The notes beneath the pieces are model-generated. The model had not been told where the DNA came from, did no database searches, and saw nothing but the letters and a program-made list of their open reading frames with translations. A program made the position numbers and the translations under genes. 64,000 bases of DNA from Amphiscolops sp. MND2022 (lineage: Eukaryota): positions 43,586,001 through 43,650,000 of the forward strand of contig OZ076420.1 in assembly GCA_964187785.1 (NCBI GenBank). The letters are read 5' to 3'. This document shows, piece after piece, positions 1-64,000 of this stretch; position 1 is the first letter of the stretch; each line of letters opens with the position of its first letter.

Positions 1-1448
1 TGTAATGAAATTAAAGTGGGGAACAAAATGCTTACTCAAGGTAAACAATGCAGCATCAAAATCCCAGAAGGGAATTAAAATGCCTTGATTGAGATTATTC
101 AGAAATATCGAAATGATAATCAATTATGAATTTGATGCAGAGTTATGTTGGCAACAATATAATAGACTGGACTTCAAAGACAAGTGCATTACTGTGATTA
201 TGTGACGTAATGGTCACTACCATCTGTCAATCATGGTTATTATTTACTTAAGCTGACTCTACATCCATTTGGCAGCAATTTATTATTTACTTATTGACTA
301 TTACATAATAAGACAATAAGACAATAAGTCCACTTGACTGCAAAAGAATTTATGTACTAAACTAACCGTCAAATTGGACTGGCAATACTCCCATCCTCAA
401 TCATCCATATTGCGACGTCACAGGTTTTGAATAACTAACAGTTAACCGGACTGCATTCAATTACTAATCTATACTCGATTACTTGAAAAAAATTACTGCA
501 CACCCACTTTGTGACGTCACGCACACTGTGTGACCATGGGTCAACTGGACGGCATTAAATCACTTACTTGCATGCCCTTCCCTGCTGAGACGCAATGTAC
601 TAAGAACTATAATTAAGTAATTACCAGGAATTACCCCTATTACCGCACGTTGAGTCTATTTGACCGCACCAATTCCTTGACTCTCACCCTGAAATCTTAT
701 GAAAATTTAAACCAAATTACGCACATTGGCACATATTATTCACTATATACATGAAACCTTCTGTCCATAAAGAAGTCGTGGCTACATGCAAAATGATTAA
801 AACCTAATGCTATCCTGTCATTGGGCAACATGCCCTTTGGTGTCTTCTCGTTCTATTGAACCTGCCAGTGAGATTTTCAGGAGACATCGTTCCATTTCTA
901 CTTAATTGGATTGGTAGTTCAATGTTACCCTTGTCTATCATGTTTCACCTTTTCTCCAGTTATTTTCGGTTATCTTTTCAAAGATTAATTCAGTTTCATC
1001 CGACTAATTTCATTCTTTTATTTTCATTTATTTACCAACACCTTCTGATTGGTCATCACAAGGCTTGCTGTCAGGTAGACCGACAGTCTTTGAGCAGCCA
1101 GTGTTAACGAATATTAGTGATGATAAACACTTTTCTGACTAGTTAACGCCGATTAACATGCCTTTGAAGAAGGAAGCAAACTATCCTCAAGTGGTACTTG
1201 ACGGGTGGTTTTCACAACTAATTCAAAGTTTGTTGATGACCAACTTATTTTATTCAACCCTAAAAGGGAAGGTTAAGGAAATGTTTTGGGGGGTTTTCCT
1301 CCACAAGTTCCCGCGAAAATCGCGGTTTGACCAAAGGTCTAACGGACTAGATTACTTCATTCATAAAACTCAAACTCTCCAGATCAGTTGCTCTCTATCA
1401 AGAATCAAAATTGCGAAAAAAGTTTTCCTCAATAAATACAACACCGAG

Positions 1449-2276
1449 ATGTCCCTGCAATTCAGATTGGGGAAACCCACACGATCTTCGGTCAGCTCCG
1501 CTTTTGATTCATCTAATGAAGAAATGGAGATCGATTCAGTTACGTCAAAACAAGACCAGTGGGACAGGGACTCAGAATACGACGATGTACAGGTACTGGC
1601 TTGTTACTATGAGAATCTTACATTTCCTCCCCAACTTGCAGCAGGTAGGGCGATGACAACCAGTCTCACACATTGCCTTGACGATTTGAGCCTGCCCTCT
1701 GACTTCACCCAAAGCTCTGTGGATACCTTCACTGAGTCATCAGGTAGGCTAAGAAAATGGCCAGTGGGTCACCCTCCTTCCTCTTTCGCTAATGCAGCTC
1801 CTGAAGACCACCCAATTGCAGAATGTAGACAACTGAACCCTATCTTAGAATCACCAATATCACCACCATTAGCAGAGCAGATGCCGACCCACCACTATGA
1901 AAGCCAATTCCATTCAGGACAGTACAATGACCAGTGGGTGCAAAACCCTCACTTCACAGCGCTAGCAATCACAGCAAGTGGTTCCTGTGGCCAACCTAAT
2001 GACGTGCATCACTATGGCTGTATTGTGTGTGGCAGGTCCTTTGCTGAAATTACAGAAGAAAATACCTTAGGCTACCTAGAGAGCAATCCGCTTCCAGGAG
2101 AGACCTATGACCAGCGGATAGAGAGGAGGCGCGCATTCCAGGCTGGCATGAAGGCGGGCACCTTCATCATGGTCCCCCGGGGAGTGTCGCAGGCTGCCGC
2201 CTGTGACGGCTTGTTCTATCAGATAATGCCGGACAACGACAACACCAACCCCGGACCAGGAGTCCTACCAATCTGA
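1449..2276 (+). CDS. Retrotransposon accessory protein (acidic N-terminus, CxxC motif, VSQAAACDG motif), about 275 aa, function unknown
   Basis: Within ORF 1158-2276. The ATG at 1449 is inferred by analogy to the start of 8975-9760. Shared blocks: PILESPISPP/PVLESPMSPP, GCIVCG/GCMVCG, RRRAFQAGMKAG/RREAYINGLNAG, VSQAAACDG, terminal LPI. Confidence 0.7.
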   Translation: MSLQFRLGKPTRSSVSSAFDSSNEEMEIDSVTSKQDQWDRDSEYDDVQVLACYYENLTFPPQLAAGRAMTTSLTHCLDDLSLPSDFTQSSVDTFTESSGRLRKWPVGHPPSSFANAAPEDHPIAECRQLNPILESPISPPLAEQMPTHHYESQFHSGQYNDQWVQNPHFTALAITASGSCGQPNDVHHYGCIVCGRSFAEITEENTLGYLESNPLPGETYDQRIERRRAFQAGMKAGTFIMVPRGVSQAAACDGLFYQIMPDNDNTNPGPGVLPI

Positions 2277-2962
2277 AATGCCCGACCAATCCTAAACACC
2301 AAGACATTGAACTAAAACATTATGTTTACTTGAAGTTGTTTTAAAAACATTCTCCGTTTCATGCAATATGCTGTTAATTACCAGATTTAGCTAATTTTGA
2401 TTTGACTTAATGTCAATTACACTACATGAAAATGTTATCTGTTTTGATGTTCAATATTGCAATGAAGGAAACGCGTCAACTGACACATTACTACAGTCCT
2501 GTTGACGCGTTGTCTAAAACCATTATCCAATAATTGGCGCCACTTCAGTACCTTAGTGCTGTCAATCTGACACATGGTCAGCTGTTGATTTGTACAAATT
2601 GGTGCTAATTATACTTGCGGACTAGTACTCTAGTGCAGTCAAACTGACGCGTGGTTAGTCCACGCTCTCAGCCAATCAGATCACAGCTTGAACTGCAGTC
2701 AAACTGACGTTAGGTCAGATTTACTATTTAGCTAGATATTTGTTGCCGCCACATGAAGTGTTGCTTTGATGTAGTTTTAGATATATACACCGCTGCTTTG
2801 ATGCTATTTTTATCTCCTATTATGCAATGACGTAAGGCCTTGTGACCTAACGTATTTTTAGAACAGATGATGTTATATTGGAATTGGGCTATACTTAGGG
2901 TTATGTCATTCTAAATTTAGCTCCCAGACACTCAGATTTATGCGTGTCATGCTGCTTTGACT

Positions 2963-3456
2963 TAGACAACTGAACCCAATCTTAGAATCACCAATATCAC
3001 CACCATCAGCAGAGCAGATGCCGACCCACCACTATGAAAGCCAATTCCATTCAGGATAGTACAATGACCAGTGGGTGCATAACCCTCACTTCACAGGGCT
3101 AGCAATCACGGCAAGTGGTTCCTGTGGCCAACCTGATGACGTGCATCACTGGCTGTATTGTGTGTGGCAAGTCCTTCGCTGAAAATACAGAAGAAATCAC
3201 CTTAGGCTACTCAGAGAGCAATCCGCTTCCAGGAGAGACCTATCACCAGCGGATAGAGAGGAGGCGCGCATTCCAGGCTGGCATGAAGGCGGGCACCTTT
3301 ATCATGGTCCCCCGGGGAGTGTCGCAGGCTGCCTTGTGACCTAACGTATTTTTAGAACAGATGATGTCATATTGGAATTGGGCTATACTTAGGGTTATGT
3401 CATTCTAAATTTAGCTCCCTGACACTCAGATTTATGCGTGTCATGCTACTTTGACT
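2963..3456 (+). repeat. Tandem duplication: copy of 1826-2198 fused to copy of 2837-2962
   Basis: Direct comparison: 2963-3333 matches 1826-2198 (with a 2-bp deletion) and 3331-3456 matches 2837-2962, joined at GCC/TGTGAC microhomology. Confidence 0.9.
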
Positions 3457-3584
3457 ATAAATACGTGGAAATCATTGTTGAGAAAATCATTGTTGCTATT
3501 GTATACACAACTGAAAACTGACGATTTGATATATTCTGACGAATAGTCAATTCACTGTTGAAAATAAGTTAAACTTTCTTCACT

Positions 3585-4341
3585 ATGCCTTCAACTAGAT
3601 AGCAGAAAGCAAAGGAAAAGCGAGCAAGACAACCAGACGTAATGTCAGATATCGAAAACCTCGATGTAATGCTTGGAAGTTATTCTAGAGATGCTCTAGT
3701 AGAGCAAGGTAATGTTAGTGATGTAGAAAGGGACTTTGAATCTAACAGGCACCAACAAAATACCGATCTAACTGAAGGAAACTTCAGGTCACTTCTAAAT
3801 GCTAATGAAAGTGAGAACAGTGAAATCACTGCTGAAACCATGAGGGTAATTAACTCAGAAATTTCCTCCCAAATGTCTAGAAAGCTAGAAGAAATTAGAT
3901 CTGACTTAAATTTGCAAGTATTGGATGCTATTAACTCAGCAATTCAAGAGAAGGTGCTTCCTTCCATTGAAAATGCACTAAAACCAGTTAAAACAGCTTC
4001 AAATGCAAAATAGGACCTTCAGTCAGATGGACCGCAGTCGAGCAAGGTGAATCAGTCAGGCCAGCAGTATGACCTAAAGTCAGGTGGACTGCATAAAAGC
4101 AGGAAACCTCAAATGAACAAATACGTTGACCTTAGGTCAGGTGGACTGCATTTGGACAGATTTGACCAGGATGCTCAGGAATGTGACCCTCGGTCAGATA
4201 GACCGCATCGAAGCGAAAATACTCAATCTAACCTAGAAACACGTGAAAATCGCTCTAAATCGAGTTTTAAAGAAAGTAACCATGCCAATCATATCAGAGA
4301 GAGTTCAATAGACTCTATTGAGAGTGTGGATGGTTATGACA
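3585..4341 (+). pseudogene. gag: Decayed gag N-terminal segment inside the LTR
   Basis: Similar to the N-terminus of gag 20362-22071 (SDIENLD, EI-S-L-SQMSR, AINSAIQEKVLP). In-frame stops at codon 6 and at 4013. Confidence 0.7.
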
Positions 4342-5800
4342 GAAGGGCATCATCCTTACTGGTCTCAAGGAAGCGCTCGTGTTTGTTGATGACATTCCTA
4401 TATGGGGTGAAACCCAGGACCAGTTGAACGCCAATGTGGACCAAGTCCTGTGGCAACTTCGGGAAATTGGATACATCCTCAACATTACCAAATGCGTTTT
4501 CTCAGCTACAAGTGTTGAATCGTTAGGGTTGAAGCTTGACCAGAGTTGGATCTTCATACTGGACGACAATCGCGATTCCGTAGGCAGTATGCCATTCCCT
4601 GAAGGCAAGCATTCATTGCGCTCTGTTTTAGATCTTTTCAGCCACTAACAGCGATTTCTGCCTCCAGCATATGCCACAGACGCCGTGCCGTTATATGATC
4701 TCTTGAAGGACAATGTTTTTTTTTAAGTTTGAGCAACAGCACAGACAGGAGTTCGACAAAATCAAGACTATGTTTCTTGAATCTGAAGGTTTATGCACCT
4801 TCAATACTGATCTACCTATTTCAATTACCTAGGACGCGTCCAATGTGGGAATTGGCGGCGAGCTTGCGCTAACAGTTCAACTGGCAATGCAGGCAAGGAT
4901 CTCCTTTTCAACTACTAAATACTTCTTCTCATGTGCATGAAGTGTGATGAAAAAAGCACAGGTCCTAACTGAACCACACGGAAGTTCCGTGTGGTTCAGT
5001 TAGGACCTGTGCTTTTTTCATCACACTTCATGCACATGAGAAGAAGTATTTAGTAGTTGAAAAAGAGATCCTTGCCTGCATTGCCATTTGCGAACGATTC
5101 GGAAGGAAACCTCTGGGGGAAGAAGTTCACGCTCTTTACCGACCACAAGGCATCGGTGAACATTGCAAATGCAGCCGTTGGTGACGGTGTACGACCTTTG
5201 CGCCTTTCTCGTTGTTCGACGCGTCTGCTCCTTTCGAATTTGACATTCGGCATCGACCTGGATGTCAAAATGTTTTCGCTGACGCTCTCTCGCGGCTACC
5301 ACTATCGTCTAGCGACATTGCTGAAAAAGAGTTGGAAGATGAGCTTGCAGTTTTTATGGTTCTCAACGCAACATGGACTTTCAATTCTTCCCAGTAGATC
5401 ATCAGAAAATGAATTTGCAGGAGACTCAGAAGCTTACCTCAAATCATACTAGGCAATACGTGAGAAGCTTTTGGTCTGGTATACTGGATGTTAAGCCCGT
5501 GGTCCGCGCACCGTGATACCGGAGTCACTCAAACGCCAAATCTTGGATATTGCTCATTCTGGTCTTTTTGGCATTGTACGCAGCAAGCAGCTTCTTCACG
5601 AAATGGCTTGATGGCCAGGATGCGATTTTGAAATGGAACAACTCATTCGTTCGTGTGTAGCCTGCAGCAACTCAAACAAGTCTCGAGTCATCCGAGACGT
5701 TCCATGCAAAGCACTGGACACCGGGAAGTGGCAATTTCAAGTGGTCAACTTAGACATCACTTTCCGAGGAGTGTTTTTTCGATAATTTATCTTTCGGATT
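4342..5800 (+). pseudogene. pol: Degenerate Gypsy pol fragment (RT, RNase H, integrase HHCC)
   Basis: RT core FVDDIPIWGET...LNITKCVFS (4379-4648). RNase H EKEILAC...FTLFTDHK and NVFADALSR (5050-5300). Integrase zinc-finger-like HSGLFG...WPG...CVAC (about 5550-5670). Multiple frameshifts and stops. Confidence 0.85.
4882..5086. repeat. Near-perfect palindrome, 102-bp arms, 1-nt loop at 4984
   Basis: 4882-4983 is the reverse complement of 4985-5086, with one mismatch seen (GG vs AG in CAAC-TGAAAARGAGATC region). Confidence 0.95.
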
Positions 5801-5879
5801 GCATAAATGTTAGACATCAGTTTTTGCGGTCTTTCAACCATTCCTTACCCTAGTTGAGAATGCCGTGCAATTTTGTAAG

Positions 5880-6060
5880 AACTTGAATAAAATGTAGGCA
5901 AAATTTTGATAAAACATTTTGCAAAACTTTCCTATATCTTAGAAAATCTTGCAAAACGTTCCTGCATCTTGGAAAATCTTGGAAAACTTCGCTGCATCCT
6001 GGAAAAACTTGGAAAATTTTCCTGCATTTTCTAGAAACTTGGAGAAACATCCACTCAGCT
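5880..6060. repeat. Degenerate short-period repeat array (AAAATCTTGC/GAAAAC-like)
   Basis: Iterated 10-12 nt units. Similar arrays at about 30190-30500 and 42040-42150. Confidence 0.6.
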
Positions 6061-6661
6061 TTGACAAATAATTTCCAGTAAAAAATACTGAAAAAACAGG
6101 CGTATTTTCTGAAGTCTCAATTTTGATTCTGACGAAATTTGGTTCTCTCAAAAAAGGTCCATCTCGCAACCTAATATAATTGCTGAGAAAATAACTTAAT
6201 TACGAATCAATAAAAATGAAAAACTGGTGAATATCTACAAATCGACATTATGCAACACCATGGTCAAAAGTAATTTCCGTGGTTGTTTTGAGGAAGCCAA
6301 AGCCCAGAACACTTGTATCGGATACATCGCTGGGTTATATTGATAATATAATAATCGAGTTTATCTGGTGATACATAATTGACATACAAATATCAAATCA
6401 ACCGATACTCCATCTAATTGAGAATAGTTGTCTTCGCCGGAGGGTCTTTGCAGGGGGCAATTCACCATGGGGGGCAAAATTGGTGGTTATCAATGGATTT
6501 CCGCGGGTAGTCAAGCCAGGTGTGCTTTTTAACTGGAAATACGTCTAAACTCCTGTTGTTCCTGAGAATCAATGGTTACGTCATCAGACATGAAAAACAT
6601 TTATCTCCAGTTAAAAAAAATACTTAGATCTAACATGAAGATGACTCATTTTGGCAGAAAA

Positions 6662-6862
6662 CTTGATCATTAAAAACTTGATTTTTCCTTGATTGACAAC
6701 GCGTCGTACAGCTCCCAATACCGTATTCAATTTTTTGTCTCCCTTGCTTTGGATCTTAAAAATAAATCAAACGCAAGTTTGTCAAAAAATTGAATGCGAT
6801 AGTCGGTGATTTACGACGCGCTGTCAATCAAAAAAATTGAAACAGTCGAGTTTTTTTAATCA
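6662..6862. repeat. Small imperfect inverted-repeat (MITE-like) element
   Basis: TTGATTGACAACGCGTCGTA...TTCAATTTTTTG mirrored by CAAAAAATTGAA...TTACGACGCGCTGTCAATCAA. Boundaries are approximate. Confidence 0.45.
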
Positions 6863-7152
6863 ATGGTAGAGTTACTTGAATATTTTTAAAACCATTTCGC
6901 CTCTCGTCGAAACCGTGGCAATAAAACTGGAGTCCATCTAATATAGCTTGTAGCTTCTGCAACATGTTATTCCATTAGTATTCATTTCTCAACTATGCGA
7001 AGACTTAGCACCAAAGGCGACAACATTCAAACTGCAATCGAATTCATGTTTTTACGTGACGCCAAAAAATGTTTTTCTCCTACTAATTACAACCAAGAGG
7101 CCGTCATTTAAGAGCAAACTGAACTAAAAAAAATTCTACAAACGTTACTTAT

Positions 7153-9063
7153 TGTCATGAACATTTAAGTTAGGGAAATCATTGTTCAATGGATTCTCAT
7201 CCTGTTCATTTCTTAAGCTACTCTTTGCGTTAAGATTTCGCTGAACTTCGGAATTTAGTTCCGGTCTCTCGGACGGAACGTCCCATCCCCTTTTGGTCCC
7301 ATGTCCTGATCCGGCCATAATGGCGTTTTGGATTTGTGGAAGCACTTGAGTACTTATCGCATCGCTTATGGCTCTTTGTATTTGGCCACTCACAGAGTTC
7401 ATCATCTCGTCCATCTCACGCGAAAGGCGGGAGTTTAATTCGCTGGACAATTTATTTATTTCAGCGATAGAATTTCCTGTGACAGAATTGCGGTCACATT
7501 CGGCATTCATCCTAGGGTCAATATTTCCCCGGGATCTACCTATGTTTCCGTCCTCATTTTCAGACTCATTACTTGCAAAACTCCTAGATCTTCTAGGTAG
7601 GTTACTATTCAAGCTGCCTTCTTCTCTAGTATCAAAATGGTTCCGTCCCAACGTGATATCTAGATTTTCAATATCAGATAACATTTCAAGTCCTCTTGAC
7701 TTCCTCGCTTTCTTTTGCTTTCTAGTGGTGGGCATTGAAATAGTTCCTAATCAATAATAAATTAGTCAATACGGAACTAACAGCGAAGCCGTTTAGAGAT
7801 CAATCTTTTCTCGAGTAGTTCAATATGAAAATGTGTCCCACTCAGGCTAAACACCGGTATTTATACCCCTGAGTGGGTGACACTCACATATTTTACATAT
7901 ATTCATCTAAGATTGACATTGTAAGGTATGTAATGCCCTTGATTTTTACATATCTCTGGTATTTAACAGGTATGGTTTTGAAAGGTATCTGCAGCATAAG
8001 AACTTCTGTTTACATATTTCCTAAATGATCGGAAATCATCAATCACATATTTCTGTGAAATCCTGATTGGGAGAATTCCTAATATGTTTATCTCCCGGAA
8101 TGCAACATCAAACAGTCAACATAATGGTAAATACACTTAACAGTACTTCAAAGAACATATCTATGCTACATATTATTATTGCAATGTCAACAAATGTTAA
8201 GCTTGTTGATGGAATGCGAGACTCGTAGCAGTGGCATGCAGTGTTAGCACGTGCCACTACGTGGCTAAAGGTCAACGTAGGGGGAAGCACATTCAAATAA
8301 TACATGCCCAATCTATTTAAATATCATCGCATCACTAAAGTAGGGTATTTCCTAAAAGGGCCGAAATTGGCCAAATCCTGATTAATAGCACATTACTAAG
8401 GGGAGTAATGGTAAAAGGCCTTATCCGGCCTTTGATCAGCGCTCGGTTCGTTTGGCTTGTTGAAGGGTACATTGGTATTATTTTAATATTAAAGCACTTC
8501 TAGGATAGTCCCCAAGTGAAATGGTTAATTATGAGTACAAATAATTCAGCATCATTCGTTACGTCAAGACGGCCTAAACCGGCCATTTGACCAAAGCATA
8601 AAACAATTCGTGGACATTAAGTTAATTGGCCGTATCCGGCCACTACCAAATCAAAGTCATATTGCACTCGTGAATTGAAGCGCTGTGATTGGCTAGAAAG
8701 GTGAGCTCAAGTGACGTTTTTGGATTATCGCTGAACGTCACTTGAACTCGTTTCCTATACCGTTTTACAGTTGCTTCTATTAGTACTGCTTTTGATTCAA
8801 GGATTTACATTTCAACTGCACACTGTTACAAAGTAGCCTAATTTGGATATTTCCAAATTGTACAATTTTAACGGACTAATATTAACTTCATCTAAATACA
8901 AAACTATTACATGAATACGTAAAATAACAACTAACGTTGAATAAGGACAAGTTTCTAAAGTTCATAGCCTGTATTCAGTATATTGGTAGTGTTCTTGGTG
9001 TCGGGTTTTGTTCCTCTGCCGATGTAGTGTAATTATTACCGTCACAGGCGGCAGCCTGCGACA
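7153..9063 (-). repeat. 3' LTR of the Gypsy element
   Basis: Direct repeat of 21489-23399 with about 30 substitutions counted by eye (about 98% identity). Contains a 196-aa truncated gag ORF (7145-7735) and the last 29 codons of the accessory ORF. Confidence 0.97.
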
Positions 9064-9760
9064 CTGCGGGAGCAATGAAAAGTAGACTACCTGCATTCAG
9101 TCCGTTTATGTAGGCTTCTCGTCTTAGTTTGGTGACAAATTCGGGTTCTCCGCGCGGCGTTGATCTCTCCATGAACCAATTGATCTTCTCATCTTTAATC
9201 TCATCCACTGTTTTCCCACACACCATGCACCCAGTGTATCTCTGACTGCTCAAGTTGTCATAGGGCCTGGTGATTTGGATGTGGTAGGATGCATAGAACC
9301 CGCTCGTTGATGGCTGGACTAAAGGGGTATCTTGACTCGGTCCCCTTTCATGATCGGGTGGTGACATCGGGGACTCTAGGACTGGCAAGATTGTATTGCA
9401 TAGTTCGATGCGTGACTTTTCCATCCCCTTAGGGGGAGCATAGCACCTTTCTAGATCAAAGTACTTGTGGTCCATTTTTGGCGTCATTTCAGCATTAGTA
9501 TCAGAGGTACTTGGTCCAACCATTAACACATCTTCTTCTGGTATATCCGATGTCATTACCCTGCCCCCAATGAGCATAGGACTAGATGTTACTTCTCTCT
9601 CTATCCGCGCTATCAGCTGCTCCGTGTCGGTAGAACAATCCGTTTCCCAGTCCGACGCTTCACTTTCGCTGCTTGATATGTAGATTACTGATTTATCAGT
9701 GTTATCAGAATCGTATTCTTCAAAGTCAAACAATTTTCTTGAGAGGTTAAACGTGCTCAT
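8975..9760 (-). CDS. Retrotransposon accessory protein, 261 aa (acidic N-terminus, CxxC, VSQAAACDG); not env-like
   Basis: Intact ORF in the same sense as gag-pol, at the position usually held by env, ending inside the 3' LTR. Homologous to 1449-2276. No signal peptide or transmembrane stretch is visible. Confidence 0.8.
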   Translation of the reverse strand: MSTFNLSRKLFDFEEYDSDNTDKSVIYISSSESEASDWETDCSTDTEQLIARIEREVTSSPMLIGGRVMTSDIPEEDVLMVGPSTSDTNAEMTPKMDHKYFDLERCYAPPKGMEKSRIELCNTILPVLESPMSPPDHERGPSQDTPLVQPSTSGFYASYHIQITRPYDNLSSQRYTGCMVCGKTVDEIKDEKINWFMERSTPRGEPEFVTKLRREAYINGLNAGSLLFIAPAVSQAAACDGNNYTTSAEEQNPTPRTLPIY

Positions 9761-10639
9761 TATGAGTTTTTTGGCGATTTTTGAATCTGGTAAGGCGACT
9801 GATTGCTGAATAATTTAAGACAGAATGAATCTACCTAAATCCCGTCGCAAGCCGAGTTAGGACGTTTTCCCGAAGTTTCCAATTTGGCGGTTAAAACTTC
9901 GGTTGGCCGTCCTGATCCGTCGTAAACTTTCCTGAATGGAATTCCATAACTGATCGGCGCCCTTTGATATTTCAGTGTTTACCCTCCATCAGCATCGTCA
10001 CTATGAGAGGTGTGAATGACGCTTGAGTTATTAATATCAACTACACCAGTCTCAAGTAGGTAATTAACGGGTCGCTTGTAAACAATTAACGGCATGCGTC
10101 GCAAAGTTTTCTCAAAATGGCTTCAGCCAATCAGAACTAAGCCTTGATAAATTGTGAATTGAATAATAAAAATGGCGAAAATAATAAATCCAAATAATCC
10201 AAGATGGCGAAAATTCTAACTAATGGTAACTAGGGTAACTGGACGGAACGGCGGAACAAAATAGGGCAAACGGCCATAACCGGCTTCTAACTAAATAAAC
10301 TGTAAATAACAAAGTTCTTTGTACACTTCGCTGGCAGACTCCATGTACAGAATAAATATGTAGATAATCCATAATATTAGTCTGGTAATAATCTTCAGCC
10401 ACGAACTCCAACTTTCCAATTTCCTCAATTCTTCTACCCAATTTTAATTCCATTTCAATTCTGATTATCTTTTATTTGTTTCCTTTCGACTGATACTCAT
10501 CTTCTTGCAAGCGTTACTCCTTAGCCGATTCTTCTTCCCAGAGCAACCCTTGATCCTCTTTCTCCAGCCGGTTTCGGCCATATCCATTAACTGCTATATC
10601 CGGACAAGGACTCGTTCCCACATCCAATTCAATCCCAGG
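9761..10639. promoter_or_regulatory. Putative divergent promoter between the accessory ORF and the antisense gene
   Basis: AGCCAATCAG (CCAAT box) at about 10125-10134. YY1-like CAAGATGGCG at 10200-10209 and AAAATGGCG at about 10169-10177 on the + strand. Flanked by head-to-head start codons. Confidence 0.35.
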
Positions 10640-13600
10640 ATGTCTTCTTCTGAAGGTTGGTTTGTTTTTATTTCGAACTAAATCTAACTTGATCAGGGTT
10701 AAATCCGTTCACAATATGCTTCCTGTTTCCATTAGTAAACGCGTGATAACACGTTTCGTTCAGATTTTCAAACACTTCCGGAAGTTTTCTAATGCGGTAA
10801 AATGGATTTTTTTCAAGGAAGCTCACCGCCAAATTTCATTTCCTTTTGTTTAGCAAATCAGCCAGGAGACGAACAGCAAACACAAACCAACTCTGCAGCG
10901 GACATTCCCGACCAACATACACAAACGATTGTTTCTGTGGGTGCGTCCACCAACGTCCGTGGATCACAATTGTCTCCTCCTCCTTTTGCTCCAATAAAAC
11001 CGCCAAGGTCTCCGAGCAGTACAGACAGCAACGTCGACGTAACATCTTATGCCGACGAAAAGCTTCAGCTCCTCGAGCAGGCCCTACAGCAATCAACGGG
11101 ACATACTGAGGGTCCTTCTTCCACGGAGATCGAGGCACGGGTTACTACGCCGCTCTTTCGTACCAGCACCCCTACCCCAGGCGTAACCGGTGAGACCGTC
11201 GAGCTCAATTTGACTCAGCTAGAGACTGGACTGACGATTGCTCCTTCCTCAAGGACTATACTAGCGGAATTGTTGCCCACTGACGTGACTCCTGCCGAAA
11301 TGTCCGCAGCCTCATTTCTTCAGATTGAAACGGACGAAAGCTCTTCCCTATGTGATGTCCCCAAGCTGCCAACAGGAACACCAAAGGTCAGGTGGTTGGG
11401 CGATGAGACTGGAACCGAAGAAGCCGGCGACACATCCAGCCAGGCTAGTGCCCCTCAATTGTACGCCTACCTGCCAATAGGTAATGAAGCAGACACTGCA
11501 GGGGAAGGGTCATCAACTGATACTTTCGCTGCAATTCCTGATTCCATGCGTCCTTCCACTTCAGCAGTTCAGGACCCCAAAATCAGGGAACTTTCCGGCC
11601 GTAGTAGGGCCATTTTGAAACAGTATTTCGATGATGATGCCAGCACTATCACCTTCCCGCTTGGTCATCGAACTGTGGCATTCACGGAGCCGCAAATCTA
11701 TCATCTCCTAAGGGTCCTTACTGACGAGACCTTGAAAATGTCCTACTCCACCATGGAGCAGATGGTAATTGGCGCGGTTAGGGGGGCTCCTGTCACTTCC
11801 AGTCCTCGAACTGACCACTTCAAGATCCGACCAAGGGCTCAAACTCCCGGCCCAGGACTGCAAAGTGATTCGGAAAATAGTTCGCGGGCTGAGTACTGTT
11901 CCGGATCAGGGACTGACACCTCTGAAGGATTCGGTGCTGGCCAAAAAAGTAGAGGGTCAGAATCTTTCAACGAAACCGATAGTTCTGGTGAGATGGCACT
12001 CATCTCACGGGCTTTCAAGGAACCTTTCAGCCGCGTTCCACCATCTCGAGCTGACCCTACCCAAGCAGGTTTTGAGTCCACTGAGCAATCCAGCCTCGAC
12101 GCCACCCTCTCCGAGTTACGTACCCAGACGGCCCCAGCACAACCTCTAGTTTCAAGTTCTGGTAAATTGCCCAAGAAGAAACGGCGCGGCCATACACGAG
12201 GCATTCCCATGAAGGAGGAATTCTTCTCCAAAATTGGCTGGACCCGATCGTTCATTTCCGGGCCCGCCGATCCCCTTCACAATCCTTTTATGGTGTGGTG
12301 CCATATATGCAAGAAGAATATCTCAGTGAAAACCAAGGGTACACTAGAGATTCTGCGTCACCACAGAACTGAAAAACATCTCAGACGTGACCAGAGATGG
12401 CGCTATGAACACCTCAAAAGCGTTGATCCAGTGACTGGGAAAGTGCAGCATCGGGTCAGGGGGCGGAACGGCAAGATTCTCACTAAGATTGAGCTGGCGA
12501 AAGAACTCCCCAAATTTATGCACGTCGAACTAATAGACATCGGAGAACGCTTCCCATTCTACGACGACTTCGTGAAAGGGACGCGAACCACACTCGTCAC
12601 TCCTGCGTCAAGGGCCAAGACACAAATACACCTCATTGAGGACTTTGTGCAAACTCACGGTGATCTTGGAGTACTCCGCAGACTATGGGATCAAATAGGA
12701 TCTCTGACGAATTATCAAACCAGTTACTGTGACTTCGATTGGGGGGAAGAAAGAATCTCGGTAGGTTCCCTTTCTAGTTAGCGTTTTGCTCAGGGAAGGT
12801 ATAGGTTCCTTACACATTTCGTAATTTTATATTTCCTTTTCAGGCCATCTTCCAACACATTTTCAATTGTGCCATGAGTGAATTAGCAGAGCAAATCGCT
12901 GCCACCCAATGCTTCGCTATCGAATTTGAAAATGTGGGCGTGAATAGACTCATGTCTATCAAGTTCTGGAAAGGCGATTCTCCTTGTCGCGTCTTTGTGT
13001 GCCGAAGTGGACTTCCCTCCGCTGATCTGACTGGGGACTTGGGTTCGATATCCAGATTGTTCTCTGTGGTTTCAACCGAAGCCGATATCGTTGCCTGTTC
13101 AGGATGTCCGGTAGAGTTGATCCAAACCATAGATCACAATGAGTTCTTTCCCCGAGCAGTACAGAGTTGCTTTCGTTTTGAGCAGCTGCAACTTCAGAAG
13201 ATGATGCACAAGCCCACCTACAGCGTGTTTGGACGGATCGACTTTTTCTCCGTCCTGAAGTGCCTGATCGTTTCATTGGGAGCTGCTACCGGTGAGGACT
13301 GGGTTCTGGAATCTCCTGATCTGGGACGAGTAAGTATATTAAGCGCACTCATGTAGCTAGGGGTTTGAAGGTAGGTGCAGTTGAGAGACAATTTTGGTTC
13401 ATTTAAGGCCATCGACACCTGCAAACTAGATTTGCCAAGCCTCCCCAATCTTTGCCGAGAACTTGTGAAGCATTGGAAGGCAATCAGACAGTACTTGACT
13501 ACGCACACCCCTCATCAAGGAATGCAAGGAGTCCACAATCAGGTCCAAAGCTTCGAGTGGTCCATCATCTGTGACTTCTTCTTTGTCACCAAATTGGAAT

Positions 13601-14921
13601 TCTTCCAGCGCATAATTGGCGATTGTGAGTATACGGTTTCATTTCATGTCAGTGCACTAAGACGTCGTTCTGATAATTTAGGTCCTTGAGTTGTTGAACC
13701 ACTATTAACATTGTTTCGTTTGTGTATCCTATCCTTCTCATAATCACGACTGTTGTATTTCCAGACGTTACCAGTTTCGCCATCAATCTGCAGGGCCGCC
13801 GTGATGCGTCGTTCTTCCTCTGTGGGGAGGTTTGCCGCTTTGTTTCAAAACTGTGCGCCCGATGTTACTTGCCGGAAACCATTCCCCTCGAGAACTCGTG
13901 GTTCCTCCTCCTCGGGTTCAAGGTGAGCGAGGGCAAATTCATGAGTGAGGAAGACTTCCTTATCCGGCACCGTCTCACAAACCGGATAGCTACAGCCAGT
14001 AAACAGAGTGCAGAAGTCACACACCTAAACAAGAAATCGGAGAAGGCTGCTATCGAGAAGACGGCCGCAGAAACGACCAGCGGCTTTGTCAAAGAGGCGT
14101 TGCAATTTATTCAATATCTGGTCAAACAAGTCCTCAGTCAAGCTGGTCTGAGCTCTGAAGTGATCAAGGGGTTGGCTGCTTTTGACCCCTTCGTCCTTTT
14201 CAAAAGGCCTTGTGAGGTCGGGCTCCGGCACTTCGATGTGCTATATTCTACTTTCCAGCTTCGGTCATGGGTCACTAGCATCAACGAGAACAGTTGCCGA
14301 GACAAATATATGGCTCTGTTGGACTACCTCCGAGTCAACTATCCCCCAGATTTCGATCTGATGGAGAATTCCGTCGATCTTATAGACTTTTTAATGGGGC
14401 TTGAGTTTTTTCAAACTCATGAGCACTTGTTCTATCTGTTCAAACTCTGCTGCTTGTGTCTGACTAGTGTTAGTCCGCAACATCCTCCAGTATTATTCGG
14501 GAGTGTTGACACAACCGGGTGTCAGGGCCGTTTTGCCGATCTAGTGGTGCCTTGCCAGAGTTACCTTTCCTGTGTGCCCCATTCCATTTCCCATTGCTGC
14601 TCGGATGTCAATTTAGAGAAGTTCTCAGTTCTCAGTTCCTCTTTCGAGCGTTCTGCTTTCTCTGCTGACTACGATCCATGGACCCTTGTGGATGAGTTTG
14701 GTAGGTCCAAGATCTACAACAGTCTTCTCACCTCCTATAAGGCCGTTACTGCTGTTCCTTCTACTCGTTCTGTCCGGATAGAAAAGGATACTGCCTCGTC
14801 CATCCCTGATGATTCAGCTGTAAAGGTGCCTTCCAAGAAGCAGAGGAAGCGAGCAGGTAGCAGCAGTTCTACAATTTCGTCTGAATCCAAGAAAGCCGTT
14901 CAGGGGTCCTCTAAAGACTAA
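10640..14921 (+). CDS. Five-exon antisense gene inside the retrotransposon: BED-type zinc finger plus hAT-transposase-like core, about 1,260 aa
   Basis: Exons 10640-10655, 10854-12760, 12844-13329, 13408-13624, 13765-14921 (3,783 nt, 1,260 aa plus stop). GT-AG introns of 198, 83, 78 and 140 nt (phases 1, 0, 0, 1) all restore the frame. W...CHICKK...RHHRTEKH is a BED-like finger. Exon 1 is the least certain (weaker GTTGGT donor). Confidence 0.85.
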
Positions 14922-15160
14922 ATGTACATATGTATTTATGTACTTTCAGACTGTAAACTTTGTTCATTTCCTTCATTGTTTTGTTTTCTCATTTGCTCTT
15001 GATTTTGTTTCTTCGTTGCCTTGATCCCATATTTATTTCTTTGTAAGGGATCACTTGTAATGCCCCAATTATTTATTGCAAAAGCTTCTCTGAGGGGCCA
15101 GAAAAAGGATAAAAAGAATGAAAAGAAGAGAATTCCCATTTTCGGGAAGAAATTCAATTC

Positions 15161-18100
15161 TTAGTATCTGAAGTCTTCTGGGTAGTTTGGGTTGGGGTTA
15201 GGCCTGAGGTTATATTTTCCTCCTCTAGGACTCAGGCTTTCATTTCTAGCATCATTTTCAGATATTTCGGGCACGATAATATCATCCCCCCTATTTGGAG
15301 AAATTTGTGTATCGTTTTCATTCGTCAAGTTTCTTTCTGAAAAACTTTCATCGTTTTCCGGTCTATCTGCCGTATTCGGCAATGATTTTTCTTGGTTTTT
15401 TGGGGAAACGGCCTGATTCGGCCAATCAGATTCTTCATTTTCTGTGACTGCAGTAGATTCATTTCTTTCAGTGACGTCATCGCTTAAGCGGTCATTCCGG
15501 CTGTGCGCTGCATTGCCGTTGTTCGTTACTTCTCGCGTGATTATGTAATCCACTTCATTCTCGGTTACGTCATTTGTATTCGTTTCTGCCGGATTCGGCC
15601 GTTCACCATTCGGCGTGCTAGTCGGAATAGTCGCGCTTCCTTGTGTAACTAGCTGCTCACCAAAGTCGGTTTCCCACGTTATGATATATAAATCATCTTG
15701 CGGAATGACGATTTCTTCATCTGGCTGTAACCGTTGTTCTCGGAAATTGTCTTCAAGTGGTTGATTGGGGACAAACTTCTTAAGGCGAATCCGATGTAAA
15801 ATTTGAGTTTTGTTCGTGTTGATCCGTCGTACTATATAGTTTTCATTTGGCAAAACTTTTTGGACTACAAATGGTCCAACCCAATGATAATCGCGGAATG
15901 GGATTTTTGATCCTTGATTATCCGCTTTCGGCTGTAGGACAAAACAGTATTCGTTCTCCTTTAGTGGAGCGGCTTTTGCTTTGCGGTCATAATTTTCTTT
16001 GTACTTGATATACGACTGCATAATGTTGTGCTTTGTTTTGTCAATCAGGATTTTTGTCCGGTTTTGGATTTCTTCAGCAAATTCGGTTTTGGGGTTGATC
16101 TGCTCGTTTGGATTACTTCTAAGCTTGTGATCCAATATATTGAATGGAATTCTTCCGTGAAATACTCTCGTAGGCTCACAACCGATGCTCGCGTGATAAC
16201 TAGTATTATGATTCAGTACTGCTAATGGCAAGTATTTGTGCCATTGTCGGCGATATTCCCCACATGCCATTTTGAGATTTGTTTTCAATGAGGCATGAGT
16301 TCGCTCTAATTTCCCAATTGTTTGCGGGTGTTTTGTCGTGGCGCATTTGAGTGTTATGCCCAAAATCTGCGTAACCTCCGCAATAATTGTAGAAGTAAAT
16401 GCAGTACCTTTATCAGTGATAAGAGTCGTTGGTAAATATGAGTGTTTAGTCATGATGTCAATGAGCACTTTTGCTACATTGATCGCTGATGCGTCCGTAA
16501 GGGGATAGGCGAACAAATATCTTAAGAATACATCAATTGCCGTTAGGATGTTTTCATACCCTCCACTTGGGGGAAGATTCGGCAATAGGTCGATCTGCAT
16601 GTTGTCTTCAGGTCCAAGGTCCCATTCGGGCAAGTTGAGCAGCTCCGGTAAGATCGTTGCATTAGGGACTCGCTTGTCTCTTGCGCATTGTTCACACCCT
16701 TCTACCCATTTTTTGACGTGTTTAGCCATGTTAGGGTAGTAATACCTCTGTCGGATTTCCTGCAACATTTTTAAAATGCCCGGATGTTTGTGCGCTGTCC
16801 CGTGAAGAGACTGAAGCAATTCCAGTAGTAAATGTTGCGGGAGCAGGATTTGATGGTATTTAACGTTCCCTGTTTCATCAAAGTATTGCCTTGTTAAGAT
16901 TTCGTCCTTTAGTACAATCCGTTCCAGATTGTTTGCGTAATGTCTATGTCGGGCATCCTGGTGCAGTAGGTTTTCTGAATACTCTTCGTGAAGCAGTTTT
17001 GCTTTCAATTGTTGTAGTACTGCATCTTTGGATTGCTCCATAATGATCTGGTTCGTTTTCCTCAATCGGACTTGTATATCGGGGTTTTGCTCGATCAGAT
17101 TTGTTGACAGAGTTTGTATAGTGACAGTGGGCTCATCAGTTGTTGGATTTTTCCTGATTGCTTCTTTTCTTGCCCAATGATGTTCCTCTGTCTCATCGTC
17201 GTCACTGGTGTAGAAGATTTGTTCTTCTTGTGACACCCCTGCGGATTGGACATTGATTTCGATTGGTAGAGTTTGTACATCTTCACGAATTTTCATCACC
17301 AATTTGTCCTTCGGGTCTGCTTCCAATCGGGACAAATAGTCGGCAGCTGTATTTTGTGCCCCCGGGATGTGCGCAATGACAAAATTGAACTGGATAACAT
17401 AGTCACATGCGTTCCACAGTGCTGGGGGTATTATTTTTGTTTGGAAAAATGGTGTTACAGCCTTGTTGTCCGTAAGGGTGATGACCGGTTTCGGCGCACC
17501 CCAGAAGATATGTCCGAATTCTTTGAATGCAAAATAAATTGCAAGAAATTCTTTAGCATAAATTGACATCTTGATCTGTGCTGGGGTGAAAGTTTTTGAT
17601 CCATATGCGACCGGTGCGTACGATTTCCTGAGTGATGTAAATTTCTGGCTTGGGTCGTCTTCAATTAGGACCGCGTACCCGGCTGCACCAAAACTTGCAT
17701 CAGTCATTAGTGCTATTTGCTTGTTTGGAATGGGTTGCTGTAGGGCCAAGTCGCAACATTTGTCTAGTGCTTTGTTGATTTCTTCGAATTGCTGGACTAA
17801 TTCTTTCGATACTAGGACTTTTTCGTCACTTTTCAGCATCTTGTAGAATGGGGCATGGCGTTCGGAGAGTCTTGGGACATAATTCCTGTAGTAGTTTAGG
17901 AATCCCAAATATCGTTGTAAAGCCTTTTTCGACTTCGGGAATTTGGTCTTTTCCAGAAAGTTTTGCACGTTCTGTTTCTGGGGTTTGACGCCTTGTGGGG
18001 TAATAGTCCGTCCGAGAAAATCGATTTCTTTTGCACCGAAGTGACATTTGTGCATTGTTAACTTAAGGCCTGCTTTCTGAATGCATTTGAACGTAGTTCT

Positions 18101-20371
18101 CAGGTTCGTCATGAGGTGGTCAACATCATTGGCTGCGATGCCGATATCGTCCACATACTGGGCACACTGATCCGCTTTAATGACTTTGTCAAGGTATTCT
18201 CTCATGAAACTCGAGAATGCGGATAGTGACCGACTAAGGCCTTGTGCCAAACGTCTGTAAGCGAATGTACGACTGGCAAAATTGAAAGCCAACATTTCTA
18301 TTGAACGTTGGTCGGCCATTGGTAGGCAGTGATATGCCTGTGAGCAGTCCAATTTACAGAACAGTTTTTTGCCTGCCAAGTGTTGGGCAGCATCAACCAG
18401 TGTGCTGACGGGGTGATTATTGTTAATATAATCATCCGAGATGAGGTTGTTGATTTTTCTCAAGTCAACCAAGAGTCGGAGTTTCCGATTCGGTTTCTTC
18501 TGTGCAAATATTGGACTCGCATATTTCGAAATTGGCAGTGTAGTTATTATGCTATATTTGTGTAACATGGCTAATTCAACTAGGATGTCCTCCTTCAAGT
18601 TGATAGGAGCTGGAAGGCTTTGACTATAGGCTGGGGAATCGTCCTTAGGCGTCAATTTCACCTTGAATTCCTCGTTCATGCCTATATCAAATCGGTGTCG
18701 TGCAAAGATGTCATGGAATTCCACTAGCAATTCCTCTATGTTCTCCTTTTCTTCAGGAGTAAGGGTGGAATCTTTCCAATCGAAGTTTTCTAGGAATTTT
18801 GCACGAGATTCTGCATTTGTAGTGGGGTCGAGTGTCTCCAGGTCCTGTAAGGCCTGTAACTTGCGTAGGATTCGTTTCTGGATAGGTGTGTGTTCGTCGG
18901 GGTTTCCAGGGTTTTCTGGAGTTGGGAACCAATAATTTTCGGAGTTTTGTGGATTTTTATTGGTCTTGATGAGACTGCTGACATAGTGGGCTGCCTGCTC
19001 CTGGTCATTCTGCAAAAGGTGCCAGGTTGATGCCGGATCTACCGGTTTGACGTACTTCAGCTGTTCTGGTGTCATGACAGAGAAATTGGCAATATGAAGT
19101 CCCTTTTTGAGTTTATAAGGGTGGTCTGTGAAGTTGTTCACTGGTATCATTATATTGCCATCATTTAGAGTGACCAAGGCCGGGCAAAATGTGATGTCGC
19201 CTTCTTCATGTAGAAGGTCGCTTGGTTGCAAAATTCCGGTAACCGCATTCTCAGGATACAGTAGGGAATTGGTCCTAATTAGGACTCTGTCATTTGGCGG
19301 AATTGTTATTTCAGTGGGGTTGAGAATCGGTTCTAGAACATTGGAGTATTTGTGATCAGCTGTTTTAAGCTGCATTGAAAAGAACGGGAAATTCAGGATT
19401 CCTTGTCTCATGTCCAAGACTGTATGGTTTCTCTGAAGGAACATTAGTCCAATTATCGGTCCTGTCAAATGTTCCATTACTATAAAGATTTCATGAAACT
19501 CGATGTCACCAACTTCGAATTTGAGCTCTATGGTACTCTTGGGAGTTTCCAGTTGCCCATTAGCGACCAATATTTGGAAATTCGGAGGCGGACCTTCCCG
19601 GATAACAGATTGTAGAGATAGGAGACGAATTTTCCGGAGGTCCATTTCAGGGATTGCACTGGACAGTGCCCCAGTGTCTATTAATCCATCAATGGTCAAT
19701 TCCCCAAAGTCCATTGGGAAATAAAGCATGCGTTTCTTGCATTTGAGGTTAATGTTGGTTGACAGAGGTATACAGTCTGGTTCACCATCTCTGGTGATGA
19801 GTATATTTTGGAACTGTTTTTCGTCTAGTAATGATTGTGGTATGGCGTCGGTAGTATTTTCAGGGTTCTCGGTTCCCAGAGGGTTTGGGAACACTGGGTG
19901 GTTTGTACCATCGTTCATCTGCCAGTTTTCAATTAGTGTCCGTGTTTTCTTGTTGTGTGTGATTGGAGGGTTCTCGTGGACTGTTTTATTGTAGAGCTCG
20001 ATGTCGTCTAAAACATACTGGAATTGCAGGAGGTCCTGGTTATAGATCTCTGTATCCCAGTAGGGATCTCTGTCATAGTCTGGGTCGATGTATGTTGGGT
20101 TGTAATCATCGATCAGGGGAATGGGCCTGAACCGGGTTGTAAAGGTAGTTGTATAATCAGGATCCCAAACAGGAATTGGTTTCGGGAACAAATGGGTGTT
20201 ATTGTAGGTGAAGGTGATGGCTTTTTCCATCTGCTGCTGCCAGACAACAGAGGGATAGCCCATCAATTGCTGATTGTATTGATGAAAAGTTTTCGTTGGA
20301 GGATCCGACCTGATATATTGTCGGACGGATATGAGTTCGCTATATTGGAGTCGTGGCGAAGTTAGTTTTTT
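15161..20371 (-). CDS. pol: Gypsy Pol polyprotein (aspartic protease, RT, RNase H, integrase), expressed by -1 frameshift
   Basis: 1701-aa ORF with IDTGA (protease), YVDD (RT), TDAS/KEFLA/TDNK/ADYLSR (RNase H), H..H...CEQC and D..D..E (integrase). The frame stays open upstream to the slippery site at 20365-20371. Confidence 0.97.
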   Translation of the reverse strand, partial: KKLTSPRLQYSELISVRQYIRSDPPTKTFHQYNQQLMGYPSVVWQQQMEKAITFTYNNTHLFPKPIPVWDPDYTTTFTTRFRPIPLIDDYNPTYIDPDYDRDPYWDTEIYNQDLLQFQYVLDDIELYNKTVHENPPITHNKKTRTLIENWQMNDGTNHPVFPNPLGTENPENTTDAIPQSLLDEKQFQNILITRDGEPDCIPLSTNINLKCKKRMLYFPMDFGELTIDGLIDTGALSSAIPEMDLRKIRLLSLQSVIREGPPPNFQILVANGQLETPKSTIELKFEVGDIEFHEIFIVMEHLTGPIIGLMFLQRNHTVLDMRQGILNFPFFSMQLKTADHKYSNVLEPILNPTEITIPPNDRVLIRTNSLLYPENAVTGILQPSDLLHEEGDITFCPALVTLNDGNIMIPVNNFTDHPYKLKKGLHIANFSVMTPEQLKYVKPVDPASTWHLLQNDQEQAAHYVSSLIKTNKNPQNSENYWFPTPENPGNPDEHTPIQKRILRKLQALQDLETLDPTTNAESRAKFLENFDWKDSTLTPEEKENIEELLVEFHDIFARHRFDIGMNEEFKVKLTPKDDSPAYSQSLPAPINLKEDILVELAMLHKYSIITTLPISKYASPIFAQKKPNRKLRLLVDLRKINNLISDDYINNNHPVSTLVDAAQHLAGKKLFCKLDCSQAYHCLPMADQRSIEMLAFNFASRTFAYRRLAQGLSRSLSAFSSFMREYLDKVIKADQCAQYVDDIGIAANDVDHLMTNLRTTFKCIQKAGLKLTMHKCHFGAKEIDFLGRTITPQGVKPQKQNVQNFLEKTKFPKSKKALQRYLGFLNYYRNYVPRLSERHAPFYKMLKSDEKVLVSKELVQQFEEINKALDKCCDLALQQPIPNKQIALMTDASFGAAGYAVLIEDDPSQKFTSLRKSYAPVAYGSKTFTPAQIKMSIYAKEFLAIYFAFKEFGHIFWGAPKPVITLTDNKAVTPFFQTKIIPPALWNACDYVIQFNFVIAHIPGAQNTAADYLSRLEADPKDKLVMKIREDVQTLPIEINVQSAGVSQEEQIFYTSDDDETEEHHWARKEAIRKNPTTDEPTVTIQTLSTNLIEQNPDIQVRLRKTNQIIMEQSKDAVLQQLKAKLLHEEYSENLLHQDARHRHYANNLERIVLKDEILTRQYFDETGNVKYHQILLPQHLLLELLQSLHGTAHKHPGILKMLQEIRQRYYYPNMAKHVKKWVEGCEQCARDKRVPNATILPELLNLPEWDLGPEDNMQIDLLPNLPPSGGYENILTAIDVFLRYLFAYPLTDASAINVAKVLIDIMTKHSYLPTTLITDKGTAFTSTIIAEVTQILGITLKCATTKHPQTIGKLERTHASLKTNLKMACGEYRRQWHKYLPLAVLNHNTSYHASIGCEPTRVFHGRIPFNILDHKLRSNPNEQINPKTEFAEEIQNRTKILIDKTKHNIMQSYIKYKENYDRKAKAAPLKENEYCFVLQPKADNQGSKIPFRDYHWVGPFVVQKVLPNENYIVRRINTNKTQILHRIRLKKFVPNQPLEDNFREQRLQPDEEIVIPQDDLYIITWETDFGEQLVTQGSATIPTSTPNGERPNPAETNTNDVTENEVDYIITREVTNNGNAAHSRNDRLSDDVTERNESTAVTENEESDWPNQAVSPKNQEKSLPNTADRPENDESFSERNLTNENDTQISPNRGDDIIVPEISENDARNESLSPRGGKYNLRPNPNPNYPEDFRY

Positions 20372-22071
20372 GACTCATCATTAGAAGATGAGGATTGGGA
20401 GCTTGATGATGTCGGCTTGGTCTGAGGTTTCTGAGCCTTTGAATTAGGCTTATTATCATTTGAGTCCTCGGGTCTAGTGCGTTTGGGTTTAAGATGTGCA
20501 CCGGCACCTTGCCAACATCTTTCATCCGGGTGGTTCTTTTTGCCACAAGTGCCACACTCCGGATATGTTTTCTTTTGAGTGGACTTGCCTTGTTGGGCGT
20601 CTTTTTCTTTTTTCTTTTTTAACTTTTCACAGTCCTTGACCATGTGGCCCTTTTCCTTGCAATAGTTGCAAGTGATGTCCGACCTTTGTCCAGTGGACAG
20701 AGGAGTTTTGGGCTTAGTTGATGAGGAAGTCATTGTTGCCATTGGTAGGTCGTCTGACTCCTCGAGAGCGTTAAGTTCCAATTCCCTCTCCAAATGAGCA
20801 ACTATTTCATCATATGAGCCATTTTCTAATCTGGCCATGTTGACGGACCGCTTCAGTTTTGGTGGCAGTTTTGCGTAAAACAAGCTGTCAATCATTTTCT
20901 GTGCATGATCACCAAACGCTTTCTCGGCTCCCTGGTTTAATTCTTCAAGAAAATCAGGCAGCTTCAACGTATTGGGATCGAAGACCAGACGGTGCCATTT
21001 ATGTTTGGCAGTCGCCTGTGACTCGGGCTTGACGTATTTCCGTCTAAAGATGACTAATACGTCCTCTAGAGTTTGTCGGTTACTTGAGTTGATGTTTTTG
21101 AATGTCTGAAGGGCATTCTTCCTCAATAAAGAGTGGAAGTGATTGATCTTCATTTGCTCAGTCATTTCTGGCTGCATCTTGATCATAGTGTGAAATAGGT
21201 CTTCGAACAGCTCGAATTTTTCACTTTTGCCATCGAATGTCATGGTATTTGAGTTGACTGGGCGTATTGTGAGTTGCTGGGCTGTCGGTCTATTCTGCAT
21301 CGTAGTCAAGACGTCTGCCAGTCGAGTGATGGGGTCGGAGTCAATAGCCGTAGCGATTCTCTCTTGTGCCGGGATCGTCGTGTCGAGGTTGATGTCCTCA
21401 AAGGACCTGTCAAGATGATTTCTGGATGAGATTCGTCCTGTTAGAAACTCAGGAACTTGATTTGGAGATTCGTTGTCTCCTGTCACCATGTCATGAACAT
21501 TTAAGTTAGGGAAATCATTGTTCAATGGATTCTCATCCTGTTCATTTCTTAAGCTACTCTTTGCGTTAAGATTTCGCTGAACTTCGGAATTTAGTTCCGG
21601 TCTCTCGGACGGAACGTCCCATCCCCTTTTGGTCCCATGTCCTGATCCGGCCATAATGGCGTTTTGGATTTGTGGAAGCACTTGAGTACTTATCGCATCG
21701 CTTATGGCTCTTTGTATTTGGCCACTCACAGAGTTCATCATCTCGTCCATCTCACGCGAAAGGCGGGAGTTTAATTCGCTGGACAATTTATTTATTTCAG
21801 CGATAGAATTTCCTGTGACAGAATTGCGGTCACATTCGGCATTCATCCTAGGGTCAAAATTTCCCCGGGATCTACCTATGTTTCCGTCCTCATTTTCGAA
21901 CTCATTACTTGCAAAACTCCTAGATCTTCTAGGTAGGTTACTATTCAAGCTGCCTTCTTCTCTAGTATCAAAATGGTTCCCTCCTAACATGATATCTAGA
22001 TTTTTAATATCAGATAACATTTCAAGTCCTCTTGACTTCCTCGCTTTCTTTTGCTTTCTAGTGGTGGGCAT
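20362..22071 (-). CDS. gag: Gag protein, 569 aa, with two CCHC zinc knuckles
   Basis: CNYCKEKGHMVKDC and CGTCGKKNHPDERC. Retrotransposon-gag-like core (FDGKSEKFELFE...). Lies upstream of pol. The first 583 nt are inside the 5' LTR. Confidence 0.95.
   Translation of the reverse strand: MPTTRKQKKARKSRGLEMLSDIKNLDIMLGGNHFDTREEGSLNSNLPRRSRSFASNEFENEDGNIGRSRGNFDPRMNAECDRNSVTGNSIAEINKLSSELNSRLSREMDEMMNSVSGQIQRAISDAISTQVLPQIQNAIMAGSGHGTKRGWDVPSERPELNSEVQRNLNAKSSLRNEQDENPLNNDFPNLNVHDMVTGDNESPNQVPEFLTGRISSRNHLDRSFEDINLDTTIPAQERIATAIDSDPITRLADVLTTMQNRPTAQQLTIRPVNSNTMTFDGKSEKFELFEDLFHTMIKMQPEMTEQMKINHFHSLLRKNALQTFKNINSSNRQTLEDVLVIFRRKYVKPESQATAKHKWHRLVFDPNTLKLPDFLEELNQGAEKAFGDHAQKMIDSLFYAKLPPKLKRSVNMARLENGSYDEIVAHLERELELNALEESDDLPMATMTSSSTKPKTPLSTGQRSDITCNYCKEKGHMVKDCEKLKKKKEKDAQQGKSTQKKTYPECGTCGKKNHPDERCWQGAGAHLKPKRTRPEDSNDNKPNSKAQKPQTKPTSSSSQSSSSNDESKN
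20365..20371 (-). other. -1 ribosomal frameshift slippery heptamer A AAA AAC
   Basis: Fits X XXY YYZ and directly precedes the gag TAA. The -1 frame has a TGA just upstream and is open from here into pol (KKLTSPRLQYSELISVRQY...). Confidence 0.85.
21472..21488 (-). other. Candidate primer-binding site TGGTGACAGGAG... abutting the 5' LTR, inside gag coding sequence
   Basis: TGG follows the LTR end ...CATGACA immediately and encodes gag MVTGD. The priming tRNA is not identified (TGGTGAC matches a Trp-type PBS for only 7 nt). Confidence 0.6.
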
Positions 22072-23399
22072 TGAAATAGTTCCGAATCAATAATAAATTA
22101 GTCAATACGGAAATAACAGCGAAGCCGTTTAGAGATCAATCTTTTCTCGAGTAGTTCAATATGAAAATGTGTCCCACTCAGGCTAAACACCGGTATTTAT
22201 ACCCCTGAGTGGGTGACACTCACATATTTTACATATATTCATCCAAGATTGACATTGTAAGGTATGTAATGCACTTGATTTTTACATATCTCTGGTATTT
22301 AACAGGTATGGTTTTGAAAGGTATCTGCACCATAAGAACTTCAGTTTACATATTTCCTATATCATCGGAAATCATCAATCACATATTTCTGTGAAATCCT
22401 GGTTGGGAGAATTCCTAATATGTTTATCTCCCGGAATGCAACATCAAACAGTCAACATAATGGTAAATACCATTAAAAGTACTTCAAAGAACATATCTAT
22501 GCTACATATTATTATTGCAATGTCAACAAATGTTAAGCTTGTTGATGGAATGCGAGACTCGTAGCAGTGGCATGCAGTGTTAGCACGTGCCACCACGTGG
22601 CTATAGGTCAACGTAGGGGGAAGCACATTCAAATAATACATGCCCAATCTATTTAAATATCATCGCATCACTAAAGTAGGGTATTTCCTAAAAGGGCCGA
22701 AATTGGCCAAATCCTGATTAATAGCACAATACTAAGGGGAGTAATGGTAAAAGGCCTTATCCGGCCTTTGATCAGCGCTCGGTTCGTTTGGCTTGTTGAA
22801 GGGTACATTGGTATTATTTTAATTTTAAAGCACTTCTAGGATAGTCCCCAAGTGAAATGGTTAATTATGAGTACAAATAATTCAGCATCATTCGTTACGT
22901 CAAGACGGCCTAAACCGGCCATTTGACCAAGGCATAAAACAATTCGTGGACATTAAGTTAATTGGCCGTATCCGGCCACTACCACATCAAAGTCATATTA
23001 CACTCGTGAATTGAAGCGCTGTGATTGGCTAGAAAGGTGAGCTCAAGTGACGTTTTTGGATTATCGCTGAACGTCACTTGAACTCGTTTCCTATACCGTT
23101 TTACAGTTGCTTCTATTAGTACTGCTTTTGATTCAACGATTTACATTTCAACTGCACACTGTTACAAAGTAGCCTAATTTGGATATTTCCAAATTGTACA
23201 ATTTTAACAGACTAATATTACCTTCATCTAAATACAAAACTATTACATGAATACGTAAAATAACAACTAACGTTGAATAAGGACAAGTTTCTAAAGTTCA
23301 TAGCCTGTATTCAGTATATTGGTAGTGTTCTTGGTGTCGGGTTTTGTTTCTCTGCCGATGTAGTGTAATTATTACCGTCACAGGCGGCAGCCTGCGACA
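21489..23399 (-). repeat. 5' LTR of the Gypsy element
   Basis: Direct repeat of 7153-9063, followed on the minus strand by the TGG PBS. TATAAATA at 22194-22201, 123 bp upstream of the gag ATG. Confidence 0.97.
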
Positions 23400-24559
23400 C
23401 TTATATCTCGATTTTAGTCCCAATTTCGAACATAACTTTCCTTATTTTTAATACAAGTTAACTAAACATTCTTAATAAATACAGGCATGGAAGTAACTTA
23501 TTGGCAAGCACGTCTCGATAACTTTGTCAAAAGAAAGCCAAACGCCGAAAAAATTATATCAGATTTTCTTATTCGGCGTCCATACCAACGGAAATGAGGA
23601 AAAAACGCGATTGTTTCTTTACCGAATATAGTTCTTGTTCCTTAATTAACTGATACAAAAACGACCTAAATTCTTTAACTGCATTGAGAAAACCCCTTGG
23701 ACGCAGTTTCAAACTTTTTTCGCAGATTTTCATGTTCTATGAAATTGAAAAACTAGTTAACCCGTACAAATGAAGTAGGGGTGGTGGGGGATTATCCATC
23801 ACCGTGCTAACTCCTAATTTGTAACTCCTAACCCAATTAAACTTGCCAGCGATAGATGCATTAAAAATATCCGCTCGATTTGTGATATCTTAACTGCAAG
23901 ATTGCGGAAACTTGTTGAATCCAAAAGTATCTTCTTACGTCAGAACTTTTCTTGTTCCAAGAGAATGGCAGAGAGGATGATGCTGGAATACTCCATCTCA
24001 GTTTTCTTAATGAAAACGATTGTAAGAATGAAAGGCAGCCTGTCCTTAGTGATCTAAATCATCATTAGACAAATTCGTTTTAATTATTTGACACATCACC
24101 GAAAGATTCGAAGTCTCAGCAATTTAGGTCAAGATCTTGTTTAAAGATGAAAAAAAAAGTTGACGATTCAGATTTTATATAGAAAGAGCAGTTAGTTTCA
24201 TGATTCTAGACAAAAATGTTTCAAGCAATACGAATGTTACTTCTTAGCATAAAAAACTGTGAATGATAGAAACCGTACCACCCAGATAAAAGTATGGAAG
24301 GGAAAGAAAAGGAAAGGAAAGGAAATTTTAATTGGCTGGATACTTGAAAAAATACATTTTTATCTTAATTTTGGGGGAAAAATGAATTTACATTCAGCCA
24401 GGAGAGGGGTTGAGCTGAAGCAGCTCTTCTAGCTTCTCCCCTTATTATAAATAACATAAAGAGAAATGTTGCAAAACAAATGAAGTGTCAAATTAATGTT
24501 TATCTTTCGGAATGGAAAACGGAATCTTTTTCAGTAATCAGAAAAGAGTCTCATAGGCA

Positions 24560-25393
24560 ACTTCCTTTTACTTATAGATCTGATTTTGTCTTCAAAGATC
24601 TGATTTCGATAAGTCAACCGGTATTAAATCATCTTCTTTCAACAAATTATAGGCTTTTCGCGATCTGTTGTTCACTGATTTGACTCTGCTTACTGTTCGA
24701 CAATAAGTCAAGGGTAGTAAACCTTATTCTTTTCGTCTCTTATTATATTGGCAAAGACCGATTGTATCTTGAAAATTTAGAAATGGATTCTGATTTCAGC
24801 TGTTTGAATCCTTCTAGGAAAACGTCCGCATAATATAGCTCAAATGCCGTTAGTATATTATTTTTCTCGAAAGTTTGTCCAACACTTTGATGTTTATTTA
24901 TGGAGAAAGTCGCTCTCAAAATTCTTCTCTGAGCACTTTCAATTTTTTGCATCACTATCATATGTGATGACTGATTTAGCAACCGAGCTAATGAGCAAAA
25001 AACAAAAAGATATAAAAGTTCAGTTAACAAGCGATAAATGGCTAAAACAGATTAAACTGGCTTAAGTCTCAGTCTCAAACTTAGAGACGGTCCTGTTTTG
25101 TCAACATTTGAGAATTGTGGCTCGCATGTTATGATCACAAAATCCAGTTATCATACAGTCCACCTTTTAGACATTTGCAAGAGAAGTTTAGAAGTGCTAT
25201 GTCTCTGGAAATGTTCAACGAGACAATGGAGACTTTCAGGGAGTTTTCATATCTTTGAGAGTGGCTGAAGAAACTTTAGAATTCGAGGACGGAGAGATTT
25301 TCCCAGGAATCCAACTCTATCAGAAACGTTTATGTTCGGTGAATAAAGTTTTTTGGTTGAGGTCCATAATTCAGCAGCATTTCAAATCTCAAT

Positions 25394-25438
<45 letters not shown>

Positions 25439-26800
25439 GCAACGAAAATGCCTCTTTTCAACTCATCGCTCCCAGATTAGACTCTTACATTTTCTATTGC
25501 GAAGCGCAAGTAGGTGTGTGAGGTGTTCAAGACGGTAATGTTTGGTTAGAAAAACTACGATTGACTTCAGTTTGAATAGTTAAAATTTTGTCAATATGAA
25601 AACCCTCAAGTTTGACGGAATTGGATGGTTTGGCCTCTGACATCAATGGTTTGAACCGCTTCAATAGTTTAGCCTGTGACATCAATTTTAAATTTTCATC
25701 ATTCAGTTTTTGTGAGGTTAACAGAAAGCAACCAGTTCGGTTGTGAAGTCATTAATAGTGAGAAGTTGAGAAGAATCATGGAGTCATCAGCGTATTGCAC
25801 AATTTTGCATGAAATCTCAATGATTTCAATTATGTTGTTGGAGTAGATGTTGGAGAAAAGAAGCCCTAGAAATGTTCCCTGTGGAACACCTGGATGAAAT
25901 TGATTCCAGTGAGATTTACAAGTCGACAACGTTTTGAATGCGGTTGCTGAGGTACGTTTTGATCACAGATATTGCTTTACTGGTGAAGTTAAGTTCTTAC
26001 CAATTTCGTAGTATAATTTCGTTTGGTTTTGAATCAATAGTTAGATAGTTATATTAAGTCATCAGTTTTATTTTCGTTTCCATAAATATCTGTCGGAATC
26101 GTCCAGTTGCAGAGAGTAGTGCACCTGTTGCAGAACAGTTACTTTCGAACCCAAATTGCAAAGAACTAGTCAACGCATATTCGTCTATATAATTGACCGT
26201 TTGTTTCTGCAGTTAATTTCCAAAGACTTTTGCAAAAGCATGAGTAATGGATATAGGTCGGTAGTTGGAAGGTCCTCATGTGTCATCCTTTTTGAAAATT
26301 CTTACAACAAAAGCCTGTTTAAAGTGTGTTAGAGAAGTATCCTCACTGCTGTAGGACTTAATAGCGAAAATACGTTCATGGAATCTTTCAAAAGCAAAGC
26401 AGTTTGAAAACTATTTTGTAATGTCATTGTCAGGAGGATGGCCAATAATATATTCAATCAATGATTTTGAGGTTGTGTTAAACCCAGTGGGCGTAGAGAA
26501 CTTCAGTGTGTGCAAGCAATACGATATTGTGGTAGTAACCGAACATTTGGTTTTCGTTTTCGAACAGATACTCCCATTTATAATCATTCATCAAGGTGAT
26601 GGGTTTATTTTCAAGATAGCAAAATCTATACTTATTTATTATATTCAAGGAACGGCATGTTCAATTTCCTTTTGATTTTCGTCCCACGGTAATTAACAGT
26701 TCCTTTTGTGTTAATGTGATCGTTGCTCAATTTTTGGAATAAGTTGTTCTAATTTAAGTAACATTGTTCAGCCATAGTTGCAACGTTTTTCCGCCATCGT
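24560..26800 (-). mobile_element. Degenerate non-LTR (LINE, CR1/L2/Jockey-like) RT fragments
   Basis: GVPQGTFLGLLF...IVQYADD (25699-25929). YRPISITHAFAKVF-like (about 26230-26290). MQKIESAQRRILR (about 24900). Many stops; boundaries approximate. Confidence 0.7.
25395..25434. repeat. (CT)20 microsatellite
   Basis: Directly visible. Confidence 0.98.
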
Positions 26801-28539
26801 TGTAAGGCGGGTTCGATTACGTAACGTCAAATTACAATCGAAAGATGTTGCTAACACAGGTGCTTTGAGAGTTCGGTTCTAACCTTTCACTCCAATTTCT
26901 GAAACGTCTATGTCTGAATGTTTTTGTCATAAAGTTTTACCGTCTCAGTGCATTAAAATGATTGGAAATTTTTACTGAAAAGTACGAAAGTCCGCAACAG
27001 CTTAGGTGTTGCAACTACGAAAAAGCAAAAGCGGTAAATGTGTTTGTAGTCAGTTAGTTTATATTTGTAGCCGACCATCCACTTTTAAACGTTCTGTTTT
27101 TGTATCGTAATATATATTCACTTATTTCGAACATGTACCCCGAATTAGCGCCTTCTCAAAAAATTGTGACTCTTGTCTTGATTGTCAAAGGATTCCCATC
27201 TTTTCATTTCAGAAGAAATAAGGTTCATCGATGTCGATCAGTTGAAATTCCTCTTCATAGTATCTGGTTCTAAATTTCGATCTTTGATTGTATCCCAAAA
27301 CCAATGCGCTTTCTTTGGGACGTGGCTTCGATCACTATGGACTGATGTTACTACTCTCTCGGAGCAATGTTTATAAAGTGTCGATTGTTGTACTAGACTG
27401 TCCGGTTTCGACGTTTTCAATATTCCCGGTCTGGGAATAACATCCAATAGAACTGCCAGGTTCCGTGTTTGTATCAAGTCATCCATCTTTGCAGACAAGA
27501 TTGATAGTCTCCATTGATAATCTCAGGATTTTTCTCGGAATTACTTCTGCATCTTTGAGTTTGAAAATTTTATTTTCAGTCTGCAAAGTCTCTTTATGTC
27601 AGACTTCAGTCTTAAGGAACTCAATGTTTCTGGCTCCTCTGTTTCGCTTGCAGTCAACTTGTCCCTAGTATTCTCTTCTGGGTACTTTAAGGCATTGCAG
27701 AGCAAAACCAGGTGACTTTTCGAAGGATGTCAATTTAACGTCGGAAGATTTTTCAGATTCCAGGTTTTTGACGAGATTTTGTGAAAATTGAATCAACGAG
27801 TTCGTTTTACACAAAGTATGATCCCGCGCCATATACCAGGTATAATAACTTTGCACTAGACGCGCGTATAAAACACTGATAAATACGGTGCATTGAAAAC
27901 GATTTTGATCCATTTTCACAGATGATTACATTACCGATCCAAGCAATGCACTTTACAGATGGTACTCAGCCATGAACACGGATTAGACAAAAAGTTTACA
28001 TCGACAATTTAGGAAGCAAGACTGGTCTAAATAAGTAAAACTTCAGTCGTAAAGATTTTTCAACATTTTTGTGGATTACTGTCTAGTCTCTGGAGTCCAT
28101 TTTTCTATATCAGAATACAGAAAACTCAAGCTACCTGGCACTGATAAAACGGTCTTCCAACAAACATTTAAATTTGGTTTAGTTGCTTCGGCTTCGTATG
28201 AATCAAGAAGCAAATCAATGATATTCTGAGCAGCACTGTTGTATGATAAAAGGGGTAAAATAGCAATTGCTTCAGAACGAAATCGGTCATCACAAAATTC
28301 CACCAAAAGTTTTTTTTTGGAAACTTGAAACTCGAAAGTATGTCTTTGCTCAAATTTGAAACTAGCGGACCTTAACGATGCATACTTTCAAAACAATCGT
28401 TACTGTACGGTATCAGGTTTTAGCAACTCATCAGTATCGTCGAGTATCTTTCATTTTTGGAGAGGAGCTGCTATGAGTGGAACAAAACAGACTAACATTG
28501 TAATTCCATCAATCCTACTGTTTAGGCGTTAATGTGTAT

Positions 28540-28690
28540 CAATTCCCATTGATGTGAATCAATGTCCATCAATGTTCATCAATGTGCATCAATGTGCATC
28601 GATGTGCATCGATGTCCATCAATATCCATTGATGTCCATCAGTGTCCATTGACGTCCATCAATATGCATCAATGTGCATCAGTGTGTTAT
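28540..28690. repeat. 10-bp-period minisatellite (CATCAATGTG / CATCGATGTC)
   Basis: About 14 degenerate iterations visible. Confidence 0.85.
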
Positions 28691-29689
28691 GTTTATCCAT
28701 GTGCTATACCATCAGAGTGTCCTGAAAAATTTTTTCCAATTTTTCTTCCGGTGTTTGGGCTTTTAAAAAATGAAAATTCAAGGTTCCAGCACAAAATAAC
28801 CGAACGAACATTCTGTGAAACAGCACACACCTGTAGACTCAAAAATGGACTTCAATAAAAGATTTACAAGGTTCTGATAAAATAACATAGGTGATAATGC
28901 ACGATAAGTTATACGTCACAGAAATGCACAGATTAGCTTTCGGTACGGATTCCATCAAAAATTTTCAAACCGATTCAATTTTTCACATTGAATGTAGAAC
29001 TCACCTGTGGTTCGATCATGATCGAAATTTGCAAAAAAATCCCTTTAACGAAGCCATATGAATTACAGTTCATATCGAAAACATTTTTGAAATACCATCG
29101 TTGAAGTTTCATCTGGATATACAAAATCACAACAACTACAATGGTAATGTAGATACTTTGAACAATCATAGCTTCCCGGGTTGACCTCCATAGAAAAACC
29201 ACCTAGATCATGAACATTCATAGGACGTATATGGTGATATATGTAAAGAGTTGAACCATACAATGACAATACAGAAAAAAAGACAATCAAATCATGACCA
29301 TAGTAGGGTCATTTTACGAACTAAATAATCTCTACAAGATAAAATAAGGATAAGTAATCAATTAACGCTGACGTTAATGAATTTTTTGGCTGCTATTTGG
29401 TCAATGTACCTATGTCATTTGTACCAAAGTCATTACAAAATGTCATTTCTGATTGATCTCGAATGGTGTGCAATTATCCTTGGATGGGATATTTCTCTTA
29501 CAGCAGTGCCAATGAAAACTAGTCGACCTGTTTCGGAACATCTATATATTGAGCGGATGCAACGATCTCCAATTATCCGCTGTTGACACCGGAGATTATA
29601 TTACTGTGATAACCAAGTCTATCTTCATCGTATATAGCGGAAGGAGACTACTCTTATCAAGAGTGCCAAAAATATGTACGATCTTGTAG

Positions 29690-30210
29690 GATCTCGCCAA
29701 GATTTCAAGAGGAAAACTGACAAAAGTGAATGAAAACAATCAAAAACCGACACCAACTTCGGCTTGATCAGCGTGCTTATTATACAACTGCTGTTCGTGC
29801 TACCAACCAACCCAGTGTAAGATATCTTGAAACTCTTGCCAAGATCATGGATTTTCCCGCAAATTCCCGTTACCTCTTGAAAGCCTTAATAAGATCTTGT
29901 TTATTCTTGCTTGACACAAAACTCTTGAAATTCTTGAAAGGAATCTTGGTAAGAGAAAATAAATAAACTTGTAAAACAAACAACAATTTTGTTTACAAGT
30001 TCTTGCTGTTGTTCGCACTACCAGCTACACCATCATTCTTTGAAATATTGGATATAAGACAACACAAAGTATTGAAATTCAGAGCATGATAGTTTGGTTG
30101 GTAGCGCGAACAGCCGTGGTAGAATAGGTACGCTGATCAAGCCGAAGTTGGCGTGGGTTTTTGTTTGTTTTCATTCATTTTTGTTAGCTTTTCTCTTGAA
30201 ACTCTTGGCT
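29690..30210. repeat. Inverted pair of a dispersed repeat module
   Basis: CAACTTCGGCTTGATCAGCGT...GCTGTTCGTGCTACCAACCAA (about 29750-29815) mirrored at about 30090-30155. A partial third copy lies near 30005-30025. Confidence 0.6.
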
Positions 30211-31570
30211 AGATTCTTGGCATTTCTTACATTTTCCCGGATTTCTTGGCAAGATTCTTGGCGTTTCTTGGATTTTCTTGGATTTCTTGACAAGATTCTT
30301 GGTTTTTCTTGGAAGGTTTCTTGTACTAAAAACACTTTTCTGCGTTTTTTCAGTCGAAAGAATTAGGCATTTTTCTTGAAGTTCTTGGCAAGATCTTGCA
30401 AGATCGTACATATTCTTGGCGCTCTTGGTAAAAATCTTGTCAAGATTCTTATCAAGGGTTTCAGGAAATTGCAAGGTTCTTGACAAGAATTTCAAGATAT
30501 TTTACACTTGGAAGCTATCACGTTCTGAATTTCAATACTTTATGTTGTCCTGTATCCGATACTTCAATGAATGATAGTGTAGCTGGTACTGCGAACAATA
30601 GCAAAGTTAATATTTTTAACATGTTATTCAAATTTCTTGAATAAGACTCTTGATAACAGAAGATACCATTCTTGATAGGACTCTTACTTACTAAGATTTC
30701 TATCAAGAGTTGCAAGAGTTTTGTGTCAAGCGAGAATAAACTAGGTCTTATCAAGGTTTTCAAGAGTAAACGGGAATATGTAGGAACATCCAAGATCTTG
30801 GCAAGATCTTGGAATGATTGTTTGAACTAAATGTTAGGTCAACCCAGGTTTTTTGACATGAAAAAATTATAACTACAACGAGCACTTTGTTTCATAACTA
30901 TATAATACACTTAAATTGAACGGATAAGTTGAATATAATATGAAGGTAGAGGGGTTTGGGTCATTGTTATAAAAGTATCTACTACGATATTGATATTTTT
31001 CATATTTGCACAAAAATATAAATCAATCTATTGATAACATCAATTTTAGGTCAAGGTGATCAAAATATTTCTGGAGTGGCTTGGAATATTAATATAAAAT
31101 TAAAATATGCAATAGTAGATGATTAATTTATCCCGAACTTCAATACATTTACACCAAATATTGTTTCGGACTCCTGGGCTCAAACTCTACTCATTTTTTC
31201 AATCTATCTCCGGATATTCCATGGCATAGTAAATGATTACATAGAACCATGGTTATATAACCAGGGTTAAAACCATTCACCAGTAAGACTGACCGTTTTA
31301 GCGTGTCAATAGGCGTGTTTTAGAGATCATACAGTCTCTGAAGAGTGGCTTTTCTATAAGGTTTTCGACCAAACGGCCTCTATTCATTAAATATCAAAAA
31401 CTAATTGGCACTGTTTAATGAAACATGAATAAAAATAGAATGAGATCGGATTTGTTTTTTTCTCACGCTGAAGAAGTTTACTCCTGTAGGATGTGGGGAG
31501 AAGAGAGAAAGGGGGTGTTGTTGGATGTCGATTTGGGGGTAGGATGTGGAGGGGGTGTTTTGTTTGGTGG

Positions 31571-34500
31571 CTAACAGGTGATTGATTGGGAAGTGGCTGA
31601 CTGGACCACGTGACCTGAGGTAGATGACGACTTCATGACAATGTTGATTTTCTGCTCGAAAGAGACAACTCCCACTGTGTACTTGACCTCGTTTTTCCTT
31701 GAGTTCTGATTGGTTGACGAAACCAGGGCACTGGGCCGACTACTTCGCTCGTGAGGGCTTCTGCCTCGCATTTTACGCCACAACTTGCAGCTCAGGGATT
31801 TCACTTTTGACCTAAGCAAAAAATCAATATGTGCAAAGATTGTTTTTTTCTCATCTGTACATTTTTGAAGAGACATGTTTGAACAAATGCTTATCTGCTC
31901 AATTCATTTAAACGAACAAAAGCACAATAAACATTGTGAATACTTCGAAAGGGAGCTTTTAATGTTTAAACATATCCAAAGCTTCCATAGATAATTCAAA
32001 CCTCAAATATAAGTTTTAAAATTCAGTATATTGAAAGCTTTACTACTCTGGATGATTTCTGCATTACTTCGTTCTATAAATCATAGGTAAACAAATTGTA
32101 ATTTGAACTATAAACGTTATTTAAAATTTGAAGATTCAGTAGTTTAAAGAAAACGGTTCAATCATTTAAAAGGTCGCTTGGTTGGTTGTAGCGTTTAGTT
32201 TTATAGTGTGTTCAGTCAACCCGTAATCGGATTTTACCTTTTTTGACACTGAGTGATGAAAAATGCTTTTGTTCGAATTTTTAAAATCTTCAATTCGTAT
32301 CCCCCTTGTTCTTCGCTTGCCCGCAGAAATCGGACCAAATGCAGTTTCCATTTCAGCAACTATAGTTCAAAAGACATAAAAGGCACTCTTTTTGATATTA
32401 TATATCTCACAAAAGGCTGTTTGTTTCAGTTTTCCAGTATTTAGCAGTTTTTGCATCACCGAGAGACGCTTCTTTGTCATGACTAAAGTGCACTAAAATC
32501 TTTTCGAATCATGTTATGCTTGAATGATTGAGGTAGACAATGCTTCATAAAACAAAGCCCGAACGGCATAAGTCGGCGCCCCGCCTAAGGCTCAAGAAAA
32601 GCTGAAAAGAACTTAAAAGCGTCAAGGATTCTCTTTTGAAAAAAATACTGTCACGACCCGCTCTAGGTCGAAACTTCACTTGCTGCTCAGGGATACCCGG
32701 GTTCAGGAATGGAGCTGGTCACGGCTACAGCAAATACTATTAAGTAATTCAATTTAATTAATTCTACTTACAGTACAGCTAACGAATCTGAAGATAATTT
32801 TCCGAATAACAAATTTGACGCACGGAGTATTTTTTGGGCTCCACGTTACGGAGTGTTTTTGGGGAATAATTTACCGTAACAAAACTTCCAGTTTATCTAT
32901 TTTTAGCGTGATCATTTTACCTCCGGTTTTTGACTTCTGAAATTTCCATACCAATCTAAATACTAAAATAAAAACCCTTTTCAAAAAGGGATCATTTCTT
33001 TCTTCTTCACACTAAAATGAAACAACAAAATAACATTTAGTCCCGCAATCCCAACGGAGCTCATACGATCTAAAATAGAAAGAACATATAAAACAGTATA
33101 ATGGAATTGTTTTCCAAAATTAGGACAGTTGTCAAAATCTACTTATATTGGAGCCAAGTAACTTAAGCAAATACTCACAACATTATGACAAAGTCACTCA
33201 AATAAACTAGTAGCTGGTGTTTCTGTTTTTACGGACCAAAAGCGTCCTTCTTTGGCCGGATTATTTCAGCTCAAACCAGTAGAATTCATAGTTGGCTGCC
33301 TTAGCAACGCCAACTGGCTAAGAGAAAGAGAATGAAATCATCTACACTCTCCGCTGTATCTCCGTCAGCCTTCGCTCAGCTATATCTAATATTAATACGT
33401 ACGTCGCGCTTACGGTGCAAATTGTAAAATTGTAAAGTTATACCTTATCTTAATACATACGGCGCGCTTACGGAAAGTCTTGCTAAATGAGGAATATGGA
33501 AAGGATCTCGACACTAGTTTTGAGAATAGTCTTATAGGGAAACGACGTACTCTAGAATTATGATTTTACATAACAAAACTGGACTGTAAGGTAGAATTAG
33601 AAAATCATATCGTTTGACAGCAGATGTCTAAATTTGTGTTACGGTTGAAATGAAGGAATTACGTCAATCTTACGTTATGATCTATCCTTTAAAGATGGCA
33701 TCACATGTTTTACTCTTTTGTATTCAGAAGTAATAAAGACGACGTAAGATTTTCGTTTTCCTATTTTGAGAAGGATGTGTTGATCTCAGAATGCTGTTGA
33801 GATATTCGCTGTTGCGAATGTATTTTATTTTAATACCTTAACGTGTAAACCTAAACCTGACAGAGTGCTAATTTATGTTTTGATATTAATAGTAGTTTTT
33901 ACAATTTCGTAGTGTTTTGTTTGCGTTATATAATTGGCTCTAACTGTCTTGGCATCATTTGTTTCTCATAAATTCATGAGATATGCATTTTCAATCACAG
34001 AAATATCTGCTCCGTTTCACCAATGTCACCATTTTTGCCTGTCATTCTTTTGCTTCGAACTTTGGAATCTTCAACTTGGGAATTAACTAATTGATCACGC
34101 CGCCGTGCCTTCGTCGATGAAACTGTCAGCTAGACTTTTATTTTACCTCGCTTTTGAGTTGAAACAGGAAATGTAATTGCCTGAACAAAAATGAATTCAA
34201 CAAATAATACGGAATAACGACGCTACTAGAAATTTCGATACCTGATTTAATGACGCAGGACTGAGATAATTTGAATCATGAGCGCTTTTTAGTGAACAAG
34301 CCCAAGTTTTGCGATACCTAGGAATTTTGAGGAATTAGGTGAGGAACAAATGATGATGGGAAGGTATAAATATGTTAAATCCACATGTAGAATCAGTTGA
34401 TCTTGTAATCATTTTTACACTTGAAATTGTTCCGTTACATTAACGAAAAACTCGAATAACCTCTGACAAATTCACCTCTTACCAGAGACTTTGAATTTTC

Positions 34501-37500
34501 AACAAAATGACAACTAGAAGCCGAAAAAGATAAGCAGTTGCTGAGTTAGTCTCAGGAGATTCTGAAGCCTTTGAAGCTGAGAATAGTCTAGCTGGAAATC
34601 TTGAAGCAAGTTCTAGCAAATCTCCTAGATTTCAATCTGAGAACTTAGACGAAAAAACGTCTTTGAGAAAAGAAATCATCTCTGATTTAGCGAAAAGTTT
34701 TTAGCTGATTTAGCTGGAAACCAAAAAGAAATGTTAAAACTCATATCACCAATGAGTAAAAAACAGCCAGGACATCCAAATAATCAAGTTTCTGATTCTG
34801 AGCCTGAAAATGTCTCCGCAGCCAGAACGTCAACGCCTTTAAAAACAAATGCGACTAGTTCTAAAACTACACCAAGCAATAGTCGTAACAATTACAATTT
34901 AACAGTACTTGAAAAAACAATAGGGGGACCCTTCTGGTCCTAAAAGGGCCCTTTTTTATTCTCAACTGAAATATCATTTTCTTTGGACATAATGTCAAAA
35001 ATTAGGTATTTTTCCGATTTTAGAAGGAAACCCAATATCAAAACTGATACGATTCGAACCTGCGACTTTTCCTGAGTAAAACGCAATTTACTTCGGATGT
35101 AACGTCGAAAATTCGGAAAAAGCGCAGATGTTTTGAACCTCTGCCAACTCCTTACTAAAACGCCGAAAGAGGTGTGTAGAATAAACAAGACGTCTAAAGT
35201 CGGCGCGATATCTAAGGCTCAAAAAGGGCAAAGTTTTTAAAATTGTGAAAAGGGAACCCTCTGGGCTTTTTGATAGTCCAGTTTGTTTAATATAAAAAAT
35301 TTGAAAGGGGATCCTTTGGAGACATGAAAAATTTTTGGAAAAAAAACCAAAAATCAGAATTTTGAAAAAGTCTCAGTGCCGAAAAACTCAAAGCAGGGGA
35401 GACCCTTTGTGCTTTTTGAAATTTCGGTTTGCTGCAAAATACAAAAAAAAATGAAAGGGACCCTTTGGAGACAAAAAAAAATCCGAAAAAAAAGTCGCAC
35501 AGTGCCATACGAACTTCAAAGGGGGACCATAGTCCCGTTCGGTTTTGTATCTTACGTTAATAATTGAGTACTTGAAATGGGGACCCTTTGCACTAACTAA
35601 GATGCGTTTCCGCTAGCTGGTCCAGTAGTTTAGTAGTTCTGTAGAAAAAGTGTCCGCTACGCATACATTCTGTTGTCTGACAAAAAAAATACTCGTTGTA
35701 ATAGTCGAGCTTTTTTCTTTTAAAGGAAAAGACGCCGACTAAAAAATGACAGCCACAAGTTTTGCTGATGTAGACAAAATTTTGTTCACCATTCCTTTGT
35801 TTCAAAATTGATAGATACCTATACATATTCCTGATACAACGTACCGAACGAGAAAAAAATTGATATACGAGCTATATTCAAACTATTTATGCCGAAGTAT
35901 TATGTTTCGCATCAAAAAATGGTGGGAACTTGAATCTAACTAGTGTCGAGCTTCGGCATTGTAATCTACAGCTATCTATCAAAGTTCGACACTAATTGGA
36001 TTCCTACTCTCTTCGTTCAAAGTGCAAACTCTTGGAATTCTTGATAACAAAAGGTCTTGGCGCGATTTATACCAAGATCGCCGCAAATAGTCGATGTCAC
36101 ATGTCAAGACGGTCTCACAAGTACGTGTCAAGAGCTTTGAGAAAATGACAGTAATCAATATAACCAGATGCTATGTGAGGCAGTACCTATTTTGACGCAG
36201 CTGTTCACACTATCGACCAAGCAATCAAATCTTGAATTTCAAAAGTCCTTGTTGCCTTCAAAAAGGTAGTGTAGCTGGTAGTGTGAACAGTAGCAAAGAG
36301 GTTGGAAGCAGAAACATTGTTTGTTTTAAAAATAATTCCATCATAGCTCATGTTAAACAAGACGCCCGCTATGCACCGGGATATTTTCCGCCTTCGATTG
36401 GCTAACAATTGACACAATCGAAAATTTACCTCCTTCTTGGTAAAACGCAATTTACTTCGGATATAACCTCAAACGTTCGAATATTGCGTGCTGGGACAAA
36501 TGGGAGCGCTTGTTTTCGAACCCCCGCCTCCTCCTTAAAACGCACTATTAAATATAAAATGAAGTAAAAAATGGAGATTTGGCAAAATTTGGAAAAATCG
36601 CAGCACATATTATGATTTTTCTCCTCTATACACAAATAAATTTGTGGGAGCGGAAAATATTTGAGAAAGATCTTGACACGAGCTTCACAGGTAGTTTGCA
36701 CAGTGATTTTGAAATTTCAAAAAGTTCTATTTTATGCAAATGAACGCAAATACAGCTTGAAGCACTTTGTGAAGTTTACATTGGTTTGCTAACCGAATGC
36801 GTCGAACAAGCGCGATTATAGGGTATCTTAAATCTCTTTGGCTCCTTGGCTAATATCACCTTAGTTCTCAAATCTTATTGACTCCGGCGACTTGAACTTC
36901 CATTTTCCCGTTAATTAAGTATTCTCGTTAATTTAAAGGTCACTTTAAAACAAATAAATTGCTGGAAAATTTCATCAAGTTTTTTAAAATTTGAATGGCA
37001 TTATGTTCTTTGTGTACCGGGTTACTGCAATAGTTGTAAAACAACTCCAAACTTTATTGAGGAAACTTTGAATTAGAAGCACCCGTGCTTGCACTCCAGT
37101 GGACTTAAGTCCTTGCCAGGACAACTCAAGACAAGAATTATTGTTCGGGACGCATACTATAGAGCTGTAAAGCTCCTCTCTGCGTCCCGGTCAGATAGTT
37201 CTATTGTTGCCTTGAATTATTGACTGTTGGTTAATAGTTGTCTGGCCGAATTAACTCAAATATTCAAATATTCAAGGATTCCAAGTCTTTGACAGGATAA
37301 CTCAAGGATTCCAAGGACTGCCAAGGATTTCCACAGTTTACGAAAATTTCGCAAGTTCTTACCAATCCTGGTGCAGTCCTTGAGAAATTTCGATGAAAAA
37401 TACGAAGTTACAAATGGGCGCGACCATTTTAAATTTGAGTAGGAAAAATTTAGTTTCAAGTGTATTTTGTGTCAATTATGTCTCATGAGCACTGGGTTAT

Positions 37501-40500
37501 GGTCCGAATAATTGTTCCGGTACTATTCCCATAGTCGAGACTATGTCTGGGCTCAATAGTACCGGATATAATGATAGAAAAAGGGGTTTTCCGGGAGAGG
37601 GGAAATAAGATCTAACGGAATAAGATCTAAATCAATCAAAGGTCTTTTCGACGTCATGAGCTGATTTTTGATGGAATTCGAGAATGGTTTTTGTGCTCAT
37701 TTATTTGATGTGTTATTGTGAATGGTGCTTTTTTTATGCACCTGCTCGTTGGTAGCCCTGCCAGTGTCGACTGTTTCTCAGTTTCTCAGACTTGCCCACC
37801 AAGACTATAAAAACGAATATTTTCGAGGTCGTTTTATGACTATTTGACTAGAGACAATTTTCACGATTTTTGTAAGGTAACATACAGTAAAAACCTTCTT
37901 GCGGCACCTAATAACAGTTATTTCAACTAAATATAGCACCTATTTGGCCCTTATAAGCCCTGAATCGGTTTTGGATTTTTCAGTGTTCCAGTCCTTGGTA
38001 AGGACTGGTCCAGGACTTGTAAGGCTAAAAGTGGCACTGGTAAGGACTGGTCCAGAACTTGACAAGTCCTTACCAGTCCTTGGGAATCCTTGGCAGTCCT
38101 AGAACTCAAATTTTTGTCAGTACGGGTAAAAAGGTAAGATTTCAAGATATATACTCTTCTGACAATGGGCTACAATAATTTAATTCAAAATATTTTTGGA
38201 GACAAGCAATATCAACATTTTTGAGAGATTCCAATATAATTTTCTGTTATAAATTCAAACCCAAGCGTTTAATGCAAACATGCTTCAAAAAATTACAATT
38301 ACAATATTTTGATCATAAAGTGGATTTTTTAACCTGCAGCTCTTAGAAATTTGATACGAAAGATTTTGTATTCACAATGAAAATGAGAGACCCTTTAGCA
38401 AACGTGTCGTTTTTGAGTACTCGTTGACAAATTGTACAACTAAAATTGACATTTTATTAAGCATTCTTTTTGGCACACCTCTGTAAAAGTCGCATGCTTT
38501 GCATATACACAAAAATTGGACATGTCTGAAAAGTAGAACAATAGTTACAACTTACAAACTTCTAACGTATTCGTTGATTTGCAAGTTTCCCTTAATTTGT
38601 TCTGATGGGTTTTAGAAAACCATATTGAAAGTTGGTACACCATGGAAACTCTAAACAGCATGCACATTTTTTATCAATTTCGGCAAAATTTAGCAAAAAA
38701 CTGTAGGTTTGAAACTAGGATGCAATTTGAGGTTTCAAATCTGCTGTTCCCCTTGAAGCTATTAAATTTTCTCGATCCGTTTATGCAATGGAGAGTCAAC
38801 AATTATAATGAAAATCAAATTATTGAAAAGTAATAGTCGATTTTCAGTAACGCCTATACAACCCTCAGGGGTTGATTAGTCAATGTGAGAAAAGATGGTA
38901 TTTTCATTGTTAAAATCCATCAGACTACACATTTTTTTCTGTAGAAATTTTTAATAATCTGCAAATTTTTACATTGATTGTTTAGAAAAGCACAGCCATT
39001 GCAATAGCGCCTTTCTGTGAAAAACAAAAAACTATCCTTTTGTTTACAATCAGTCGGGAGGAATGAAAGTATGACGTATGCAATTTTCGATAATGAAGTA
39101 TTGATTGATTACTTTACAATGCATCTGAACAAATTTTTTTTTGGTTTTTAATTTTCATTTAATGCAATGGCAACCCCGCTGGGTGTTGATAAAAACCTCA
39201 ATGGGTTACTTTGAGCTATTTTTGCTAAGGTTTCAATTAGTTTGTTTGGTGACATTTACTTTTTATTAAGACTATATAAATTGTTCAATAAAATGAAAAA
39301 TGAAAAAGAAATGAGCATATTTGAGAATGAACCAAAATTATTATTTATTCTCATTGTCTTCTCCATTTTACTTTTATTGAACAACTTCTATAGTGCTAAT
39401 GAAAAGTTAGTGTCAAAGTAAAAAGTTATTTTGGAACATTCTCATCAATTTTCTGACGGAAATCTGTAGCATTTTAAGGAATGTTATTCAGGACTTTTGA
39501 AAATTCAAGTGTGAATAATAAAATATCTTATAAGCTTTTAATTCGCATATTTTGACCAAATAGAGCGTTCTCTTTGGCTGACAAGAGTCTTTTAACGCTC
39601 TAAACAGCATTTTAAAATAAAAGTTTGAAAAACACTACAATAGTTTAGATACTAGCCAAAAGCCAAAAAGCGGCAACTAAAATCGATTTTTCATAAGCTA
39701 AACCAGAGCCGCATAGGCGGTAAGGGAGTCAACTTAGGTCTTTTTCTTTCTGACTCGCTCGGATCCCAGTCATGCGAATTTGATGAAATTGCACACAAAG
39801 GACCATAAAATGGTGTAGAATGACTGTAGAACATTTCGTTCGAATCCTATGGACAGTTTTTGAGAAAATCGAAAAAAGTCGAAAAATGGCTGTTTTTTGG
39901 CAATTTTTGGGCTAATTTTGGCTATGTTTCTCACATTCCAGTCATGGGATTTTGATGCCATTGTTAAGGCATTTGGGTGTAGAATGAATGTGCAAAATTT
40001 CATGAAAATCGTATGGGCAGTTTTGAGAAACTTGAAATTTTCATGAAAAGTCGGGAGGAAAAAAAACAACACGATTGCATAAGTAGTCGGAAATTTTTTC
40101 CGACTCCTAAAAACCTTGTTGATACCGGGTTTTGATAATTCTTTTCCCGTCCAGATTGGATCGTTATTTCTTCTTAACGTAAAAGTTGTTATTCTCCTTT
40201 CCAATGAAATAAACTTTCTTTTTCTTTACATGATTACGTTACAGGAACAAGTCAGCAGTATTAATTATAATTAATACTGCTGACTTGTTCCTGTAACGTA
40301 ATCATGTAAAGAAAAAGAAAGTTTATTTCATTGGAAAGGAGAATAACAACTTTTACGTTAAGAAGAAATAACGATCCAATCTGGACGGGAAAAGAATTAT
40401 CAAAACCCGGTATCAACAAGGTTTTTAGGAGTCGGAAAAAATTTCCGACTACTTATGCAATCGTGTTGTTTTTTTCCTCCCGACTTTTCATGAAAATTTC

Positions 40501-43500
40501 AAGTTTCTCAAAAACTGCCCATACGATTTTCATGAAATTTTGCACATTCATTCTACACCCAAATGCCTTAACAATGGCATCAAAATCCCATGACTGGAAT
40601 GTGAGAAACATAGCCAAAATTAGCCCAAAAATTGCCAAAAAACAGCCATTTTTCGACTTTTTTCGATTTTCTCAAAAACTGTCCATAGGATTCGAACGAA
40701 ATTGTTTATAAACCAACAACATTCCAGAAACGATTGACAAGATTCTAATTGACGAATTGGCCAATCAAAGAAGCTATTCGTACTGACTGAACACGCCACA
40801 CAAACTGACCTGAATCGTTTGGCCATGACGTTGTACAGGAACGGATTGACGATGCTGTTGCTGAAGTAGAGAATAGAGAAGATTCCGATGAGGACCACTT
40901 CGTGCAGTAGCCCCCACCCAGTGGGTCTGTCCACTTTCAACTCCACCTTCACACTCCGGATGAACATGATCCACCGGTAGGGGGACATCAGCAGCACGAA
41001 CGAGATGAGAAGAAGGATGAACATCTTCATCATCTGAATCACATCACAAACACGCATCCCAGTGTTGGAAGCCATGGAACCCTTGCCATTATCATGGCAA
41101 ATCTTGCTAAATCATGGTTAACCATGGTACCCTTGTCAAGATCATGGCAAATCATGATACATGGAACGCTTGTCAAGATCATGGCAAGATCTTGACAAGA
41201 TAACCATGGTAAGCCATGTAAGCTGGTATTAATTGTGCATAATTTATTCTTTTCGCAAAAATTCCTCGTCGTCTGCAATTTCTGAATTAGCCATTGTTAT
41301 AACTTCGGACATAACATTTATTTATCGAAAATAGTTTTTCAATTGAAAATTATCCAAAACTTGCTCAATAATTTGCTGCACGTATTGACTTCGAACACTG
41401 GGATGTTTTTATTCTCAGTAGACAAAATCCGGTGTTTCCACAGGTTTGTTTTCAATCGACTTTGACCCCAGTAGTTTCACAAATGTCATTGCAAAAAAAA
41501 ATATTCAAGCGGTTGATCTAACATTTAGTTCATCCAATGTTTCCATATATGGGAAGTAAATGCAATAAAGAAAAAAATCTATTTTGCGTTCATACAATGG
41601 CTGAAATGTTTCCATATATGATCATTGTATGAACTAAATTTTCCATAAATGGCCATTGTGTGAACTAAATTTTTTAGCTTAAGGTCTTTGTATGAACTGA
41701 ATGTTTCATACATAGTCATTGTCGAACTTCCACGTTTCCCATAAAAAATTATAGTACAAACAAGTTTAATTTAGAAAAATTTTTCAAATGGTAATGGCCT
41801 AGGGTTTTATAAGCTGATCATTTTATAAGTTGCAATAGTGTAAATTGCAGAGTAATCATACAAGATTTACACCAGAATCTTACTGAATTTTCTTAACTTA
41901 CTGGGGTTTCATAAAAAGTAACTCTGCATGCAGGCCTGCAGCATGTAAAAATAGTGCAGCAGTCTCGGATAGTGTGATTACGTTTTGCTAACTTGCCATC
42001 ATGGAATACGTACGCAAATTTTGTAAGAATTTTTGTATGAAGTACGCAAATTTTGCAAAATTTTTGCAAGAATCTTGCAAGAAATATAGTGCTATGTACC
42101 AATCTTGCAAAAATTGCGATTCTCTTACAAACTTGTAAGATTCTTGTAAGAAATGCAATTTGAAGTTTTTTTATACCGTCATTTCCTGGCTTAGTTGATG
42201 TCATATATCACAATATTTGACTTTTTATGATCTAGATGTTCTTTTATGGAGGTCAACCCGGGCAGATGAAATTAACGGTCATACATTTGGTGGTATATGA
42301 CGTCAAAAGAACGAATGGTGAAAATTGAAACAATCAAAATTAAATGCCAATCTTAAGTTCCTCGAGGGCACAGCGCATCTGTAGAATTTATTGAACTGAT
42401 AAAACAAATCTTTATCATTTTATTGAATAAAGGATTCACAAATTAGGTTACTGTCCGAGGAGCAGCTTAGTATACGGGAATGTATTTTTTAAATAATATG
42501 GACTTCCCATTGCTAACTAAATAAATTGCGGAAAATTGTACCCAACCGGTGTAGAGGTTTTTGGGTTTTACGATCCGAAATTACCCAAAAGCATAAAAAT
42601 CATTCAGTTAATGAAAATAGCGGTAAATCAAAGACGTCTTATCCCCAAAATGTTCCTAGTTATGACACCAGACGAAAACTCAAGAAAGATCTTTGCTCAA
42701 AAATTGTTCAAAAAGACCCAGATGGCTTTCTGGAGGATATCTTTTCATCTCTTTCTTGGAGAAAAAATAATCAAATTTAGTCATAATTTGGTCCATAAAT
42801 TTGTCTCCTTCTGCTCATACCCTTCTTCCCATGCGCCTTGAGCCATGACGTCACATCAAGAAGCTCGAAATTATTCCTGTGTAAATGATAGACTTCAAGA
42901 GTTCATGGGAACTTTTAGTTTTCCACTTTTCAATTCATTTTCGTCTCTTTCGTCATGTTAGAAAAGGAAAATGGGTTAAGTGGAAGTTTTTCCAGCAATG
43001 TCGGCCAGATGCTATTTCCTCGATACGTGGCGAGTAAATTGCTAGTTCTGTACTTTGAATTCTCAGTCGGGGGAACAAAGCGTCACATCTCCGCAATTCT
43101 GACCTTTTTTCTATTTTTCAAGAAGTTAACTTTTTAAGTTAACAAGCTGGAAGCGATCTCGGTCTGTCCACCGCATCAGACTTGAAAAGCATTATCTTTG
43201 AAAATGCCCAGAAATGTTACTTGAGAAAATTCAGAAAAAAATCAAGGGCTTAAAAGAGCCCTTAGGCTTAAAATGACTTTTCTAGAATTAACAGGAAATT
43301 TTTTTGAGAGCACCATGGGACACTCTGATCTTGGGAAAGTTATGTAAAGTTTGGTCGGTTGGAGTGGGTTGAAGTAAAAAGACGATAATTCACTGTTATT
43401 CTTGGTCCATGCTTCATGTAGTGGTGACTAATAGAAACTCGTCGTCGACTAGTCTCTGAAGAACTTTCTTGCAATGTTTGATTAGCAAAAACAGTTAGCT

Positions 43501-46500
43501 TCCTTCTTTACTAAAAGAAAAGTCCTCGAATGAAACGAATTTGAAAGGTTCTTCCATATTGAAAGACAGCTACTCAAAAACAAACGCAGAATTTTTTTCA
43601 AAAAAAGCGTCTCAGCTTTCTTTTCCAGTCCCGATAGACACGCTTTAATACTCAAATTTCAAAAAGACTTTTCAGTTTTCATGAAGTGAAACGCGACTCT
43701 ACTGGTGACTTTTTTCAATCCACACGAAATGACCAAAACAACTCTTAAAAGTTCTGCGATACTTCAAGTTGCCAAAGTGGACCATTTAGCCCAAGCAACT
43801 AAACCAAAAGAGTTGCTCTTTTTTTCAGCGCAACATATAATGCCGGGCGAGACTAGAGGGTCCCATTCCATTTTTTTTCGGGCATTGTGAGACTTTTTTC
43901 CGAAAAGTTTTGATTGACTTCGAAAATTGTTTTTTCAACAAAAGGCCCCCTTCAAATTTTTTTGATGTTTTGTGACAGAAATGTTGAGATATCCGAAAGG
44001 GTCCCTCTTTTAGCCCGCCAATTCGGTCCAACTTTTGGGTTTTTCGGGTACTGGAGAAGAGAATACTTGAAACTTTGAAGTCCTTTTGCTGCTTTTGATC
44101 CTTAGATATAGCGCCGACTTATGACGTTCTGGGCTTGTTTCCATTTTTAAAACAAATCAATTCAGAACATTCAGTGTTTGGTTTTTTGACTTTTGGAAAG
44201 TTTCAGTAGGATTTCCCCGTTTGTTCTGGGAACCGTTTGTTGCTCAAAAAGGGTGTCTCTGTTTTTGATTTTTGCAAAAGATTATTTGTTTTGTATAACA
44301 AAATTAGCAGCTGATATTAATATCGAACATGAGGTGCATTGGCATTGCGATTTGTTTCGTTTACCGAAGAAAAGTGCCGAAAAATAGGTTATTATCACCA
44401 ATATTGAGAAAACTCTCATCTGCTCCACGGGACCAAAACATAAAACAATGAACTCACCCTTTGAAAAAGTGTCTCAGAAACCCTCAAAACACTAAATCTC
44501 GGAAAAAATTTCCCACAATCGAAAAAAAATTCGGTAAGTCGGATTGTGCCGAAAGAACCAAACGTAGCCAACTATGCTTGCAAAACGTTTTGTTCCTGCT
44601 AAAAACTAGATGGGCACGTCGATGTTTTTTTTGAAAAAAGTCACGTTCGGAAAAACTCCTGAAGAGGGGCTCTTTATTCTCTCCCTATTTTTGCAAACAT
44701 TAAAAACTTTGGCTTAGGCGAGGCTCGAACCCTCTCCTGTTTTTCAGACCCCAGCAACAGGACAGAAAATCCGAGTTAACCAATAGGCCGACTAGCAGCG
44801 AGAATTTGGTAACTTATAGAAGGACTCATATAAACCTCTCAGTACGCTGATCTTGAAAAAAAAGAATCTGTAATATTTTCTAGCGTTCCGCCTCCTCCTT
44901 ACTATACCCCGCGTCAAAAAAATGTCAAAAAATACAAAACTTAAATTGCAAGTATCTTGTATTTGACGCAACATAGAAGTGTAATATTTTACAACAAGCA
45001 AAGCCATGAACAGATAGTCAGTTATACTTAATTTAATATGAGATTACTCCTCCACGATTCGCAATACAGAGTTGTCAACGGCGGGGGATTGAATTCATCA
45101 AGTTCACCTGTGTATGGCGGGAAATTGATCCGGCTATGGACTGAATTGACGATTTTAGTTCCTCCAGAGTTGCAGGGGACACTTTCTCAATGTGTCTTCA
45201 TTATGGACCACAGATTTTTAATTGGCGACAGATATGGGCTATTTACAGGCCACAGCATTTTCTGTATAGAATTTTCCTGGAAGAATTCTAGTGTCTTTTT
45301 TGACGTATGTGGCCTTGCCCCGTCTTGCTGTAAGACCCAGCAGTTTGGATAGAGTGCTTTGGCGTATGGGATGAAGTCGCTAACAATTTGGATGTATTTT
45401 TCCGAATTTATGTTTCCATCAATTGTCGTTATGTAAAGCCCTTTGTAACAAAACTCCTATGTAAAACGTAAAATTCGGCGTGAAATATTTGAGCTGTTTC
45501 CGCCAGATTACGTTTGCATGGTTTTACCTTGCATGTAAAAAAGAAAATTCAATTTTCATGCATTAGTTTCAGAGTCATTTCATTTCAAAATTTTTGACAT
45601 TTTTTTGACGCGGGGTATAGAACTAAATTTACTTCGAACATAACGTCAAAGATTCGGATAGAGCGCAACAAATTCGAACCCCGCCTCCTCTATAGTAGAA
45701 TACAACTCACATCATATATAATGTCAAAAAATTGGATACAGCGTGCTGGCTAAGCTAAATGGTCTTTACTGTATACCTGTTCCATATGTTTTCCGTGAAA
45801 GTAGACGGATCAGAGAAAAAAGCTCATCACTGTGAGATTCTTGCATTTTCGCCGAAAGCGATTACCAAAAAGAAAGAATATCAAATGAAAAGATGGAATC
45901 TTATCAATGAGGAGTTCATCTTCTTGCCGAAACCTAATAAATATCAATAATTTGGAATCACGAAAAACTAAGTCTTTTTTAAATTGCCCAGGAAGACTTT
46001 CTCGTGAAACTGTCATCAACCTCACTGTTCCGGCAAAAAATCAAAAAAAATGATCCTAGAGAATCGAGAAACGTTTTTACTAACTGAAAAACATCAAAAA
46101 ATTTTCGGGAAATTCGAAAAAAAACTAAACCGCTTATTTCGGCAAGACGCACCGTACCGAAAAATTCGAGATAGGGACTTTTCAGGCTCGCTAAACACTT
46201 TTATTTACACGAAAACGTGAAAAAAAGAACAGTTTTCCTCAAAAAGTCCCCATCAAAAAAAATTGTTGAATTATTTCTTTCGAAAGAATTAGCACCATAT
46301 CAGAAATACCAAAGCAATACTTTACATTGGCAACAAAGTTTCTTTCGCTAGATTTTGAAAAAAGGATGGGTTTTTTGGTATTTTTCGAATGCGCAAAAAA
46401 ATTGCACAACCAATTCGTACCCACGTACACCTGCTTGCCAGGCCCACTCACAACAAGAAAAATCCTTCACTAGCCTCTAGGCCAAAGTCAAAAGCTTTCT

Positions 46501-49500
46501 TTCACGAATGTTCATAACCCTATTTTACACAACAACTCGACAAAATAGGGCCTCCCCAGAAAAAGTGGTAACTGCTTTTCAAAAACCTCATAGTAGTTGG
46601 TTGAAAAATGTTTAAAAAAACTCCTTCGTTCGAAATGATTGAACACTTTTTATAATTTCAAAGGATACCAGAAACTCGCAACGACTCACAAGCTGCTCAA
46701 AGATTCTGCATTTAGTTGGCGGAAGTTCAAAACCATGAAGATTTTATATTTTCAAAAGGCGTTAGTTCTATTTTCATACGCAGCTGAGTCTCCATTAGGT
46801 TTACCGGCGTTCCAATACTGAGGAAATACAGTCAAATGAAAACTGCACACTAGCGTTCTTTCCTGTGTGCTATTCGTCAAGCGGAGATCATATCAGCAGA
46901 CGTGTAGCGGAGCAGTCAATGTGATAATAAAACGTGATTGTGTTCGCAATTAATTTGCAATTTTTTCAATTTTGTTTTGTGAAAAAACTGCAAAGATGCT
47001 CGGTGAAATTTATTCAGTTTTTGAAATACCGCGCATGGTTTCGGTTACTATGCTTTTTGACTCAAGATTACAAAACATTGCAACTGAGAGTTAAGTCCAT
47101 TCCAAGAACTACTTTCATGCATTCTGTTATATATTAGAAAATCAAAGATGTTGTTTTCAGTTCTTGAATTGGTTCCAAAAATAACGGCGTCTCAGGTGCA
47201 TGGGGTAAAAGATTTGACGCATATAAAAACCTTCAAAGATTCATTGTTTTGATATGCCGTCTAGTGATTGATGAAAACTTTAAGCAGCTTGATGAAAGAC
47301 GAGTAAAACATGAGAATATGATGCATAAAAGTGCCCGTAAGAATTTTGTAAAAAGTTTTCTCAATCATGGAAGGCTTCAGCAAGTCTGATAATTTATGCA
47401 TTCTAGCAAATTTTTTGAATTTGTTCAATAATAAAAGTGTTTCCAAATTATTAAGTTGAATCAGATTCATAACGTTGTAGTTATATCAAACAGAGTTTGG
47501 TACTTTTCACTGTGTTTCACTCCTTGATCAGTTCATCAGTTTTTTTCAGTCCAGTGGTAATTGAGAGTATCACTACTACCAAAATAATTGATTGTTTAGG
47601 CCATTTCACGGTTAAATTCATACATGGGATTTTATCAATGATAAGCAATCGCAACATGGCTTCTCATCCATGATTGTCCATGAATCATGGATATCTTTTC
47701 ATGGATATCATTGAACGACTCTCGGCATGGGGAACTCAAGAATCATGGAAGAATTATGAATGTAAAACCATGACCCGCAAACATAGGTGTGAAACTTTAG
47801 AAAATAAAATTTGATTTTTTTTGTGTCGTAATTGAACTCGATTACGTACCAAATAACATAAGAGCAACTAATGTCGTTTTTATGTTATTTAAATAACATG
47901 AAAACGAAATTAGTCCCATTTAACATAAAAGTGAAATTAGTTTCATATAACATAAAATGAAGCCGAATACCCGGTTAAACAATCGAACGCACGAACTTTT
48001 ACCTGTAATTTTAATTTTCAGTGAATCTTTTGAATTGTGAATGCTTTTGACCACTAAAACTTTGTCGTAAGCAATTTTGTTTTAATGTTTTGTGCAACTC
48101 ATTTCATTTTTATGTTATTTGAAACTAGTTTAGTTTTTTGTTATTTGCTCTTCTGTTATTTGGGAGTCCACCATTAAACTCACCTTCTTCAGTGTCATCA
48201 GTTTTTTTAGTCTGTCCTCATTGGTCATGGCGTTATCTCCGGAGTTCGGCGGTGGCCTCATGACGTCATCACATCTGTTGTCTGTCTTCGCTTCCCCATC
48301 CTGTACCTTTTCGTCCTCAGTTCCCGTCTTTTTGTCCTCCCTTAATTCACAGATGTTCAAATTACAGGAACGATTTATTTTTTTTACAAATAATGACATT
48401 TAGTAAAGTTCAAATAGCTTCAATTTAAATAAGTGTAGATTCAAGTGCATTATAGGAAGGAACTCGTCATATTATTCTATCTTCCGTTAACTAAAGTTTC
48501 ATTCAGCCAAAAATATGACAAAGACTTTCACCGTTGCAAAAAAAGTGAAAGAAACTGTCACTAAGTCAGAAAGAAGTGAAAAATGTAATCACGAAGTCAA
48601 AAATTTTAGTACTTAAAAGTCAGCCTGTCTTCTGCCGAGACTACAGGAAAGGGGGAAGAAAAATGTAATTCTCAGCCAGCGTTTTTTTCTGAATTTTACC
48701 AAGTCTTCTTTTACATTTGAATGATAAAGTTCATTTTACAGAATTTATCGACGTAAAATAGAGGTTCATACCACGTATGTATGGCATGCTAACTGAGTTT
48801 CTTGGTCAGAATTCAATCATTTCTCACTTCCTCGCCTGCACATTCGAATTCTGTGAAAGTACCGGAAAAATGTTGCAAATTGATGAACCCAAAATTACAT
48901 TTGAAGAAGTTTTGAAAGATATTATCAGAGTGACGTGGTTCTTTTTTTTCCTCTCACCACTAAATATTTTTAGAAACTTTGGGGAAAATATAGGGACAAA
49001 AGACTTATAATCAAACCCAAAACCTTCAATTTTAAATTAAATTTGAAGTTAGCAGTTTAGGATACAAATACAAACTTTGTACACACTATTGTCCCTTTGA
49101 AGTCACTCATTTTTGATCAGGAAGTCAACAGCTTCAGCTTTTGAGTCACAGAAAAGTTAAACTTTCAACAAAATCACCGTCAAAATGTGTGAAAAATGTT
49201 TTGTTCAAACCTCCTGCTGTGGAAAAAGATTTCAATTTTGTTCAAGCCAATTCGAAAAAAAAAGACTTTTTATATGTTCACCTTAAAACTTTTGATTGTG
49301 GTGGTGGGGGGACGAAAAAAAGCCGGTACCTAATAAATAGTGTGGTAGAAAATTCTAATATTTGAATCTCAAGTATTGTAAGTAGCATTTACATAGACAA
49401 ACTATATTTTTTCATCCGTACCTGGGTTTGGCAGTCTTCGGAGTAGCTTCCTTCTCGTTAGCCCCATTCTGAGTCTGGGCTTTGAAATTCTTTTCTCTCT

Positions 49501-49626
49501 GCTGGATGATTCGGAGGATGAGACAGTAGAGGATTACGGACACAATTACCGGCAGTAGGTAGAACGCGAAGAAGTTGAAATAGAACACGTGGTACACGTT
49601 TCTCCCGATGAACTTCTTTTCTGGGT
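31571..49626 (-). CDS. Class A (rhodopsin-family) GPCR, TRH-receptor-like; 3' exons only (TM5 to C-terminus)
   Basis: Exons 49626-49422 (TM5 FYLLPVIVSVILYCLILRII), 48340-48184 (ICL3), 41033-40810 (TM6 FVLLMSPYR; TM7 LYFSNSIVNPFLYNVMAKRF) and 31811-31571 (helix 8 and tail to TAG). GT-AG junctions are phase-compatible (2, 0, 2). TM1-TM4 exons were not found. Confidence 0.85.
33637..34890 (+). mobile_element. Solo LTR of a third Gypsy family with a decayed gag N-terminus
   Basis: Inverted termini TGTTACG...CGTAACA. TATAAATA at 34365-34372. Decayed ORF from 34507 (MTTRSRKR*AVAELVSGD...NQKEMLKLI...TPSNSRN). The TSD is only partly matching (ATTTG/ATTAC). Confidence 0.68.
35184..35600 (+). repeat. 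Dispersed non-coding repeat family (AACAAGACG..CTAAAGTCGGCGC.ATATCTAAGGCTCAAAA)
   Basis: Related copies at about 32570, 56891-57350 and, inverted, about 43800-44139. All share AGTGCCGAAAA and GACCCTTTG motifs. Class unknown. Confidence 0.7.
39833..40702. repeat. Spacerless palindrome with 435-bp arms centred at 40267/40268
   Basis: The same ORF appears on both strands (39770-40204 minus, 40331-40711 plus). Arms differ by two single-base homopolymer indels seen. The arm sequence resembles the repeat at about 63830-64000. Confidence 0.95.
44700..44810 (-). repeat. tRNA-derived SINE-like fragment
   Basis: A-box-like TAGTCGGCCTATTGGTTA and B-box-like GGGTTCGAGCC on the minus strand. No complete cloverleaf. 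Confidence 0.4.
45033..45470 (-). pseudogene. Tc1/mariner (DD34E-type) transposase C-terminal remnant
   Basis: The minus-strand frame, absent from the ORF track, reads ...KYIQIVSDFIPYAKALYPNCWVLQQDGARPHTSKKTLEFFQENSIQKMLWPVNSPYLSPIKNLWSIMK... followed by stops. Confidence 0.85.
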
Positions 49627-52339
49627 CTAAAAGAAAAAGAAATGAACAACAGTAAGTAGTTTCTAAGCACTCTGAAAACATTGATGGAAACTTTCACTAC
49701 TTTTATTTGCTACTTTCCAGTTCAATTGAATCTCCTGTTGATGACAACCGAGTTGACCCTCTCACTACAATCTTGGCTGACCAGATCTTGCAATTATTTT
49801 GCTACTGTAACGTTCAGCAAAATGTTTTGCCCTAGATTAGGGCAGATACTTCCGACATCTAGACCGGACACCCATCATGGTGTCTTTGTCACCCAAACTA
49901 TCAGATTTTATTCCAATTTGTTTGAGAAAAATTTATTACAAGAACGGGAAGTAATTGTTCACATGTCGAACAGGTTCTTCATTTTAGGGCTTGGGGGCGA
50001 CGTGCCGGAACACTTCATGTCTCGACACGTCATTAATGAACGTAAAAACGGTTTTGGGGTTCCTGGGTGATTCTACATAATTTTAAGGATCGAGAAAGAC
50101 AATTTTTGCAGAAAATTAAATTGAAGAATATTTGCAAAAATGAGCAATTTGGTTGATTCTTTCGAGCTCGCTAGAGAAAACACACACAGATCTCGGTCTC
50201 ATTTTTTGCTCGCAATTTTTGGTACGTTATTGTGACTTTAGTGATCGGTTCTTAAAGCTAACTTGAGAAGACATCAGCGCTTATTGAAAAGAATGAATCC
50301 AGCTCTGCATGAAAAATTTAGAAAAGTTGGGATCCCATGACTACCAGCAGCGTGTTCTACATGCCAACGTTCATAAATGTTGATAATAATTTAAATAGAT
50401 GTAACAACTCCTGCGCCAATTACAAAATGCTCATGAACAAAATGGTTTTTGAAAAATGTCAAACAAAATAACGTTAGTGGAAAAATTGATCATATGCCAA
50501 TCAAGTTGACTTGTAAGCCGAATTGGTGTGTCAATCAATTTCAGAAGATAGAGTCTGAGAGTTATGGCCCTTGTTTCCTGTTGATTGAAACTAGGTAGTG
50601 CTTTTTCGCAAACCGCGTTTTGAAGGAAGAATTTTTGCAGATCTTTGCAGATATGTGCAGATTCGAAAAAAACCGACGTACTCAGAAACACAAAAAAACC
50701 CACAGCGACGTCAAACGAATAATAAAAATGTTTAAAACTGGAGAGAAGTCTCATTTATGTCAAAATGATAAAACATTTTCCTGTAGCAATCTGTAAAGAT
50801 CTGTAGAGATTATAGATATTTACAGATCTTTACAGAGCCAAACAATGACGAATAAATTACTATAACGTATTCCGAGTTAACAGCAATTACTAAAAATACT
50901 ATGTTGCAGGAAATATTATAACAACAACACTTTATCAACACATCGACCAACCCAGAAGGTTGCCACATAAACAAAGACAGACTTCTCTGCGATATGTGGA
51001 GACACTACAATAACCAATTCGACGAAGACAACTATTGTACATGGTTAAAGGTGTGCGACAATGTAGAAACATGGGACAAAGATGTTAGAAAGAATTTGGG
51101 AGCCATCCCATCATTTAATAGCTGAAAATCCACATCATCAACAACATCAACAACAACAACATGTCAAGTTTTATTTGCCAAAACGAAGTCAATATGGCAA
51201 AGAAGCCTCTCAAAGTTGAACAACCGCTTCTGGAAAGTTCGAGTGAAATACATAAATTAGTGTATGACTATACCAAAGATTCCCCAGACACCAAAATTAC
51301 CATGATGGGGACAATATTTCCTTCTCATGAATTTTGAGTGATGGAGAGTTTCTACTGACTGACCTTAGGTCAGCTAAAATACTCGATAAAGTAGTTGAGG
51401 AAGTCCAAAAATGCAGTATATTTGTTCCTTGAAAGCTGCAGAAAAACATGTTTCTGCAAAAATCTTTAAAGAAAATCTGCACACTTCTGTAAAGATCTTG
51501 CAGATCTGTATGGATCTTCAAGATTCAGTGCAGCGATCTTTGCAGAACCCTGCAGATCTGCACAGATTCGCAAAGATCGAAAACCTGGGTAGTAATCCTA
51601 CAAAATGTTTCCATGCATGGCCCCTGAATTTTCCATGTTTTATAAAAAAAATAGCGGGCATTTTTTGAAGGTGCCTGTAAAACTTCGCGGCAACTTCGAC
51701 TAGGGCGAACATGCAATACCATCAGATCGATAGGTCAAGCAGTCGATTTTGGCATTAGGATAGTGCACTCTAGGACGTGACGTCTCAACTATCCAGACCA
51801 GGTCGTCGGGAAATATTGAATTGGTTGCATCAATAATCCCATTGACATTTGTTGGGACCGCTCAGCAGAGAACCTTTTTCCTTTATTACTTTTGTCAAAA
51901 TTGCATTGACATTGGCTTACATCGCGCATGTGGTTTTCGATAGTTAAAGTCGGTTGTTGAAGTGATTGCGGACGACAAGCTGGGGCTATTTCTGCCGAGG
52001 AGAACCGGATTGGGCTTTATATGCATCTGTCTTCGCAAGGTCAGAGCTGAATTGATTTAGCGGCCGCGTTTTCAAGGACGTTTCAACTAAGCAGAGGACA
52101 GTGTAAAGAAGCTCGTCATAAAACTACGATTGCCAAAAATGCATTCGAAAACTTGCTCGCAACTGCGTACAAGACGCTGACAAGACCCGCCTTTTCAAGG
52201 AGTGCCAGATAACTGAACTTCCGAAGTATTTATTTGTGGACCAGTTGTTCTGGTTCTTGATGGTTTCATTGCTGATGCTTTAGACATTTTCGGTGTCGCT
52301 TCAGACAAACTTGGTGTCATTTGCTGACCAAATAACCGG

Positions 52340-52720
52340 GGTGTCACGACGCACAACGAAACTGAAAATTCCCATGATACACGAGCTAATGACAAGATCC
52401 AGATGTACAGCTTGTGTTGGAAGGCAGATGAATGAAAAGGTGAAAGGAAAAATATTTTACATCGGTGAATGTGGAGGGAGAGTCTTCGAACGACAGTTTT
52501 CATTGAGGATGTCGGCCACCTAAGGTACGAACGTTTCGGACAATTCTCCGCCCACACCTCTGTTCTCCGACACGTATTTTCGATGTTGCGTATTGTGCTT
52601 CTGAGTTCCAGAACAGCGTTTTGCTATTGAACATTCACGGTCCGCATGGAGCAAGCGTTACTGATAGCGCAAATCATTCAAGTGTCCGATAACAACCATC
52701 CACGGTATTTGGATACTTTA
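52340..52720 (+). pseudogene. Possible Penelope-like GIY-YIG endonuclease remnant
   Basis: RCTAC...KIFYIGECGGRVFER resembles C..C..YIGETGR..R. EQALLI follows downstream. Frameshifted, and no adjacent RT was recognised. Confidence 0.3.
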
Positions 52721-53869
52721 CATCGACTCGCTTGACTCAATCAATAGATAGCACAAGACCGTCAAAGCCAATACAAGGCAAAAACTGACATATACGGCAT
52801 TTTGGAAGCAACAGTTCATTGCCAATCCACTTTTTTTCCGGCGGGGAAACATTCGTGTTTTGTCAAGAGTAAGTGTTTGGAAACGGCAAAAATAACCCAT
52901 TTTCCGTTACATCTCCTTAGGTGTCAATTCGTCGACAGAAAAACGTGGAATAAAAACAATTACTCGTAGCAATTTGTAAGAGCTGCTCAATTTCTTCCAT
53001 TGAATAAGTGTTCGTGTTTCTGGTTCATTTTTCTCTCGCAAGGCAAGGCACTTTCATTTTGTTCGGTATGTTATTTCTTAAGGGAACAAAAGATTCTGAA
53101 ATCGGATCTGTTTCCAACAGCCAATCAACAAAAAGCAATTATTTTGGCCCGAAGTACTAGATGCGAACGTTTACAGCTGCAGCTGAAGAGCTTCAAATAC
53201 CATGAACTGTTGAATGTCAGCCCGCAAAATGGCCGCCAAGATGACGGCTTGTAAATCCTATTTAGGAACTATTAATGACTGACTTCATCAGAGGCACGCA
53301 AGCTTTTTCGATCACGAATAACAAAAAAGAGGTCGGTCAATTGTTCTGGAGGGCTTACTTCGTAAGAAGGCGACCACACTGAAGACCTCCGGCGAATTAG
53401 TACTTTCCAGACCCATCCAGCAATTCGTTTGGATACGTCAGCGGGTCAATTAGAGTGAGACTGCTCTCACTTGTTAACAGTGTGTAGAGACCACCATTCC
53501 TGCATATTGGGACGCACCGTGTTGACTGCCTAATTCAACGACTCAGCGCTGCGCAGGTCGGAAGTAAAGCCGAGAAATGTAATTCCCAGTTCTTGCATCA
53601 TTGGTGATGCACCCCAGTGAGAAATTAGTTGGCAAATTACATCTGCGTTTTTCTTATCTTTGTAAATCCTAACATTCCATTGTTGAGGTTTCAGTTAGAA
53701 ACTTTTAGTTTCACTATATCCCGTGCATTGAATTGTTTCCCGCAGTTTAGGTCCACTTTTCTAATTTTGAATTAAATTTACACTTCAGATTTTGGTAGTT
53801 TTAGAAATTAGAAATTCTTTCATGAAACAATGTTTGAAAAAGTTGATGGATCTCTGTCTCCCCCTGTTG

Positions 53870-54098
53870 GACGCCCGTACGATGATGTCGCAGCAGAGGC
53901 GTCAGTTTGTTTATTTCTTTCCTCGTTCTGCTCAATTATTCTTTCCAGCATGGCCTTCAGTGTGGACATTTCGTTTTGGAGATGGTTCAATCTCTCCTCA
54001 TTAACTTGTTGGGAACTTATCCCATTCGCCGGTGAATTACGCCCAGATTGAGTTTGCTCATCTAAGGGATTTGTATTACTTTCCATGTTCGCACTCAA
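53870..54098 (-). pseudogene. Probable gag N-terminal fragment or LTR remnant of another Gypsy family
   Basis: MSANMESNTNPLDE...LQNEMSTLKAMLERIIEQNEERNKQ is a coiled-coil N-terminus ending near an LTR-end-like TCGTAC. LTR limits are not resolved. Confidence 0.4.
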
Positions 54099-56890
54099 AT
54101 CGATACAACTAGACCTGATTACTGAGTCGGATGAAGATTGAAACAGTATTTTCCCGTTTCTGAGTATTCTAGGAGAGCTAGTACTAATGCGATAAAGAAG
54201 GAAATATTGTATGTGGATAAGAGTTGAATTGTTGTATTGTATGTAAGGATCAAATCTAAATTGCGAGTTTACAAAGTATCAGAAGTGTGTACTGTCTATT
54301 GTGCGGTCCATTTCGTGTGTCGCGTCGCTAGTAGCTTCTCTCTTGGTAGATGGTAAGACACAAATTCTTACCATCGGAACGTCCCGATTGGATGCCAGCT
54401 GAGTGCTAATCAGCACTTGGTCACGTGACCGGTTATTATACATGTCGCCCGAGGGCTACTATCTAACGATTGCGCGCCAATTCAATATTAAACCAATTAA
54501 CATGAATCTGTAATGCGTTCAAACTGGTAATGAGCAATAATTACCATCTGAGTCCCCATAAGCATCATAAATGCATCGCAATGGGGTATTGAATGATCAG
54601 GTGTTCAATTAAAGAAATTCCAAGAAAAAGCGATGTGGAAACGATGATTCTATTGCACTAGAATGATTAAATCATGAAATTCAATAGGTTCTGTCGTTTA
54701 GACATCGTTTTCACTAGTTGAGATTGTGAGTATGGCTGTAGATGTAGAAACGATGAATGAGTTTCGGTCTGTAGTATGCGTGATCAACTAGATGTGAAAA
54801 CGATGAAGCAAGTTATTGGTGAAGCGCAGAGTACAAATGGGGGTGGGTACATCGCGTTTTCATCGTTATGTGCAATTCCGTTCTCGATGTGTGAACGATG
54901 AAAGGTTTCCATCTGTTTCACATCGTCAATAAGATAGCACAAATTATTCAATCAAGAGGTTTGTTTCATCGCTTTTACATCGTTCCTTAATTTTCAGATT
55001 TTCTGTGGTTCTGGCATGGTTAAACGATGTAACATAGAAGAAATTTATTAGATTGCGGCTAATTTCTAATTTCAGCACAAATATCATTGTTTTAGCATCA
55101 ATTTATTGTCGTTAAGAGAGAGGAGGCTTGCTGCGCTAGTTTTCTCTGAGGCAGGAGCTTTCCAGCGCGTGTCAGTCTCATCTTTTTCCATCCGACGGTC
55201 CAGTTTGACCGAGAGACTACTTTCATTTTTTCGCGACTAGCCAATAATGAAAAATAGCATCTTTGCTGATTAGCACGATCATGAATTGCGGGCATCGGAA
55301 CTAGAGTGCTCAGTATTAAATAAATAAACTACTCAAATCTCAGAGGGGGGAATAATGGAATTAGGTACAGGTAATGTATGGTTGCTCACAACCATAGCTT
55401 TTATTATTTGACTTCATATTGCCCATAGATAGGTACGGTACATATGACATAATGTTTTACATTACAAATGTTTAGTAGAAAATATTTCCATCATGCTGGC
55501 ATGACATCCCCCTTTACAGCAAAAAGGGGGGACAAAGTGAAACACTATTAAATACACGTATTGCACATTCTAATAGCGCAGATCTGCTATTATTTAACAA
55601 CGCTTATGATTGGCTGAGTGGCGATTTTGATAATGAGAGCCAATGAAAAGTGTCGATAGTTATGACGAGATCAATTGAATGACAGAATAACATGAAAGAT
55701 CAGCCAATAGGAGATGAGTATAAATGAGCCACAAACATTCTTTTTCCCTAGGGGGGACATAGTGTAACGCGTGATGTAGGAGGGACATAGTGAAAGAGAT
55801 CGAAGTTGATTTTATACAAACATTCATAAAATTCAATAGACTATCCAATCAGGACAGGCGATATCATATGGCGGTTGACCTCCATATCACAAGAGGGATA
55901 ATACATGAACTTACATCTAGGATTTATTTAATCAGTTGTTCCAGTTTTCTTTCAGACGTTCAATTTTTGAACAGCCTCCTTTGAGGTTCTTCACTGTCGG
56001 GCAGTCGTTGGAGTATCGGTAGACAGTCAACGAGGGGGAGGGGGTTGCGAGGCCTAGATATCAAAGTTGTTGGTTCTGTTCCCCCGGCTTGACAACCTGT
56101 TTTTACTAACGGTACAAGTAAAAGACCTCCAGAAAAAAAATACTAGCTTCGAAACTGGAATGCAAACACTCTGTCATCGACTATGGTAGTATTGATAGCA
56201 TCGTGTTGCACCCGTAACCTGTAGTTTTGATTCTCATGCGCCAAAAGATGATGATTATCTTACAGAACGTTTCGAAGAATATTCTTTATTCCATTAACTT
56301 CATCAACTGCGAACACGAACTATATACTATCAGCAGGTTTTAAAATGATTTGATTTGAATTTTGAATTTAGATGAACAGGAAATGTATTCAAATATCTAT
56401 TCACTGGAGGGAAGTAAGTGCCATAGTTTTATTAGCGAACACAGATGTCGAGGTAATTGAATAATTTTGGTTGTGATCAGATTTCCTCTATTGACTGCTA
56501 CTATGTCCTTTTGCTACCGGTATTTGTGGAATTTCCCGAAGTGGTTTAACTGAACTGTTAATCTATTTTGAAAAGTTTAATAATATTCTTTCGCTAATCG
56601 AATGAAACTCAACTTTTATGACAGTTATCGATAACTGTCATAAAAATTAACAAATTCGCTCACAAATCATAATGCATTTGGACAAAGTTCACTTAGGACT
56701 GAAAATTGGGACTCAATCTGTGGTGTTTTGTTGGAATATACAATAAATCTGATCATTGTAAGAGCTAATGGCAAGATGCATTTGCAGAAACATGAAGTGG
56801 AAACTGAGTTTCCTCTTTGCGTCTCTACTTTAGAAACTCAGAAGCAAATACTTAAATTACAGACAAGCTTTGGTTCCCAAACACAAGTTG

Positions 56891-57350
56891 AACAAGACGG
56901 GAACGTCTAAAGTCGGCGCTATATCTAAGGCTCAAAAAGCGCAAAAGACTTTTTTTGAAAAAAACTTGAAATTTTTGAATTTTTTTCTTTCAGAAAATGT
57001 CGCATAGTGCCGAAAAATGTAAAATGTAGGACCCTTTGGGCTTTATTAACATATATTCTGTTGCAAAATATCAAGTAACTCGAAAGGGGGACTCTTTTGA
57101 GACATTAAAAAATTTTCGAAAAAAAGTCGCACAATGCCGAAAAAAATCGAGACCCTTTAGTCTCGTCCGGTTTTGTAGGTTACATTAAAATAGTAAAAAT
57201 GAAAGGGGGTCCATTTTGCACTAATTTCCGCTGACCGGACTTGGCCTTATGGTAGTAGCTTTAGTAGTTTCGATTGTAAGAAAAGTTGTAACGGCATCCT
57301 GTGATCAACAAAGTTTTTCGAAGTTTTGACAGTTTTCTGAAAATTCGTTC
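56891..57350 (+). repeat. Copy of the AACAAGACG repeat family
   Basis: Starts AACAAGACGGGAACGTCTAAAGTCGGCGCTATATCTAAGGCTCAAAAAG, as at 35184. Confidence 0.7.
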
Positions 57351-60054
57351 AAAAATGACGTGGCCCTCAAACATGATTTCAGGAGGTACCTGCCCGCAAA
57401 AATCATAGAGAGACAAAAGAAGCAGACCCCGCGAGGCGGAGAAAAAAGGCAGAAAGTCGGAAAAAGCAGAAAACACGTACAAAAAGACCCGTGAAACGCC
57501 ACGAAACCGAAAAACTGTAGCCTATGAGCTAATTTCCACGGTGCCCATCACAGTTCGTGCCGAACCAGAATGTCGGAGTGATAGCAATATCCGGACCCAG
57601 GGTTGTGCCAAACGCTAGTGCCAGTGCCATGCCACCTCGACCCAATTCGCCAAACTGGATTTTAACTCTTTTTTGATGTATTTACCGATTTGTTTGATGA
57701 ATTCTTAATTCGAGAGCTACCCTTGTTGATGTCATTTACGTTAGATTCCCATCTGGATCGTTTAATTTAGTTCTATGCAACTTAGCCCCTTTTTTACAGG
57801 CTATTTACACAGTGGATACGAAGAAAAAAGCGTATTTCATGTGACTAGTAGCAGTAACAGACCGGAACAGGTCAGAAAGCATCTCTAGAGACGGTTCCCC
57901 CTTCTCGGGACCGGCATTCCTTAGGAGGACAAAATGGACTGGAGTTATGGTGATTGGTCCCGAATCTTAATCCATGACATCAGTTCCTCCACCCCTTGTA
58001 GCGAACAAACGCTAAGCGTTTTTCATTACAAGTGGCCCAATCAGAGTGAGATTGTAGTCTGACGAAAAAAAAAGAAAAAGAAAAAAAAGTAGTCACTGTA
58101 ATAGTCGGGCACTTTTCATCAGAAAAGCGCGTACTAAAAAGTGCTGGAAAATGGCAGTTGGCATTGAAACATTGAAACTGTTTAAATTGTACATTATACG
58201 TTCCTGCGAGGCACCTCCGTATTTTCTACGTACTTGTGACGAGTCATCTAGGGTACATTGTTGTGTATTTCTTTCATAAAACCTATTTTTTTACTCTCTA
58301 CCTTTTTTTAAAAAAAGATGAAGTGAGCGTTGAGATGAGTAATGTTTTTGTTCCAGTAATAAGTTCTTGAATATATCGGGAGATAGGAAACGTGGTCCGT
58401 GTACGACCTTTGATTGAGTTCAAGTCATTGTTCTATTCTTTTTTGATACAACTAATTTTTGAAAGAGATTTTCGCAGCCTGCTAAAACTACCCAACTCAA
58501 TCAGTAGGTTTTTTATCTGCATCAAAAACGTCAATTATGTGGGAGAAATTCGTTTTACGCTGTTTTTAAGATGTTTCCTGATTTCGAAACACTAGTTTAG
58601 ATCTTTAACCTTCGAGATAGAAAAAACTAAAAAGAGTGAAACGTTCTATTAAATAGTTCTTATCTGTATGGCTTGTACATGGCCTGCTTTCTTCCTCTAA
58701 TATCCTCCTGTGCCTCTGTCGATAGTGGTAGATAAAAAATTGCGTTAGCAAAAGTCAATTTATACATCGTATATTCAGACTCAGCGATACTAATATACCA
58801 ATATGTGAAAGTTTTAGAAATTGGCGTTTTCATGAAAATCCCATTATGTGGGCGAAGCTCAGAATATAGACAGAGCTTTGTTTATCACATTTCTAGTTCG
58901 TCGGATTAGTAAAAGCAGCTTAAAAGGCTGACAATAGCATGTTTTGCTGAGGACTATCGTGTGAACTCGGAGTTTATTTAGTGGAAGACACCACGTAAAG
59001 AAATATTGAAATCAGTTTCGGAAATTTGACCGAAAATATTCGGAGATTCGACCAAGAAAACCAATCATCTATAAATCGAATCTTTGAAACCCAATAATTT
59101 GCAATTCCCCACCTCAAAGTCTAATTTTTTGTGGAATCATGATATTCGGCACACTCGTAGGTGAACTGATGGGCAACTTTCTGGTAGCCTTGAAACCAAG
59201 TCCGGATCCCCCGGCCCAGGGTTATTAGCACAGGAAGTGCACTGGGTCGACTCCCTGCGGGTGCGTCAGCAGAATTCGGAACAAAAGGAAACAAGAAGGA
59301 GACTTGATCTACATGGAATGCGGACTTTGCACAAGTTGTTGAACTATTTGTCATGGGAGGCAATGGATGCTTAGTCGAAGTATAATCAATGGCATTGCCT
59401 TTCCATGAAAGAAATGGTGAGCATGAAGATGAAAGCAAGAAGTTAGAAGGAGGCGACACCCAGTAATGAAAATGTCAACTATGATAGAATGAGAAGATGA
59501 GATCACTAGAAACGAACGCGATGAACAAACATAATTGAGGTAGATGTTGAATTTCAACATGTCGGGGACTTCTATTTTGCGCTCCAACTAAGTTGGCTGC
59601 ATCGCGATTTGCAATTTTTGTTACAGAACCAGATTTGAATTTTTAATAAAACGTTATTCGATTATTATTTCAACTTTTTAGTCAATTCAAGATGGCGGAA
59701 TAACTTGAACTACTGGAGAGATTTTGCATAAGCGGGTACACACAAAAGAACCGCAATTAATAACCAAAAAAATTCTAACACTTAAATTTCAGGGAACTTT
59801 TCTCTGCCCTCGCAATCTATTTTTTCTTCATTATACATATGCAAAACTTCTCTCTCTCTCTTAAACAGGAGCCAGTCTTGTGCCTTCCAACCCAACATCC
59901 CATACTGTATTAATATTACACTCTGATCATTTTTGTTATTTTCCGCCCACATAATTGGGGGAGGAAAATCATGATCTGTGACGCGTTTTTTTACAAATTC
60001 TGCCCAAACTATACTTTATCTCCACTCCATGGAGTGAAGTGCACTTCACTTATT

Positions 60055-60150
60055 GCTTTCCCAGCCAGTAGGTCGTGGGTTCGAATCCGGGCTAGTGCTT
60101 CAAATTTTTTCGTGTTTCCCAGCCAGTAGGACGTGGGTTCGATCCTCTCC
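60055..60150 (+). repeat. SINE-like tandem B-box modules
   Basis: CCAGCCAGTAGG.CGTGGGTTCGA(A)TCC occurs twice. No full tRNA fold. Confidence 0.45.
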
Positions 60151-63100
60151 TTCGCCATACTTTTTTGCAATAAGCGTGTCGCGGAAATTATCCCGGTGTT
60201 AGCGGGCGTCTTGTTTCAACCTGTTGAAGGTAACGGGGCCCTCTGGTACAGCGATTTTGCAACTTTGACATGTTCGGGAAATTTTGTCAAAAATTCCAAT
60301 TAGATGTGTGCCGTGGCACTGATAATGTGATTGCTCTTTTTGCTGTTTCTACGAAATTGGCAGGTACTTCGACAACAAAGAGCAAGAACGAGCAAAAACA
60401 TAGGGGCAGCCGCCACAACAGTTGCCCATAAACTTCTGAAAATAGACTCTTTTACGGGTGATATCCCTGGTTTTCTTTGAATTTAGCATTATGCTACCTT
60501 AGGTAGCGGAAACCGTTAAAATGAGTCCTGTAGCCTAATTATCCTTTATTTGGTGATTGGAGTCCCTGCGCCCCAGCTTGTAGCTGTGTGGTTGGCCATA
60601 TTCGTGCCTGTTTTGATGTATTTTCACTGGTTTTAGCTAGCTCGAGCGCTAGTTTTGGCAGTTTTAGATCTTATTCCCCATTTTTGGACTTTTTCCCCAG
60701 TCACCCTGGAATTGGAACTTTGCCTTATTGTTGGCAATGTTTTTATGTGCTAATGAAGCGGTAGTCTTTAAAGAGTCATAAAGATGCCCGTTACTATTAG
60801 CAATCAAAAACTAGGACCGGTTGGACAGTATTCGTCGAAGCACGCACGGCCTCGGGCCGTATTTCACCCCTGGAGGCAAAATGGATCTGTGGCGAGGGGC
60901 GCATGTCCCGAGCGATTTACCCATTTCTGCAGGTTCTTCCACCTCTGTTAACGTGCTAAGCGACCGACAACAGCTTGCCGTTACAGAAGCTCGTGCGTAG
61001 GTTTGAAATTATGCAGTACGAGTAAACAATACTTTGACACTAGTCTCCATGGTTTGTCAACTTTTGTCGCCTGAGATTTTAGGTGTCTATGTCATGCTGA
61101 AATACCTTGTATGGAACCAAAAACTGAGTCAAATGTGGCCCAAATTTTATTTAGTTTTATGCGAAATTGAAATCATCAAAGAAAACAATAAAGTTCAAGA
61201 AATTGTACCCTAATTTATTCTGCTGAATCCTTTACTTCTGTCCTGGACATTTTTTCCCACAAACAGCAGTGCGGAAGATTATTCACATTTGTACAAAATT
61301 TTGTGATACAGAACAGTCAAATGTCATCAGAGAAGTTTTTAAATTATTTTTTTCAAAAAAGCCTGCGTTTCAAGGGTCTAACTAAATTGTGGACGGGTTG
61401 TTTATTTGAATGCCCCTGGTGATAGCAGAGTTTGGAGATATTTCGTCCTGTTTCAATTCGTCTTTCACAAATAAATGTTCAGTTTCTTCCTACACTACTG
61501 ACAAACTGTCCTCCAAAATAGTCATACTTCATTCGATGGTCCTTGCACAATGGGTGTAATGGACTGAAGAATGCTTATTAATATTTGATGGGAAATTTAA
61601 TACCCAATGAAAGTGACAGTCTGTCGAAAAATGAACCTAGAGTCATTACAAAACGTATCAGTCACCTTTACATTGTCGACAGTAAAGATCGGTTTGAAAT
61701 GTTTACTGAATAGAGAGAATAGACTGAATAGCGCCCTCTAAGACAGTCCTTAGTTTCTATATTCCTCCAACTGTTTCTTCTCAAGGCCACAATTCAACGA
61801 GTTGAACAGCTCTTTTGTGTACCTCTTTGGATGTCCTGTTTTTTTTCTAAGGCATTCAAAAAAGTAAACTTCTTCATATATGATCATTAATGAAAATTAA
61901 TGCATAAAAATTTGCAGAGGCAAACTAAACTGGGTTGCCACAAAGACCTTTTGAAACAATTCTACACTAGAATACTACAGTAGTGATTCTAGAAGAAGCA
62001 ACATAGCACGCGGAAATAAAGCAAATAAACAAATATCATTGGCTGATCAAGGTCATTTCATTGGTCGAGAGCGATTTCCAAAGCATCAATTTTTAGTTTT
62101 TTTGAATTTTTCACCCACTCACAATTTTTTGATTTCAAAATAATTCAGACAGAAAAATTCTCCCAAACATTTCGAATCTGACAATATAATTTTTTCCCGA
62201 AAATATTCTAAATTGTATTAGTATGAGCTTGTTTCAAGTTGATTAAGTTCAAAATCATATCTTAATACATGTATTTTTGAAAATGTCTAATTTTACAGCG
62301 TATTTTTTCTACCATTTTAGGATGATTTCTAAATCACAACATATCAAGGGCTTCAGTTAAATCAGGGGAGTCGATTGTACGTAAAATTTCTCTAAAATTT
62401 CAAGCAAAAAATGACTAAAAGTGAGAAAAACCTCAATTTTGAACTAAATTTGGTTAAAAATGGCCTATCGTAACTTCTACAATTTTCATCGCATAATCTT
62501 CAAATAAACATATTTGTAAACTAGATAAAAATCTAAGAAACTTTCACTTCTATCATTTTTCAAAAATCGCTCCTGTTTTAGAGATATTCGATTTTGAGAT
62601 TTGCCTTTTGTTGCTTTTAGAAATATCACTACTGTACTTCATACCTAAAGTAGGCATAGTCCTGTCTGAGCCTTTTTTCTCAGCTCTTGCATTCATGAAA
62701 ACATTGTCACGCTCAATTTCGACGTTAATCTCATAATCAATTGAAAATTTATTTCAACCCCTGTCTCTCAAAAACAAGACCCGAGATTACAAGATTTTAC
62801 AATAAAAAGAATAGATATATCTATTCTTTTTATTGTAAAATCTTGTAATTTCGTGTAATTTTATAAAATTTTGGGGACTTAGATACGTGTAATGAAAATG
62901 ATCCACGCTGAACAAAGTACTTCGTCAAGCTGGTCGACGTTGTACGGGAAAATTGCGAATCACGGAAAATATTCCAAAAAATACAAAATGTATAAATGAA
63001 TCTAACTATAATTAGGTTCATTGAACCTCTCTTACAATTTTCCAAATTCAAACGTCTGCTTTATAACGTTCAAAATATTAAAGCCCAATGTGAAGGCATT

Positions 63101-64000
63101 TATATACTAAGAATTTGGAGAAGTTACCATTTTAAAAATTGATCCGGAAACTTGTTAAGACAGTATTTTGGAACATTTTTTCCATCCGGAGCTGTGACTC
63201 ATTGGAAATGTTCACCATTTTGACCAACGAAAACGCCTCTTTTCAATAACATTGTATACGCTATTATTCGAGTATACTCAATTTCAAAAGAGTATACTTT
63301 TGGGAAAAGCGTTGCTTGAAAAAAGTTAGACGCTCTTTTAAAAATCGCCGCCATAATTACTTGAACAAGCATATTCAGTTATTCGAAGCCGTTATTCAAA
63401 TTAGCCTTTTTCAAGATTTATTCAAATTAGAACTCAACTGTTCGGTAAAAATGCCCCACCCACGAAAATACATCGAAGTTCACAGTTGGCGAGTAAAATC
63501 CCTTCGGTCTATGAAGATGATTCAAATTCGAAATTGTCATACCTTATTCCGAAATTAAACCACCTTCGACTACATTTGGTCATAAAAAGACCAAATTGCT
63601 TGAATTGTTGGAACTGCAGCTCAAACAGACTACAAAACTTCCTGGTATAGTTTGAACTGAAATTAAATACGTTTCAAGAATAAAAACAGTTCACTTCGAG
63701 AAATCAGCAGAAAATTGTCCGGAAAATACCGTGCTGAAAAAAGTTAGGAAAGCAGAGCCACATATGCGGTGAAGGAGTCGGGAACGGGTCAAAATATACT
63801 GAGAAACAAATTACGTACTTTTTTTGTGATTTGGTCATTTTCGGACTAATTTTGGCTGTTTCTCAGATCCCCGCCATACAATTTTGATGTTAATGCGCAC
63901 GCATGAGCACCTTTGGGTGTAGAATGACTGTGATAAATTTTATAAAATTGATATGGACAGTTTTGAGAATTTTGAATTTTTTATAGAAAGGTCGGGATAA

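Follow-up and report, generated by a model that had tools for sequence, protein, structure and literature searches.

ORF-X, as an open reading frame located 3' of pol is called here, is a real accessory gene under selection, carried by one large Ty3/Gypsy clade in the genome of Amphiscolops sp. MND2022. Two copies, on elements named A and B, are present in the analysed window, a stretch of 64,000 nt (OZ076420.1:43,586,001-43,650,000) whose positions are used for all coordinates. The initial annotation had placed the two frames at 8975-9760 (minus strand) and 1449-2276 (plus strand), where they were indeed found, and had proposed their homology; this is borne out by 71 of 264 identities (27%, E 2e-24 by BLASTP) and by the presence of all the motifs it had listed. 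The gene is unspliced and its product, of about 270-295 aa, has a net charge of -7 to -28. Characterised non-envelope accessory proteins are few among animal LTR retrotransposons; in this clade ORF-X has been retained between species and between lineages sharing only about 25% identity, and hundreds of its copies are open.

Organisation of the elements and selection on ORF-X

Element A is a minus-strand Ty3/Gypsy element with the order LTR-gag-pol-[spliced antisense gene]-ORF-X-LTR, while element B, which runs on to the left of the window, has the same layout. Their features are the following:

7148-7152 and 23400-23404: 5-bp target site duplication (TSD) of element A
7153..9063, minus: 3' LTR of element A, 1911 bp, TG...CA
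8975..9778, minus: ORF-X of element A, from a conserved ATC (Ile) codon; first ATG at 9760
10802-12760, 12844-13329, 13381-13624 and 13765-14921, plus: antisense four-exon gene with a BED-like C2H2 finger
15161..20263, minus: pol of element A, in Ty3/Gypsy order
20362..22071, minus: gag of element A, with a CCHC knuckle, beginning about 580 nt inside the 5' LTR
21477..21488, minus: PBS of element A, TGGTGACAGGAG, complementary to the 3' end of host tRNA-Leu(CAG)
21489..23399, minus: 5' LTR of element A, 98.4% identical to the 3' LTR
1410..2276, plus: ORF-X of element B, from a conserved ATT codon; ATG at 1449
2185..4341, plus: 3' LTR of element B, TSD GAAGG

The pol domains recognised by Pfam within 15164-20263 follow the order PR-RT-RH-IN, which is that of Ty3/Gypsy elements. 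The PBS is a 12-nt match to the host tRNA 3' end pattern, which occurs at 887 places in the genome; tRNA-Leu(CAG) was called by ARAGORN in one of the six such loci examined. A TATA-like TATAAATA is located in the LTR about 125 nt before gag, and the 3' LTR of element A contains both the ORF-X C-terminus and a gag 5' fragment. The 3' LTR of element B is lengthened by an internal duplication that includes a frameshifted ORF-X piece (2963-3333). The ORF-X stop lies 89 nt inside the 3' LTR in element A and 92 nt in element B, as first described, and 86-95 nt across 37 subfamilies, whose representatives are 85% clusters of 147 intact frames. The assignment to the env position stands insofar as ORF-X is 3' of pol, but the gene that it directly follows is the four-exon antisense gene, not pol.

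The order gag-pol-antisense gene-ORF-X-LTR was found in 20 of the 22 regions fetched around ORF-X matches, the two exceptions being internally rearranged (L101/L102) or running past the fetched stretch (L111/L112). The same layout is present in all four clades of the group, and 5-bp TSDs were seen by eye in most fetched elements. The initial annotation had considered elements A and B as members of two divergent Gypsy families. Their LTRs are indeed dissimilar, with only 27 identical nt in common outside the ORFs, at the LTR start; the elements are instead sister lineages of one clade, in which RT divergence does not exceed 19% and trees of ORF-X, RT, integrase and gag (18-20 elements) return the same four clades. 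Since ORF-X splits into the clades of RT, integrase and gag, it is vertically inherited rather than shared between families. ORF-X proteins of clades A and B are only 16-34% identical, and this fast evolution relative to RT is as expected of a host-facing protein.

Each host-genome search with a divergent query returned at least 137-150 matches from 5,400-8,100 first-look candidates; these are lower bounds and not copy numbers, counted without deduplication across queries. A stop interrupts 11 of the 146 best-scoring ORF-X matches, a sample biased to intact copies. Purifying selection, already proposed for this protein, is indicated by dN/dS values of 0.06-0.18 (median 0.10) in the 29 unsaturated pairs among 134 pairs above 55% identity, the remaining 105 being saturated at synonymous sites. 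Within whole elements the ratio is 0.10-0.13 for ORF-X, compared with 0.08-0.14 for gag and 0.06 for pol. The nearest copy (95%) displays about neutral decay in every gene, as expected after insertion; the family as a whole does not decay neutrally.

A profile search retrieved 688 representatives at E < 0.001, none of them named. For the proteins P0209 and P0321 the best host-genome matches are 42-45% and 42%, respectively, with no close copy, and two metagenome contigs (L226 and L227) carry relatives at most about 39% identical; thus, the ORF-X family extends to other organisms. Its description as an uncharacterised family held against all databases searched, in which no well-characterised domain was matched: Pfam gave no family for either window protein and, on 87 members, at best a weak zf-C2H2_12 match in eight (E 0.005); the best PDB profile match had E 0.045 and lay in a low-complexity region; the ESM Atlas gave no named family; and no ORF-X relative was present among 95 pattern matches in IMG/VR. 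No description of the family, of its conserved non-AUG start or of its head-to-head arrangement with a spliced antisense gene was found in the mostly open-access literature searched; an earlier annotation in a TE library such as Repbase or Dfam may exist. The accessible part of PMC13524379 contains nothing relevant to ORF-X.

Start codon, candidate internal promoter and antisense gene

The ATG codons taken as starts in the initial annotation (9760 and 1449) exist; they are probably not the first starts, since the selected frame runs from 9778 and 1410, respectively. From this pattern of conservation, initiation of ORF-X at a non-AUG codon is probable. The features concerned are:

9761..9778, minus: pre-ATG coding extension IAKKLI of element A, in AAA context, with the putative non-AUG start
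9797..9828, minus: Inr-like TCATTC (A at 9826) and DPE-like AGT at +27 in element A, a putative promoter
1357..1388, plus: the same motif pair in element B, with the A of TCATTC at 1359 and AGT at +28

The peptide K-I-A-K-K-hydrophobic-hydrophobic-(M/L/K)-x-(K/R)-(Y/F), or a close variant, precedes or spans the first Met in all 37 representatives. This Met is found 6, 10, 11 or 13 codons past the Ile, depending on the clade, and is absent in one representative; the clade A Met lines up with a Leu or Lys located inside the proteins of the other clades. Among the 124 of the 147 intact frames in which the motif could be parsed, the Ile codon is ATT in 78, ATA in 40 and ATC in three, while ACT is found in two, GTT in one and ATG in none; ATT, ATA or ATC (121/124) occur mostly as CAAA-ATH-G. 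CAAA-ATH-G is a strong start context in invertebrates. Over the ten codons from the Ile, in-frame stops are absent from the ORF-X frame in all 37 representatives and are present in 8-27 of them in each of the other five frames; the ORF-X frame scores 3.07 BLOSUM units per column over the same ten codons. The extension resembles the rest of the gene also in its substitutions, with a pooled pS of 0.75 versus a pN of 0.22, free synonymous sites, and K/R and Y/F exchanges. Just upstream of the Ile codon the coding signature is gone, and 16 of 37 representatives carry stops. In an 18-copy subfamily, the 15 copies with a parsed motif carry a stop two codons ahead of the Lys, and an upstream in-frame start is therefore excluded there.

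Outside relatives agree with this picture, as L226, at most 39% identical, retains AAA-ATT-GCA-AAG-AAA and L227 has AAA-ACG-G in place of the Ile codon, ACG being another near-cognate codon. The exceptions are the two copies with ACT, which is not near-cognate, and one locus with an in-frame ATG two codons upstream. Initiation at AUU and AUA, and its detection by a pre-AUG coding signature, have been described (PMC3105428, accessible part); in ORF-X such a signature begins at a near-cognate codon in good context.

Alternatively, the pre-ATG conservation might be untranslated, or be reached by an unrecognised splice, with the protein starting at AUG. A downstream in-frame AUG is in fact conserved in nearly all subfamilies; however, this explanation is made clearly unlikely by the free variation at synonymous sites, the K/R and Y/F exchanges and the stops that interrupt each of the remaining frames, as well as by the correspondence of the clade A first Met to an internal Leu or Lys elsewhere and the failure to find any conserved AG acceptor in phase before ORF-X. 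The stops in the other five frames also led to the rejection of an antisense or shifted frame as the source of this conservation, and the ATG at 1158, where the longest ATG frame of the element B ORF starts, is not conserved. Two splice acceptors were also considered and discarded: the CAG before ORF-X is preceded by 47% pyrimidines, versus 76% for 42 true acceptors of the antisense gene, with mixed phases and an earlier AG in 16 of 23 cases, and the LTR junction reads CCCGCAG in clade A versus GGGGAG in the other clades. The non-AUG start, if correct, means that annotation based on ATG truncates ORF-X in every copy.

ORF-X is likely transcribed from its own internal promoter, as suggested by an Inr/DPE pair, named after the usual consensus letters of these elements, that precedes the gene. 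In 23 of 37 representatives YCATTC, some 50 nt before the Ile codon (73-81 nt in clade D), has AGT downstream of it at +28 to +30, versus 0-2 in seven control windows and 0.28 in shuffles; the pattern was written after viewing the alignment, and element A, with AGT at +27, falls outside the counted range. This enrichment and that of the SIM-like motif described below are inflated, because both patterns were set post hoc. The pair is also present in the metagenome relative L227. DPEs at +28 to +32 are known from TATA-less retrotransposon promoters (PMC4748587, accessible part).

The antisense gene is positioned head-to-head with ORF-X, the two facing away from each other across 1-2 kb, and its introns are GT-AG with consistent phases. 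The Atlas gave BED/zf-C2H2_12 at 0.91-0.92, with recognition just below threshold; on this lead, the gene may be a dead hAT transposase. Its exon 4 received no name from Pfam or PDB, and a longer-protein search with this exon was without match, which is weak evidence.

Protein anatomy and the LTR edge

The conserved islands of ORF-X, set in a disordered chain, are a basic N-terminal helix, a SIM-like motif, GRxMT, C121, (S/T)PxSPP, H160, CxxC and GxLP. Those of element A discussed here, with the LTR edge, are:

9659..9688, minus: SIM-like motif VIYISSSESE, a hydrophobic core followed by a Ser/acidic tail
9218..9229, minus: CxxC (C178, C181), candidate zinc ligands with C121 and H160
9092..9208, minus: predicted helical hairpin, the sole confidently modelled part (block pLDDT 88-95)
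9041..9063, minus: first 23 nt of the 3' LTR, a 9-bp hairpin/palindrome encoding VSQAAACD

The non-env nature of the protein, stated from the beginning, is supported by the hydropathy profiles: in a 19-residue Kyte-Doolittle window none of the 37 representatives reaches 1.6, the maximum being 1.52, and no transmembrane helix is thus predicted. From hydropathy only, the N-terminus is basic and then acidic; its helix is modelled with low confidence, and the hydrophobic moment of this helix is weak, with a mean of 0.23. ORF-X revealed neither a classical basic NLS nor an activation domain, and a possible LxCxE motif in clade B was rejected, its spacing being off by one residue.

The SIM-like island reads (V/I)(I/V)x(I/L)SS(D/E)EE in clades A and D and in outside relatives, and acidic-DI(E/Q)V(I/L) in clades B and C. 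With a pattern set after seeing the data, it was found in 41 of 45 divergent proteins versus 2.6 when shuffled, and it is missing from the element B protein and three others. Phospho-SIMs have a core of the type [V/I]x[V/I][V/I] with acidic residues or CK2-type serines on its flanks, and SIM-like cores are very common (PMC4476178, accessible part). A SUMO gene is present in the host (L215).

Binding of zinc through a CxxC motif and a distal Cys had been proposed. As far as the CxxC is concerned this is plausible, with C121, H160, C178 and C181 as candidate ligands, each present in 92 of 95 proteins; L227-type relatives lack C121 and H160. The distal Cys, C239, is present in 95 of 95 but is located inside the LTR hairpin, and is weak evidence. 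Structure prediction added little, as AlphaFold models are poor overall (pLDDT 54 and 59, pTM 0.29). With these low-confidence models, the best structural match was a generic helical hairpin (Z 6.2 over 46 residues, rmsd 2.3), Foldseek gave nothing at E < 0.001 against its viral and pdb sets, and VIA-align found no fold either.

The first 25 nt of the LTR encode the peptide VSQAAACDG, cited as a shared protein motif, and four-fold degenerate sites in this stretch are nearly frozen (GTG in 37/37, TCG in 36/37, GCC in 36/37 and 34/37). The 9-bp stem keeps its pairs in 35-37 of 37 subfamilies per position; some G-C pairs have become G-U, and compensatory changes occur twice, each time in a single subfamily. 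This covariation is weak, since the G-U shifts are also synonymous CpG transitions. Frozen four-fold sites and hairpin explain VSQAAACDG and the distal Cys by a nucleic-acid signal, and the constancy of both reveals little about the protein. Conservation of a peptide motif at the LTR edge can thus be due solely to the DNA. Conversely, the terminal GxLP has free synonymous sites despite its position inside the LTR.

The polypurine tract (PPT) is unusually short: two purines precede the 3' LTR in element A, 1-2 in clade A and 1-8 in all 37 subfamilies. Despite this, the clade family includes copies whose two LTRs are 99.8-100% identical.

Possible roles and known systems

Position, internal promoter, weak start and linear-motif anatomy suggest a regulatory protein acting at low dose, comparable to Tas in foamy viruses (PMC7390438, accessible part), and the chances are about even that ORF-X is a low-dose nuclear regulator or anti-silencing adaptor. 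The SIM-like motif makes SUMO-dependent chromatin silencing the simplest target. A short subgenomic mRNA would extend from about 9826 to the 3' LTR, and leaky scanning would produce a low-abundance long form, with the basic N-terminal helix, and a shorter AUG form. The product would be a mostly disordered acidic protein with one or more phospho-SIMs, a Pro-directed SPxSPP site and a small zinc/helical-hairpin domain; this adaptor would bind SUMO-tagged host chromatin proteins, and the element would stay expressed. More speculatively, the head-to-head antisense BED-finger protein could be its partner, supplying DNA targeting. Taken jointly, an internal promoter, an AUU/AUA/AUC start and a SUMO-binding nuclear adaptor that keeps the element expressed form a reading that is evenly balanced between right and wrong. 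If the SIM is real, a long-standing question becomes testable, namely whether animal retrotransposons encode proteins countering host silencing. A more elaborate version, which is doubtful, is a two-gene counter-defence cassette, in which the transposase-derived BED-finger protein would recognise the element, perhaps at the LTR-end palindrome, and AUU-initiated ORF-X would dock on SUMO via its phospho-SIM and block or strip SUMO-dependent silencing. Such a cassette would be a retrotransposon anti-silencer directed against the SUMO arm and dosed by a weak start codon, and it could explain the spread of the clade through the host genome.

Other roles have to be weighed against these. ORF-X might be a post-transcriptional factor similar to Rev or to CERV, which is required for gRNA export (PMC10309623, accessible part), and bind or export the long genomic RNA, perhaps via the LTR-start hairpin. 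The CxxC, the helical hairpin and the S-P site recall the nuclear, phospho-regulated CERV, and the pairing of the hairpin is kept in 35-37 of 37 subfamilies at each position, two changes being compensatory; but ORF-X is strongly acidic and devoid of an Arg-rich RNA-binding stretch, it has no sequence or fold match, its conserved SIM-like motif would be unneeded for export, and a non-exhaustive search found no sense-strand intron calling for an export factor. Such a function is unlikely. Conversely, a degradation adaptor resembling ICP0 or Vif would make use of the SIM-like motif, which would capture sumoylated restriction factors while the Zn/helical domain recruits a ubiquitin ligase; indeed, ICP0 degrades sumoylated PML (PMC4476178, accessible part). 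Conserved Cys/His, an SPP that does not vary and a C-terminal GxLP that is fixed while its synonymous sites vary freely are also consistent with it; however, no RING or other ligase family was matched and no cullin-adaptor motif was recognised by eye, and this role is quite improbable. Finally, a helper for particles or reverse transcription, offsetting the very short PPT, or an envelope substitute bound to membranes via the N-terminal helix, is very unlikely: the protein has no transmembrane segment, unlike Tor Env or sORF2, its weak start suggests low dose, and it evolves far faster than RT, even if merely 1-8 purines precede the 3' LTR in all 37 subfamilies and ORF-X occupies the env position, as does the Oikopleura Tor env, likewise driven by an internal promoter (PMC4402516, accessible part).

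Extra ORFs in LTR retrotransposons (PMC7264820, accessible part) and internal promoters in Tor elements (PMC4402516, accessible part) are known. The plant aORF-3S and aORF-3R of Athila, Bagy2, Grande, RIRE2 and Retand, whose function is unknown according to the accessible part of PMC7264820, are likewise additional ORFs, conserved in the interval from pol to the 3' LTR, in sense or antisense. Here, sense and spliced antisense genes are instead found head-to-head in one animal element, and ORF-X lacks a transmembrane domain, enters the LTR and apparently starts at a non-AUG codon. In the Drosophila MDG1 group, sORF1, a nuclear protein, and sORF2 are selected non-env accessory ORFs; unlike ORF-X, they are located upstream of gag and encode 70-110 aa, and sORF2 is transmembrane (PMC11952523, accessible part). 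Oikopleura Tor3b and Tor4b, which are Ty3/Gypsy-like, transcribe env from the internal promoter Penv (PMC4402516, accessible part). They share with ORF-X a 3' gene with an internal promoter, putative in our case; however, their gene codes for a transmembrane glycoprotein, whereas ORF-X has no transmembrane helix.

CERV, from the Ty3/Gypsy element Cer1 of C. elegans, is located in the nucleus, regulated through a phosphoserine, and has a Cys-rich loop as well as a helix-hairpin-helix (PMC10309623, accessible part). The likeness lies in its being a novel accessory protein that an animal LTR retrotransposon encodes and that combines a Cys-rich region with a helical hairpin; it differs in being spliced, of 517 aa and with exons in common with gag, whereas ORF-X, as already described, is shorter, unspliced and 3' of pol. 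The nef gene of HIV and SIV runs across the PPT into U3, and Nef is myristoylated and made by splicing. The resemblance is that of a short peptide frozen by an underlying DNA signal, the two proteins being unrelated.

Foamy virus accessory ORFs overlap U3. Tas/Bel1 (and Bet) are, like ORF-X, products of genes near the 3' end, and the regulatory gene tas has an internal promoter separate from the LTR (PMC7390438, accessible part), as is likely for ORF-X. Tas binds DNA itself, whereas ORF-X is acidic, carries a SIM-like motif, has no sequence or fold match and belongs to an element without env. With what appear to be an internal promoter and a conserved start at a non-AUG codon, this retrotransposon clade has an organisation resembling that of complex retroviruses.

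Coding sequence inside the LTR and on the antisense strand

Two genes of the Ty3/Gypsy clade carrying the accessory gene ORF-X were located in element A, which lies on the minus strand:

21489-22071 and 7153-7735: 5' part of gag, within the two LTRs
10802-14921, plus strand: antisense gene, spliced, encoding a BED-like C2H2 finger; length ~1,280 codons

The first ~580 nt of gag are found within the LTR, and the frame continues across the PBS; thus, a piece of gag is present in each 3' LTR. In the antisense gene, exons 2 and 4 have their acceptors at conserved positions in all clades (A-D); the gene's identity is only ~49% between elements whose pol genes are 89-93% identical, and this disparity in sequence suggests either fast evolution or cassette exchange.

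LTR boundaries and the neighbourhood of element B

A normal polypurine tract appears to be absent before the LTR at both 9064-9072 and 2179-2184. In clade A just AG precedes the LTR, yet young copies are present. Two features belong to the 3' LTR of element B and to the region beside it:

2837-3456: internal duplication in the LTR
4400-5760: decayed RT/RNase H/integrase-like fragment from another LTR element, read by eye

The duplication includes a second copy of the 3' half of ORF-X, which is interrupted there by one stop and a frameshift; the decayed fragment contains a near-perfect inverted duplication of 106 bp (4878-5090).

Related copies and repeats in the host genome

In the host's own genome (G000), tandem elements with a common LTR and 5'-truncated tandem units are found at L070-L073 (C6), L064-L065 (C3) and L066-L067 (C1). 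The C6 tandem has three LTRs and the TSD GCGCC, while the truncated units start a little upstream of ORF-X or inside the antisense gene. At L223 (C8, 35.59-35.64 Mb), a tRNA-Leu-like 3' end is present in a tandem array with a period of ~296 bp, for whose repeat ARAGORN called no tRNA; the majority of the 887 genomic matches to the tRNA 3' end pattern complementary to the 12-nt PBS of element A may be repeats of this kind.

Other features of the window

39833-40702: perfect palindrome, arms of 208 bp and 192 bp, 100% complementarity
40620-41075, minus strand: ORF with an NPxxY-type motif

The palindrome is either a foldback element or an assembly artefact. From its motif, the ORF probably represents one exon of a gene for a rhodopsin-like GPCR.
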